DNA of 64,000 bases, taken from NCBI GenBank assembly GCA_965112735.1, contig OZ218952.1:5208001-5272000 (forward strand). Reading direction: 5' to 3'. The notes under the pieces are model-generated. The model was not told the origin of the DNA and did not search any database. It saw only the letters and a program-made list of their open reading frames with translations. Numbering within the stretch: position 1 is the stretch's first letter; the number at the start of each line of letters is the position of its first letter. This document shows positions 1 through 64,000 of this stretch, in pieces. The translations under genes were made by a program, and so were the position numbers. Source of the DNA: Phaeosaccion multiseriatum (Eukaryota > Protista > Ochrophyta, other classes).

Positions 1-53
1 TCCCTCTTTCGCACCCATTCACTCACTCACGCAATGGGATCACGCACACACAG

Positions 54-3000
54 GGAGCGGCTGAAGGACTGGAAGGCCAAATTCGGAGGCAGGCATATGG
101 GCCTGTCCGTGGTGGAGCTGAGCGGCGATGTGACGCCCGACCTCGCTGCCCTGAAGCGCGCCACCATCATCATCACGACGCCCGAGAAGTGGGACGGCAT
201 CACGAGGGACTGGCGTAAGAGGCCGTATGTGGCGAGCACGGCGCTGGTTATCATCGACGAGATTCACCTGTTGGTAATACGCGATGGATGTTGGGTGTGG
301 TAATCTGTGATTTTACTTGTTGGCTTGGATGGGTGGTGCATGCAGTCGAGTGGTAAGGAGGTGGGGGAGACAACCGTAAGGGAGACCAACAACAACAGCA
401 ACAGCAATAAGCCGCACACGCACACGCACGCATGCACTACTCAGTCAGTCAGCGGGGGGAAGGGGGTGAGGGAGGGTTGCTGCCTGCGCCTGCTTTTGTT
501 GTGGTATGCCCCTTTTACACCACACCATACCGCTCCATGATGGATGGGATTCACAGGCTGTGAATGTGGCTTTATGACCAACTGCTGCAGGAGACGACTT
601 CGGGAACGAATGCGGCCGCCCTTTAACAACCCCCCCTACCTTCGCGTCCACTGCCATCCCCCCCTCCTTGCCCTCCTTTTGGCTTCTCTCTGCTCACGCA
701 CACACACACACACGCACACACACACACACACACTCGCACTCACGCACTCACGCACCCACCGACCCTCCAGGGCGAGGACAGAGGCCCTGTGCTCGAAGTG
801 ATTGTGTCTCGCATGAGGTTCATCGCCACGCAGACGCAGAAACCCATTCGCTTCGTGGGGCTCTCCACAGCGCTGGCCAACGCGCGAGACCTGGCGGACT
901 GGTTGGGCATACAGAACGAGGAGGGGCTGTACAATTTCAGGCCATCTGTAAGGCCCATCCCCTGCGAGGTGAGCAGGGGAGAGAATTACTCGGGCAATGC
1001 CAATAGGGGGGATGGCAGTGGATGGAGAGGGGGGTGATGGTGGAAGGAGTCTCCGCTTGCATGCCAGCTTCAGTTTCAGTTCCAGTTTCATTCCCTGCCA
1101 TCCACTGCCATCCCCTTCCACAGGTGCATATCGCGGGCTTCCCTGGCGAGCACTACTGCCCGCGTATGGCCACCATGAACAAGCCCACCTACGCCGCCAT
1201 CTGTGACCACTCGCCCGACAAGCCGGCCCTCGTGTTCGTGGCGTCGCGCAGACAGACGCGTCTCACTGCTCTGGACCTCATTAGCCTCTGCACAGCCGAC
1301 GAGAGGCCCAAGAAGTTCCTCAGAATGCCGGTGAGTAGCGTGCATTCAGAGGAGCGTGCATTCAGAGGAGCGTGCATTTGTGTGTTTGCGTGTATGTGCG
1401 TGTGCGTGTGCCTGTGTGTGTGTGCGTGTGCGTGTGCGTTTGTGTGTTTGCGTGTATGTGCGTGTGCGTGTGCGTGTGTGTGTGCGTGTGCGTGTGCGTG
1501 TGTGTGTGTGTGCATGCGTGACTTGGAGTTGGCACTCTTGCAGTCTCTTCCTCTCTCCCTCTCTCTCCCTCTCTCTCTCTCCTCTCTCTTTCTCCTGAGC
1601 ACTAACCACTGCCTCGCACCCTTCCCTGACCTGCCCCCCTCCCCCCACTACCACCCCCTCCAGGAGGAAGAGGTGGAGGCTATCGCATCTACGGTGAGGG
1701 ACAGCGCCCTCACGCACACGCTCGTGTTCGGTATCGGCATTCACCACGCGGGGCTCGATAAGCACGATCGTGACGTGGTGGAGCAACTCTTTTGCAGCGG
1801 GAAGATCCAGGTTAGATGTGACTGGAAGGAGGGTAGATGGCAGTGGACGGAGGGTAGATGGCACTGAAAGGAGGGCAGACGGGAGATATGGTACAGGAAG
1901 GCAGATGGCAGTGGAGGGATCAGAGGGCACATGGCAGTGAAAGGAGGGGCAGAGTAAAGATGGCAGGGCATGGAGGTTCGATGGCAGAGGGCCGGGGTTA
2001 GAGTGCAGAGGTAGAAGGCAGAGGGGTGGGTAGTGGTGCCGCTGACGGGTCGAGCTTGGGCTTTGGAGGCCAATTGTTGTGGCGACGCTCTGTTTTTGGT
2101 GTGGGGCACCGCAGGAGGGGCACGTGATTGATATGTTCTCTCTCCCTCTCCTTCTCTCCCTCCCCATATCTTCCTCTCTCTCTGCCTGTCTTCTCTCCCT
2201 CTGTCGCTCTCCCTCTTTGTCTGTCTTCACTCTGTCCCTCTCTTTGTCTTCTCTCACTCTCTCTCTCACTCTCTCTCTTCTCTCCCTCTCTCTCCCTCTC
2301 TCTCCCTCCACCTCTCCCTCTCTCTCTCCCTCTCTCTCTCTTCCTCTCTTTTCTCCGTCTCTCTCTTGTCTACCTCTCTATCTCGTCTCTCTCGTCCGTC
2401 TCTCTCTCTCTCCCTCTCTCTCTCTCTCTCCCCCTCCCTCACTCCCCCCTTCCCTCCTCCCTACGCACAGGTGCTCGTCTGCACCAGCACGCTCGCATGG
2501 GGCGTCAACTTCCCCGCCCACCTCGTTGTGGTCAAGGGCACCGAGTTCTTCGACGGCAAGCTCATGCGCTACAAAGACTTCCCCATCACGGATGTCCTGC
2601 AGATGATAGGGCGGGCGGGCAGACCGCAGTTCGATACCCACGCCGTCGCCGTCATCCTCGTGCAGGTGGGTGGAATTGGGGGGTGGAATTGGGGGGTTGG
2701 GGCTCCAAACTTGGGCTCCCAACTTTACCCTGTGGCGGGTGGGTTGTCGTGTGTCTGCTTGGCGAAGGGCGAAGGGCTGGCACATTATCCCTCGCTCTTC
2801 TGTGTTCACCCCTCAATCCATCCATTGCCATCCCCGTTCATCATCCCAGGAGGCGAAGAAGAACTTCTACCGCAAGTTTCTGTACCAGCCCTTCCCCGTG
2901 GAGTCTCAGCTCAAGGCCCACCTTCACAACCACATCAACGCCGAGGTGTGCGCCGGCACCATTAAGAGCCGCCCCGATGCTGTCGACTACCTCACCTGGA

Positions 3001-4628
3001 CGTACTTCTTCCGCCGCCTTCTCGTCAACCCAAGCTACTACGGACTCGAGGACCGCAGTCCAGAGAGCATCGAGCGCTTCCTCCTGGGCATTGTGGACGA
3101 AGTGGTGACGGACCTCGCCGCCTCGAGCTGCCTACGGGTGGTCGAGGAGGAGGATGGCAGTGGAGGGGGAGGGGAATGGGGCTTTCGGGCTCACTACGAG
3201 GCCCAGCTGGTGCCGACGGGCCTGGGCAAGATCGCCTCTTACTACTACGTGGACCACAAGACGGCGGGCATGGCAGCGGCCTGCTTCGGGGGAGGGGCGG
3301 GGATGCAGTCACAGCAGTTGGTGGTACGGCCGTCGCCGCACGAGCTCATCGTGCCGGAGCAGGGCTCGGCCAAGCAGCTAAAGCTCCCCCCGGCCTCTCG
3401 GATGGTTTCCGAGTTGTGCCGCGTGCTTGCGCAGGCCCACGAGTTCTCGGAGATGCCCGTGCGCTGCAATGAAGACAAGCTCAACGCTGACATGGCAGAG
3501 AGCTTGCCATGGGCCGTGGGTGACTACGAGCTGGACAGCCCGCATGTCAAGGCCTACTTGCTGCTGCAGGCGCACTTCGAGCGGCTGCCCCTGCCCATCA
3601 GTGACTACGGCACGGATACGCGGGGTGTGTTGGACCAGGCCACGCGTGTGCAGAACGCGCTCATCGATTGCGCCGCGGAGTGCGGCAAGCTGCGGTATGC
3701 GCTGGGCCTCATGCGCCTCAGTCAGATGGTGGTGCAGGCGTGCTGGGATGACCAGGACCCGCTCGAGTTGGCCGTGTTTGGGGGGGATGTAGCAGTTGGT
3801 GGTACGCCAGGGGCGTTGACAGAAGAGCACGAGGAGGAGGACAACAACCACAATAACGGGAGCGGTAGCGGCGGGAGGCGCGGTGACGGTCAGCGGAGGA
3901 AGGGTGTGATGAGTGCCCTGAGACGCCGCTACCAAGTGCCGCACCTTCGGGCCCTGCTGAGTCTCGCACGGGGGAGGAGGGAGGAGGTGTTGCGAGGGAG
4001 CGGCTTGCAGGCGAGGGCCGTGGGGAAGGCTATGCGAGCGCTGGCGGGCCTGCCGCTGCTCTCTGTCACCGCAGAGCTACTTCCGCCTGAAGCTCAGGAG
4101 GGTCAGGAGCAGGGCCAGGGTCGGAGGCGGCGAGTACGGGTGGTGCTCTCTCGCTTGGAGGGCACAGGGGAGGCCCAACTGCACTGCCCGCGCTTCCCCA
4201 AGGCCAAGGCGGGGCTGGGCTGCTGGCTCGTGCTCGCCCGGGGGGACTTTGGCAATAGCAGTGGAGGAGGAGGAGGAGGAGGAGGAGGAGGAGGAGGAGG
4301 AGGAGGAGGAGGAGGAGGAGGAGGAGGAGGAGGAGGAGGAGGAGGAGGAGGAGGAGGAGGAGGAGGAGGAGGAGATGAGAGCGCGATGACGGCGATGGCG
4401 GCTGCGCTGAGCTGCTCGAAGGGCGAGGGCCCTGTGCAGCTTCTGGCGGTCAAGAGGCTTGGGGGACTCAAGGCCCTCACGCAGACGCACGAGCTGACCT
4501 TCAGGGAAGTCAGGGAAGAAGAACACGGAGAAGGAGAGGGAGAAGGGCGGGGGGCGAGGGGGGCGCTGTTCGTAGTGACGGACGGAGCCATCGGATTGGA
4601 CATACACACCTCTCTCCCGCTGCGGTAG
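54..4628 (+). CDS. ASCC3: Activating signal cointegrator 1 complex subunit 3 / Slh1-like Ski2-type helicase, 3' part (second helicase cassette + Sec63 domain); 5' end lies outside the window. Exons approx. 54-273, 771-968, 1124-1330, 1664-1810, 2471-2665, 2850-4628
   Basis: The spliced translation gives [140 protein letters not shown] and a Sec63-like [10 protein letters not shown] boundaries keep the frame. Confidence 0.93.
4263..4373 (+). repeat. (GGA)37 trinucleotide repeat, in frame in the last ASCC3 exon (poly-Gly)
   Basis: Pure GGA run counted directly; the ORF continues on both sides. Confidence 0.95.
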
Positions 4629-5477
4629 AGAGAAATCGGTCGTGCTCTCTCCTGCTGCGGTAGGTAGGGCCCTCTCTGTAGGCAGAAAGGTGTGAGAGGG
4701 CTGAGCGACCTTCAACAGTTGGTGATACATCTGGCCACTCTAGCCACGAGTAATGAATTCAAACGACTCATGTTTGTTTTTTTGCTCTGCCCCTTAATTT
4801 TAGAATTAATTGCACCAAAAGCACGGCCCCCCCTTCCTATCGCTCCGCTCCCAAAGTAACAACGCTTTTGAGCGTTCTCCGTCCCCCGCCGCATGTGTTA
4901 ATATGTAACGGCTCGTCTCTCTCTTGTAAGCACATGTATGCTACACTAAAGCCCTCAAACTCAAACTAAAGGCACGCCCCCGCGCCCGCCCCACATATCT
5001 CTCTCCAGCCCCCCTGAAAACTTCAATGCCCACCCCCCCCCCCCCCCTCCTAATGAAGCTAAATTCGTCTTCCAACTACAGAATGCCCCAAAGTGCCCTG
5101 TAAGTCATAAATCCCTCCAGGACAGTCCCCCCTCCCCTGACTAAACTAAACATAAGCTACACCCCCCTTTCCCATCGCTAGCACTACTAAGCTCCCCGAG
5201 CAAACTAAGAAGGTCCCCCAAGAAGGGCCACCAAGCAAGGCCCGGAGCCCCTCTTCTACACAGCCCCATCAGCAAGCAAAACCCTAGCTGCTGTCTTCCG
5301 AATCGAAGAAACCCCCTCAAGCCTTCCTTCCCTCTCAGCTCCTATGCGCATGCCACCTCCCCTCCACAACGCCCTTCACAAGGCGCGTCGATCTCTCTCG
5401 TGCTCCAGGCCCAGCCAGCAGCAGCACCCAGCCACGCCCGTCCGCTACCATCCACTCTACCCCTCCCAGCTAGCTAG

Positions 5478-6845
5478 CTACTCCTCCTCCCAGGCGCTGT
5501 CGAGGCGAGCCACAAAGTCCGTCCCCCAGGGGCCGTCCACGACGTAGTCCTCGTCCTTGGAGGAGGACAGGATGAGGTCCCTCTCCCTGTCGAGGGCATG
5601 CCCAGAGCTGTCGCGTTTCAGGCTCTGAGTCTCTCCCATGACCCCGCTCCAGCGCTCCACGCCGATGTCATTGGGCTTGTGGATGAAACCAACGTCGAGC
5701 ACATGGGCGTAGCAGCGCTCAATCTCCTGGCGGTAGTCCACCTGGAAGGAGTACGTGTCGGTGAAGATGTAAACGCTCGCCCACGACCCGGGCTCCGTGA
5801 AGAGATTCCTCTTGACGCGCTTGTCTGCGATCCACTCTTCACAAAGGGTCCTATCCTCGGCCCTGTGCAGGCGAGACTCCACAGCCAGCAGCGCCGCAAG
5901 GTCGTCATCCACTGCCATCTCCGAGAGACGGCGACCGAGAGTGGAGGCTTTGAGCCTCTCCGCCTCGTTGAGCTCTTCCATCATGTGGATGTCGCGCTTG
6001 ACCTGACAGGGGCCGTACGCGTTAAAGGCCATGACCGTGCCGCCGTTGGCCATGCGGTAGAGCCCCGGCTTGACAATGTGCTTGTCCTCGATGGTGACTC
6101 CCAGAGAGCCGTAGCCCAGGATTTGCTCGGCACGGGGTGTGAGCTCCTCCCCCTGGATGTAGTCTGGGTTGTACTTTTCCACGTCTATGACCTCCACCAG
6201 CGCTCTCGACGACGCAGCCGTGCCCGCCCCTCCAAGGAGAGCGGTCTTGTCATCCCCGTCCAGAGGGGGGGGGAAGGTAAAGGCCAAGGCGGTGGCGTAT
6301 GTCTGTGTGCGTGCGTGCGGTTGTGTGTTTGCAAAGGAAAGGTGATGACGGGTTCATGAGTCAGAGGGGGGCAAGCCAAAGAGTCTGGCTAATGGAAGAG
6401 AGAGAAGAGACCGACAAGTCAAGCGCGAGACCGCCGCCGAGGGAAAAGAATAGCGAGTGAGGAACTATGGTGGTCGGCCAGTACTTGACCGAGAGGGGTG
6501 GCACTGGTATAGGGTGCCATCCACCATCCCCAGGCAAGGCAAGAGGGCACAGGCAGGACTCATACGAAGCACCATGCAAGGAGGCCTCTCCACCCTGTCA
6601 CTGGCTGATTGTCTCGGGAGCTCAAGTGCTCAGATTCGACGACGAGTCCCCCCAATACCGCCGCATCTCTTGACTCACCGGCTGAGCGCCGTTCTCGCAG
6701 GAGGGGAAGACGGACAGCCTCCAGTTCAACTGCAAGTGCCTCTCCGCCAAGGCAGCGTACCAAGCGTTGTGGGCTCCCTTGAAGAGGAAGATTTGCTGCT
6801 TGAAGCCGAAAACCATCGGGTCTCCTTCCATCTGGCCATCCTCGT
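5478..6845 (-). CDS. C-terminal domain exons of the surface protein (6845-6679 and ~6302-5478): GDP-type VWD / Root-cap-like domain
   Basis: The N-terminal motif EGDPMVFGFKQQIFLFKG..AWYAAL...LQLN and C-terminal SGVMGET...DEDYVVDGPWGTDF resemble, from my recall of the family, the GDP(H)-initiated VWD/Root_cap-like domains of algal secreted proteins. The last exon is an uninterrupted ~270-codon ORF. Confidence 0.65.
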
Positions 6846-9800
6846 CTGAAAGCAAGCACAACCACAGTCGTCCAAATATGTAAGAATGAGTGAGAGGGAG
6901 AGATATCAACCTTAGCTAGTCAGTAGAGTATTACACATCACCAGCCAGGGCAATACAGTCAGTCCTGTGATGTTTCAAAGGATATCTTCCTCACCACAGG
7001 TAGTGACAGCAGCCTGGTCCGCGTTGGCCACAGAAGGGCAGCTGGAAGGAGCAGAGGAAGCAAAGAGGCCAGAGAGAAGGGAGGTGAAGCAGTGTGAGCT
7101 CCTCCACGGAAGCAGGAAGACACCAGGCAGGGCACTTGGCCACACACAGGAGGGAGCCGGCAAAGTCACAAACCCGCAGGCACGGGAAAACTTGACAAGC
7201 AGGGGGCGACGATGCCATGACAGAGAGACGCTGGGGGGGGCACATTCACGCAAACTCGCTCCTTACTTGTCACAAGCGTCTCCGACTCCGTCTTCATCGG
7301 CATCCTCTTGCTTGGGGTTGTCTACGTCAGGGCAGCTGCGAGGACCAAGGAGCAACAAGCAAGGAGAGAGATTTCAAAGGGAGCGAGACGCTGGGGGGGT
7401 AGCTGGCTACACGCACGCAATCAGAACGCACACACATTCCCACTTGGCCACACACAGGAGGGAGCCGGCCAAGTCACAAACCCGCACGCACGGGAAAACT
7501 TGACGAGCAGGGGGCGACGATGCCATGACAGAGAGACGCTGGGGGGTGCACATTCACGCAAGCTCTCTCCTTACTTGTCACAAGCGTCTCCAACTCCGTC
7601 TTCATCGGCATCCTCTTGGTTGGGGTTGCCTACGTCAGGGCAGCTGCGAGGACCAAGGAGCAACAAGGAGAGGGAGACAATGTAGTCGCTCAGTGTGTCG
7701 ACCCTCTACAGGGAGACGCTGGGGGGGGACACGCACACAATCAGCACGCCCACACATACGCACACTATCTTCATTCCCACTCCAGCCAGTCGGTCCACAG
7801 TTTAGAACACTTACTTGTCGAGATGGTCTGCAGTGCCGTCCTCGTCGATGTCTGCCAGTACGAGACGCCGGGGCAGGAGGAGACGGGGAGCGACCCAGCA
7901 GCAAAAGACGAGAGAAAAGTGGGTCAGACTATGGTAGAGCACCTCAAGTACAAGAATTCGAGGTGCTCGCTCACTGTGGGATGAAAAGCAGCAGATAATA
8001 AAGCGGGACAGCAGACAAGGAGGGGACAGCAAATAGACGGCCCATGGAAGGAGACTCTTCCATGGGTTGCTCCAAGGCCCCCTTGCTCTACTCAGCACTT
8101 TCTCTGCAGGTACAGAACATGAACGGATCGCCCTCACCACATTCAATAACGCGCGCAGGGCTTCGCGCGTGCCGAAGAGTCGCACGAGTCGAGCAGACAG
8201 GGGGGAGGGGGGTTGTGGAGCGAAACAAACCAGACAGAGAAAAAAAGTGAGCTTCCTTGCTTGAACGGGCGAGTGAGGGAGTACGGTACAGCGTGCAATG
8301 GCACACACACACACATACACTTGTATGGGCGAGCGCAGCAAGGGAGGAAATGACCATCAAGGGATGACCGTGCCGGGCATTGAGGAGCGGATACACGCGC
8401 ACACTGCATCGAGCTTTGCTTCGGGCTTGATGACTTACCACCCGACGCCAGTGCAGCACGCTGTTCCTGTCGTTGTCTGAACCTGAGAATACGCCATTCG
8501 ACAAAAGTACAACAGTGAGGACGGGAGCTCGATGCAGGCATCACCTTCCTGCAACAAACAGCACAGTCCCAAGTCAAATGACACCCGTTACTGCACTCCT
8601 TACATCTCACCCCCTCCTCGCGCACGCACCTCAAGGGGAGGATCCCCCTTGTCGTCGTCACAGGAGCCGGCCACAACACACGTGGCCCGGGAGTGCCCGA
8701 ACAGCCAAACAACCTGCAGAGGTGACGGATGGGTGCAGCGAGGCCAGAAAAGGCAAGAGGAGGGAGGGTCGCGGGGGTGGGAAATACACCATTTAGACTC
8801 CTCATTCTAGTGTCCCTCCGGTCGTGCCTTCGATCGCCTCCCGCATGCCCTCTTTCTTTCCATGTCAGCCAGCCACATCTTGGCAAGCAAATGCAGCTCA
8901 TCTCAGCCAGCATCCGTAGCAGGTGCTTTGCGCGTGAGGATCAAATTATGCACAAAGGTTGCGGCAAGCTGCGCTGAGCGGCGAGTGAGCTTCAAAGCTT
9001 GACTTGCTTACGCCCCAACCCCCCCCCCCTTGTTTCATTGAAAAGCAACGACTTACCAAGCAAGCCAATGAAGCGCTGCACGTCAGCTCCGCCGTGCAGT
9101 CCCCCTCCTCTATTCCTCCCCCCGAGAGGCAAACATCCGCGGCCTGGTGGTGGCAACGAAGTCGAGACAAAGCCACCGTGCATTGTATGAACACAGATGC
9201 GGAGAGGCAATCAAAGCACGCAGGCAGGCAATGAGCGGGGGGGAGGATTCATGAGGCAGACTCTGTCGCTCGGAGGCCGGACCAGCAGGCGTGCAAAAAG
9301 TCCAAGCATAGATGCGTTGGCTTGCGCAGACAACAGCCAAAACAAGTCTGTTCATGGGAACAAGGGGCAGCACGCGTGTTGAGATGCGGTGCAGCTCGGC
9401 CGGTTGTGGCCTTGCCATGAGGAAAGGAAGGAAGTCACAAATTCACAGCAAAGAAGCCTCGGGGAGAACGGGAGGAAGGGCACCGGCAGTGACGAGTCTC
9501 AGGCGGCAACAGATGGAAAAGGAGGCCAGCAGGAGGGTGCGGCGGTGCTGGCTGCTGTACATGTACAGTCAGCCAAGAGAAGAGAGCGACACTTACATAG
9601 CACGAAAAAGCAGCTTCGCAAGTAGCCTTTGAGTCGTCGAGGAAGGATGTTTGCTGTGATGTACGGGGTGGTGCGATGCGTGCAGAGAGCGGTAGGGGGG
9701 TTAGTTCAAGGCCAATCAGCCCACACCGGAAAGTAAGAGGAGTGAGGAAAAACATGAAGAACGCAAGCAACTAGTGGTGTGGAGGAGGAGGGAGCGGGGC

Positions 9801-12800
9801 GCCCACAAAACAAGTCGAGCAACTACAGCATCTCCATCTACTCGTCTCCCCCCAAACCCCTCCCCCTGAGACAAGAAGCAAAGAAGCCTCAGGGAGAAAG
9901 GGAGGAAGGGCACCAGGAGTTTAAATCTCAGGCGGTGGGAGAGATGGAAAAGGAGGCCAGCAGGAGGGTGCGGCGGTGCTGCTCTACATGTACAGTCAGC
10001 CAAGAGAAGAGAGCGACACTTACTTGGCAAGCATACCCCCCACTGCAGGTAGCACTTGAGGTGCTGAGAAAGGATGCTTCCTGCGATGTACGGGGTGGTG
10101 CGATGCGTGCAGAGGGCGGTAGGGGGAGTGAGTTCAAGCAAGGCCAATCAGCCCACACCGGAAAGTAAGAGGAGTGAGGAAAAAAATGAAGAACGCAAGC
10201 AACTAGTGGTGGAGGAGGAGGGAGCGGGGCGCCCACACACAAGTCGAGTAACTACAGCACCTCCATCTACTCGTCTCCCCCCAAACCCCTCCCCCTGAGA
10301 CAACAAGAAGCAAAGAAGGAAAGGGAGGAAGGGAGGAAGGGCACCGGCAGTGACGAGTCTCAGGCGGCACCATATGGAAAAGGAGGCCAGCAGGAGGGTT
10401 CGGCGGTGCTGCTGTACATATAAAGTCAGCAAGAAGAAGAGAGCGACACTTACTTGGCAAGCCCTCTCCCCACTGCAGGTAGCCTTTGAGTCGTCGAGGA
10501 AGGATGCGGACTGCGATGTACGGGGTGGTGCGATGCGTGTGAGGGCGGTAGGGGTTAGTTCAAGGCCAATCAGCCCACACCGGAAAGTAAGAGGAGTGAG
10601 GAAAAAAATGAAGAACGCAAGCAACTAGTGGTGTGGAGGAGGAGGGAGCGGGGCGCCCACACACAAGTCGAGCAACTACAGCATCTCCATCTACTCGTCT
10701 CCCCCCAAACCCCTCCCCCTGAGACAAGAAGCAAAGAAGCCTCCGGGAGAATGGGAGGAAGGGCACCGGCAGTGACGAGTCTCAGGCAGTGGGAGAGATG
10801 GATAACAACACGCCAGCAGCTAGGAGGATGCCGCGGTTGGTGGAGGCGTACATCTAGCTATAGCCCGAGGAAGATAAAGAGACTTACCGCACACGAATAA
10901 GACTCACTACCCGTACAGGTAGCTTTTGAGGTGCCGAGGAAGGATGCAAACTGCGATGTGCAGGGGAAGAGCACATGGGGTGGTGCGATGCATATGGGCA
11001 GGGGGGGAGTGAGTTCAAGCAAGGCCAATCAGCCCACACCGGAAAGTAAGGGAACTGAGGAAGGCTTTAGCTAGGCTAGCCGACGACAAATGAAGAATGC
11101 AAGCAACTAGTTTTGAGGGAGGGAACGGGACAGCCCATACACGTCGAGCAACTACAAGCAACATCTCGGGGGGGGGCGGGCAGAGTTGTTAGGGCTAATC
11201 CATTTCTCGTCTCCCCATCATCCCCTCGAGATCCAAGAACTGGCCAGCCAGCAGTAGTGCTCTTTGGATGGAGAGCGAGCTGGAAAGGGCTTCACGTCAC
11301 CGACTCACCTGACACGCCCTTTCGCCGCTGCACTCCACTTCGCAGTCCTGCAAGGCGAGCAAAGAGCAGCAAGCAACAGGATGGTCATGGCATGAGGTGA
11401 CACGTTGGAGGGATTCCAATGACGCCATCCACGACGTTTGATGGGCATTAGTCTGGTCAAGTCAAAGTACCCAAAAGAAGTCCTGGACTTTCGACAAACG
11501 CAGGCCAGCGACAGGCAGACGAAGCGAGGGGCGGTGCAGACATCAATATTGGCGATGACCATACACAAGTCTGTGTTGACAAGAGCAGAAGAGAGCAGTG
11601 AAAAGGGTGAAGTCTGATGCTTAGACTTACGTTAAATGTCTTAGACTGGAAGAGCCGCGAAGGACGAGAAGCGTTGTCCACGTCCGCAGCACCCACGGAC
11701 GGGGGGGGGGGTGGGAGGTTGCCCAGTCCCGGCGGTACAAGGATGGGGGCGAAGGGGGGCGAGGGTCCCACCAGCCCAGCAAGCAGGAGTGAGACGCGCC
11801 ATGAAGTCAAGGGACAGCAGCCAGTGTTAGGAAGGGGACGAGGGAGACCAGAGAGCGGAGCCGGAGAAGCCCGTGCATGGCCAAGGGCAGGGCAAGGAAG
11901 GGGGTGGGAGGGTAGCTAGGGAAATCGAGCAGAGGAGGAACGCACAGATGAAGCACAGAGGAGTGAGTCTCTCGCCCGCTATGCCACTACCCCACACCCT
12001 TCACTCACGCACAAGCAAGCCGCTCCTCACAGACAGGTTTCAATTCCACCACTCTTCACTGCCTGCCTGAAGAAGCGCAGAGCACGAAGGTCAAGACCAG
12101 CAGCTGCCTGGGGAGGAGCAGCAAGGCAGGGGCACACGGGCAGCCCCTCCTACGTAGCGCAGACATGCTGCGCTCGGACGGACCTGACATGCTCCATTGG
12201 AAGCGTCGTCGCAAATGACGGGGGAGGCGCAGTCGGAGCAAGTATCGCCGTCTATGGTTCCTCTTGCATCCCCACATATGTCAGCAAAGGCTGAGGCACA
12301 TGACGCCCAGTGGCAGTGAGAACGGTAGAAAGGTAAGAGGGGAGCGAGCTTAGATGCCAGCAAACAAGGTGCGTGGGCGAGCAGGGGCAAAACCGCAATA
12401 CTAGACGCTGGAGGCCACGCAACCTAAGTCAGTAGAGCATTACACATCACCAGCCAGGGCAATACATCCCTTGCTCACCACAGTTAATAGGGACAATATC
12501 CTGGTCCGCGTTGGCCACAAAAGGGCAGCTGGAAGGAGCAGAGGAAGCAAAGAGGCCAGAGAGAAGGGAGGTGTAGTCAGCGCGAGCTCCTCCACGGAAG
12601 CAGGAAGACACCAGGCAGGGCACTTGGCCACACACAGGAGGGAGCCGGCCAAGTCACAAACCCGCACGCACGGGAAAACTTGACAGGCAGGGGGCGACGA
12701 TGCCATGACAGAGAGACGCTGGGGGGGGGGCACATTCACGCAAACTCGCTCCTTACTTGTCACAAGCGTCTCCAACTCCGTCTCCATCGGCATCCTCTTG

Positions 12801-15800
12801 GTTGGGGTTGCCTACGTCAGGGCAGCTGCGAGGACCAAGGAGCAACAAGGAGAGGGGGACAATGTGGTCGCTCAGTGTGTCGACCCTCTACAGGGAGACG
12901 CTGGGGGGGTACACGCACACAATCAGCACGCACACACACACGCACGCCATCTTCATTCCCACTCCAACCAGTCGGTCCACAGTTTAGAACACTCACTTGT
13001 CGAGATGGTCTGTAATGCCGTCCCCGTCGATGTCTGCCAGTACGAGACGCCGTGGCAGGAGGAGACGGGGAGCGACCCAGCAGCAAAAGACGAGAGAAAA
13101 GTGGGTCAGACTACGGTAGAGCAAGGAAAAGAATTCGAGGTGCTCGGCTCGCTCACTGTGGGGATGAAAAGCAGCAGATAATAAAGCGGGACAGCAGACA
13201 AGGAGGGGACAGCAAATAGACGGGCCCATGGAAGCGAGACTCTTCCATGGGTTGCTCCAAGGCCCCCTTGCTCTATTCAGCACTTTCTCTGCAGGAACAT
13301 GAACGGATCGTCCTCACCGCAATCGATACCGTTCGGAGGGCTTCGCTCGTGCCGAAGAGTCGCACGAGTTGAGCAGACAGGGGGGGGGGGGGGGTTGTGG
13401 AGCGAAACAAACCAGGCAGAGAGAATAAACGTGAGCTTCCTTGCTTGAAGGGGCGAGCGAGGGAGTACGGTACAGCGCGCAATGGCACACACACACACAT
13501 ATAAAATCACTTGTATGGGCGCAGCAAGGGAGGAAATGACCATCAAGGGATGACCGTGCCGAGCACGCGCACACTGCATCGAGCTTTGCTTCGGGCTTGA
13601 TGACTTACCACCAGACTCCAGTGCAGCACGCTGATCCTCCTGTCGTTGTCCGAACCTGAGAATGCGCAATTCGACAACAGTACAACAGTGAGGACAGGAG
13701 CTCGATGCAGGCATCACATTCCCGCAACAAACGGCACAGTCCCCAAGTAAAATGACACCCGTTACTGGACTCTTTACATCTCACTCCCTCCTCGCGCACG
13801 CACCGTAATGGGAGAGGACCCGGGGTAGTTGCAGGAGTTGGCCGCATTACACGTGGCCCGGGAGTGCCCGAACAGCGAAGCAGCCTGCAGAGGTGACGGA
13901 TGGGTGCAGCGAGGCCAGAAAAGGCAAGAGGAGGGAGGGTCGCGGGGGTGGGAAATACACCAGTTAGACTCCTTATTCTAGTGTCCCTCCGGTCGTGCCT
14001 TCGATCGCCTCCCGCATGCCCTCTTTCTTTCCATGTCAGCCAGCCACATGTTGGCAAGCAAATGCAGCTCATCTCAGCCAGCATCCGTAGCAGGTGCTTT
14101 GCGCGTGAGGATCAAACTACGCACAAAGGTTGCGGTAAGCTGCGCTGAGCGGCGAGTGAGCTTCACAGGTTGACTTGCTTACGCCCCACCCCCCCCCCCT
14201 TGTTTCATTCACATAAAAAGCAACGACTTACCAAGCAAGCCAATGAACCGCTGCACGTCAGCTCCGCCTTGCAGCCCATCTCCTCTACCCCTGGGGATCC
14301 CTGCGAGAGGCAAACACGCACGAACTGGTGGTGGTACCGAAGTCGAGACAAAGCCGCCAGTATTGAATGAACACAGATGAGAGGCAAGCAAAGCACGCAG
14401 GCAGGCAATGAGCGGGGGGGAGGATTCATGAGGCAGACTATGTCGCTCGGAGGCCGGACCAGCAGGCGTGCAAAAAGTCCAAGCAGAGATGCGTTGGCTT
14501 GCGCAGACAACAGCCAAAACAAGTCTGTTCATGGAAACAAGGGGCAGCACGCGTGTTGAGATGCGGTGCAGCTCGGCCGGTTGTGGGCTTGCCATGAGGA
14601 AAGGAAGGAAGTCGCAAATTCAAAGCAAGAAGCCTCTGGGAGAAGGGGGGGAAAGGCACCAGCAGTGACGAGTCTCAGGCGGCGACAGATGGAAAAGGAG
14701 GCCAGCAGGAGGGTGCGGCGGTGCTGGCTGCTGTACATGTACAGTCAGCCAAGAGAAGAGAGCGACACTTACAATGCACGAAAGAGCAGCTTCGCAAGTA
14801 GCACTTGATTCGCCGAGGAAGGATGCAGACTGCGATGTACGGGGTGGTGCGATGCGTGCAGAGGGCGGTAGGGGGGTTAGTTCAAGGCCAATCAGCCCAC
14901 ACCGGAAAGAAAGGGAACGGAGGACAAAAATGAAGAACGTAAGCAACTGTGGAGGAGGAGGGAGCGGGGCGCCCACACACAAGTCGAGCAACTACAGCAT
15001 CTCCGTCTACTCGTCTCCCCCCAAATCCCTCCCCCTGAGACAAGAAGCAAAGAAGCCTCTGGGAGAAGGGGGGGAAGGGCACCAGCAGAGACAAGTCTCA
15101 GGCGGTGGGAGAGATGGAAAAGGAGGCCAGCAGGAGGGTTCGGCGGTGCTGCTGTACATATAAAGTCAGCAAGAAGAAGATAGCGACACTTACTTGGCAA
15201 GCCCTCTCCCCACTGCAGGCAGCCTTTGAGCCGTCGAGGAAGGATGCAGACTGCGATGTACGGGGTGGTGCGATGCATGCAGAGGGCGGTAGGGGGGATT
15301 GAGTTCAAGGCCAATCAGCCCACACCGGAAAGGAAGAGAAATGAGGAATGAGGTTAGCCGACAACAAGTGAAGAATGCAAGCAACTAGTGGTGAAGGAGG
15401 GAACGGGACAGCCCATACACGAATCGAGCAAGTACAAGTAGCATCTCGGGGGGGGCGGGCAGAGTTGTTAGGGCTAATCCATTTCTCGTCTCCCCATCAT
15501 CCCCTCGAGATCCAAGAACTGGCCAGCCAGCTGTTGTGCCCTTTGGATGGAGAGCGAGCTGGAAAGGGCTTCACGTCACCGACTCACCTGACACGCCCTT
15601 TCGCCGCTGCACGTCACTTCGCAGTTCTGCAAGGCGAGCAAAGAGCAGCAAGCAATTCGGATGGTCATGGCATGAGGTGACACGTTGGAGGGGTTCCAAT
15701 GACGCCATCCACGACGTTATATGGGCATCAGTCTGGTCAAGTCAAAGTACCCAAAAGGACTTTCGACAAACGCAGGCCAGCGACAGGCAGACGAAGCGAG

Positions 15801-18800
15801 GGGCGGTGCAGACATCAATATTGGCGATGACCATACACAAGTCTGTGTTGACAAGAGCAGAAGAGAGCAGTGAAAAGGGTGAAGTCTGATGCTTAGACTT
15901 ACGTTAAATGTCTTAGACTGGAAGAGCCGCGAAGGACGAGAAGCGTTGTCCACGTCCGCAGCACCCACGGACGGGGGGGGGGGTGGGAGGTTGCCCAGTC
16001 CCGGCGGTACAAGGATGGGGGCGAAGGGGGGCGAGGGTCCCACCAGCCCAGCAAGCAGGAGTGAGACGCGCCATGAAGTCAAGGGACAGCAGCCAGTGTT
16101 AGGAAGGGGACGAGGGAGACCAGAGAGCGGAGCCGGAGATGCCCGTGCATGGCCAAGGGCAGGGCAAGGAAGGGGGTGGGAGGGTAGCTAGGGAAATCGA
16201 GCAGAGGAGGAACGCACAGATGAAGCACAGAGGAGTGAGTCTCTCGCCCGCTATGCCACTACCCCACACCCTTCACTCACGCACAAGCAAGCCGCTCCTC
16301 ACAGACAGGTTTCAATTCCACCGCTCTTCACTGCCTGCCTGAAGAAGCGCAGAGCACGAAGGTCAAGACCAGCAGCTGCCTGGGGAGGAGCAGCAAGGCA
16401 GGGGCACACGGGCAGCCCCTCCTACGTAGCGCAGACATGCTGCGCTCGGACGGACCTGACATGCTCCATTGGAAGCGTCGTCGCAAATGACGGGGGAGGC
16501 GCAGTCGGAGCAAGTATCGCCGTCTATGGTTCCTCTTGCATCCCCACATATGTCAGCAAAGGCTGAGGCACATGACGCCCAGTGGCAGTGAGAACGGTAG
16601 AAAGGTAAGAGGGGAGCGAGCTTAGATGCCAGCAAACAAGGTGCGTGGGCGAGCAGGGGCAAAACCGCAATACTAGACGCTGGAGGCCACGCAACCTAAG
16701 TCAGTAGAGCATTACACATCACCAGCCAGGGCAATACATCCCTTGCTCACCACAGTTAATAGGGACAATATCCTGGTCCGCGTTGGCCACAAAAGGGCAG
16801 CTGGAAGGAGCAGAGGAAGCAAAGAGGCCAGAGAGAAGGGAGGTGTAGTCAGCGCGAGCTCCTCCACGGAAGCAGGAAGACACCAGGCAGGGCACTTGGC
16901 CACACACAGGAGGGAGCCGGCCAAGTCACAAACCCGCACGCACGGGAAAACTTGACAGGCAGGGGGCGACGATGCCATGACAGAGAGACGCTGGGGGGGG
17001 GGCACATTCACGCAAACTCGCTCCTTACTTGTCACAAGCGTCTCCAACTCCGTCTCCATCGGCATCCTCTTGGTTGGGGTTGCCTACGTCAGGGCAGCTG
17101 CGAGGACCAAGGAGCAACAAGGAGAGGGGGACAATGTAGTCAGTGTGTCGACCCTCTACAGGGAGACGCTGGGGGGGTACACGCACACAATCAGCACGCA
17201 CACACACACGCACGCCATCTTCATTCCCACTCCAACCAGCCTGTCCACAGTTTAGAACACTCACTTGTCGAGATGGTCTGTAATGCCGTCCCCGTCGGTG
17301 TCTGCCAGTACGAGACGCCGTGGCAGGAGGAGATGGGGAGCGACCAGCAGCATAAAACGAGAGAAACGCGGGTCAGTCTACGGTAGAGCACTTCCAGTAA
17401 AAGAATTTGAGAGGAGGAGGAAGAGGAGGAACGCGAGCGCACAAGACGAGGGGCAACCCGCTGCAGATGTAGAGTCTAAGTTTGGACGTGCACAATGGAG
17501 TGCTTCTCCCCGAGCCCTGCCCTTTCTCACCACACGCGTCTCCTACTCCGTCACTATTGCTGTCGTCTTGGTTGGAGTTGGCTGTGTCCGGGCAGCTGCG
17601 AGGAGTCAGCACGACAGGGGGGTGGAAGTAATGCAGTCAGTGTGGACCCTCTTCGACACGCGGGGGCGTTGCGCACGCACACACACATTTGTTGTAGTCG
17701 CACTTGCATGTCAAGTGGAGCAGAGAGGAGGGTGTTGACTAGGCCAACACCAAAGACTAGCTAGACAGAGAGGCGCTGGGGGGGGGCACACGCAGCACAC
17801 ACTGCGTACAGCCATGGAAAGGAGGGCTACTACCGCAGGCCGCAGAGAAATGCGCTCTGGGGGGGCGCACCCAGGCCACGCTGCACACCCACACACACAC
17901 ACAAGCACGACGCGATCCACTCCCGTCAAGTCGGTCCGAAATGTAGATAATGAATTAAGCCACTCACTTGTCGCGATTGTTCGGAATGCCGTCCACGTCG
18001 GTGTCTGCATCAGGAGGGCCGCCACCGCCGCACGAGACGCACGCCATGGCAGGAGGGGGTGGGGAGCGGCCCAGCAGGGCATTAACAAGGCAAGCGCATG
18101 AGAGAAACGATTGTCAGACTGTGGAGGGCAATGGGTGGGGCAGCCACGACACAAGAATCCGAAGAGCTCACTGGCTGTGCGGCCATGAAAAGCAAGCAGC
18201 AAGTATCGAGAGCGACGAGATGAAGGTGCACAAGTCATCCTGAGCTCCGTCCCTTCCCTCACCATCTCACTCGTGCTTACCTTCACACACTCGAGTCGGT
18301 GTTGTACCGTCGTTGTTCGTGGTTGGGCTAAAAATGGTATGCACACGGGCGAGGTTCAAGCAAGAAAGGAAAGGAGAGTTCACCAAACAGCAACACAACA
18401 GCATCAATGCACAAAGACAGGAGCAAAGGGAGGGGGGGGGGGGTGAGCGCGAGGGTGTGGGATTGGCGCTCCTTGCCTTCTTGGGCAACCCAGCACGGGC
18501 AGGAGAGTGAATGCACCCCTCAAAGGCACTCTGTCTGCGACTACCCACTTACCAAAATCCTTCCCCCCTGGCCAGGCAGCATGAAGCGCCATTCCCTAGA
18601 GTCTATTGGCCAGCCGCAGCCGAGAGTGATACAAGGAAACGTGGGAGACAGGCGCGGATGGATGGTCAGTCATCGTATCACACAGCACGTCATCTGGGGC
18701 GTAGCTATAAGCGTGTCTCTTGTACTTCTCCTTGCATGGACTGGCCCACTTCCCTTTACACACACACACCTCGAGACTACTGCAGGCCGCTGGAGCGGTG

Positions 18801-21800
18801 CAGATAGCGGCCGAATTGTCATCAAAGTCGGTAGACTGTGTGGGGGTTGACGACGTGGGTCAGCAAGAGGCCAGGGGCACAGAGGGGAGGTCAGGAGAGG
18901 AGCAAGGCTTGGGGCATGGGCCGTTCAGCGGCGGTGCGACAGAAGTAAGCAACAGAAATAGCCAGTCAGAAGAGCGAACGTGGGCTGAGACAAATAAAGC
19001 ACGAAACAGGAGTAATGTTCAGCGCAAGTTGCGATCGAATTGCCTTCAAAGCAAGTCCGCAGACTGGTTCGAGGGGAGCAGGGTGTGTGCTCAAGAGAAA
19101 AGAGGGCGGGTGCGCGAGGCCAGCAGAGGGGCACAGGGGGGAGGTCTGGGGTGTGTGCCGCCAGTGGTACGACACAAGTAAGATACGCAATTGGCCAAGC
19201 AGGCCGCAAGAGCGGACTGAGAACTCACTTCACAGGAATTCTCCCATGAGCAGGTGGCGGTCGAAGTGTCTTGGAAAATGGCATCCTGTGTGGAGCAGCC
19301 AGGCGGGGTGTGTGTTTATGAGAAAAGACGGCAGGAGACCAGCACACACACAGAGCGAGGGGCACAGGGGGGAGGTCAGCAGAGGAGGGAGGCCTCGGGT
19401 GTGTGCCGCCAGTGGTACGACACAAGTAAGATACACAGTCGGCCAAGCAGGCCGCGAGAGCGAGCTGAGCTGAGAACTCACTTCACAGGAGCTCTCCCCT
19501 GAGCAGGTGGCGGTCGAAGTGTCTTGGAAAATGGCATCCTGTGTGGAGCAGGCGGGGTGTGTGTTTATGAGAAAAGACGGCAGGAGACCAGCACACACAC
19601 AGAGCGAGGGGCACAGGGGGGAGGTCAGCAGAGGAGGGAGGCCTCGGGTGTGTGCCGCCAGTGGTACGACACAAGTAAGATACACAATCGGCCAAGCAGG
19701 CCGCGAGAGCGAGCTGAGCTGAGAACTCACTTCACAGGAGCTCTCCCCTGAGCAGGTGGCGGTCGAAGTGTCTTGGAAAATGGCATCCTGTGTGGAGCAA
19801 GCAGGGTGTGTGTTGAAAATAAAAAGAGGGCAGAAGACCGGCAGAGCGAGGGGCACAGGTGCACAATATCATCCGCCCGTCCACTTTACATTCGTCAGGG
19901 TCCAGCAGGTGCACGCAAAGACAGAGGGAGAGAGCCGAGGGTACGAGGCTTGCTCGCAAGGAGGCGAGAAACGCACAGGAGCGAGGAGCGGAAGTGACAA
20001 ACAGAAAGGAGGCCAAGAACACACACAGCGAGGAGACCAACCGAACATCGGCAAGCAGAGCAAGCACGAGAGAAGGTGGAAAGGCACCGGAACGCCCCGT
20101 CCCCGTTCATGCGTGTGTAACGTCAACCCCCTCACACCAAAAGCGACTCACCCCGCAGCTACCGCTTTGCGTGCAGGAAACAGCGCAGTTCTTCAGGATG
20201 GGCAGCATTGTGAGGTGGGGACATGCGAGAGAGAGGGGTGGAGTGAGCAGAGTCGATACGATGCATCAATATGAAAGCAGCCGCAGGGTGAGGGTAAGAA
20301 GGGGGGCCCTGGCGGACAGCGACAGCGCAGGCTTGGACTGGCACAAAGATCAGGCAGGCGCTAAAGCTGTCGCATAGAAGCAGCCGCCCCGCACTACTAC
20401 AATGAAAGGCGAATCTCAAACGTCCATCAACAAGCGGCGGAGGCCACACTCAGAACCACTTCTCAGCCCCTGCCTGGCGTGGGAGTCCAAACGGCGGATG
20501 GGATGAGCGATAGCAAACACTCACCACAAAAGTGGTGCCCTGTGACGTCGAAGAAGCAATGCCGCCATGAGAAGAAAATGCGAAGAGCGTGGCAGTGAAT
20601 AGCAGCAGCGTCAGCCGAAGGAGGGTGGCGAGGGAGCCAACCACAGGCCGCCGTGAGGACGAGCAGTAGACAGGGGGCACAGGGGGCACGTTCGCGGTTC
20701 GGCCCAGCCAATCGTTGCGGATGTTTTGGTGAGTCGTGACCAGTGGTATAGGGAAGGCGAGCGGTTTGTGGCAGAGAAGAAGGGACGTAGCACAGCGCAA
20801 CGTGGTTAAGTGGAGCGGCGGAACAAAAGTCAGTCATATGCCCACTTCCTCGAAAGAGAGATTGGTACGGTGAAGGCGTTGACAACGCCTAGCCCCTCTT
20901 CAAGGAGGGGGACAGCAACTCTACACGCAGATAGATGCAGGGGGTACAGGAAGAGTGGCAGGCAGCAGGCTGTTGGTGTAGAGAGAGAGGGAGTGACTGT
21001 AGTGGCAAAGAGCGCGGGAAGTGCATGGGGGCGAGTCAAGGACTTGGCGAGAAGCGCTGGTGAAAGGCGCAACCGTACCCACCTGGCAGACCTGTCCCCC
21101 ACACACAAGTTGATTGAGAGGGTTCACAGAAGTGCAGGTGCACGTGTCGGAGGACGTGACGTAGTCTCCACCGCCCGCCTCGCAGATCGGCTTCGCGGAA
21201 ACGTCTGTAAGTCATGGTAGGGACAGGGGAAGGAGATGGGCAAAAGGCGAGGAGCGGCAAAGGAGACAAGAAGCACAAAGCAAGGGGAGTGAGTAGCAAG
21301 CTGCGGGCAAGCGGGGATTGATCGTCCAATGGGCATGCCGATTACAGAGCAGGAGGGGCATAGGGCTGAGGTTGAGTCTGAGGCACACGCTGTCCAGACG
21401 AAGGGAAGGTGGGGGGGGCGAGGGGCATCAGCAGTACGAGGGGTGCGTCTGGCTGGGGGCGGGTGGCATCCACGTCAGGGGCTGTGGGCACATCACTTCT
21501 TGAGGCAAGAGTAAGTTTGTACGCACAGCCTCGACATTTACGGTGGGGGTATGATCGAAGAGCAGCTCAACCATGGCAGCTGACAAGTTTTGATCGCCCT
21601 CTACTCCCCCCCCCCCCACCCCGCGGGGGCATGACGCAGCCACGTGTACTTACCGAAAGTGTATGTGTCTTGTTTGGACGAGGGGAAAGTGCTGGCGTAG
21701 AGCTCAGTAGTACCGTCCGCGTCGAGGATCTTGAAGCTCGCGCCGTTGATGCGGTCCTTGCAGCAAGTGCTGAGACGGTTTGTGACCTCGCAGCCAGTAC

Positions 21801-23156
21801 GTGACGACTTGGTCACGTCCGCCAGAAAGGTAGAGAGTGAGCCGGGGAGCGGTATCCCCTGCGGCGGAGTGACAGAAGTTGTTCTTGTCGTCCTTGGTGC
21901 CGTCGTCGCAGTTTTGAGCTAAAAACGACCCAGAGGTAGAACTCAAGGTGATACCCTCCAGGTCAATCTTGTCATTGCTGCCATCGTAACATTCGACTTC
22001 TGCCAGATTAAGGACAGGCACACCCCCGTCCGCCGGAGGAGGCACTTCGATGACGACTTGCCTGTCAGAGCGAGGGCACAGAAGCAGCGAGGGGGGGGGG
22101 GTATCGACAGGCGAAACGGGGGTTTCGCAACGTGCATTTAGTGGTGACTTCATCTGCGCTTCGAGTAGGCAGTAGCGGGAGTGGCTCAATGAAATGACGA
22201 GAAAGGGGAGGTCCATAGCGAGCTCTGGCTGTTCACTCCGTTTCGCAGAAGGGGTACTTACTTGCCAACCTCTACGATAGGCACAGGAGAGCAGCCAGGA
22301 GGGTGCACAGTGGTCCAAAGGGCCGCCAGCACCCATGCGCCGAGCCGTGAAGCACACATGCGGGCGAACAGGGCAGGCAGCCGTGAGCAGCCCAACGGGG
22401 GGGGGAGGGCGTGAGCAGCACGCCAGAGTAATTTTGCTTGTATGGCTTCGACATTTACGGCGGGGAAATGATCGAAGAGCAGCTCAACCATGGCAGCTGA
22501 CAAGTATTGATCGCCCTCTACTCCCCCCCCCCCCCCCCGTGGGAGCATGACGCAGCCACGTGTACTCACCGAAAGTGTATGAGTCCTCTGCGGGTGAGGG
22601 GAAAGTGCTGGCGTAGAGCTCAGTAGTGCCGTCCGCGTCGAGGATCTTGAAGCTCGCGCCGTTGATGCGCGCTAGGTGAATATCATTGTCATTCCGGTTG
22701 GTGACCTCGCAGTACGCAACGACTTGGTCGGCACCGCCAGAAAGGCTCAGGGTGAGGGTAGCGCCGCCTGCTTCGGCCTGGGAGTGACAAAAGGTTTCTG
22801 CATTGCCGTCGACGCACAGAGCGGCAGGAAACTCCTTCTCGCTGCCACTGGAGTAGTAAACGGAGCTGAGGAACGCCGAGGTCGGAATCTTCGCATCAGC
22901 GCTGCCGTCGTAGCAGGCCACTTCTGCCAGATTAAGGATGCCGTCACGGTCACCGCTCATCGGAGGGAGTTGAATAACAACGCTCCTGTCAGGGCCAGGG
23001 CAAGCAGCATCGAGGGGGGGGGGGAGGGGGAGGGCACAGAAGGTTGGTCATGCCTGTTCTGTGGCTGGAGGACTTCAGCAAGAACAAGAATAAGAATTAC
23101 TCACTTTCCCCGGCCTGAGCAGCCAAGCACAGCCAGCCGAGACGAAGGGAAGGCAT
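5478..23156 (-). CDS. Large multi-micro-exon gene for a modular Cys-rich secreted/surface protein (F-type-lectin-like x2, Cys micro-exon repeats, TSP type-3 repeats, C-terminal VWD/Root-cap-like domain). The 5' part carries frameshifts, so it is probably partly pseudogenised; the 5' boundary is uncertain
   Basis: More than 25 short minus-strand segments bounded by (c/t)ag and gt(a/g)ag have compatible phases. Example: CPSVANADQAAVTTC (phase 1) joins DEDGQMEGDP. Three homologous super-modules lie at approx. 21204-16750, 16560-12478 and 12290-6995. Confidence 0.7.
7267..7643 (-). CDS. Two 69-nt phase-2 exons (7267-7335, 7575-7643), each one thrombospondin type-3 Ca-binding repeat; further copies at 12757-12825, 17029-17097 and 17531-17595
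   Basis: They translate to CPDVDNPKQEDADEDGVGDACD and CPDVGNPNQEDADEDGVGDACD, matching the TSP3 consensus CPxxxNxxQxDxDxDGxGDAC, with canonical splice sites. Confidence 0.88.
9430..11110 (-). repeat. Four tandem ~430-bp intron+micro-exon units (exons 9597-9653, 10024-10080, 10454-10510, 10888-10950)
   Basis: Near-identical intron sequence (cgatgtacggggtggtgcgatgc, ggccaatcagcccacaccggaaagtaag) recurs about every 430 bp. The exons encode QTSFLDDSKATCEAAFSCY, EASFLSTSSATCSGGYACQ, SASFLDDSKATCSGERACQ and FASFLGTSKATCTGSESYSCA. Confidence 0.85.
19080..19860 (-). repeat. Three tandem ~250-bp intron+57-nt micro-exon units (exons 19229-19285, 19482-19538, 19731-19787)
   Basis: Direct repeats; the exons encode DAIFQDTSTATCSGESSCE (x2) and DAIFQDTSTATCSWENSCE, with cag/gtgagt boundaries. 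Confidence 0.87.
21654..22061 (-). pseudogene. Second F-type-lectin-like exon, frameshifted by a 4-nt insertion at 21791-21797
   Basis: Paralog of 22570-22985. It reads TAC TGGC TGC GAG GTC versus TAC TGC GAG GTC in the paralog; removing 4 nt restores YCEVTNRLSTCCKDRINGA. Confidence 0.7.
22570..22985 (-). CDS. Exon encoding an F-type lectin (fucolectin/F5-8C fold)-like domain, intact copy
   Basis: The sequence LNLAEVACYD...AALCVDGNAETFCHS...EVTNRND...RINGA resembles the FTP signature (Ca-binding xDG, His, RxD..R, LxLxEV), with the LAEV strand at the N-terminus. Confidence 0.6.
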
Positions 23157-24784
23157 GGTCCGAGAAGAGCGCCACCGGCCGCAGCCACCACCGAGCCAGT
23201 ACGTAACCAGTACGTAGCCAGTACGTTAGTATACATGCGGCGCATGAGAGCATGGGGGAAAGAAGTGAGCAGCAGCACGCTAGTTTGGGGGCAGAGTAAT
23301 TTGTTTGTACCGCTTCGACATGGCTGGTTCTGAGACACGCCAGCCCAGAAGCAGGAAGCAGGCCGGCTGGCGCCGACCAGAACCAGGAACCAACCTTGGC
23401 GCCCATCATTGCCTTATTACATGGCCCCCAGAACCTCCTGGAACCTGCCTGATACACCCCCCCGGCCGTAGCTAAAGCTGCCTAGCTAGCCTCCCTCCCG
23501 GCCGGCCGTCGGATCACGGCCGCACCAGCCACGCCCCACGCAGCAGCCAGCCCCTTTGGAACTTACAGGAAAGGCCTGGTGCTGGTTCCTGGCCCGGTGG
23601 ACGCACATGCGAGAGCTGCGGGTGGTGTTGCTGCGAGGAGGCACCACAGCCAGCACCAGACTGAGGGCCCACCTCCCGAAGCCGTTCTGCTTCATGGGGG
23701 GGAGCATGGCTGCAGTCTCGCAGACTCTCCAAATGCCCGCTGCGACGAAAGGCAGGCAAGCAAGAAACAGGGGCCAAGCATAACAAGCCGTCATTAAGGC
23801 TCCGGCCGCAACTTGATAAATCTGCCACATCTCTCGACTGAATCAAGCAGAAGCCTGCAGAGCAGTGGATTCGCACAGCAGACAGGAGGTTGCGGCGAGA
23901 CGAAGCAGCCATAAAATGTGCGAGTGCCGAGGAGGAGAGGCAGGAGGCAGTCCAATCTCAATCGGAAAAGAAAACATTCCGTCGATTCGGATACACTCGT
24001 AGACCAAGGTTATTGGGCAGTCCTTCTCTCCCCCTTTTCTTCCTCACCACACGCCCGCCCGTGCCTCTCCCGGTTTTCCCGCCGCTCCTGCCCCTCAAAC
24101 GATTTACCTGTACGTGATTTCTCTCCCCACCTCGCTCTCGCTCCTCATCTGAAAAAGAGGATTCCCTTAACCCGCGCCAGATAGCGCCTAAATAGCGTGG
24201 CTGAGGCTTATATAAACGCTATCTGGGTCCAGATAAGGGACCCCCGGGCCCTATTTAACCCTTGGACAAGGCTTATATAACGAACGCACCCCCTATTTAG
24301 ATAAATCCTTATATAGCGCTACACGCGCCAGATAAGGTGTTGGCTGCCCCCCTTTATATAAATAATTATATGGCACTATACGCGCCAGATAAGCTGCTAT
24401 ATTGTGTGCCCAAGGGGGTCTACATGTACGAATATAATATTCACATCTAGACCACCCCCTTGTTACGGTTATGATTTACAGTATCGTTTACATGTGTGTG
24501 GTAGGGAAGTTGCCGCCGCCGACAGAGCCCGGCTGGGGAAGGCTGGGGGAGGGCAGACGCATATGGGGGAGGAAAGCAGGCAGGCAGGGAGAGTAGGGAA
24601 CAGGGAAAGACTGACTGCGAAAGATGCCGGAGGGGGAGGGGGGGGGGGGGATGATGTGTGAGGTCTTCTCCTACTACCCCCATCCCTGCGTCCGCGGGCC
24701 TGGAGCTGCAGTCCGTGCTTGCCCATGTAACCATGTATGCTGCGGTCTAGCGCTTGGCCCTGCTCTGCCTTGCGCACGCTTCAG

Positions 24785-27440
24785 AGGTGGTGCAGAAGCC
24801 AAGGTTGTCCAACGGCATTCCAACGGCAAACGGCAGGTGTGTACCGACGAGAGTGTAGCCTGTCCGCTCTTCTCCCACCCTCTTCCTTCCTTTCGCCTCC
24901 TTCCCACTTCCGTCTTCTTCCCCTCTCCTCTTCTTTCTTGCTGCCGCCGCCCAGTAGCTACTCAATGAGACGGGGAGGTAGATGGAAGGGTCGTATTGTA
25001 TAAGCTCTTCTCCTGCCCTTCCCCCGCGCCGCGGCGGGCCTGAAGCTGCTAACTGTGCTTATCCGTGTACCCATGTATGCTATGGTCTTGTGCTTGCCCC
25101 TGCTCTGCCTTGTGCACGCTTCAGGGACGGTCCAGAATCCAAGGTAGTCCAACGGCACTCCAACGGCAAACGGCAGGTGTGTACCGACCAGATTGCCACC
25201 TGTCCGCTCTTCTCCCACCCTCTTCCTTCCTTTTGTCTCCTTCCCGCTCCCCTCTTCTTCCCTCTCCTCTTCTTTCTTGCTTCCGCCGCCCGGTAGCTAC
25301 TCAATGAGAGGGGGAGGTAGATGGAGGGGTCGTGATGATGTATGAGCTTCGCCTGCCCCTCCCCCGCGCCGCAGCGGGCCTAAAGCTGCTAGCCGTGCTT
25401 ACCCATGTGCCCATGTATGCTATGGTCTTGCGCTTGCCCCTGCTCTGCCTCTTCGCTCGCCTTGGCTAACCCCCAGGAGATGTTCTCTGAGTCCTTCGTA
25501 CTCCGCGGCGATGCTCTTCCAGACGAGTCCTTCCTGCCCGACGCTTCCATTGCAGCACATGCGACGGACCGCGAGCCACAGCTACGGACACTGTGGCTCA
25601 ATATTCTGCGCTCCACGGCACCCATGCGGTGGTGTAACAATGGTCAGGCCTTTGGAGCTCCCACAGACAAGGCTGACGTGTACACTCCGTATGCCCAAGC
25701 TGTTGTCCTTCTTACTATGGACAAGGTGAGCGCTCCTCTGAGGATACGCCTTCTGTCTGCCTCCATCCGCCAGCCTGTCTGGCTGTCTGGCTGTGGGTCT
25801 CTTCTGTCTGCCTGTAGGCTGTGTATCTGTCTGTCTCTGTCTGGCTGTCTGCCTGTGTCTCCCTTTCTCCCTCTCTGTCTGTCTGTCTGTCTGCCTCTCT
25901 GCCTGCCCGTGTGTCTGTCAGTGTGTGTCGGCCTGTCTCCCTGTCTGTCTTGTCCCTCTGCCTGTGTGTCTGTGTCTCTGCTGCCTGCCTGCCTGCCTGT
26001 CCATGTGTCTCGACCTGTCTGTTTGTCTGACTGTCTGTCTGTGTGTCTGTCTATCCAACTGTCTTTCTGTCTGTCTGTGTGCATGTGTGTCTAACTGTCT
26101 GCTTGTCTGCCTGTCCGTGTGTCTCCTTGTATCCCTGCCAGGGAGCTGGGCCGCAACAGTGTCTCTCCAACACGCCCAGACGAATCTCGCTCAGCGCCGC
26201 CTGCAAGATGCTCCCCGCCCCGACGGACTTGTGCGATCTCTTTCCACCCTTCGCGCAAGCACTGATGCTTTTGACTATGGACAAGGTAAGCAATGTGTTC
26301 GAGAGTACCTTTGGGGGGGGTGGGAGGTGAGGAGGGAAGGAGGGCGTCTGAGCGAGTGATGCTGCGCTGGAGGTGAGGAAAGAGGTAAGCAGGGACTGGC
26401 TGGCTGAGGAGGGGCGGGGGTGATGAGAGAGATCAGGCGTGGGAGCGTGAGTGTGTGCGCGATTGGCTGTGTGAGTGAGTGGCCGGGAGACGCGATGGGT
26501 GAGGACGGGGGAGGGAGTGGGGATGAAGGAGCGAGGGAGGCAGGGGGGTGGTGAGTGATGGGGAGCGAGAGTGCAGAGCAGGCAGGGTAAGGGAGGGAGA
26601 ACGCGTGAGACTGAAGGAGCGAGGGGGGTGGGGGGGGGGGTGAGAGAGGGAGTGGTTGGCGGGTGGTGAGTGATGGGGTGCCAGAGTGCAGAGCTGGCAG
26701 GGTTGGAGTGTGAGAGAGGGAGTGGGGGCGCGTGAGAGAAGGGAGAGGGGGGGGGGTGGTGAGTGATGGGGTGCGAGAGTGCAGAGTAGGCAGGGTTGGA
26801 ATGTGAGAGAGGCAGTGGGGGCGCGTGAGAGAGGGGAGGGGGGGGGCGGGTTGGTGAGTGATGGGGTGAAGGAGGGAGAACGCGTGAGCCTGAAGGATCG
26901 AGGGGCGGGGGTCGAGCGAGTGTGGGTGGGCTGGCTGTGTCTGCGGGCATGACGGGCCGACTCGAAGAGGCTGTCTCCTGTAGCGGTATATAAGGAGTCA
27001 TTGGCTCGCTATAAACCATTCAGCGCTGAATGGTTTATAGCGAGCCAATGACTCCTTATATACCGCTACACTCCGCGCAGTGGTGGGAGCAACCGTTGTT
27101 CGGCTGCATAGACTGACATCTGCCTTCTCCTTACCCTGCCTCTGCCGCCGTGCTTCATTTCCTTGTTCACATACATGCGCAGTGCTTACTCAGCGAGGGC
27201 CCCCCGGACTTTCCTGCAGGCTTTTTCGACTCCATTCGTCCAATGGCACGACTTGTTGCCGAGTTGATCACTGCAACCATCGCTGCGGAGAAGAAGGCCG
27301 GCGTGGAGGACAGGAGCGCCGACAAGGAAGCGCCGCGGCCGGCACACGGGACGGCGCGGCAGCGCCAGACGGGGGGCGGGGCACATTCGCAGAGTACTAT
27401 TAGTGGGGTTAGTTTGGGCTTCGAAAAGAGTATGCCTTGA
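24785..27440 (+). pseudogene. Spliced cargo gene/remnant of unknown function inside the CACTA-like element (exons approx. 24785-24836, 25124-25176, 25477-25725, 26141-26285, 27219-27440)
   Basis: ag/gt-bounded segments; two exons end with the same motif AQAxxLLTMDK|gt. A ~350-bp unit is triplicated at 24700-25455, and one copy has an apparent in-frame stop. Confidence 0.45.
26979..27070. mobile_element. 92-bp perfectly palindromic MITE-like insertion, TGT...ACA termini, 4-bp TSD CTCC (Ginger-like ends)
   Basis: The 46-bp arm TGTAGCGGTATATAAGGAGTCATTGGCTCGCTATAAACCATTCAGC is followed immediately by its exact reverse complement. CTCC lies at 26975-26978 and 27071-27074. Confidence 0.88.
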
Positions 27441-28664
27441 GGCTATGTCTTCCACGGACAGCTCCAGCAGGCCCAGAGCCCGCAGCCGCTGCCTCGGCTC
27501 CCTGTTCCTGGCTGCTCAGCCCCGCCCCCACCCACATTTGATCTCCTTTACGCCCCCCCCTTTTCCCTCCTCTAGACTCACTCAGCAGTATGAAATAGCC
27601 TTAGGCCTATCCTATCGCCACCAGTATAATTTATAGGTTACAATATCTAAAAAATTGTATATACATAATATATATATATATTTATATATACATACGTTAA
27701 AATTAGCCTTATCTGTCCAGGTCTCCTTATATAAGCCTTAACTGGATTCAGGAAGCGAGGCCTATATAAAGCCTAAGACTGTTGGATAAGGAGGCCGGAT
27801 AGGGCCTATCTGGACAGCCTTTCCACACTTATATAACGCCTAAATTAGGCCAATTTAAGACTAAATGGGCCTGTCTTTTTTTCAGATGCCTGTCGCCAAT
27901 GTTGCCAGGAAAGTGCGCTGCATACAGGGATGGATGTTGGATGTACGCGCCCCCCTGGGCCCGCAAATAATATAACCCCCCCCCCCTCCCCCGCGAATCC
28001 CCCCGCCCCCCGCCAGACCATTGGCCAGACCATTGGACCAGACTCGGAAAACATTTAAAAAATTTCCGTGATAGTATTAATTCTTCGGACAACCAATGAC
28101 CCGCCGCCGCCGTCGTAGACGTAGATGACATGAAGGAGAGAAGACAGCAATAGGAAAAAGAAAAGACGAAGCGGCAGCGGTCAATTTGACAGCGTGCAGC
28201 AATGGGGAGCTTGAACTTGTTGCTGTTACTTGCGGCAGAGGTGGATGTTCATGTCCTATTCTGGATCTGTAACGGCATAAAATCCCACCTCGATTGCGGA
28301 TCTAGCGGTTTGTGCTCCTGCTGGTGTCGCTCCTAATTGGAGGCGAGGCTCTCCCTGCTGAAGTGGGAGCGGGCCATGGAGGCGTGGAGCCAGTTTCTCG
28401 CCTGCAGTCGGTGGTCTTCGGCGCCGAGCGAGGGGCGGGGAGTTGGAGAGCAGCGGCGCCCGGCAGCGGGAGCGGCCGGCCGGGAGCATTGGGAGGAAAG
28501 GAGGTTAGCAATGGCAGTGCTACCAGCCGAGCCACCTGCAACACGCCGCTCACAAGAGAGCGGAGCAGGGAAGACGGGGAAACAGGGCAGCAGCTGTGAA
28601 GGATGGAGGCCGGCCGAGACCTACAACACGAGCGAGGAGGGCCGCGACTCGCTCGGCCCCCCGC

Positions 28665-28890
28665 GGGGCTTCTCGGGCTCCGGGCTTCTAGGCCATAGCC
28701 CCCTCCAGGCTTCGGGCTTCTGGCCGCAGGCCACAGCGGGCTTCTGGCCGCAGGCCAGATGTCTGGGCTTCGGGCTTCTCAGGCTGGGAAAAAAAATGGG
28801 AGACTTGGGCTTCTCGCCAGCCCCGGGCTTCTTGCTTTCGGCCGCAGGCCGCCTCAGGCTTCTGCTTATCGGGGGCCCGAGAAGCCCCGC
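28665..28890 (+). repeat. Cluster of short GGGCTTCT / GGCCGCAGGCC motifs, possibly a subterminal array of another element
   Basis: About eight GGCTTCT copies and three GGCCGCAGGCC copies within ~220 bp. Confidence 0.5.
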
Positions 28891-29589
28891 GGGGGGCCGA
28901 CGCGACGAGGACCGTAGCTATCCTGGTGGCGGGCACCTTGCTTGGACGGCGCTGTACACGCCCTCGACGCCTCCACTGGCGCGCATTTGTGGACCTTTCC
29001 CACCGGTGATCCCCTTTGTTGTGCAGACGTACCAACGCGTGCCACACACCCTGACCTGCCTGGAGAGTAAACGCTGGCTCATCCCTGCCCTGGATGGGAG
29101 AGCAGGCTGGTACATCATTAGGGAGCGAGGCGGGCGTGGTCAGGCTCAGGTGCTCCAACGGCTCGGCCTCAATGCCAGACAGCTCGTCGAGCGGACCCCC
29201 TGCTTGACCCCTGGTGGATGAAGCCCCCTCCTGTCTACTGGCACCATGTCGGCAGCCAACCGCTTGTGCTCTGGCTGCTTGTCCATCGATGCATGGCGGC
29301 CACTTGCGACAGGTCCTCTCGGCACTTCGGCACTTCCTGTGCAGAGCTTGCACGCGCAGCGAAGACTCTTGCAACAGGTGTGTAGACTAGGTGAATCGCA
29401 TTTCCCTGCTTTCGTACTTTGCTTTGCTGTCTTTCTGTTACCCTCATCGTTCTCAACTCTCTGTTGTGTCTTTTTTTGCCCGCCCGCCCTCGTCCAGGTC
29501 AGCAAACCAAAACTTTCGGATGGGGCGTAGCTACTGCCATCCCCCCACTGCCATCCCCCCACTGCCATCCCCCCCCTCCATCCCCGCAG

Positions 29590-32500
29590 AGGTGGGCAAG
29601 CTCATCTACTGCACGCGCACGGTGCCAGAGATGGTCAAGTGCGTGGAGGAGCTCAAGCGGGTGATTCACTGCCGGACCCAGGAGCTAGGACCCGAGGGGG
29701 GCAAGGTGGGTGCGTGTGTGTCTGTGCGTGCGTGCGCGATTTGTTATGCAGGAAGTTCTTACCTCACGACTACCGCACCCCGCAGCACAGCCTCCTGAAG
29801 GGAGCAACCGGAGGGGGGGGGGGGGGGGGTTGGCTGTCCTTGGTAGAGCTCGGCCCCTGTTGGCCCCTGTTGGCCCCTGTTGGCCCCTGTTGGCCCCTGG
29901 CCTCGCCTCTGCCCCTCTCCCTCTTTAAGTCTTGTTCTCTTCTCCTTCTTCTCTCTTCTGTGTTCCGTCCCGTTTTGTGTTGTGGGCAGGTGCTGGGCCT
30001 GTGTCTGAGCTCGAGGCGCAATCTCTGCATCCACGAAGCAGTCATGGAAGTGCAAGCAAGAGAGTGACAGAGAGGTGAGCTGCGCGCGTTTGTGTGCGTG
30101 TGTGCGTGTGGGGGTGTGGAGAGAGACAGCGTTTGAGAGTGAGCAAGAGACTGACGAGAGAAGAGAAAAGAGGGAAGAGAAGGGAAGTTCCGCCCTGCCA
30201 GACGAAGCAAGCACTTGATCCGCCCCTGCCCTTCCTTCGGCCGCTGCGTCTCCGTCGTCCACTTACCCCTCTGCTGTCTCTTTTCTCTCTCTGTCTGTCT
30301 CTGTCTCTGTCTCTGTATCTCCCTTGCTTTCTGTCCCTCTCTCTCTATTTTGCTCCGTCGCTCCCTCTCTCTCCCCTCTCGCTCCCTGCCTCTCGCCCCC
30401 TGCCCTCTCACTCTCTGACTGCCTCCCTACCTGACTGCCGATCTGCCTCAGGGAGTGGATAGCGCCTGCCGTAACCGCACCGCCACTTGGGTGCGGAAGA
30501 AAGCCGAGAACGACCCACCGTGGCCAGCCAGCCCACGGTGAGTCACAGCAGGGCTCTCCTGCTTCCTCTTTCTTGCTTGCCCTCTCGCCCTCTCCTTCCC
30601 TCGTGCCCTCTCTCCCTCTTCTGCCCTTCTGCCCTCTGCTCTCCTGGCATACTTCCCTTCCCTCCCCTCCCTCCACACGTCTCCTGAATGGCCCTGTCTG
30701 TCTGTCTGTCTGTCGACCTGCCCATATGCCTGCCTCTTCCAATCCCTGCGCCAAGTGTGACTTCTTCGAGGAGTATTCGAGCAGCGGCAGCGACGCCGCA
30801 GTACAGTACCGGCAAGCATCATCTACAGCCTGGACGATCTCAAAGCCTTCGGAAAAGACAAAGGTGATCATCGCAATCTCCCTCCCTCCCTCTCTCCTCA
30901 CCTCGCTCACACTCTCTCTTTCCATCTTCTCTAACCCTCTGTCTTCCTCTCTGTTTCTCTCCCTCTTTCTCTCTCTCGCTCTCCTCGCGCTGTCACTCTC
31001 TCCTCCTCCCCCCCCCACGCCATCTCATGTCTTTCACCCACCTCTCTCTCTTGCCTCTCACTCACCCATCCTCTCGCTCCGTGTGTGTGTGTCCCCATGC
31101 CTCTTCCAGGCTGGTGCCCGTACTTCCTGGCGCGGCAGCCATGCATGTCATCAACCACGCCAACGTGCTCGTGTACAACTACCAGTACATGCTTGACCCG
31201 AAGGTAGGAACACATGGAGGCAATCGATCAGTCCATCATACCATTCTATTAGTCTGTCAGTCAATGAGTCTGTCTCTGCGCTCTTTCCGGTGGTTCCTTG
31301 ACATGATGCAGATATGACCCGAAGACAGGCAATCGCTCCATCTACTGAGCACGCAGTCTACAGATCACACATGGAGCCTTCATCCTCCTCCCTCTCTCTG
31401 CATCACTCTGTCTCTATTATCCTCTCCTTCCTCTGTCTCTCCCTGCAGCCCTCCCTCCCTCTGTCTAGCATTTCTCTTTCTTGTTTCTCTTTTCCCCTCC
31501 TGTCTCACTCTCACACCCCATCTGTCTTCCTCTCCTCCTTCCCTCCCTCCCTCTCCCCCCCCTGCAGGTGGCCGGTCTTGTGTGAGTCGCGAGCTCGAGG
31601 CCGAGAGCATCGTCGTGTGTGTGCTCTCTCTTTCCTCTCTCTGTCTCCTATCCTATTCTCCTTTCATTCCTCTCTGTCTCTCTCGCTTCTCTCTCGCTCA
31701 TGACAACGTCTGCACAGAGCCATGTAGTGTATGTGTATGTATGTGTGTGTATTGCTATTCCTTCTTTCTCTCACACACTCTTGGCAACCCCATACTCTCT
31801 TCCCTCCCTCTCAGGCCCTGAGCGTGGCTCTGGACCGACGTGGGCTGGATGCCGCCAGTGGCTGCGTGGCAAAGCTCTCGGAGAAGGTCAATCAAATGAA
31901 GGCCTCCAACAATCAACGGTACGGTGGGGTACGCACACACACCCATATATGTATATATATAACACGCGAGAGAGAGGGTGGGAGGGACGGGGAGAGAGAG
32001 AGGGGAAGAGAAGGAGAGGGTGTTGGTGGGTGTGTCTATTGCCTTCTCATCACAACAGAGCCCCAGTTAGCAGCAGCAGCGGTAGTAGCACCAAAAGCAT
32101 CACCAACAGTAGCAGCAGCGTGACAATGAGACCTTCTCTGCACCCCCCTTCTCCTCCCCCTCCCCCCTCAGTCTCACCGCCGAGTACCAACGCCTGGTGT
32201 CAGGTCTGGCACAGGCCAACGCCGTTGCCGGGGGTCAGGACGGGGCTCTCGCCAACCCCTCCATCCCGGCTGACATACTAAACGAGGCAGTGCCTGGCAA
32301 CATTCGAAGGGCAGAGCACTTTGTTGCCTTCATGCGCAAGATAGTTGAACACCTCAAGACCAGGTGAGGGAGGGAGGGAGGGAGGGAGGGAGGGAGAGGA
32401 GGCAGAGAGAGGAAGGAGGGAGGGAGAGGAGGGAGGAAGGGCAAGAGAGAGAGGTACCGCAGAGGAAGGATTTTTTCAATGCTTGATCTTGCCCTCACCG

Positions 32501-33893
32501 TGCCAAACTCGTGGTCGACCCCTCCTACTTCTGTCCCCTACACCACGCGCGCGCACACACATACGCACGTACACACAAACACACACACACGCACACACGC
32601 CTTTGCCGGGCAGGATCCGCGTGGAGCATGCGGAGAACTTGACTCCGATGGCGTTCCTCCACACTCTACAGAGAACCACCGCACTCGAGAGGAAGCCGCT
32701 GCGCTTCGTCTACAGCAGGTACTGCACGGCGATAGGAGGGAGGGCTGGGGTGGTTCTATTGGGCTGCTGCTTCATGACGATGATGATGATGATGATGATG
32801 ACGATGATGATGATCTTCTCCTTCTTCGTTGCGTATCCGCCACCGTGTCTGTATCTGTCCGCCCTCTCTCCCTGACCCCCTCCCTCCCCTCAGGCTCAAC
32901 TCCCTCCTGCGCACCCTAGAGGTTACCTCTCTGGACGACTTTAATCCTCTCCAAAAGGTTGCCGACTTCGCCACACTGGTGGCCACGTACTCCGAGGGCT
33001 TCGCCATCATCACGGAGCCCAACGGGTCCGTCATCCCGGGCATTTACGAGCCGGTAAGGCCGGTACTGACGTCACCACGTCCCCCTTCGTGAGGGTTATG
33101 GGTGTTCCCCTGCGTCCACTTGTACTGCTATCAGTGACTCACACTCCACCTCCTGCTCTCCCCCTTCCCATCTTTTTCGTCCCTTCTTGTCCTCTTTCTC
33201 TCCCATCCCCTCCCCTCCCCTCCTCTCCCCCTCCCCCCTTTCTCTCCCTTTCTACCCCCCCCCCCCCCCTTCCCACCCCGTCCTCCCGCGCCTCCCTCTC
33301 CTCCCCCTCCTCCCTCGTCCCTCGTCCCTCGTCCCTCCCATAGGTGATGCAGCTGTGCTGTCTCGACTCCTCCCTCGCTATAAAGCCCGTGTTCGAGCGT
33401 TTCGCCAGCGTAGTCATCACCTCAGGTAGGGAGGAGTGAATGAGAGGAGGGAGCGAGGGACGGACGGACGGAGGGAGGGAGGGAGTGAAGGATTGAAGGA
33501 GGGAGGGAGGAAGGGGGGGAGTGTGAGTGAGTGAGGAAGGTGCGTAAGTGGTGAGTGCGATCGTGAGAATGTGAGAAGTCAGTGAGTCAGTCAGTCAGTC
33601 AGTCAGTCAGTCAGTCAGTCAGTGAGTGAGTACCCCAAAGAATCAGCCACAAATACATCCCCAACACGCACCAACCAACACACAACCAAAACACACACCC
33701 AAAACATACCCACCCACCCCCATTCCGTCCAGGCACTCTGTCTCCCATGGATCTGTACCCCAAGCTGCTCGGGTTCAATCCCGTGGTGCGGGCCTCTTTG
33801 CCCATGTCCACTTTCCGTCGCTGCATGTGCCCCCTCGTGGTGACGTGGGGCAGCGACCAACTTACCATCTCCACCAAATTCGACCTAAAAGAA
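29590..33893 (+). pseudogene. ERCC2: Truncated, frameshifted intron-containing copy of TFIIH helicase XPD/RAD3 (roughly residues 65-510 only)
   Basis: Exons give [84 protein letters not shown]. No Walker A exon or C-terminal half is present. Frame-breaking insertions occur at ~30051 (10 nt), ~30803 (5 nt), ~31136 (8 nt) and ~31582 (2 nt), and the DEAH motif is destroyed near 31617-31700. Confidence 0.9.
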
Positions 33894-34584
33894 GTGAGAC
33901 GCCCGGAGGGAGGGGAGGGAGGGGGAGTAGGAAATGACAGCGAGCATGGTTACAAGCTGCTGGAGAAGATGGATAAAGGAGCACAAAGTGCATCGATGCA
34001 TTATGGACCAGGACTTCGGATTCCTTTGCAATGTCGCTAACAACGCATGAATGTACGATACATATAACACCTTTCATCAGCTTTGCCAGTCTCTTCTTCG
34101 CTCATTCCCGCCCTTTTTCGCTGCCTGTTTGAAAAATGGGGGTATGATTGATAGGCCCAAAGGCGATTGGCGTAGTGTCGTTTGGGTGTCTCTAAAACGG
34201 TAGTCTGGAGGTGAGGGTTGCTCTTACGTTTTGAGTCCGTAACACGCGACTTCTTTCCTATGTTTCCGGGAGGTTCCAGGTTCCCAAATTAGTTTGCGAA
34301 AATCTTCAAGAAATGACGCATCTCCCTTTTTCATGCTCTGAGCGACTAGCTGGGCTGCTCCCCTCTCTCTCTGTACTATTTGTACCACCTCGGCAGCCCC
34401 CTCGTTCCTCCTGCCCCCCTCCGCCATCAAGTGCCTTCTGTGGCGGTATTCCTCGTCGTCCCGCTGCAAATTCTCCCGCGGCCATGCCCGCCACCCTGTG
34501 CTCCATCCCTTCATCTCGCGCAGACGCTCGAGCTGCTTTCGCACCGTCCCAACGTCTGTGGAGCGAATGGCAGTGGATGACGAG

Positions 34585-34633
34585 TGATGGGTGAGTGGTG
34601 AGGGAAAAGATCGGGATCAGGGTCAGAGTCAGG

Positions 34634-34671
<38 letters not shown>

Positions 34672-35104
34672 AAGGGTGAGGGTGAGGATGAGGGTGAGGG
34701 TGAGGATGTGATGGGTGAGTGGTGAGGGAAAAGATCGGGATCAGGGTCAGACTCAGGGTGAGGGTGAGGGTGAGGGTAAGGGTGAGGGTGAGGATGAGGG
34801 TGAGGGTGAGGGTAAGGGTGAGGGTGAGGGTGAAGGTGAGGGTGAGGGTGAAGGTAAGGGTGAGGGTGGGGGACGGTGAGGGTGAAGACGAGGGTGAGGG
34901 TGAAGGTGAGGGTAAGGGTGAGGGTGAGGGTGGAGGGTGTGGGTGAAGGTGAGGGTGAGGGTGAGGATGAGATGGTGAGGGTGAGGATGAGGGTGAGGGT
35001 GAGGATGTGAGGGTGAGGATGAGGGTGAAAGTGAGGGTGAGGGTGAGGATGTGAGAGTGAGGATGAGATGGTGAGGGTGAGAATGAGGGTGAGGGTGAGG
35101 ATGC

Positions 35105-35159
<55 letters not shown>

Positions 35160-35279
35160 AGGATGAGGGTGAGGGTGAGGGTGTGATGGGTGAGTGGTGA
35201 GGGTGAGGGTGAGGATGAGGGTGAGGGTGTGATGGGTGAGTGGTGAGGGAAAAGATCGGGATCAGGGTCAGAGTCAGGA

Positions 35280-35316
<37 letters not shown>

Positions 35317-35349
35317 AAGGGTGAGGGTGGGGGTCGGTGAGGGTGAAGA

Positions 35350-35387
<38 letters not shown>

Positions 35388-35766
35388 AGGGTGAAGGTGA
35401 GGGTGAGGGTGAAGGTGAGGGTGAGGGTGAGGATGAGATGGTGAAGGTGAGGATGAGGGTGAGGGTGAGGGTGAGGATGTGAGGGTGAGGGTGAGGGTGA
35501 GGATGTGAGGGTGAGGATGAGGATGTGGGTGAGGATGTGAGGGTGAGGGTGAGGGAGAGGGTGAGGGTGAGAGTAAGGGTGAGGATGTGAGGGTGAGGGT
35601 GAAGGTGAGGGTGAGGATGAGGATGAGGGTGAGGGTGAGGGTGAGATGGTGGGGGTGAGGGTGAGGATGTGAGGGTGAGGATGAGATGGTGAGGGTGAGG
35701 ATGAGGGTGAGGTTGAAGAGGTGAGGGTAAGGGTGAGGGTGAGGGTGAGGGTGAGGATGTGAGGTT

Positions 35767-35799
<33 letters not shown>

Positions 35800-36070
35800 A
35801 GGGCGAGGATGAAAGGGTGAGGGTGAGGATGTGAGAGTGAGGGTGAGGGTGAGGGTGAGAGTGAGGGTGAGGGTGAGGGTTAGAATGAGGGCGAGGGTCA
35901 GGATGAGGGCAAGGTTGAGACTGAGGGTGAGGGGGAGGGTGAGGGTCAGGGTCATGGCGAGGATGAGACTGAGGGCCAGCCAGGGTCAGGGTCAGGGTTA
36001 GGATGGGAGTTCAGGATCAGGCGAGGGTCAGGGCAAAGGTGAGAATGAGTGTGAGGGGTGAGAGGGGAGG
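34585..36070 (+). repeat. Interstitial telomere-like array (TGAGGG)n, degenerate, with TAAGGG/TCAGGG/TGAGGA variants and a ~50-bp higher-order unit
   Basis: More than 200 hexamers. The unit gtgatgggtgagtggtgagggaaaagatcgggatcagggtcaga occurs at ~34585, 34708 and 35229; gggtta appears at ~35877 and 35995. Confidence 0.9.
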
Positions 36071-37498
36071 GGTAAGGGACAGTGTCAGGCTGGATGTTGA
36101 TCCTGGTATTTGTGTCCCTGACCATATGCCCGCCTATCGCCTTGTGCCCACTATGCACCGCGTATATGCCCACTATGCACCGCGTATATACATGTACTCT
36201 CTGCTTGTGCTCTACCCTAACACACAACGTGTGGTGTGTGTGCTACCGTCATCACACCCCCAGCCACTCCATCCTGCTGCTGCTGCTGCTGCTGCTGCTC
36301 ACCTTTCCAGCAGTGCCACCACCACCACCACCACCAACCTTACCTCATGGCAGAATAAGTCAACAACTCAAGCAAGCTCACCTCCCAGCTTCTTCTCCTT
36401 CGGAATGCCGAGGGTCCATGAGTGTCACAGCGCGTGAGTGAGTGTGCGAGAGCGAGACGTGCTTGAGGCGGTCCCGCTCCCTCCGCACGGATGGCTTCGC
36501 ACACCCCTGAGGCCTCGCCTTGCGCAGGAGCGCAGGAGCACCATATCGTTGAAAGGCACGGCCAACCAATCCACGATGAGCGCTGCCTCCCGCCTCCCCC
36601 TACCTTTGGCTGCTGCCGACTCCGAGAAAGAGAACAGACGTGGTGCCAGCAGCACTGCCCGAAGCGGTGTCAAGCCCCCCTGCAGAGCCCACCGAGGCGC
36701 CGTCCGCCCAAGATGCCCACCAGCATGGTCCTCGCCTCCTGCACCGTCTGCGCAATGACGACTCGACTACTGAGCTAACAGCTCTCCCGCGCGGTCCCGT
36801 CCCTACTCCACAGCCCTAGCTACCCGTGCGCTCTCTCTGATTGGCTCCGGGCACGCACATGGCGTCGTTCTCGCTGCTCCGCCCGCACTGCGTTATGCTG
36901 GTGTTGGATTTCTCGCTAAGCCCATTTTTCCTCCCATACACCCTCCCGATGGCTCACTCACCGACGACGAGGGAAAAACCGAGCGTGAAGTGCTTCCAAA
37001 GGGGGGAAACAGCCGTATCCCGCAGGTCCCGCTAGCGCCCAGGCCATCCGATTCCGATGCAGCTCTATGCCCAACCCGCTGGGATGAAAACTCGATTTGT
37101 ACGTGGTAGTATAACGGCAACGCCGGCCCCGAAGGCGAGAGCAGGACTGCTTCCACTGCCCACTCCAAGATTTTGACACGTCATCGCCCTCATACGTAGG
37201 AACCCCAACATCACCCGTGCTGCTGCTGTATCACCAACTGCTCCAACTGCTGCTACTGCTGGCGCTGGTGGTGCTGCCAAGCCTCAACTACTTGATCATA
37301 GATAGCGCCGGGCTGAACTTACACCAGACACCAATAATCAACGTGAGACACGGAGTCTCGCAGGAGGAGGAGAGCAGGTGTCCCACCAAGTGCCCGCCCA
37401 CCTCGCTCAGAAGAGAGCAAGCGAGCGAGCGAGCGAGGCGACCCACAGACGCGAACAAGGTATCACTGCACTCTTCTCACGTCCTTACGCCTCGGCCA

Positions 37499-38353
37499 TC
37501 AAAGGAGGGCTTGCTTGTGCGTATCCATATCCCCGTCCTCCCGGTGGGCTTGGACCCAGCACCGGCCGCACCAGAAGCGGTCCTCCTCCGGGCACTGAGG
37601 GCATTGACACGTCGCGTCCTCGGAGCAGATGACACACCACACGTCCTCCTCCTCAGCACACTGTGGCTGCTCCTCCCCAACTCCCTTCGGTGAGCTCTTG
37701 CCGGCGGGTTTATGGGTAGGAGGAGCCAGCACAGGCCTGTGGAATGGGGCCTGGGGGAGGACCAATCCGTTGACTACCCCGTCTAACCCGAGGCGGACCT
37801 CGTCTTGCGCCTGCTCCATGATGCGCTTGGCTTCTTTACCCGTCTCCACATGTCCATCCTCGCTGTGAAACGCATCTTCGTCTTCGTCATCGTTATCCTC
37901 GCTGCAGTCCGAGTAGCTTCGCGCCTTCTCCGCCCTTGCCCCGAGACCGAGGGCATCCTCGTCGACCATCATCCTCAGCAGCTCTTCCTCGTCGCTTGTG
38001 GGCCCCACGCCTCCTGCACCCTCCTTCTCTCCCCCTTCGAAGGCCTTCTGCCAAGCCGCCGCTTTTCGGCCCGCCTCCAGCAGCACCTGCTTCTCCGATG
38101 CGCTTCCTTCCCCCCCCTTCTCCTTCTCTCCCCCCTGCCCTCCTCCAGCCTGCTCGAGTTGGTACTCTTCCTCCGCTTCTCGAAGAAGGGCCTCCATCTC
38201 ATCTTCCTCCGAGGGCACTGTATGTATTTCAACCTCCCCGCCTTCCCCTGGCCCTTGGCGCAGCTTCTCCAGCCGGTCTTTCAGCGAGCTGCTGCTCAAG
38301 GCTTCCGTGGAGTCGCCGCCTTGCAAGGCCCTCAAGCGGGCCTTGAGGTCCAT
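37499..38353 (-). CDS. Acidic/coiled-coil protein with C-terminal B-box-type zinc finger, ZFYVE19/ANCHR-like (no FYVE domain seen)
   Basis: 284-aa ORF with N-terminal DLKARLRAL / LKDRLEKLR helices and C-terminal WCVICSEDATCQCPQC...WCGRCWVQAH...DTH. Confidence 0.62.
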   Translation of the reverse strand: MDLKARLRALQGGDSTEALSSSSLKDRLEKLRQGPGEGGEVEIHTVPSEEDEMEALLREAEEEYQLEQAGGGQGGEKEKGGEGSASEKQVLLEAGRKAAAWQKAFEGGEKEGAGGVGPTSDEEELLRMMVDEDALGLGARAEKARSYSDCSEDNDDEDEDAFHSEDGHVETGKEAKRIMEQAQDEVRLGLDGVVNGLVLPQAPFHRPVLAPPTHKPAGKSSPKGVGEEQPQCAEEEDVWCVICSEDATCQCPQCPEEDRFWCGRCWVQAHREDGDMDTHKQALL

Positions 38354-38612
38354 TGTGAAGGAGCAAATGGGGAGGAGGAGGCCTTCCCCCCCACCCCCCC
38401 CCCGCGCCCCTCATCAGTTTGTCCTCCACTCGCCACAATTGGCGACGCCTTCTCCCTCTACCCCAACCGATTATTCCCCACTTTCTTTCCCTTCCTTCCC
38501 TCCTTCCCTTAACAATTTCTGTTGTACCATGGGCCTGTAGCTTCGTGAAGAGCCTCAGCGCTACAGTAGACTGCTCGGTGTCGCCAAGGGTTGCAATTTT
38601 ACTTCCTTCGAC

Positions 38613-41600
38613 ATGACCGACTTCCCTGGGCGCAGATCATCAGGCGCGATACCGCCCGTCGCTATGGGTGAGGTAAGAGTAGCCTATCAGCTGGTCACTC
38701 GTGCTCGTGTGTGCCGCTCTTTAGGTGCTCACATGCCCCCTTCCCTCCTCGCCCTCCCCTCGGATCTCTCAGTCGCGGGACACCCAGATAACGGGCTTGG
38801 TGCTCGGATACCTGCTGCAGCATGGACACATCAAGGCCATGCGCTCGCTAGAAGTTGAGGCATGTCAGGAGGCCGAGGTGTTTGGGAAAGACGTGAGGTT
38901 CCTCAGGGCCCTGGTCCTTGACGGGCGCTGGTCAGACGCCAAGACCATGCTGGAGGTGAGGGATGTACTGCGTTTGGCACAGCTGGCACAGCTGCACTGG
39001 TACTCCGTCACGCTTATTATCACCCTTGCTTCTCTGTGACGTGCCCCCCCCCTTCGCCTCTCTCCCTTTCTCCCCTGCTCCTGCTCCTGTTCCTTCAGCC
39101 GCTGAGGGAGTCCATCTCATCCTACGAACAGGTCATGTTTGCCTTGGACAAGCAACGCTTCCTGGAGCTACTTGACATGCAGGGCTCCGGAGTGGAGGCA
39201 GCCGAGTTGGTGGCGGTCCTCAAGGGGCTCGAGGGCAAGTGCCCAGCAGAAGACTTTCAGAGCCTGTGCAGCTGCCTCACGCTTCCCAGCGTGACAAGTA
39301 CGTCTGGCTTGTTGCTTGGTTACTTGTTTGCGTGCTCGGTGGGCTCTCTATCTATCTATCTATCTATCTATCATCTCTAACTCTCTCTCTTTCTATCTAT
39401 CTATCTATCTGTCAATCTCTAAATCTCTCTCTCTCCCTGTTAGTACGTCTGGCTCCCCCCTCTCTGTGTGTGGTCATTTCGATCCTATCGCTCTGAAGAC
39501 TGAACTCTGCGCGTCTTGCTGGCCTTACTCCAGGAATAAAGGGTTTCGACTCAGTCCTCACGCCCACCCACTCGCCCCCCCTCCCCCGCCCCTGGCGACC
39601 AGAGCACGCCGACTTTGCTCAGTGGACGGTGCACAGGGGCAGGATGGTGTGTTTCCGCTCCGTCGTGTTGCACCTCGAGGCCGTATTTCCCAACCAGCAC
39701 GTGCAGCGCTCTCCGGTTCTGCCCGGGAGGCTGGAACACCTCTGCCGTCAGGCGGAGCTCTATGAGAAGGAGAGAAGAGAGAAGGTGTGTGTGTGCTGCT
39801 CTTGCCTGCTGGCTGGATCCCAAGCAGAGTCGCAATGCCTCCCCTCGGAGCTTTCCCTTCCCCAGCGCATGCTCTCATGTTGCCGTCTATCGTACCATGC
39901 GAACGAGTCTCACGCGCCTGCCACCCCCCCTACTTGCATTTCACCCATCTTACATTCATTGGCAGTCTCTCTTGGAGGAAGAGATTATTTACATGAGGAT
40001 GGAGGCCGCGACACAGAGACAAGAGCGCGCAACCGGGGCGAGCACTCTGTCGCCCCCTAAGACGGACTTCAATGGCACCGCTCCTTTGCAGCAGCAGTTG
40101 GTGATACAGCCGTCTGCTCTGACCCGCGAGGCGTGGGAGCAGGAGCGCTTCGATGGGAAGGTAGACGTGGCGAGGGCAGCTGAAACGAAGGTGCAAGTGG
40201 CGGAGGAGAAGGGGGAGCGTGCTGCGATGAGGGAGTCGGAAGAGGTTATCAAGCAGGAGCCGTCCTCGCTTCCCCCGCAGCAGCCGCGTCAGGAGGAGGA
40301 GGTGGACAGAGAGCAACAACAGCAACAGCAGCAAGCGAAAGCAAAAGCGCCCCAGACAGACCGCGAGAGGAAGGAAGCCTCGCCCTCGCCCCCTCCGTCC
40401 CCCGCACCGCAGCGAAGAGAGGAGGCAGACGGGAAGGACGAGGATGGCCATGTGGAGGGGTGGACGGCGGCAGAGGCGAAGGAGGGAAAGGAGGGCAAGG
40501 CATCGACGTCTCCTCGCTCGCGGTCCGTCGCGCCTGATCCGGTGGCCTGGGAGATATCCATGGAGCCCTCTCCTAGCGACGGCACAGATGCGCATCACAA
40601 GCAGCAGCCTCGGCGAGGTCTGTCGTCAGAGAGGAGAAGGAACAGCCGACTCGGCCGAGGCGGCAGTGTGTCACCAAGGCGGCAGAGGGGAGGGCTCCAT
40701 CCCCCTGGGGCCGACGGCGGCTTCGGTGGTGGTGGTGGCGGCGGTGGCTGTAGCAGCTATGGGATCATGGAAAAGGACGATTTGGCGTCTTTCCGGGCCA
40801 CGGTGGTGGTGGAAGATAAACAGCCCATCCGTACGGCAAGATTCGACCCCACGGGGCGCTACTTTGCCATGGGGAGCAATGACAGCACTCTCAAGGTGTG
40901 CGCACTTCCCTCCACGGAACAGCTCCGCGAGGCCATTCGCCAAGCAGACGCGAACCACAGTAGGGCTCTTCGGGACGCCGGGGGGGGTGAGGAGGAGGAG
41001 GAGGAGGAGGAGGAGGAGAGAAAAGCGCTACCTCGGAAGCTGGCCAGAGTGCTGCAGGACCGCCAGGGTCACCACCATCACAAGGTGTCTGTGTACTGCC
41101 TCGACTGGGACAGCACCAGCTCACTCATCGCCTCGGGCTCCAATGACAAGACTGTCAAGGTACCGGGGGCATAGGCGGGTATACGGGCATAACGGGCACG
41201 CGGGAGGGGGGCGTACCCATGGGATAGGCTTGTGGCTCGTCGCTTGCCGCTCCCTCGCTTGCTCGCTCGCTCATGAGGCCGTGGATCCCTGAATTGATTT
41301 CCCTTCGGAAGTACTCCCTCTAACTTAAGTCGCTCGTCGCCCCCCCCCCCAACCAAGGTCATGCATCTGGCTCAAAAGGGCGGAGAGCCCACCACCACGG
41401 AGCTCGTCACCACGCTGGTTGGGCAAAAGGGCACCATTCGAGACGTGTGCTTCTCCAAAGAGAAGAACGACCCAAGGGTGAGATCGTCGGGGAGGAGGGA
41501 ACGGTGACACTAGAGTCAGTATGTCAGGGGGGGAGAGAGGATGATACAAGACCAAGTCGGGGCCAGGGGTAGCTTCCTCCCACACACATGTTCGCCAACC

Positions 41601-42123
41601 TGCTGTTCTCCGGAATGTTATAGCGCGCAATGGAGATTGAGTCGCCTTGTGGAGATGGGATGAATGAGACGATCCGCTTGTTGTTTTTGACAGTTACAAC
41701 CCTGCCTTCAAGCCCGCCCTTCCCCGCCCACTCACTCCCCCCCCCGCCCCTTCGACTTTCGCTCTCCCCTGTGCCCTGTGCCTATCTATCCTGTCTGTCC
41801 CTTGTCCCCCCCCCCCGCGTCCGTCCTTCCTTCCTTCCTTCCTTCCTTCCTTCCCAGTTGCTCACTGTCGGGGCCGGAGACTGCAAGTGTCGCGTGTGGG
41901 ACGCTTCCATAGCCTCCGACAACTCCGAGCCGCTCGTCGCCTTCCGAGGACACACCAAGACGGTGCGTGGGTCGCCAAGGGAAGAAGGGAAGAAGGCAGC
42001 AGAGGGTCACGTGCACGACTTGATCGGCTTTGGGGCGGCGAGCCACAAAGGGCCTTGGCAAAGCAGTCCCTTCCCGCCAATGGCTTCGCCCCTCACACCC
42101 TCCGTCCCCCTCCTCCCCTCTCC

Positions 42124-42156
<33 letters not shown>

Positions 42157-42825
42157 TGTATGTTTCAGGTCTTCTCTGGTGTGATGCTCCCCGGTGGCTG
42201 CACGGCTCTGACTGGCGGTGCCGACCGCACGCTGCAGCTGTGGGACACGCGCACAGGAGGCAGCGCCGTCTCCCTCCCCACTGCCCGCGGCCGTAGAAGC
42301 AGCGGCACCAGCCCCAACAAAAACCTCGACGCAGCCGGAGACATCCTCGCGGTGGCGGCCTGGCCCGATGACCCAGAGCGCTTCGTGCTCTCTTCGCACA
42401 GCGACGCGAGTGTGGTGCTGTGGGACTTGTCCGAGAGAAGGCCTCTGTACACGCTCATGTCGCACACTGACGAGGTAAGGGGGTTGCACTTGTCGCCGCA
42501 GGGCAAATGGCTGCTGTCCTCCTCCTTCGACGGCAAGAGCTGCGTCTTTCGTCTGCAGGACGATGCTGTTGCTGCTGCGGCTGCTGGTGGAGGTGGTGGT
42601 GCTGGCCCCGGCGTGGAACAGGGGGCAGGGTTGTTCCAGAGGGGGCGGCAGCAGTTCCGGGGTGAGCAGGAGGAGGAACAGTGGCAGAGTCCCAGCCTCT
42701 CCTTCGCCTCCAGCTTCCGAGGGCATGCGGGCCGGGTGCTTGGTGCCAGATGGCACCCCACGCGGCCTGCGTTCCTGTCGTCCTCCACCGACTGCTCGGT
42801 GCTGCTGTGGGCGCCGGACTCTTGA
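38613..42825 (+). CDS. WDR47: WD repeat-containing protein 47-like (LisH-CTLH + WD40), ~8 exons
   Basis: LisH LVLGYLLQHGHIKAMRSLEVE; CTLH FLRALVLDGRW, KQRFLELL, LCSCLTLP, HADFAQW; WD40 EDKQPIRTARFDPTGRYFAMGSN and HHKVSVYCLDW...IASGSNDKTVK. All are collinear with WDR47. Confidence 0.85.
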
Positions 42826-42844
42826 TTGTTTGAATAAAGTTTTG

Positions 42845-43608
42845 TTAATTGTTCACACTGTACTTGTAGCGACAACTCTTGTTCAAGCACTGTGGGTTTG
42901 GGAGAGAGGGGGATGAATTAAGTTTTTGTGGCTGGGGAGAGCAAAGGAAAACACGCTATTCAAAGGGGCAGGGTTGGGCATGAATGAGGTATTTAGACGG
43001 GTGGGGCAAAGGATCACGGGGCGGTATATGGACGAGACGGCTGATAACAAACATGCAGACTGACCTCGTAGAAGACCGTCTGGCCTTCGTCCGCCGATCG
43101 AAGCTGCATTGTGTAGAACTCGCACTGCGGGTAGTTGCACTTGGGGCACGGCTCCTCTACTGTGGCGCGCTTCTTCTCCATCTCCCCGCCGCTCTGCTGC
43201 TGCTCGACGTACCACCGCGGCGGGGGGCGGGGGGCCGAGCGAGTCACCACCTCAACCTCCCCAAAGCCTGCAACGCAATGCGATTCCATGCCGTCCAAAA
43301 GGGGGTAGAGTCGTGCGTGTGGGACAGGCAAGAGAGTCGAGGTTCAGTGAGGAGGTTCAGTGAGGAGGTTCAGTGAGCAGATGTAGGCGGCTCCAAGGAG
43401 AGTGGAAGAGGGTCCAAGGAGGGTGGCATCAAAGAGAAGTGTGAGGGAGAGAGAGGGGAGAAGTCACGGACAAGGGGGTCTACCTACCTCTGCCTACCTC
43501 GCACTCACTTTCATAGGTCGCTCGGTGGTTGCATCGCGAGCAAACAATGTCTCCTGCGATTGGCAGCGTGAGCACGTTCCCACACACGGTGCAGAAGGGC
43601 CACGGCAT
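42845..43608 (-). CDS. RPA12: RNA polymerase I subunit RPA12 (ZNRD1/POLR1H); exons ~43608-43509, ~43267-43065, 42889-42845
   Basis: N-terminal zinc ribbon FCTVCGNVL..CSRC; C-terminal RATVEEPCPKC...FYTMQLRSADEGQTVFYE-CLNKSCRYKYSVNN*. Confidence 0.92.
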
Positions 43609-43894
43609 GGATTGTGCGGCCCGAGAGGTGCCTTGGAAGGACCAGAGCGGGCTTCCCACAGAGGGCAGATGATAGGCCGTACTCACAGAGGCACGAGCAG
43701 CAGCAGCAGTAGTAGCAGTTGGGGCAGCTGCAGTAGTAGCAGCAGGAGCTGCAGCAACAAGAAGCAGCAAGAAGGACGTGAGTGAGCGATAATACCTTTC
43801 GTAAGTCAACGGGACTCCGGCTTGCTCCCCTCCCGGGCATTCTGCCGAAGACCAGAGACAGAGGTGAAGAAAACATCTTGTTCCACTTGAAAAG

Positions 43895-46249
43895 ATGCTG
43901 GACTTTGATCTGACAAGGTCCAGTGACAAGCTCCGGAAGGAGCAGGATAAGAGAAAGGCAGAAGCGAGGAGGAAACTGCGGGACGAGGTGAGTGCCGGAA
44001 ACTGTTTGAGACTTTTCTTGGAGACCACTGCCCTCCCCTGCTCTGTCAGCTTGAAGAGAAGCAAGTACAGCGGGTGTTTGTGCTTATATATGGAGAGGTG
44101 TGGGTGGGTCAAGGTGTCGGAGAGCCCATTGGCCCGATGGAGGCAGGACTGCTGATAGGAAACCCCCCTCCACCATGTGCTGCCATGTGCTGCCGCTCCA
44201 TTCTCCGTATGCCCCCCCAGAAAAAGGCAAAGGCCGATGCTGCGGTCAGAGCGGCGGCGGTGGAGGCGGAGATTCGCGCAAAGAAACTGCTGGAGGAGCG
44301 CAAACTGAGAGACGAAGAGCGGGCCAAGGAGGAGGAAGTCAGGCGGACCGGAGGGGTAAGTCAGTCCTTGTTGCGGAAGCAAACGTGTCCTTAGCCTTCC
44401 TTAGAGGGTTCGGTGTTCGCTTGAAGAGCGAGGAAAGAGGAATGAGATGGGATATCGGGTGGGCGAGTACGGGGGGGGGTTGGGGCGGAGACGGGCCCTT
44501 CCTCCTTACTCATTGCACCACCCACCCCCCCGCTCTGTCCATGGCGCCGCCGCCTCTTCTGCTGCTGCCGTGCACTCAGGTGGTTTATACATGCGCGCTG
44601 AAGGCGGTGGAGGCCAGTGGGGAGGGTGACAAGGTCACACTACCGCCCTCCGCCCTGGACGACTTGTCGAGACAAGACGCCATGTCGAAGGGCCCCATGT
44701 ACTTTGAGATTACTGCGCAGGCCGCCCCCTCCCAGGGGCAGCAGCAGGGGAAAGGACCGGGGCTGGGGGGTGGGGGCGCGGCAGACGAGCAGCAGCAGCA
44801 GCAACAGCAGCAGCAACAGCGGCGGCGCACCTGTGCGGGAGTGCTCGAGTTCGTCGCGGAGGAGGGGACAGTAGGTGCGTGCGGTGGCCGCTGCCCGTCC
44901 GGCTTGTGCGGGGGGGAGGGCAAGATGGACAAGTCATTCGCAGCAGAGACAGAAAGACAATAGACAAAAGAGAGTGGTACCGGAGCCTCTGCACAGACCC
45001 GATCGACTGCCTGTCCGTGCGCCTCACAAAGCTGTCCATCAGCCTTCACACGCCAAGGGCAACTGACAGGCACCTCCTCTACTCCCCTCTTCCCTCTCTT
45101 ATCCTATGCTGACCCCGGTGGGGGGGTATGCATAACTAACGGTACCCGGATGCTGCATATACCCATGGACCCGTGTATCCGCCCCGCCCCAACAGGGCTG
45201 CCCCCCAAGGTCGTTCTGAGCATGGGGTTCAAGTCGGTCGGCGACATTGAGGGAAATGTAACCGTCAAGTACGTCCGCCTGCCCAAGGCCACGTGGTGCA
45301 AAGTACAGCCTTCCACTGTAGGGCTGTCTCAGGTGGGCACAGTACAGGGTGTCAGGTAGTTGGGTGGGCACAGTATAGGGTGTCAGGTAGTTGGGTGGGC
45401 ACAGTACAGGGTGTCAGGTAGTTGGGTGGGCACAGTATAGGGTGTCAGGTAGTTGGGTGGGCACAGTACAGGGTGTCAGGTAGTTGGGTGGGCACAGTAC
45501 AGGGTGTCAGGTAGTTGGGTGGGCACAGTACAGGGTGTCAGGTAGTTGGGTGGGCACAGTATAGGGTGTCAGGTAGTTGGGTGGGCACAGTACAGGGTGT
45601 CAGGTAGTTGGGTGGGCACAGTACAGGGTGTCAGGTAGTTGGGTGGGCACAGTTACAGGGTGTCAGGTAGTTGGGTGGGTCCACTTCCGGTGGTGTGGTG
45701 TGGTGGTGCGAGGCTTGTCTTAGGAGGGACAATCAGGCAAGCAGGCAGACAAGCAGGCAGACAAGCAGCAGCCCGCTGGGTGGGCCGAAAAACTGTCCTC
45801 TAAGCTAAAGTGAAAGTTGCCTTTCCTCCCTCCCGCCCTCCTTCCCCCCTTCCTCGCTCAGGTGAACGAATTGCGCGTGATGCTGGAGCACAACCTCCGT
45901 AACCACGCCACCATCAGCCGCGGCGATACCTTCTGTGTGTGGCACAGAGGCAAGGAGTTTCAGCTCGAGGTGAAGGAGCTCAAGCCGGAAGCGGCGTGCA
46001 CTCTGATTGATACGGACATGGAGATCGATCTCGACCTCCCCAGGCATGTGTCGGAGGGGCTGGACAAAAAGAGGGAGGAGGAGAGGCGGCGCACCCTTCG
46101 AGGAGACGAGCAGGACCAGCAGGCCGCCTCTGTTGCTGCAGCAGCTGCAGGAAGGGGGGGAGGAGGAGGAGGAGTAGCAGGAGGAGGGCTTCCGCAGCCT
46201 TCAACGGCAGCAGTTGGAATGGACGATGATGATGATGACGACGCTGATG

Positions 46250-46280
<31 letters not shown>

Positions 46281-46662
46281 GAAAATGCCTGCATTTGACC
46301 CGGTGGCGCATCAACTCGCCAAGAGCGAGGCCTTGCCCCCAGAGCCCCCGGAGGAGGGCTACGGGGCGGGCGGGGGAGGAGGAGCAAAGGGCGGGGAGGG
46401 GCAGGAGCATGGCAACGACCATGCAGTGGTGTCGTTTAGAATACGCGCTCCGAGTGGGACCTTCTCTCGGAGGTTCCTGCGCTCGGAGCCGCTGCGGGTC
46501 CTCTTCGACTTTATGGAAGCACAGGGCGTAGCGCCAGGAACGTTCCAACTGGTGCGGGCCTATCCGAGAAAGGTGCTGGAACAGGAGGGGTCAGAGGGCC
46601 GTACTCTGGGGGAGGCGGGGCTTCAGGAGAGGCAAGAGGCGCTCGTGATGGAGCGCTTATGA
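43895..46662 (+). CDS. UFD1-like (UT3) domain protein with N-terminal coiled coil and C-terminal UBX domain; exons ~43895-43987, 44221-44355, 44580-44874, 45196-45332, 45862-46662
   Basis: UFD1 motifs GDKVTLPPSAL, TCAGVLEFVAEEG, YVRLPKATWCKVQP, LEHNLRNHATISRGD and LIDTDMEID; UBX motifs LPPEP..., RIRAP...RRFL...LFDF...FQLVRAYPRKV. Confidence 0.85.
45333..45679 (+). repeat. Intronic minisatellite, 31-bp unit GTGGGCACAGTACAGGGTGTCAGGTAGTTGG x ~11
   Basis: Directly visible; it begins exactly at the intron donor GT. Confidence 0.95.
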
Positions 46663-47164
46663 CAGGGCCCGAGAGGGAGGGTCAAATGGACGCGTTCTTG
46701 GAGCTTGAGGATGGCGCTTTATGACAGGGCATGGACAGGGCTCGAGACCACAAGTGTTGGCAGTGCGATATTTTGTCATCGATTATTCAATAGTGGTGTA
46801 TGTGGGTAGAGAGTAATGTCATGAAATGCTGCATCCTAACTTGAGGCGCCGTTCCATCAAGTAAAAGTACTTTTATCTCCTCCAGCACCTCAGCGAGTCG
46901 AGACTGCATCCCTCCTCCTCCTCCTCTCTCTCTCTCTCTCGCCTGTGCGGCCTATCCGCTCGCGCGCTCTCTCCCATGTTGTGTGTGTTTGTCGTTGTCT
47001 GGGCAAGGCCTGACACAAGCCCCCAGAATCCAGAATATGCCCCACCACACCCCACCCACCGCACACCGACGGCACCGACCGGGAACAAGACAAAAGTGAC
47101 ATCGCAGCCACACAGACAGTGCGAATTGTGGTGGTGCAGGAGCAAGCAGTACCGCGCCACTGCA

Positions 47165-49418
47165 TCAGTCCTCATTGCTGCTGTCGCCTCCCGCGCTGGT
47201 GTTTGCCTTCTTGGCCTCCGGCTCATCGCCTTCCCCCCTTACCGAGGGTGAAGGCCCCCCTCCTCCTGCATCACCATCGCCCGCCGAGCCCTCGTGTTTC
47301 CTCTTATTGCTGCCGCTCGAGCCGGGAGAAGACGGCTCTTGCGCTTGCTCCTTGAGCTCCTGCTCCTCCTGCTCCTGCTGCTGCTCCTGCTGTTGCTGCT
47401 GCCTCGCCTCGTCCTCGTCATCACCATCCCCGTCTCCGCTCTTGGCTGCAGTCCCCTCTCCCTCTCCCGCCCCCCCATTGTTGTTCGCCCCGTCCGCCAC
47501 ACTCGCGTCATCATCGTCGCTGTCTGAGTCGTCACTGCTGCCATCAAGGCCAAGGTTACGAATGGTGCTACTCGCCGCTTCGCCGCCGTACCTGTCAGGG
47601 GCCCCAACCGCTTGCCTCTCCCGCTCTTCGTCGCTCTTCCCCTCGTCCTCCGAGGACGAGTCGTCCTGTTCGTACAGAGAGAAAAGGGGGGGGGGGGGAG
47701 GGAGAGAGGGGAGAGAGGAGGAGAGAGAGACGGAGAGGGAGGGAGAGGGAGAGACGGAGAGAGAGGGAGGGCGGTACATACGCGGAAATGAGTGTGCAAT
47801 ACAATGCCAAGACGACACCGCCACAGCAGCCGCAGCAGGGCGAACAAAGCGATCCCGTCAGACACCAATTCAGAGACCAATTCAGAGATCACTACACATC
47901 TCTACCCTGCCCACAAACCTCTACCCTGCCCATACACCTCTACCTTGCCCATACACCTCTACCCTGCCCATACACCTCTACCCTGCCCATACACCTCTAC
48001 CCTGTCCATACACCTCTACCCTGCCCATACACCTCTACCCTGCCCATACACCTCTACCCTGCCCACGAACCTCTACCCTGCCCATACACCTCTACCCTGC
48101 CCACACACCTCTACCCTGCCCATACACCTCTACCCTCACTCACCGCGTCGCCGAAGGTGGCGTTGATGTCCTCTGCTCTTGGTTGTGCTGCCCCTCCCGC
48201 CTTGCCTGTCTTGGCTCTGGGCTGGCTGCTCGCTGCCTCTGCGTCCCAGCGGCCGCGCAGCTCCATAAGACTCGCCTCCTTGCTCCGTGCTCGCTCCTGT
48301 GCCATGAGGAGGGAGGGAGAAGGGGGGGGAGGGAGGGAGGGAGGGAGGGAGGGAGGGAGGGGGGGAGGGAGGGGGGGAGGGAGGGAGGGAGGGAGGGAGG
48401 GAGGGAGAGAGGGAGGGACAAGAGGGGAGGTGAGGCAATGGGATGGGGCCATGGCGCAGTGGGGTAATGGAGCGAGAGCCGCACACTCGATTTCGGCGGC
48501 GGCCCCGGCACCCACATACGCACGCACACACCCACGCACGCACGCACACACGCACCTGCGCCTCTGCCCTTGTCTCCTCCTGCTTGCGGATCTCCGCCAG
48601 CTTCTCCGCCTCCCTGCAAGAGCCCCAGTCGCAAGCAATATATGAATGGCATAGATAGGCCCAGTCACAAGCAACATATGAATGGCATAGATAGGCCCAG
48701 TCACAAGCAACAAGCAACATCACAAGCCAGAGTGAGGACGTTGTATCGAGGCCACGGAGAGCAAGAGACTAGGCCCAAGGCGGTAAGAAAGGGAGGGAGG
48801 GAGGGAGGGAGGGAGGGAGGGAGGGAGGGAGGGAGGGAGGAGGGCGGCCAAAACCGCCAGGGTACAGAGCGCCTTCCCACCCCCCGGGGGATGGAGTGGC
48901 CACCCTCTCTGTCAATGAATGGAGATGAATGGACACACAAACCCCAATCATGCTCGGCTGCCCACATGCGCTTGCTTTGCTACCTCTCCTCTCTCGCACC
49001 ACACGATAGGCGCAAGCATTATCTATCTATCTTTCCATCTATCTATCTATCCATCTATCTATCTATCTCTTCATCAGCCTATCATCACACATGCATGCCA
49101 ATGTGACCCCCTCCAACCCCTCCAACCCCTCCAACCCACTCCCTCTGCCCACCCGCACCTCTTCCTCTGCTGCTCGTCGATCTTGGCCTGCCTCTTCTGC
49201 CTATCTCCGTCCCTCTCCTTCTGCTTGTTGAGCTCGTGCTCGAGGTGGCTGGCGGCCTTGGTTAGGTTGGTCTCGCAGTACGTGATGTGCTGAGCACAAG
49301 CATACGGGCACAAGAGACGGCGGTGGGCACGGGGGGGGGGTGCGGGCGTGGGGGGGAGGCGAACGGAGGGAAGGAAGAAGAAGGGGTTTAGGAGGGCGGC
49401 AAAGAACGAGAGAGGTCC

Positions 49419-49474
<56 letters not shown>

Positions 49475-52400
49475 CGTCTCAAGGTGTTAGGACCGCCCAT
49501 CCCATAGCCCTGCCCATGCCTGCCCCCACCATACCTTGTTGGGTTTGTCTGCCTGGAAGGGAAGCTTCCGCTTGTCCGCCTTGCCTCGAGGAGAGGCCGC
49601 AGCGGCCAACCACTTGAACAGCTTAATCGCCCCCTGCACACAAGAGAGAGAGAGAGAGAGAGAAGCAGCAGCAGTTCGTGATACAGCAGCAGCAGCAGCA
49701 GCAGCAGCGGCAGCAGCAAGACGACAGAGAGCGGCAGCAGAAGCAGGAGCAGCAACAACAGAAGCAACAACAGAAGCGGCGGCAAGAACGGCGGTCAGAG
49801 CAGAATCACAAGGAATCGCTGCAAGTAGGCTGAAGACGCACACGCACACGCATTGCCCCACCCGCCCCGGTGCGTTCCTTCCCTTCCCCTTCCCCTTCCC
49901 CTTCCCCTTCCCTCCCTCTCTCCCTCCTTCCCTCCCTCCCTCCCTCTCTCCCTCCTTCCCTCTCTCCCTCCCTCCCCTGACTGACTGCTCATGTGACTGA
50001 CGTACCTTGAGGTCTTTGATTGCGTCCCTAACCTCCTGCACGGTGCGCTGCTCCTTCTCCTGATGCTTCTTGAGCACCGCCACCGCAAGAGTCTCTCTGA
50101 GAGGTGCAGCAGTTGGTGATACAGCAGCAGCGGCAGCAGTTGGTGATACGGAGGGCAGAGTGAGCTGGTTGCGCCCCACATGTCTCAATTGACATAATCC
50201 TCTTTCTCCTCTCCCCACCCCCACCCCTCTCTCGCGCTCTCCTCTCTTCTCCCCTCCCTCAGCCCTCCCCTCCCCTCCCCTCCCCTCCCCTCTCCTCACC
50301 TGGTGAGTGCAAGGTTGTACCAAATGGTGAGGTTCTGGGGCTCGAGGTGGCTGGCCTTCAGCAAAGCCCTCATACAGTCCGCAAAGCGCTTGGCCTCAAA
50401 GTACGCGTGGGCCAAGTACATGTGTAGAGTAGGATCCCTGATGGCAGCGGATGGAGGGGGAAAGGGGAAGATGGGGGGTGGGGGAGGGGCGGAGGGAAGG
50501 CAAGCAAAGCAGAGCCACCGGGGGGGGGTGAGTCAATGTGCCAGGCGAAACGCACCCAAGAGAGAAGAAAAATACGGTCCCAACCAGAGAGAGCGAGCAG
50601 AGCACTTCCTCGACGTGTCCTAGCCCACCGACACTCACTCACTCACTCACTCACTCACTCACTCACTCTCTCACTCACTCACTCACTCACTCACCCACTC
50701 ACTCACACTCACTCACTCCCTCCCTCCCTCCCTCCCTCCCTCCCTCACTCACTCACTCACTCACTCACCCACTCACTCACACTCACTCACTCCCTCCCTC
50801 CCTCCCTCCCTCCCTCCCTTCCCCTCCCAAAGCACACACGCACTCACCTCCCTCCATGCACACTGACAAGGCAGTTCTGATAGAGCCTAATGGCCTCGCT
50901 GTGCTTGCCCAGAGCCAGGTACACATGCGCCAGGTTGACCCACACGTCCCCAAGGCTGTTGCCCCCGAGCCTGCTCTCTGCGTCGCTGGCTGCCTCGCGC
51001 ACCTGGGGCAGAGCAGTTGCGGTTTTACGGTTTCAGGTTCAGTTGCAGTTGCAGTCTCACAGTCCATGGGAAGTTCAACCAAAATAAGACTGGATTGACC
51101 AGGTACTCGCATCCTCCCTCTCCATCCACTGCCATCCACCCCCATCCACCCCCATCCCCTCCCTCCCTCCCTTCCTTCCGCGCTCACCCACCCCACTACT
51201 ATATCACCAATTGCCGTACCTGGCTGAAGACGTCCTTGGCCTGGTCGAGGTTGCTCTTCTCAGCGAGGACCATGCCGAGCCCATTGGCGGCGTAGGCGTT
51301 GCTCATGTCTCGCACCAGGATCTGCAGAGAGGGGGGGGGGGAGGAGAGAGAGAGGGAGTTAGGTAGAGAGAGAGACAACGAGAGAGAGAGAGAAAGAGAG
51401 AGAAAGAGTTAGAGAGGGAGAGAGAGAGACAAGGAGAGAAAGAGAGAGCTCAAAACGCACACGCGCCAGCAATGGACAAGAATGGACACACAAACAACAA
51501 CGCCTCGGATGCTCTCTTGCGGCTCTACTGTGAGGAGTGAGTGTGAGGAGTGTGAGGGAGGGCAGCGCAGCTGTGTCGTGCAATCCTTCCCCCTCCTCAC
51601 TGCCTCACTCCCTCCCACTCTTTCACTTCGGAGCCGAGTCAGGCAGGCAGTAGGTGACTCAGTCGCTCACTCCATCCCCTCCCTCGTTCTCTCCCTCCAC
51701 CCACCCCTCTCTCCCTCTCCCTCCCCCCCTCCTCCCTCCCCCCTCACCGCTCCCCACCCACCTGGTTGTAGAAGTTTGCCGCGTGCTGCAGGTGTCTCTC
51801 GTACTTGCCCTTGTCCTGCGAAGGGCAGACAGAGGCATATGGGGCACAGAAGAGGCAGACAGGCATATGGGGCAGCACAGAGGCAGACAGGCATATGGGT
51901 CACAGAAGAGGCAGAGATACGTGGCAGCCATGGAGACAAGAGGCCAAGGGTGAGGCCTAGGGTGAGTCGAAGGAGTCCGAAGGCGCACGGCAAGAGGGCG
52001 CACTTGCAACTGCACTCGCACAGCGCCTTACAACGACGGGGAGATTCGGAAACAGCTGTTTTCGGTTACAGCTGTTCGGTTCGGTTCGGTTCGGTTCGGT
52101 TCGGTTCGGTTCGGTTCGGTTACTGTGCGTGATAATAACGCAACGCAAGGGCACAACGTAGCCACTGAAGATTTCTCACTCCCTTCCTCCCTGTCTCCCC
52201 TCCACTGCCATCCCCTCCTGCCTCCTCCTACCTCTAGGTTGGCGAAGTAGATGTTGCCGAGGCTGAGCATAGCGTAACTGTCGCCAAGCGTGGCTGGCAC
52301 CTGCAGAATCTGCTCGAACTTCTTCTGGGCGGGGCTGAGGGGATGGCAGTGGATGGGGAGGGGACGGGGGGCAGTTTGAGCGGGGGGGGTGGCAGTGGAT

Positions 52401-55400
52401 GGCGGGCGGGGCGAAGCTGCGCTCTCCCCATACGAATGCACACCCACGCCCCAGTCACACTACATGACAACACCTACCTACCCACCCACCCACACCTACA
52501 CCCACGCCCACACCCACCTACCCACCCATCCGCACCCACACCCACACCCACCCCACCCGCATGCACACACACGCACACACACACGCACACACACACGCTC
52601 ACACACACACGCACACACACGCACGCACACGCTCACACACGCTCACACACGCTCACACACGCTCACACACACACACACACGCACACACACGCACGCACGC
52701 ACGCACACACACACGCTCACACACACACGCACACACGCACACATGCACACACACACGCACACACGCACACACGCACATATGCACACACACACGCACGCAC
52801 ACACACACACGCACACTTACCTCCACTCCGCGTGTCGCATGTGCAGATTGCCAAAGTACGACAGCACATCGGGATTGTCGGGTTCCACCTCCAACGCTTG
52901 ACTGAACCACTCGGAGGCCTCTCGGATCTGCCCGCAGTTGCGAGCGATGCATCCGAGACGGAGGTAGCACTTGACGTAAGTGGGATGCTCAGCCAAGATT
53001 GCCTTGTGCAGCTCTAGGGCGGCTTCGTGGAAACCTGATCAGGGGAGGAGAGGGGGGGGGAGTGAGAAGGAGTGGAGGGGAGGGGAGGGGGAGGGAGGGG
53101 AGAGGAGGACAAGGGAGTGAAAAGGAGTGGAGGGGAGGGGAAGGGAGTGAAAAGGATGGGAGGGGAGGGGAGGGTAAAGGAAGGGAGGGGAGGGGATGAG
53201 ACGGGGGGGGGGAGGGAAGAGGAGGGAAGAGTAGAGGAGGAGAGGGGGAGGAGGGGCGGGTCAGAGGGCAGGGTGGCGGTGTGTCAAAGACCAAAAGCCG
53301 GCAGAGGGATGTTAGGTAGAATGAATGTGTCATACGATGCTCTCACCCCCACCTGCCACCAATCTTGCCCACCACTATTTGTTGCCATCTACTGCATGTA
53401 CTACCATCGACTACCTTCTGCTATCATCTACCAGTACCTGATACCATCTACTGCCTTTCTACTACAACCTGCTGCCTTCTCTACCATCTGCTGCCATCTG
53501 CCGCCAAATCTACCGCCCCTGCTTGCCCTCCCCTACGCCATCCACTGTCATCCCCTACACCATCCACTGCCATCTGCCCCCCCCCCCTCCTCACCTCTCT
53601 TCTCGTGCAGCAGGGCCATGTTGAAGGCGATGCTGACGCTCGTGGTGGACGCCACAAGCACCTCGGGCCGCGGAACTTTCCTCGCCAGCGGAACGTTCTC
53701 CAGCGCCGCCCCCCTTCTCAACCCCCCGCCCCCCTCCTCCTCCTCCGTCGCCACCAAGTCAGCCAGCTCGTACGCCTCCCCCCCCCCCCCTCCCCCTCCT
53801 CCTCCTTCGCCATCCTCGAGCCTCCGTTGCACAATGGATACAAGTCCGCCCTTACCCCCTACACGGATCCGATGCCCTTGCTGGAGTGCTGCCCCGTGCT
53901 GCACTGAGGTGGTGAGGACAGAAGTGCCTGGCCGGATAGAGGCCGTGCCCTTGAGTGTCTTCCAGCGCCAGAAGATCTTGTTGGCTGGGTCTACGATCTG
54001 CAGAAGGCTGCTGCTGCTGCCACTGCCACTGCCACTGCCACTGCCACTGCTGCTGCTGCTGCTGCTGGCCCCTCCCCCCCCACCTCCCCCTCCCTCCTTG
54101 TCCTTCTTACCAGAGGCTCCCTCCTCGTTCTCTTCGTCTTCCTCCTCCTCGTCATCTTCCTCCTCCTCTTGCCCGTGCCCCGTCCCTCTGCTGCCCCTAC
54201 TCCCTCCCCCCCTCCTCCTTCCATGAGGGCGCTGAACCGCCAAGCTCAGTGCCTCTTCGTACGTTGCTGCCGCCGCATCGAAATCACCGAGACACTCGTG
54301 CAGCACTGCGAGGTTGGTAAGAATTGCCTCGTGGCATTTGTTGGTGCTGCTGGATGACCAATTGCTGCTGCTGTTGCCGCTGTTGCCGCTGCTGCTGTCG
54401 CCGCTGTTGCCGCCCCCCCTCCCCTTCTCCTTTTCTAGCATTTCCCAAGCCTTGAGATAGCTGGCGAGGGCCACTTTACGCCCGCTTGGCTCTTTCTGTA
54501 GGACCTGCTCCTCCACCAAAGGGACGAAGATAGATAGACAGACAGACAGACACACAGAGAGAGATAGAGAGAGACCGAAACGAATGAGTGGAAGGCTCTT
54601 CCGACAAAGGGAGGGGAGCACTGTCATCGTGTGTGGGGAAGAAGCACATACGTCAGCAAATGAGAAGAGGCAAGGGCAGAGAGGGGAGCCACAGCCGCCA
54701 GACGGGCATGGCCTGACGGTACAGCATGGGGGTCTGTTTGGGGGTCTGTGTGCTTATCCACGACCCAAGCACGCTCACCTGCGCCTGTGCGATGAGTGCC
54801 TCCGTGTAGTTTGGGTTGATCTCGAGAGCCGCCGCGAACTTGGCCAGGGCCTCCTTGGTGTCTCCCTGAGGGTGGTATGCGTGTGTGTGTGTGTGTGTGT
54901 GTGACAGAGAGAGAGCGGCGAGAGACACGACTGAGTGCCAGAACTGTACTGAACACCGAAACTGACTACTGGCGAAAGGCAAAGAAACTGCAAACTGCAA
55001 ATTGCAAACGGAAAACGGACCTTCTTGGCGAGCAACATGCCGAGCAGCACGAGGGGCTCTTGACTGTCGGGTTGCTCCGTCAGCACAATGTCCAGGCACT
55101 CACGGGCCGCGTCCAACTGCCCCTCCTCCACCAGCACTTGCGCCAGTCCGTACTGAGATGGGATGGGATGGCAGTGGATGGGATGGGACGGGATGGGATG
55201 ACGGGAGGGATGACAGGGTCAATCGTAACAGATCAATTCATGAGAGAGAGAGAGAGAGAGAGACAAGGAGATGGACAAGCAATGATGAGAGGCAATGAGA
55301 GAGAGGGACGAGAGAAGCAGCGAGAGTGAGAGGGATAATAAGACGCGGCAGGAGGGAGGTCTGCCATCTGCTGCCATCCATCTACTGCATCAATCCATCC

Positions 55401-58294
55401 ATCCATCCATCCGTCCGTCCTGCCATCTCCCCTCTGCTATCCATCCACCCATACATCCACCCATCTCCTTCCTCTCTCTCTCTCTCTCTCTCTCACCTGG
55501 GCAGGTGCGAAGGCCGGCCACAGCTTACACGCTTCATTGTAGCAGATCTTGGCGTCCGCGAATCTTCGCTTGGTGTGATGCACCCTCCCCATGATGTAGC
55601 ACGACTCCGCCTTTATCTCCGCCACATCCGTGCTTTGGTAGCCCTGGTTGGGTGGGTGGGTGCGTTTTGGGTTGTTTGGGTTTGTAGTGTTTAGTTTGGT
55701 GCTTAGTTTGGTGGTTTAGTTTGGTGCTTGGTGGGTTTGGTTGGATAGTTTGCATAGTGTTTCGTATACGGATATATGGGTGTATAAGAGGTATACACAC
55801 ACATATGATATGGTATATACGGGCCCCCACATTCACACGCCCACGCGCCCACGGACACGCACACGCACCCACACCAACCTGCTGTGCCAAGCGCAGGACA
55901 CGTGCGTGGTCCTTGATGTAGAGAGGCAGGCCGGTGGCGTCGTCCCCGTCCCAGAGGTGCTCCACCGTCAGCTCGGCCTTGTGCTCCGAGTTGTTGGCCA
56001 CGGATACGGCCTGAGGGGGGCACAAGGCACAAGGCACACGAGGCATACAAAGCACAGCCGTTGGTGATACAGCCCAGCACAGCAGAGCTCGTACGTGCTT
56101 AAGTCTTGCTGCTCCGTGTGTGTACCATACCATGTACCGACTGATATACGCCAACATACCCTCTGCACCCCTCGCGCATGCCCCTCCACTCCCTGTCCGT
56201 CTCTCTCCCTCCCTCCCTCCCGTGCCTCCCTCCGTCCCTCCCTCTGTCCCTCCCTCACCTTGCTGACAAGGCCAGGTCCTATCCGAACGCTGTCCCCCGG
56301 TGCGATGGCGCCATCAAGGCTGCTGCTACACGTCACCACGCTTGAGCCCCTGGCCACGGCTGCGGTCATCTTCTTCAAAGGGCTCCATGTCCAGAAGTAG
56401 TGATTGGCCAAGTGGTTCAGCGCCATGCTGTGAGTAGAGGAGTGGAGGGGAGGGCGGCGGGTTGGGAGGGAGGGAGGGAGGGAGGAGAGGAGGGGTGGGT
56501 GGGTGAGAGGGAGGGATGGACGGAGGGAGGGGGTGAGTGAGTGAGTGAGTGAGTGAGTGAGTGAGTGAGCACAGCGTCAGCACCATACATACACACATGA
56601 TGCACACATGGCATCTTTTCGCTCTCTCCCTTCCGTCTGCCCTCCCGTTAGATGCCCTCACGCGCACACACACACACACACACGCACACATTATACACAA
56701 ACAGAGGGGGAACACACAGAGACACACATAAACACACACGCACACACACAATCATACACACACCTGTTGTTCTTGTTGGTGTGGTACGCCAGGCTGATGA
56801 GGCCCATCGCTGCCTCCGTCTTAACAGAGGCGTCGGGTGCGCTCTTGTCGATAGACTGAGCACGCACGCACGCACGCACGCACGCACACACGCACACACA
56901 CCCAGAGAGAGGGAAGGGGAGAGAGGGGGAGAGAGGGAGGGAGAGAGAGGGAGAGAGAGGGAGAGAGAAAAGAGAGAGGAGGGGAAGAGAGAGAGAGGGA
57001 GACAGACACGTACGTGTCAGGACGAGACCTTATTAGCCCCCCCTTCCTGCCTCCGCTTCGTAGCGCCCCCCCCGGCCTCGACCTGCCCAGCCCCTTAGGG
57101 CGCGCACCCTTCGCACCCTTCGCACCCTTCTCTCCACCCCGCAACCCCTAACCCCCCACTCTCTCCTCCCACCCCTCCCACCCTCTCCTCCCTCTCCTCC
57201 CTCTCCTCCCACCCCTCCCACCCTCTCCTTCCACGCTCTCCTCCCACCCTCTCCTTCCTCTCCTCCCACCCTCTCCTCCCTCTCCTCCCTCTCCTCCCAC
57301 CTCTCACCTCAAGCTCGAGCACAGCAGAGCCGACCATGGCCTCAACGTTCTGCGGTGCGAGCTGCAGAGCCCTCTTGAAGCAAGCCCTGGCACGCTCCAT
57401 CTGCCCCAGGCGGTGGCAGCACAGGCCCATGCCGATGCGCACCGTCGGCCCACAGCGGGGGTGAAGACGGAGTACCCTGCGGGGTTGAGTGGTTGGTTGG
57501 GTTGGGTTGGGTTGGTTGGGTTGGTTGGGATGGTTGGTTGTGGTGGTTAGAGGTTTGGATGGGTTGGTTGGTTGGGTTGGTTGGTTGGGTCGGCCTGACA
57601 TGGATGGAACAACAGCCCTGCACTGCCTTCTTGCTCGCTCGCTCTCCCCCCGCCCCGCCCGCCCGTACCTGCAGTAGCGGTCGAGGGCCCCCTGGTAGTC
57701 CCTCTGATGGAATGCGATGGAGGCCTCCCCAAGCATGGCGGGCAAGTTGTTCTTGCTCTTGTCCCTGTTGACATACTCAAAGAGCTTCTGCGCCTTTCCC
57801 AAGTCTCCCTGCGCGAGGTTGAACACACCCTTCCCCACCCAAGTCAGCTCGCACATGGTCTCTATACGGTCGCAGGCTGTGAAGCAGTCCACCGCGCGGT
57901 TATAGTGCTCCTTCTGAGCGTTTTTGTCTCTGCACGCCTGCGCCTGCTTGATGCTGTCCGCCGCAAGGGCATTGAGGATGCGCAATCGCCCGGCCTTGAA
58001 CGCCTCCGGGTCGTCCGAGTAGAAGCGCTCCGTCTCCGGGTTGAGGGCTCCGCTGATCTCGTTCAGAATCTCCCGGAAGCTATCCGCAATACCTTGCCGG
58101 TAGTACTCCACGGCAAAGCGCAGCCAAATGTCCAGAGGCGCAATCTCCGCTTTGAGGACGTCCACCACGTCGTTGATATCCAGGGGAAGCTCATCCGTGA
58201 AAACCTGCACGCGCTGCTGCGAGCCGCGCACGGGGATCTCGATGAAGTCCAACTCTTCATCGGCCTTCAGCCAGGCGGCGTCTCCGTGCATCAT
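47165..58294 (-). CDS. CTR9: RNA polymerase-associated protein CTR9 (PAF1 complex TPR subunit), >20 exons
   Basis: N-terminus [40 protein letters not shown]; TPR exons ([58 protein letters not shown]); acidic low-complexity C-terminus. Confidence 0.92.
47896..48136. repeat. Intronic minisatellite, 19-bp unit CATACACCTCTACCCTGCC x ~12
   Basis: Directly visible in the last CTR9 intron, adjacent to the donor site. Confidence 0.93.
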
Positions 58295-59726
58295 TGTTGC
58301 TGTGCACCGCTCTGCTCTGCCCTCCCTTTGTTAAAGATCCAATTGGATCTCCTCCTGCTGCGCGCGCTTGTGCGCTTCGCTGCTGCCTCGCTACCGCGGT
58401 TCCTTGATCCCCTCGGCGCAGCAGCCTCGCACAGGGGGAGGACTGACCCGCGGCCTTTTGCTGAAGCCCCCCTTTAGGGGAAGGACTTTCCCTTCTGCTG
58501 TACCACTCTGCCTCCCTCACCCCGCAGACTCTTCCTTTCCCCACCAGCCTCGGCCAACAGGACTATTCTTGCCTTTCCCTCTACTACAACTCTGGTTATT
58601 TACGATGTTTATTTCGTCTCTTCCCCAGATGCGATTTCCCACCTTCTCCGTAACTTTACGTAATCTTACATACAAACTGGGTCGGAACAACAAAGGTTGT
58701 TGGGCAAGGAACGTACGAGCCAATCAAGGCCAAGGCTTAGGGGACGAGGGAGGAGCGGGGCTGAGGACTCGAAGTCGGGGATCCATCTTAATTTGGCCGG
58801 ACCCCGCCTTGGAGGGCAGATCACCAGCGTTCGGCTCAGCAGACCCGGACGATGGGCCTGTTCAAGAAGAAGAAGGGAACCGATGAAGGTATAACAGAAG
58901 GGAGGGAGGGGAAAGGGAGAAGTGGGAGAGAGTGAGGATGTGGGTGTTGGGGGGGAGCGGGGAGCGCTGCCTGTATTGTTGTTGCTTCTCTCCTGCCATG
59001 ATTTGGATTTGGCCAACGTGGAGAGGCTCAGCTCGGATCTTTAGGGAGAGCTCGAAAGCAGCATCAGCAGCACCAGCAGCATCAGCCGCACAGTAGCAGA
59101 GCAGCGACAGAGGTCGATTACAAGCCATTTCAGCGTGAGGAGCGAGGCCTCAGCGCCGTGTGCGCAGCTTAATCCTTAATCTGGATTGTGGCTCCTCACT
59201 TCCCTGAGGTGATGACCACGTTCGTCCGAGAAAGCGGGGCATCGTGTGTCTGGTCTACGATGCCACCCCCCCCCTCCCCCGAGTGTTGCATGCCTTCAGC
59301 GAGAGAGAGGGGGCGCTTTCTTTGAAGAGTGTGCATCTCGGGGGTGCCGTGAGGGAGGGGAGGGGATAGAGACGCAGTTCAGCAGTGAGAACGCCGTTGA
59401 GGCTCCATCCACCGCACCGCAAACCTCTCAAACCTTCTCCGCCCCTCCTTTTCATCTGCCACACGTCCTCCTCCCTCGTCCTGCACACAAACATATGCAC
59501 ACTTCTTCTCACCCCCTCCTCCTCCTCCTCCTCCTCCTCCTCCTCCTCCTCCTTTTCCTCTTACGCTTCTCCGGCACCACCATGCGCAGACGCCTACTCC
59601 GTGGCCGAATCGGGCCGCACCCGGGGCAGTCAGGCGCCTCTACGCGCCGGCGGTTTGTCGGACGCACCCGGAGGAGCTCGGCGCGGGGGGAGGGCAGGCA
59701 GCACGGGCTCTCTCACCCCCTCTGAG

Positions 59727-62665
59727 ATGAGCGAGATCAGCGCAGGACCCGAGAAGTGGAGGAGAGTCCGGAGAGGTGAGAAGACGAAGCGCCCCGGGAG
59801 GGGAGGGGAGCAGAGCAGGGCACGAGCAGGAGAGCAAAGGCCAACAGAGCTGCTGTAGTTTCAGTTTCAGTGGGTCACGATCTGTGCCTGCGTCTCCTTC
59901 GCCCTTCTCTGAGTCTCTCGAGTGGAGGGAGTGAGTCGAAAGTCATTAAGCATCATAGTGTCGCAGTGTGCCCTTCCTGCTTCCTTGCATCTGCCGAAGC
60001 GCCCCCCTCCCCCCATCCACTGCCATCGCTTCTCACACACTCCATCTACTGCCATCGCTGCTGGCCCACACCATCCACTGCCATCGCTGCTGATACACCC
60101 CGTCCAGGGGCGCACATGGCTTACGTCCCCTTCGACGTGGAGTTGGAGGGGGAGGCGACCGAGGCCCCCGAAGACGCAGTAGGAGTGTTCCCTCCGCCCT
60201 TCGAGACCAACGACAACACGAGCAACTGGCCGGCCAAGTGCCCTTTCCTGCATCTCAAGTTCAGCGAGTTCGCCACGGAGGAGAAGGTGAGTGGGTGGAT
60301 GTGGATGGCAGTGGATGGATGGCAGGGTCGGCATGCCTCGGGTCTCATCCGAGAGTGGAGAAGTAAGGCTCTACTTACAGAGTCGAGGCTCTACTAGACA
60401 AGAGTGGGGTCGCTAACTGTCTGTCGTCGGAGGAACGGAGGCCTTTCAGCTGGCGCTCACCCACCTGCCGCTTCATCGTTGATTGCTTTCGTTTCCCTTC
60501 TCTTTGTTGTACCCTCTACCCCCCGCCTACCCATCAGAGGCAATTCATCGCCTTCAGCTATTACTTCTGGTACTTCCTCTCCACGGTGTTGCTCTTCGGT
60601 CTCGTGGCGGCGGTGGTGACGTCACTCATCTCCCCGTCACCCAAACCCGAGCTTGTCTTTACAAGCTTTGCCTTGGCCTTTTTTGGCTTCTTTTGGTTTT
60701 TCTTTGCGCACTTCCGCCTCATCTACAACGGCATGCGGTGAGTGAGTGAGTGAATGATGAAGGATGAGTGAATGAGTGAGTGAGTGAGGGATTGAGTGAG
60801 TGATGAAGGATGAGGGAGTGAGTGAGTGAGTGAGTGAGTGAAGGATGAAGGATGAGGGAGTGAGGGAGTGAGTGACGGAGAATGAGGGTCGGGGAGGCTC
60901 TGGCTGCAGCTGTGCAGCGTCAATTGCCCTTCTCCCCCCCTCTCCGACACTCACTTCACACACACCTCCTGGCACATCACACCTCACCTCCCGGAACCTC
61001 ACACCACGCACCAGGTACCGCAAGGGATTTCTGATCGTGCTGTACCAGCTGCAGACTTTGGTGCTCTTCTTCATCGCCGTGTATCAAATGTTCACCGCCA
61101 TCGGAAATATTGTGCAGCTCCTCGGTGAGTCAATCAGAGTGGTTGGGTGGGTGAGTGAGTGAGTGGGTGAGTGAGTCAGAGAGTGAGTGAGTGGGCGAGT
61201 GAGTGGGTGAGAGAGTGGATGGGTGGGTGAGTGAGTGGAGTGAATGAGTGAGGAAGTGGGTGAGAGAGTGGATGGGTGGGTGAGTGAGTGAGTAAGTGGA
61301 GCGAGTAGGTGAGTTGAGTGAGAGGTAGCAAACCCATGTTCCCCCGAATCCTGCCCTTTCCCTTATCCTCCCCCCTTCCCCTCTTCCTCCTGCTACTGCT
61401 CAGCTCCTCTGGCGCCTGGCTCGGCGGTGCCCGTAAGGCAGAACCCGATGGTGGCGGTGATCCTGCTCGGCGTGGTGGTAGGGCTGTGGTTCATCGTTAT
61501 GTTCATTTGCTTCTACCTCATCAAGAAGGTCGGACGGATGGAGGCATATGGGGATTGATTGATTGAGCTTGGGGGATGGCGGTCGGGGGAGGGAGGGAAG
61601 AAGGGAGGAAGGAACGGCTGGGGTCAGCACGCTGCCCTGTGTTTGTTGTTGCCCACGTAAGCTGTCAGTAGGTGTGTGGCTGGCTGGCTCGCTGGCTCCC
61701 TTGCATCTGCCCTGGAGGATCACGCCTTGATGCCTTTCCTCTTCTGACTTGCTTTCATCTCTTGCCGTTGCCTGCCCCTCCTCCTGCCTCTCCTCATCCT
61801 CCTCATCCTCCTCATCCTCCTCCTCCTCCTCCTCCAGGTCCACACCTTCAACACCATGCCTCTAGCGGTGGAGGAGGAGATTTACCAGAAAGAAAGCAGG
61901 CCCGGCTTCATCGAGGCTGCCGGCGAGGTACGCCCTCGACCCGACCTTTGTTGTTGCTGTTGATGGTGATGGTGATGGTGATGGTGGCGGTGCTGTTGTT
62001 GCTGTTCTTGTTGGTGGTGGTGGTGGTGGTGCTGCTGCTTATTCTTGTTGTCTGCGTTGTTCACTTAGTTGGCTTTCACTTTACTCTCTACTCCTCTACA
62101 CCCCTACGTTACCCTCTCTCTCTCACTCCTCCCACCTCCATACCCCACGTACCCCCATCTCTCTCTCACCCCTCCCCCCCTTAGAGCTTATCGGAGCGTG
62201 TGCTGTCCTGGTTTCGGGAGAAGCCCGACAAGCCCCTGCAGACGGTGCGCTGCGGAATGTTGCAGGGCAAGGATCTGTGGCTGCAGGGACAGATCACCTT
62301 CGACACCGTCTATGTCGAGTTTAAGGCCGATGTCCACTGCTTCGACCACCTGGTACGTAACGGTCCGTCCTACTTATGTACAACTTACGTACTACTTGGA
62401 TGGGGCTATGGCTCGCTTGCTCTTGGCGTCCATATGCCTGTCGGCCTGCTTGCCTGCCTACCTGCCCATATGCCTCCCCTGCACCCCTGACACCTAACAC
62501 TTGACACGAGGTCACACACACACAACAACACCCAAACACACACAGAGCTTTGAAAGGAATGGTCTTGAATGTTACACGAACAGAGTCGGCTTTGCCGCTC
62601 TTCCTGCCTTACTTCTTTTCAAAAGGCAGCACCCCAACCACACCCCCAACCACACCCCCTCCCAA

Positions 62666-62703
<38 letters not shown>

Positions 62704-64000
62704 ACACACACAGGTGTGGGAGCGCTACCACTTCCAAGACATTCTCGACATGAAGACGTACAGCAAGTCAGGCATACTCCTGCAGGTGGTGAACCCCTCC
62801 CGCAGAGGGCTTGAGGATCTGGAGGTGATATTCGACTTCCACGACAAGAAGCTGAGGACTGAAACCTTCAAGGCGGCGCGCAAGCTGTGGAGGAGGGTGG
62901 GGCGCAACATGGACTTGATTCAGAGGGCCCGCGTACGTAAGTGCTTGTGTTGGTGTTGGTGTTGGTGTTGGTGTGGTGTGGTGGTGGTGCGCAGGGGAGG
63001 GGTGTATCGAATGTGGGGTGGGGGGGGGGTTGTCTCTTAAAGGCCTGAGCCTAAAACTCCGCTCACTCCCCCTCCCTCCCCGCCCCCTCCGTCCCTCCGT
63101 CCCTCCCTCCGTCCCTCCCTCCCTCCCCAGGTAAGCTCAAGAAGCTGCAGCGCTCTGGCCTGGCCAGCAGAGCCGACCTTGAGGAGCCCGACCTTGTGGA
63201 AGCCTTCAACAAGGCACGACGGTTCGAGACCAAGGAGCGGCTGGAGAACCACCTGATCACCTACAAGGATTGGGAAAAGGTCATGGGGGGAGTTTCGATC
63301 AGGGTGCTGCAGCAGGGAGAGGCGCTCCTCACCACTGGCGACGACTTCACCAAGGTAGAGTGGGAAAAGGGGGGGCCACTGGAAGGGAGGTCAGAGAGAC
63401 AAGAAAGAGAGAGAGAAAAGAATTGTCGGCGAACAGTCTTTGCTCTGAGCGGCGGGCAACAGACTTGAGGAGCAATGGCCTCCCTCCCTCAGTAGTGAGA
63501 TGGTGACACGTCGGCCCTTATTAGTGAGACAGTGACATCGCCTGTTGGAGCTGCCCCCCACTCGGCTGCAGCAGTGTCAGCAGTGTCTGTCTGTAGCCGG
63601 GGATTGGCGCCAACTGGGGATCGGCATCTTCCTTGGAGAGAGGCGCAGGACAGTGAGGGCGAGTTTGTGACTCTTGACACCTCTTGACACGTCCTCTGTC
63701 CATCCACTGCCATATGTACACCCCTGCCTGTCTGGCTGTCCACTGCCATCCCCTGCCCTACACTCATCCCTGCCTGCCTGGCCATCGGCTGCCATCCATC
63801 CATTCATCCATCCATCCCTGCCTGCACATCCACTGCCATCCCGCTCCTCAGATCTTCCACGTGGCGCAGGGCATGGTGGAGGTGGCGGAGGCTCTGGACA
63901 CGGGGGACACCACAGACGCGGGCAGCGCTGCCACCGGTAAGTCAATGGGAGAGAGAGAGAGAGGGAGGGAGGGAGCCATCCATAAGTCGGTGATGAGCGG
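59727..64000 (+). CDS. Membrane protein with SCAMP-like 4-TM region followed by a soluble (PH/GRAM-like?) region and a cyclic-nucleotide-binding domain; start uncertain, 3' end beyond window
   Basis: NWPAKCPFLH...YYFWYFL...HFRLIYNGMR plus four hydrophobic segments is SCAMP-like. DWEKVM..SIRVLQQGEALLTTGD..K-IFHVAQGMVEV matches the start of a cNMP-binding beta-roll. GT-AG exon phases are consistent. Confidence 0.6.

Follow-up and report, generated by a model that had tools for sequence, protein, structure and literature searches.

Gene Structure and Domain Order

The gene lies on the minus strand of the window (the whole 64,000-nt stretch of DNA that was analyzed) and runs for ~17 kb, from 22359 down to 5478 (Table 1). 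The curated model has 43 exons, 32 of them 69 nt or shorter, and all 42 introns are GT-AG, with a median length of 284 nt. Just past a frameshift in exon 2, an open frame of 1,132 codons continues uninterrupted and in consistent phase through 41 exons to the stop at 5478. The predicted protein has ~1,250 residues. It starts with a putative signal peptide, followed by a domain of F5/8-type-C (F-lectin-like) kind, then by three Cys-pair arrays that alternate with canonical thrombospondin type-3 (TSP3) repeats, and it ends in an orphan C-terminal domain. Where the earlier note had read a surface protein, the product appears to be secreted, as it has neither a transmembrane segment nor a hydrophobic tail.

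Table 1 Features of the locus (all on the minus strand; positions are those of the window)
Feature	Position	Basis or remark
Upstream paralogous F-lectin-like exon, intact	22568..22984	acceptor and donor context as in E2
Whole gene	5478..22359	43 exons, curated model, phases consistent
E1, putative start and signal-peptide exon (MCASRLGAWVLAALWTTV...)	22262..22359	putative, read from sequence
E2, F5/8-type-C / F-lectin-like exon, frameshifted	21654..22061	homologues by phmmer with intact upstream copy
4-nt insertion (CTGG) in E2, shifts frame	21794..21797	alignment and translations against upstream paralogous exon
E3, Cys-rich linker exon, phase 1 to 0	21083..21204	model; RNA contig piece 21082-21204, flanks spliced
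E4, tentative 15-nt micro-exon (GTTFV)	20525..20539	strong AG/GTGAGT sites
f0, truncated 39-nt Cys-pair exon (NCAVSCTQSGSCG)	20152..20190	model
C1, 57-nt Cys-pair micro-exon	19731..19787	model
C2, 57-nt Cys-pair micro-exon, identical to C1	19482..19538	model
C3, 57-nt Cys-pair micro-exon	19229..19285	model; RNA joint 18835>19229 ends on C3
C4, dead copy, 61 nt, frame-breaking	19003..19063	weak GTGCTT donor
C5, diverged 66-nt Cys-pair exon (STDFDDNSAAICTAPAACSSLE)	18770..18835	model; RNA joints 18602>18770, 18835>19229
j0, CC-motif linker exon, phase 0 to 2	18553..18602	model; RNA joints 18327>18553, 18602>18770
k0, linker exon, phase 2 to 1	18281..18327	model; RNA joints 18004>18281, 18327>18553
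a0, TSP3 half-repeat exon (DTDVDGIPNNRD)	17968..18004	model; RNA joints 17595>17968, 18004>18281
b0, TSP3 exon (CPDTANSNQDDSNSDGVGDAC)	17531..17595	model; RNA joints 17301>17531, 17595>17968
Super-module B	12997..17301 as aligned, including aA (first exon of module A)	self-BLAST and global alignment
Module B TSP3 exons	aB 17265-17301, bB 17029-17097, cB 16751-16800	RNA joints 16800>17029, 17301>17531
dB, Cys-rich exon, module B	16456-16562	RNA joint 16562>16751
Module B exons	fB 15588-15626, hB 14232-14324, iB 13804-13884, jB 13609-13655, kB 13318-13340	model
Array B, two units	14773..15250	B1 15194-15250, B2 14773-14829
Super-module A	7815..13033 as aligned, including a3 (first exon of terminal TSP3 run)	self-BLAST and global alignment, model
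Module A exons	aA 12997-13033, bA 12757-12825, cA 12479-12528, dA 12184-12290, fA 11309-11347, hA 9057-9143, iA 8630-8713, jA 8439-8482, kA 8138-8160	model
Near-identical tract, module A	11533..12853	module B partner at 15805-17125; exons b, c, d and their introns included
Array A, four intron+exon units of ~425 nt	9597..10950	Cys-pair micro-exons A1 10888-10950, A2 10454-10510, A3 10024-10080, A4 9597-9653
Intronic 27-nt invariant block (CTTTCCGGTGTGGGCTGATTGGCCTTG, gene strand)	within 9710..15321	~75-100 nt upstream of each A/B micro-exon
Terminal TSP3 run	6995..7851	a3 7815-7851, b3 7575-7643, b3' 7267-7335, c3 6995-7041
T1, first exon of C-terminal domain	6679..6845	model
T2, terminal exon, 274 codons and stop	5478..6302	phase-0 acceptor CACACAG

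The likeness to F5/8 type C (discoidin) and F-type-lectin-like galactose-binding domains (PF00754, PF22633) comes through the intact upstream exon, with which phmmer matched 75 proteins (best relevant E=1.6e-18); PF22633/PF00754 was present in all 10 of these 75 that were scanned against Pfam. The domain differs from those families in that E2 is frameshifted here and its direct Pfam score is sub-threshold (E=0.08), and sugar binding is putative. The frameshifting 4-nt insertion is absent from an earlier note on this DNA. Because of it, the locus may have become a pseudogene very recently, it may be a null allele, or there may be an assembly error at this point; an RNA contig spans 21802-21924 of E2 with 0 mismatches, and the RNA contigs there did not resolve the insertion.

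The TSP3 motif, DNCPxxxNxxQxDxDxDGxGDxCD, can be read directly from the spliced product, where it recurs in three runs, and Pfam TSP_3 gives E=0.0026 on bB (a single 22-residue exon), below the gathering threshold. Asp-rich calcium-binding loops lie between Cys residues as in the type-3 repeats of thrombospondin and COMP (PF02412), but each repeat here is divided over exons of 37-69 nt, and no TSP C-terminal, EGF or TSP1 domain was detected. Thus the architecture, which the earlier note had not recognized, is in these two parts recognizable, whereas the other two parts matched nothing: the Cys-pair repeat when its profile was run against solved structures (PDB sequences), and the C-terminal domain (~330 residues; AF2 single-sequence model of T2 with pLDDT 32, too low for use) in Pfam, protein, Atlas and metagenome searches.

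Cys-Pair Micro-Exons, Transcription and Copy Number

All elements of the micro-exon array that the earlier note described are present at its coordinates, on the minus strand, with 17 Cys-pair exons where ~16 had been estimated. They are 39-93 nt long, all phase 0-0 and all AG/GT-flanked, and each encodes one 19-residue repeat with the consensus xASFLxxSxATCxGxxxC; exons 10024-10080 and 10454-10510, for example, translate to EASFLSTSSATCSGGYACQ and SASFLDDSKATCSGERACQ. Fixed positions (A2, F4, S8, A10, T11, C12, S/A17 and C18) alternate with variable ones (1, 7, 9, 16 and 19), and this alternation suggests an in/out beta-strand arrangement, for example a disulfide-stapled solenoid; from the in/out conservation pattern only, a beta-solenoid fold may be predicted for the repeats.

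Intron+exon units number four in array A and two in array B, as the earlier note had counted, and the five that it gave the third module are three near-identical units, one dead and one diverged. C3 differs from C1 at 3 nt, all non-synonymous. Site partitions identify B1 as a hybrid, with an upstream intron as at A1's position and an A2-type exon. In the six-unit alignment of arrays A and B, 61% of intron columns are invariant and the longest invariant run is the 27-nt block, whose cores start (plus coordinates) at 9710, 10142, 10564, 11023, 14886 and 15309; in the window it is confined to the introns of these arrays. Global alignment of the super-modules (each ~5 kb) leaves two gaps of ~420 nt, the spacing of a unit, with breakpoints in introns, and the exon indels between them (6, 3 and 3 nt) are all in-frame. 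Amplification of intron+exon units, as the earlier note proposed, is supported, and so is their loss.

Eight CT..AC joints in the RNA-like public run X5 equal predicted introns of the 5' part of the gene to the base (16562>16751, 16800>17029, 17301>17531, 17595>17968, 18004>18281, 18327>18553, 18602>18770 and 18835>19229) and are absent from DNA runs X1-X3, so that transcripts using the predicted splice sites do exist. The last joint skips the dead copy C4, the only exon seen skipped; the earlier note had considered combinatorial exon skipping possible. The gene is transcribed, with the contigs possibly derived from a near-identical paralogue: they were placed at >=90% likeness on the part of the gene that lies 5' of arrays A and B, and with expression from close paralogues it may be another copy that the splice support describes. 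Run X5 contained 0.15 of the words sampled from 9400-15400. A loose end of RNA at 21680 corresponds to the 3' end of the upstream lectin-like exon, and the expression of close paralogues is seen in a variant loose end at 22016. RNA depth at the tentative exon E4 (7.4 in its 200-nt bin) is consistent with ~15 covered bases; at E1, in 22200-22399, it is zero in the contigs of one public run. Over exons and introns alike, the DNA contigs sum to 3-25x the depth of a single contig. This points to close paralogues, and the locus is probably one member of a multi-copy family.

Exon Divergence and Its Explanation

When positional orthologues in the two super-modules are compared, 51/321 sites differ in Cys-pair exons (15.9%) and 113/2316 in introns (4.9%; P=2e-11), and exon divergence exceeds intron divergence at P<0.05 in 12 of 15 unit pairs, which bears out the earlier claim that the exons are the more variable. 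In these exons pN is 0.191 and pS 0.060, the latter about equal to the intron value of 0.049 (P=0.42). dN/dS is ~3.5 (P about 0.002-0.006), as estimated from ~75 synonymous sites in paralogous repeats inside one gene, not orthologues, and dN/d(intron) is 4.4 (P=4e-13). Diversifying selection on the Cys-pair exons is supported, since there is an amino-acid-changing excess while synonymous change equals intron change. Amino-acid change at ~4x the rate of intron base change is what a recognition molecule under fast evolution would show.

The TSP3 exons of the same gene provide an internal control and show no such excess over their own introns (3.8% vs 4.4%, 8.6% vs 7.3%, 4.3% vs 5.4% and 21.5% vs 29.5%). 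Among single pairs, the clearest is 9597-9653 vs 14773-14829, with 11/57 exon and 22/452 intron differences and no intronic window that diverged. For the earlier note's example, 10024-10080 vs 10454-10510, the count of 14/57 nt holds, with ~1.5 synonymous changes in place of one, but its flanking introns differ by more than the small indels described: the upstream 120 nt have 5/93 differing sites and a further 8 gap columns, the downstream 120 nt have 16/103 differing sites, and 8% of intronic 57-column windows reach the exon's divergence.

Could the exons instead be old and the introns only look young? Frequent gene conversion or unequal exchange would then homogenize the introns and most of the super-modules while selection for different coils (balancing selection or functional differentiation) shielded exon variants, and the contrast would reflect concerted evolution of introns, not fast exon change. 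Conversion is active here, as the near-identical tract of ~1.3 kb, with 0 differences in successive 60-column windows and 5/1263 intron sites differing, adjoins sequence at 4.9% divergence, and the introns hold invariant blocks of 27 and 15 nt. We nevertheless consider this unlikely, since synonymous sites, few as they are, should be diverged too, yet only non-synonymous divergence is high.

Nor does it seem probable that variant segments were pasted in by short, exon-limited gene conversion from family members or other units, although variable states are partly common to different units in mosaic fashion, much as the clustered mosaic differences that it predicts, comparable to segment switching in toxin exons (precedent: ASSET in snake toxins, PMC2711939). 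Exons 9597-9653 and 10454-10510 have an identical 20-nt stretch, 14773-14829 and 10024-10080 have 11 nt in common, 19/55 informative exon site pairs are incompatible, and the depth of DNA contigs suggests that there are many paralogues of >=90% similarity; however, intron incompatibility is similar (27%), imported tracts should bring synonymous differences, of which there are few, and a donor for the variants of exons h and i is absent from the window. Short gene conversion may still contribute to exon variation. That the lectin frameshift killed the gene and the exon differences are neutral noise under relaxed constraint is very unlikely in spite of the insertion in E2 and the dead repeat exon, as neutral decay would give equal exon and intron divergence and dN/dS ~1, not a 3-4-fold excess in one exon class, exon indels are only in-frame in a frame that stays open past the frameshift, and spliced RNA exists.

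We think it probable that this is a transcribed family gene for a large secreted lectin-like/TSP3 protein, whose Cys-pair repeat exons are gained and lost as units and are under diversifying selection. Introns homologous from unit to unit would permit unequal recombination or slippage between them, and with each repeat a symmetric phase-0 exon, whole repeats could be added or removed with the frame intact; such exchange would explain both the hybrid B1 and the unit numbers of 4, 2 and 3+1+1. Gene conversion would keep parts of the two super-modules identical, and on this scaffold positive selection would drive replacement at the five variable repeat positions while the alternating positions stay fixed, as in a disulfide-stapled solenoid. 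The product is presumably secreted and may function in ligand recognition (glycan, partner or pathogen binding).

Comparison with Known Systems

The Tenebrio antifreeze protein is a disulfide-stapled beta-solenoid of 12-residue coils. The Cys-pair repeat resembles it, as a lead, in its short regular repeat, TC-x5-C spacing and alternating conserved small residues, but has 19 residues per repeat and no sequence match in the PDB profile search.

Schistosome micro-exon genes (MEGs), whose small proteins come from non-repeat exons of 3-81 bp, owe their variation to alternative splicing (bioRxiv 10.1101/2023.06.21.545858; PMC4350168). They have in common with this gene secreted products, mostly symmetric micro-exons and accelerated evolution, but the exons here are structural repeats of a far larger protein. 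Conotoxin genes (PMC3862624) and snake toxin genes with ASSET (PMC2711939) combine conserved introns with hypervariable mature-peptide exons, and there too coding segments outpace adjacent introns by amino-acid replacement; those toxins, however, are small single-domain products of animal venom glands, and the variable segments here are internal repeats of a modular lectin-like/TSP3 protein.

By analogy, the closest system is the exon shuffling of Ectocarpus ROCO-LRR genes. The Ectocarpus genes of the LRR-ROCO and of the NB-ARC-TPR type encode candidate receptors with ROC-COR GTPase or NB-ARC signalling domains, form a multigene family with pseudogenes, and have one repeat per phase-0 exon of 72 nt (Zambounis et al. 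2012, PMC3341825; Teng et al. 2024, PMC11378527). The unit here is a 19-residue Cys-pair repeat and not an LRR or TPR, the secreted-looking product has, in place of ROC-COR GTPase or NB-ARC, domains of lectin-like and TSP3 type, and reverse-strand intronic repeats were not seen. The two systems are alike in that their repeat exons are in phase 0 and of fixed length (57 nt in this gene), that units of exon and intron are amplified and shuffled, that some repeat exons have been inactivated and lie within introns, that the repeat exons are under positive selection, and that the genes belong to a multigene family with pseudogenes.

Gene structure and predicted product

The gene studied lies on the minus strand of the window (eukaryotic DNA, G+C ~59%), and as written on the plus strand its donors appear as "cttac" and its acceptors as "ctg". 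We curated its exons by hand from strong donors and acceptors, with frames and phases fixed by paralogous exons; a dynamic-programming gene finder trained on neighbor genes was also tried, and its model, which had the Cys exons in wrong frames, was discarded. The curated model has 43 exons, 32 of them 69 nt or shorter, and 42 introns, all GT-AG with a median length of 284 nt, and the spliced frame is open for 1,132 codons from just past a defect in the second exon (E2) to the stop at 5478. The exon types, denoted by letters, form a consistent phase chain, a(1>2), b(2>2), c(2>1), d(1>0), then f, a varying number of g exons, h, and i (all 0>0), followed by j(0>2) and k(2>1), after which the chain repeats. 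An ORF-based annotation would miss this gene.

Self-BLAST of positions 6000–25000 found three layers of repetition (see table). The earlier note had read one 19-residue Cys-pair repeat per symmetric phase-0 micro-exon, and this arrangement holds in the curated model: all 17 such exons are symmetric, of phase 0-0 and always a multiple of 3 nt in length (eight are of 57 nt, with 63-, 66-, and 39-nt variants). Each repeat has a phase-0 exon, largely constant in length, to itself, and the homologous tandem introns of the units are 88–97% identical to each other. The coding sequence lies mostly in symmetric micro-exons, as in schistosome micro-exon genes (MEGs).

Features of the gene studied and its surroundings (window coordinates)
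Feature	Position	Strand	Remark
First exons E1; E2; E3	22262-22359; 21654-22061; 21083-21204	-	gene model runs 22359 to 5478
Super-modules A and B, ~5.2 kb each	~7441-12620; 12621-17411	-	90-92% identity
Tandem units, ~425 nt	9447-11156 (4 units); 14623-15447 (2 units)	-	inside the super-modules
~249-nt units	18870-19859	-	found by self-BLAST
Duplicated domain exon pair	21505-22101; 22422-23024	-	74% identity
C-terminal domain, ~330 residues	6679-6845 + 5478-6302	-	phase-0 acceptor CACACAG at the junction
RNA-like joints 1-4	16562>16751; 16800>17029; 17301>17531; 17595>17968	-	match modelled introns
RNA-like joints 5-8	18004>18281; 18327>18553; 18602>18770; 18835>19229	-	match modelled introns
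Starts of GGCCAATCAGCCC, core of the 27-nt intron block	9710; 10142; 10564; 11023; 14886; 15309	+	plus-strand coordinates
12-mer TTGGTGATACAG sites	4719; 37226; 40098; 49675; 50113; 50140; 51199; 56061

From its N-terminus, the predicted product comprises a putative signal peptide (E1) and the part encoded by the domain exon. A Cys-rich linker leads on to a Cys-pair array and probable thrombospondin type-3 (TSP3) repeats, then come a Cys-rich d exon with a second Cys-pair array and further TSP3 repeats, a d exon with a third array and TSP3 repeats, and finally the C-terminal domain. As it lacks a hydrophobic tail, it would probably be secreted and not anchored in a membrane.

An exhaustive phmmer search with the intact copy of this exon that lies upstream (22568–22984) matched 75 proteins. 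P0002 and P0003 are the top nonrepetitive matches (E=1.6e-18 and 7.9e-15). Both contain PF22633/PF00754, with Pfam E values of 1e-43 or better, and these F5/8 type C, NedA-like galactose-binding families are present in all the phmmer matches scanned; the exon is thus homologous to F5/8 type C/F-type-lectin-like domains. Searched directly against Pfam the domain exon gave a sub-threshold E=0.08, and an exact-protein look-up of the upstream-copy ORF returned no record. The TSP3 signature DNCPxxxNxxQxDxDxDGxGDxCD can be read in the spliced product, where the calcium loop DxDxDGxxDxxD with flanking Cys occurs in ~10 copies, and a single 22-residue TSP3 exon scored E=0.0026 and 17.8 bits against PF02412 (cutoff 25). 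The 274-residue terminal exon, where the thrombospondin C-terminal lectin-like domain would follow the TSP3 repeats, had no Pfam match at E≤1 and no homologue in the protein collection or metagenome loci; ESM Atlas scores were only ≤0.86, and a single-sequence AF2 model (pLDDT 32) was unusable. Neither ROC-COR or NB-ARC nor LRR or TPR domains were found in the spliced product, read directly and by Pfam on single exons.

C12 and C18 do not vary among the 17 repeat exons; A2, F4, S8, A10, T11, and S/A17 are conserved, and entropy reaches at least 2.5 bits at positions 1, 7, 9, 16, and 19. Such alternation fits beta-strands with inward and outward faces; it supports, without proving, a predicted disulfide-stapled beta-solenoid with its conserved residues turned inward and its variable ones outward. 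A profile of the repeat had no match among PDB sequences. The Chloromonas Cys-rich ice-binding protein (PMC4838330) may be a relative.

The introns of arrays A and B (units A1–A4 and B1–B2 of the two super-modules) carry a 27-nt block with the core GGCCAATCAGCCC, invariant in all six and located ~75–100 nt upstream of each micro-exon, and a second invariant block of 15 nt closer to the acceptor. Since 61% of intron columns do not vary, 27 such columns in a row would rarely be expected (~6e-4). The block, which was not found among metagenome contigs, may serve in the splicing or definition of the micro-exons. Intronic RNA genes were considered and dropped, as Rfam gave nothing at E≤1 across 6000–23000. 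An introner or mobile-intron reading was rejected, since the unit introns have no further copies in the 64-kb window and the 12-mer TTGGTGATACAG is absent from the gene; this 12-mer (≤1 mismatch) occurs eight times in the window, with 0.14 expected. Elsewhere, positions 1–4700 (plus strand) hold a putative helicase gene with several exons, of Brr2/ASCC3 type, with a Sec63-like region and a long poly-Gly run (ORF translations read by eye), and 34753–35955 is a strongly purine/pyrimidine-skewed, microsatellite-like tract (GC skew 0.64) that translates to SP/HP/TL dipeptide runs and is probably noncoding simple sequence.

Transcription, copy number, and the lectin exon

X5, a run of 34 Mb of contigs from a separate sample, is not labelled as RNA. 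With contigs placed at ≥90% likeness, it contains eight CT..AC joints, each equal to a modelled intron to the base, and none of these occurs in the public DNA runs X1–X3. Joint 18835>19229 bypasses a dead repeat exon (19003–19063), the only exon skipped among the joints listed for 16400–22399. In 9400–15400, X5 holds 0.15 of the sampled words, and exons make up ~15% of that stretch. Its contig pieces cover E3 exactly (21082–21204) and 21802–21924 of E2 with zero mismatches; E1 has zero cover, and an expressed variant copy departs at 22016. Given this variant copy and the 90% likeness, the splicing seen may be that of a paralogue almost identical to this gene.

E2 is frameshifted by a 4-nt insertion, CTGG, at ~21794–21797 relative to the upstream paralogous exon. 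One RNA contig stops 5 nt short of it, and loose ends at 21795 are copies without the insertion. All 41 exons downstream are intact, so the lesion must have arisen very recently, be confined to one allele, or reflect an error of assembly. The second F-lectin-like exon, 0.5 kb upstream, is itself intact and shares the splice-site context of E2, and its 3′ end has a match in a loose end of an RNA contig. Because its donor phase fits E3, this upstream copy could substitute for E2.

Contigs of the DNA runs add up to 3–25x the depth of single perfect contigs, in the introns too, which implies paralogous copies of the unit introns outside the window, and the 5′ array has a go-back joint (19844>18873) and a replaced segment (19237>19528). 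The excess depth and rearranged joints point to the existence of close paralogues or structural alleles. Over 16400–22399, the assembly differs from all X1–X3 contigs at many positions (e.g., 17623 T>A, 21361 T>C). These 6 kb draw a stack of 1,375 contigs; close copies or haplotypes of the region are numerous in the sample.

Divergence and turnover of the repeat exons

The earlier note had proposed that the repeat exons diverge faster than their introns, and this is borne out. When the six array A/B units were aligned together with their flanks (230 nt per side), p-distances were 0.19–0.40 for exons and 0.05–0.29 for introns, and the exons were the more divergent in 14 of 15 unit pairs (12 at P<0.05). 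The example pair singled out there (in-frame translations EASFLSTSSATCSGGYACQ and SASFLDDSKATCSGERACQ) differs at 14/57 exon and 41/449 intron sites (P=0.0013); its adjacent ~120 nt of intron had been described as differing by only a few small indels, which is overstated, as the downstream flank is 15.5% diverged.

Positional orthologues between the super-modules (Cys exons f, A2/B1, A4/B2, h, and i) give the cleanest test. Introns differ at 113/2316 sites (4.9%, a near-identical tract being left out) and Cys-pair exons at 51/321 (15.9%; Fisher P=2e-11). Nei-Gojobori counts put synonymous change at 4.5/74.8 (6.0%), no different from introns (P=0.42), and nonsynonymous change at 46.5/243.2 (19.1%). 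The dN/dS check suggested by the earlier note thus came out in its favor, at 3.5 (P=0.002–0.006), with dN/d(intron) at 4.4 (P=4e-13; both Jukes-Cantor corrected); by these pairwise counts, the repeat exons are under positive selection. Indels between the modules in Cys exons are of 6, 3, and 3 nt. Divergence along the module alignment peaks on exons A4/B2, h, and i, and a fourth peak (~8319–8377) is intronic. This gene's TSP3 exons, a clean internal control, behave normally and are no faster than their own introns in four comparisons.

Module B lacks two ~420-nt units relative to module A, with both breakpoints intronic, and site partitions show B1 to be a hybrid of the upstream intron of the first unit and an A2-type exon. 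A ~1.3-kb tract (11533–12853 vs. 15805–17125) is near-identical between the modules, with 5/1263 intron differences and identical exons b, c, and d; as it adjoins sequence with 4.9% divergence, the tract points to gene conversion within the gene in recent time.

We think it probable that the gene belongs to a secreted lectin/TSP3 family in which every coil would be a single symmetric exon, homologous introns would mediate coil gain and loss, and diversifying selection would act on exposed residues. A wider reading, which we hold to be doubtful, places the gene, as a carrier of cassettes, in a large, lineage-specific repertoire of secreted lectin/Cys-repeat/TSP3 proteins, with binding surfaces diversified jointly by coil-exon turnover, exon-limited conversion between family members, and combinatorial inclusion of symmetric exons, and forming a germline-encoded recognition system of undescribed fold; if true, this would mean non-self or partner recognition, possibly splice-expanded, in a microbial eukaryote. 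Conversion of cassettes limited to the exons would account for the mosaic states that are present, but it is unlikely to explain the pattern, as few synonymous changes have been imported. That the exons are simply old and the introns homogenised is similarly improbable given the low synonymous divergence. Neutral decay is very improbable, with dN>dS, an intact frame, and spliced RNA present.

Comparison with known systems

To our knowledge, exons that evolve several-fold faster than their own introns are rare. Known cases are toxins, immune or recognition receptors, and brown-algal ROCO genes, and they mark an arms race or recognition. Here the pattern occurs in a predicted secreted protein of modular build, which combines a lectin-like domain with calcium repeats of the animal thrombospondin type.

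The gene shares symmetric micro-exons with the schistosome MEGs (10.1101/2023.06.21.545858; PMC4350168), and, with conotoxin genes (PMC3862624), conserved introns that flank hypervariable coding segments. As in snake toxin genes (PMC2711939), short segments of its exons change rapidly. It belongs to none of these families. Its organisation and evolutionary mode match those of the Ectocarpus ROCO-LRR and NB-ARC-TPR genes, in which each LRR has a 72-nt exon of its own, inactivated exons occur, and selection is positive (PMC3341825; PMC11378527), but it differs from them in repeat type, domain partners, and probable extracellular location. If the family-wide picture holds, Phaeosaccion multiseriatum would offer a tractable candidate recognition repertoire and a second, independent case of one-repeat-per-exon receptor diversity.
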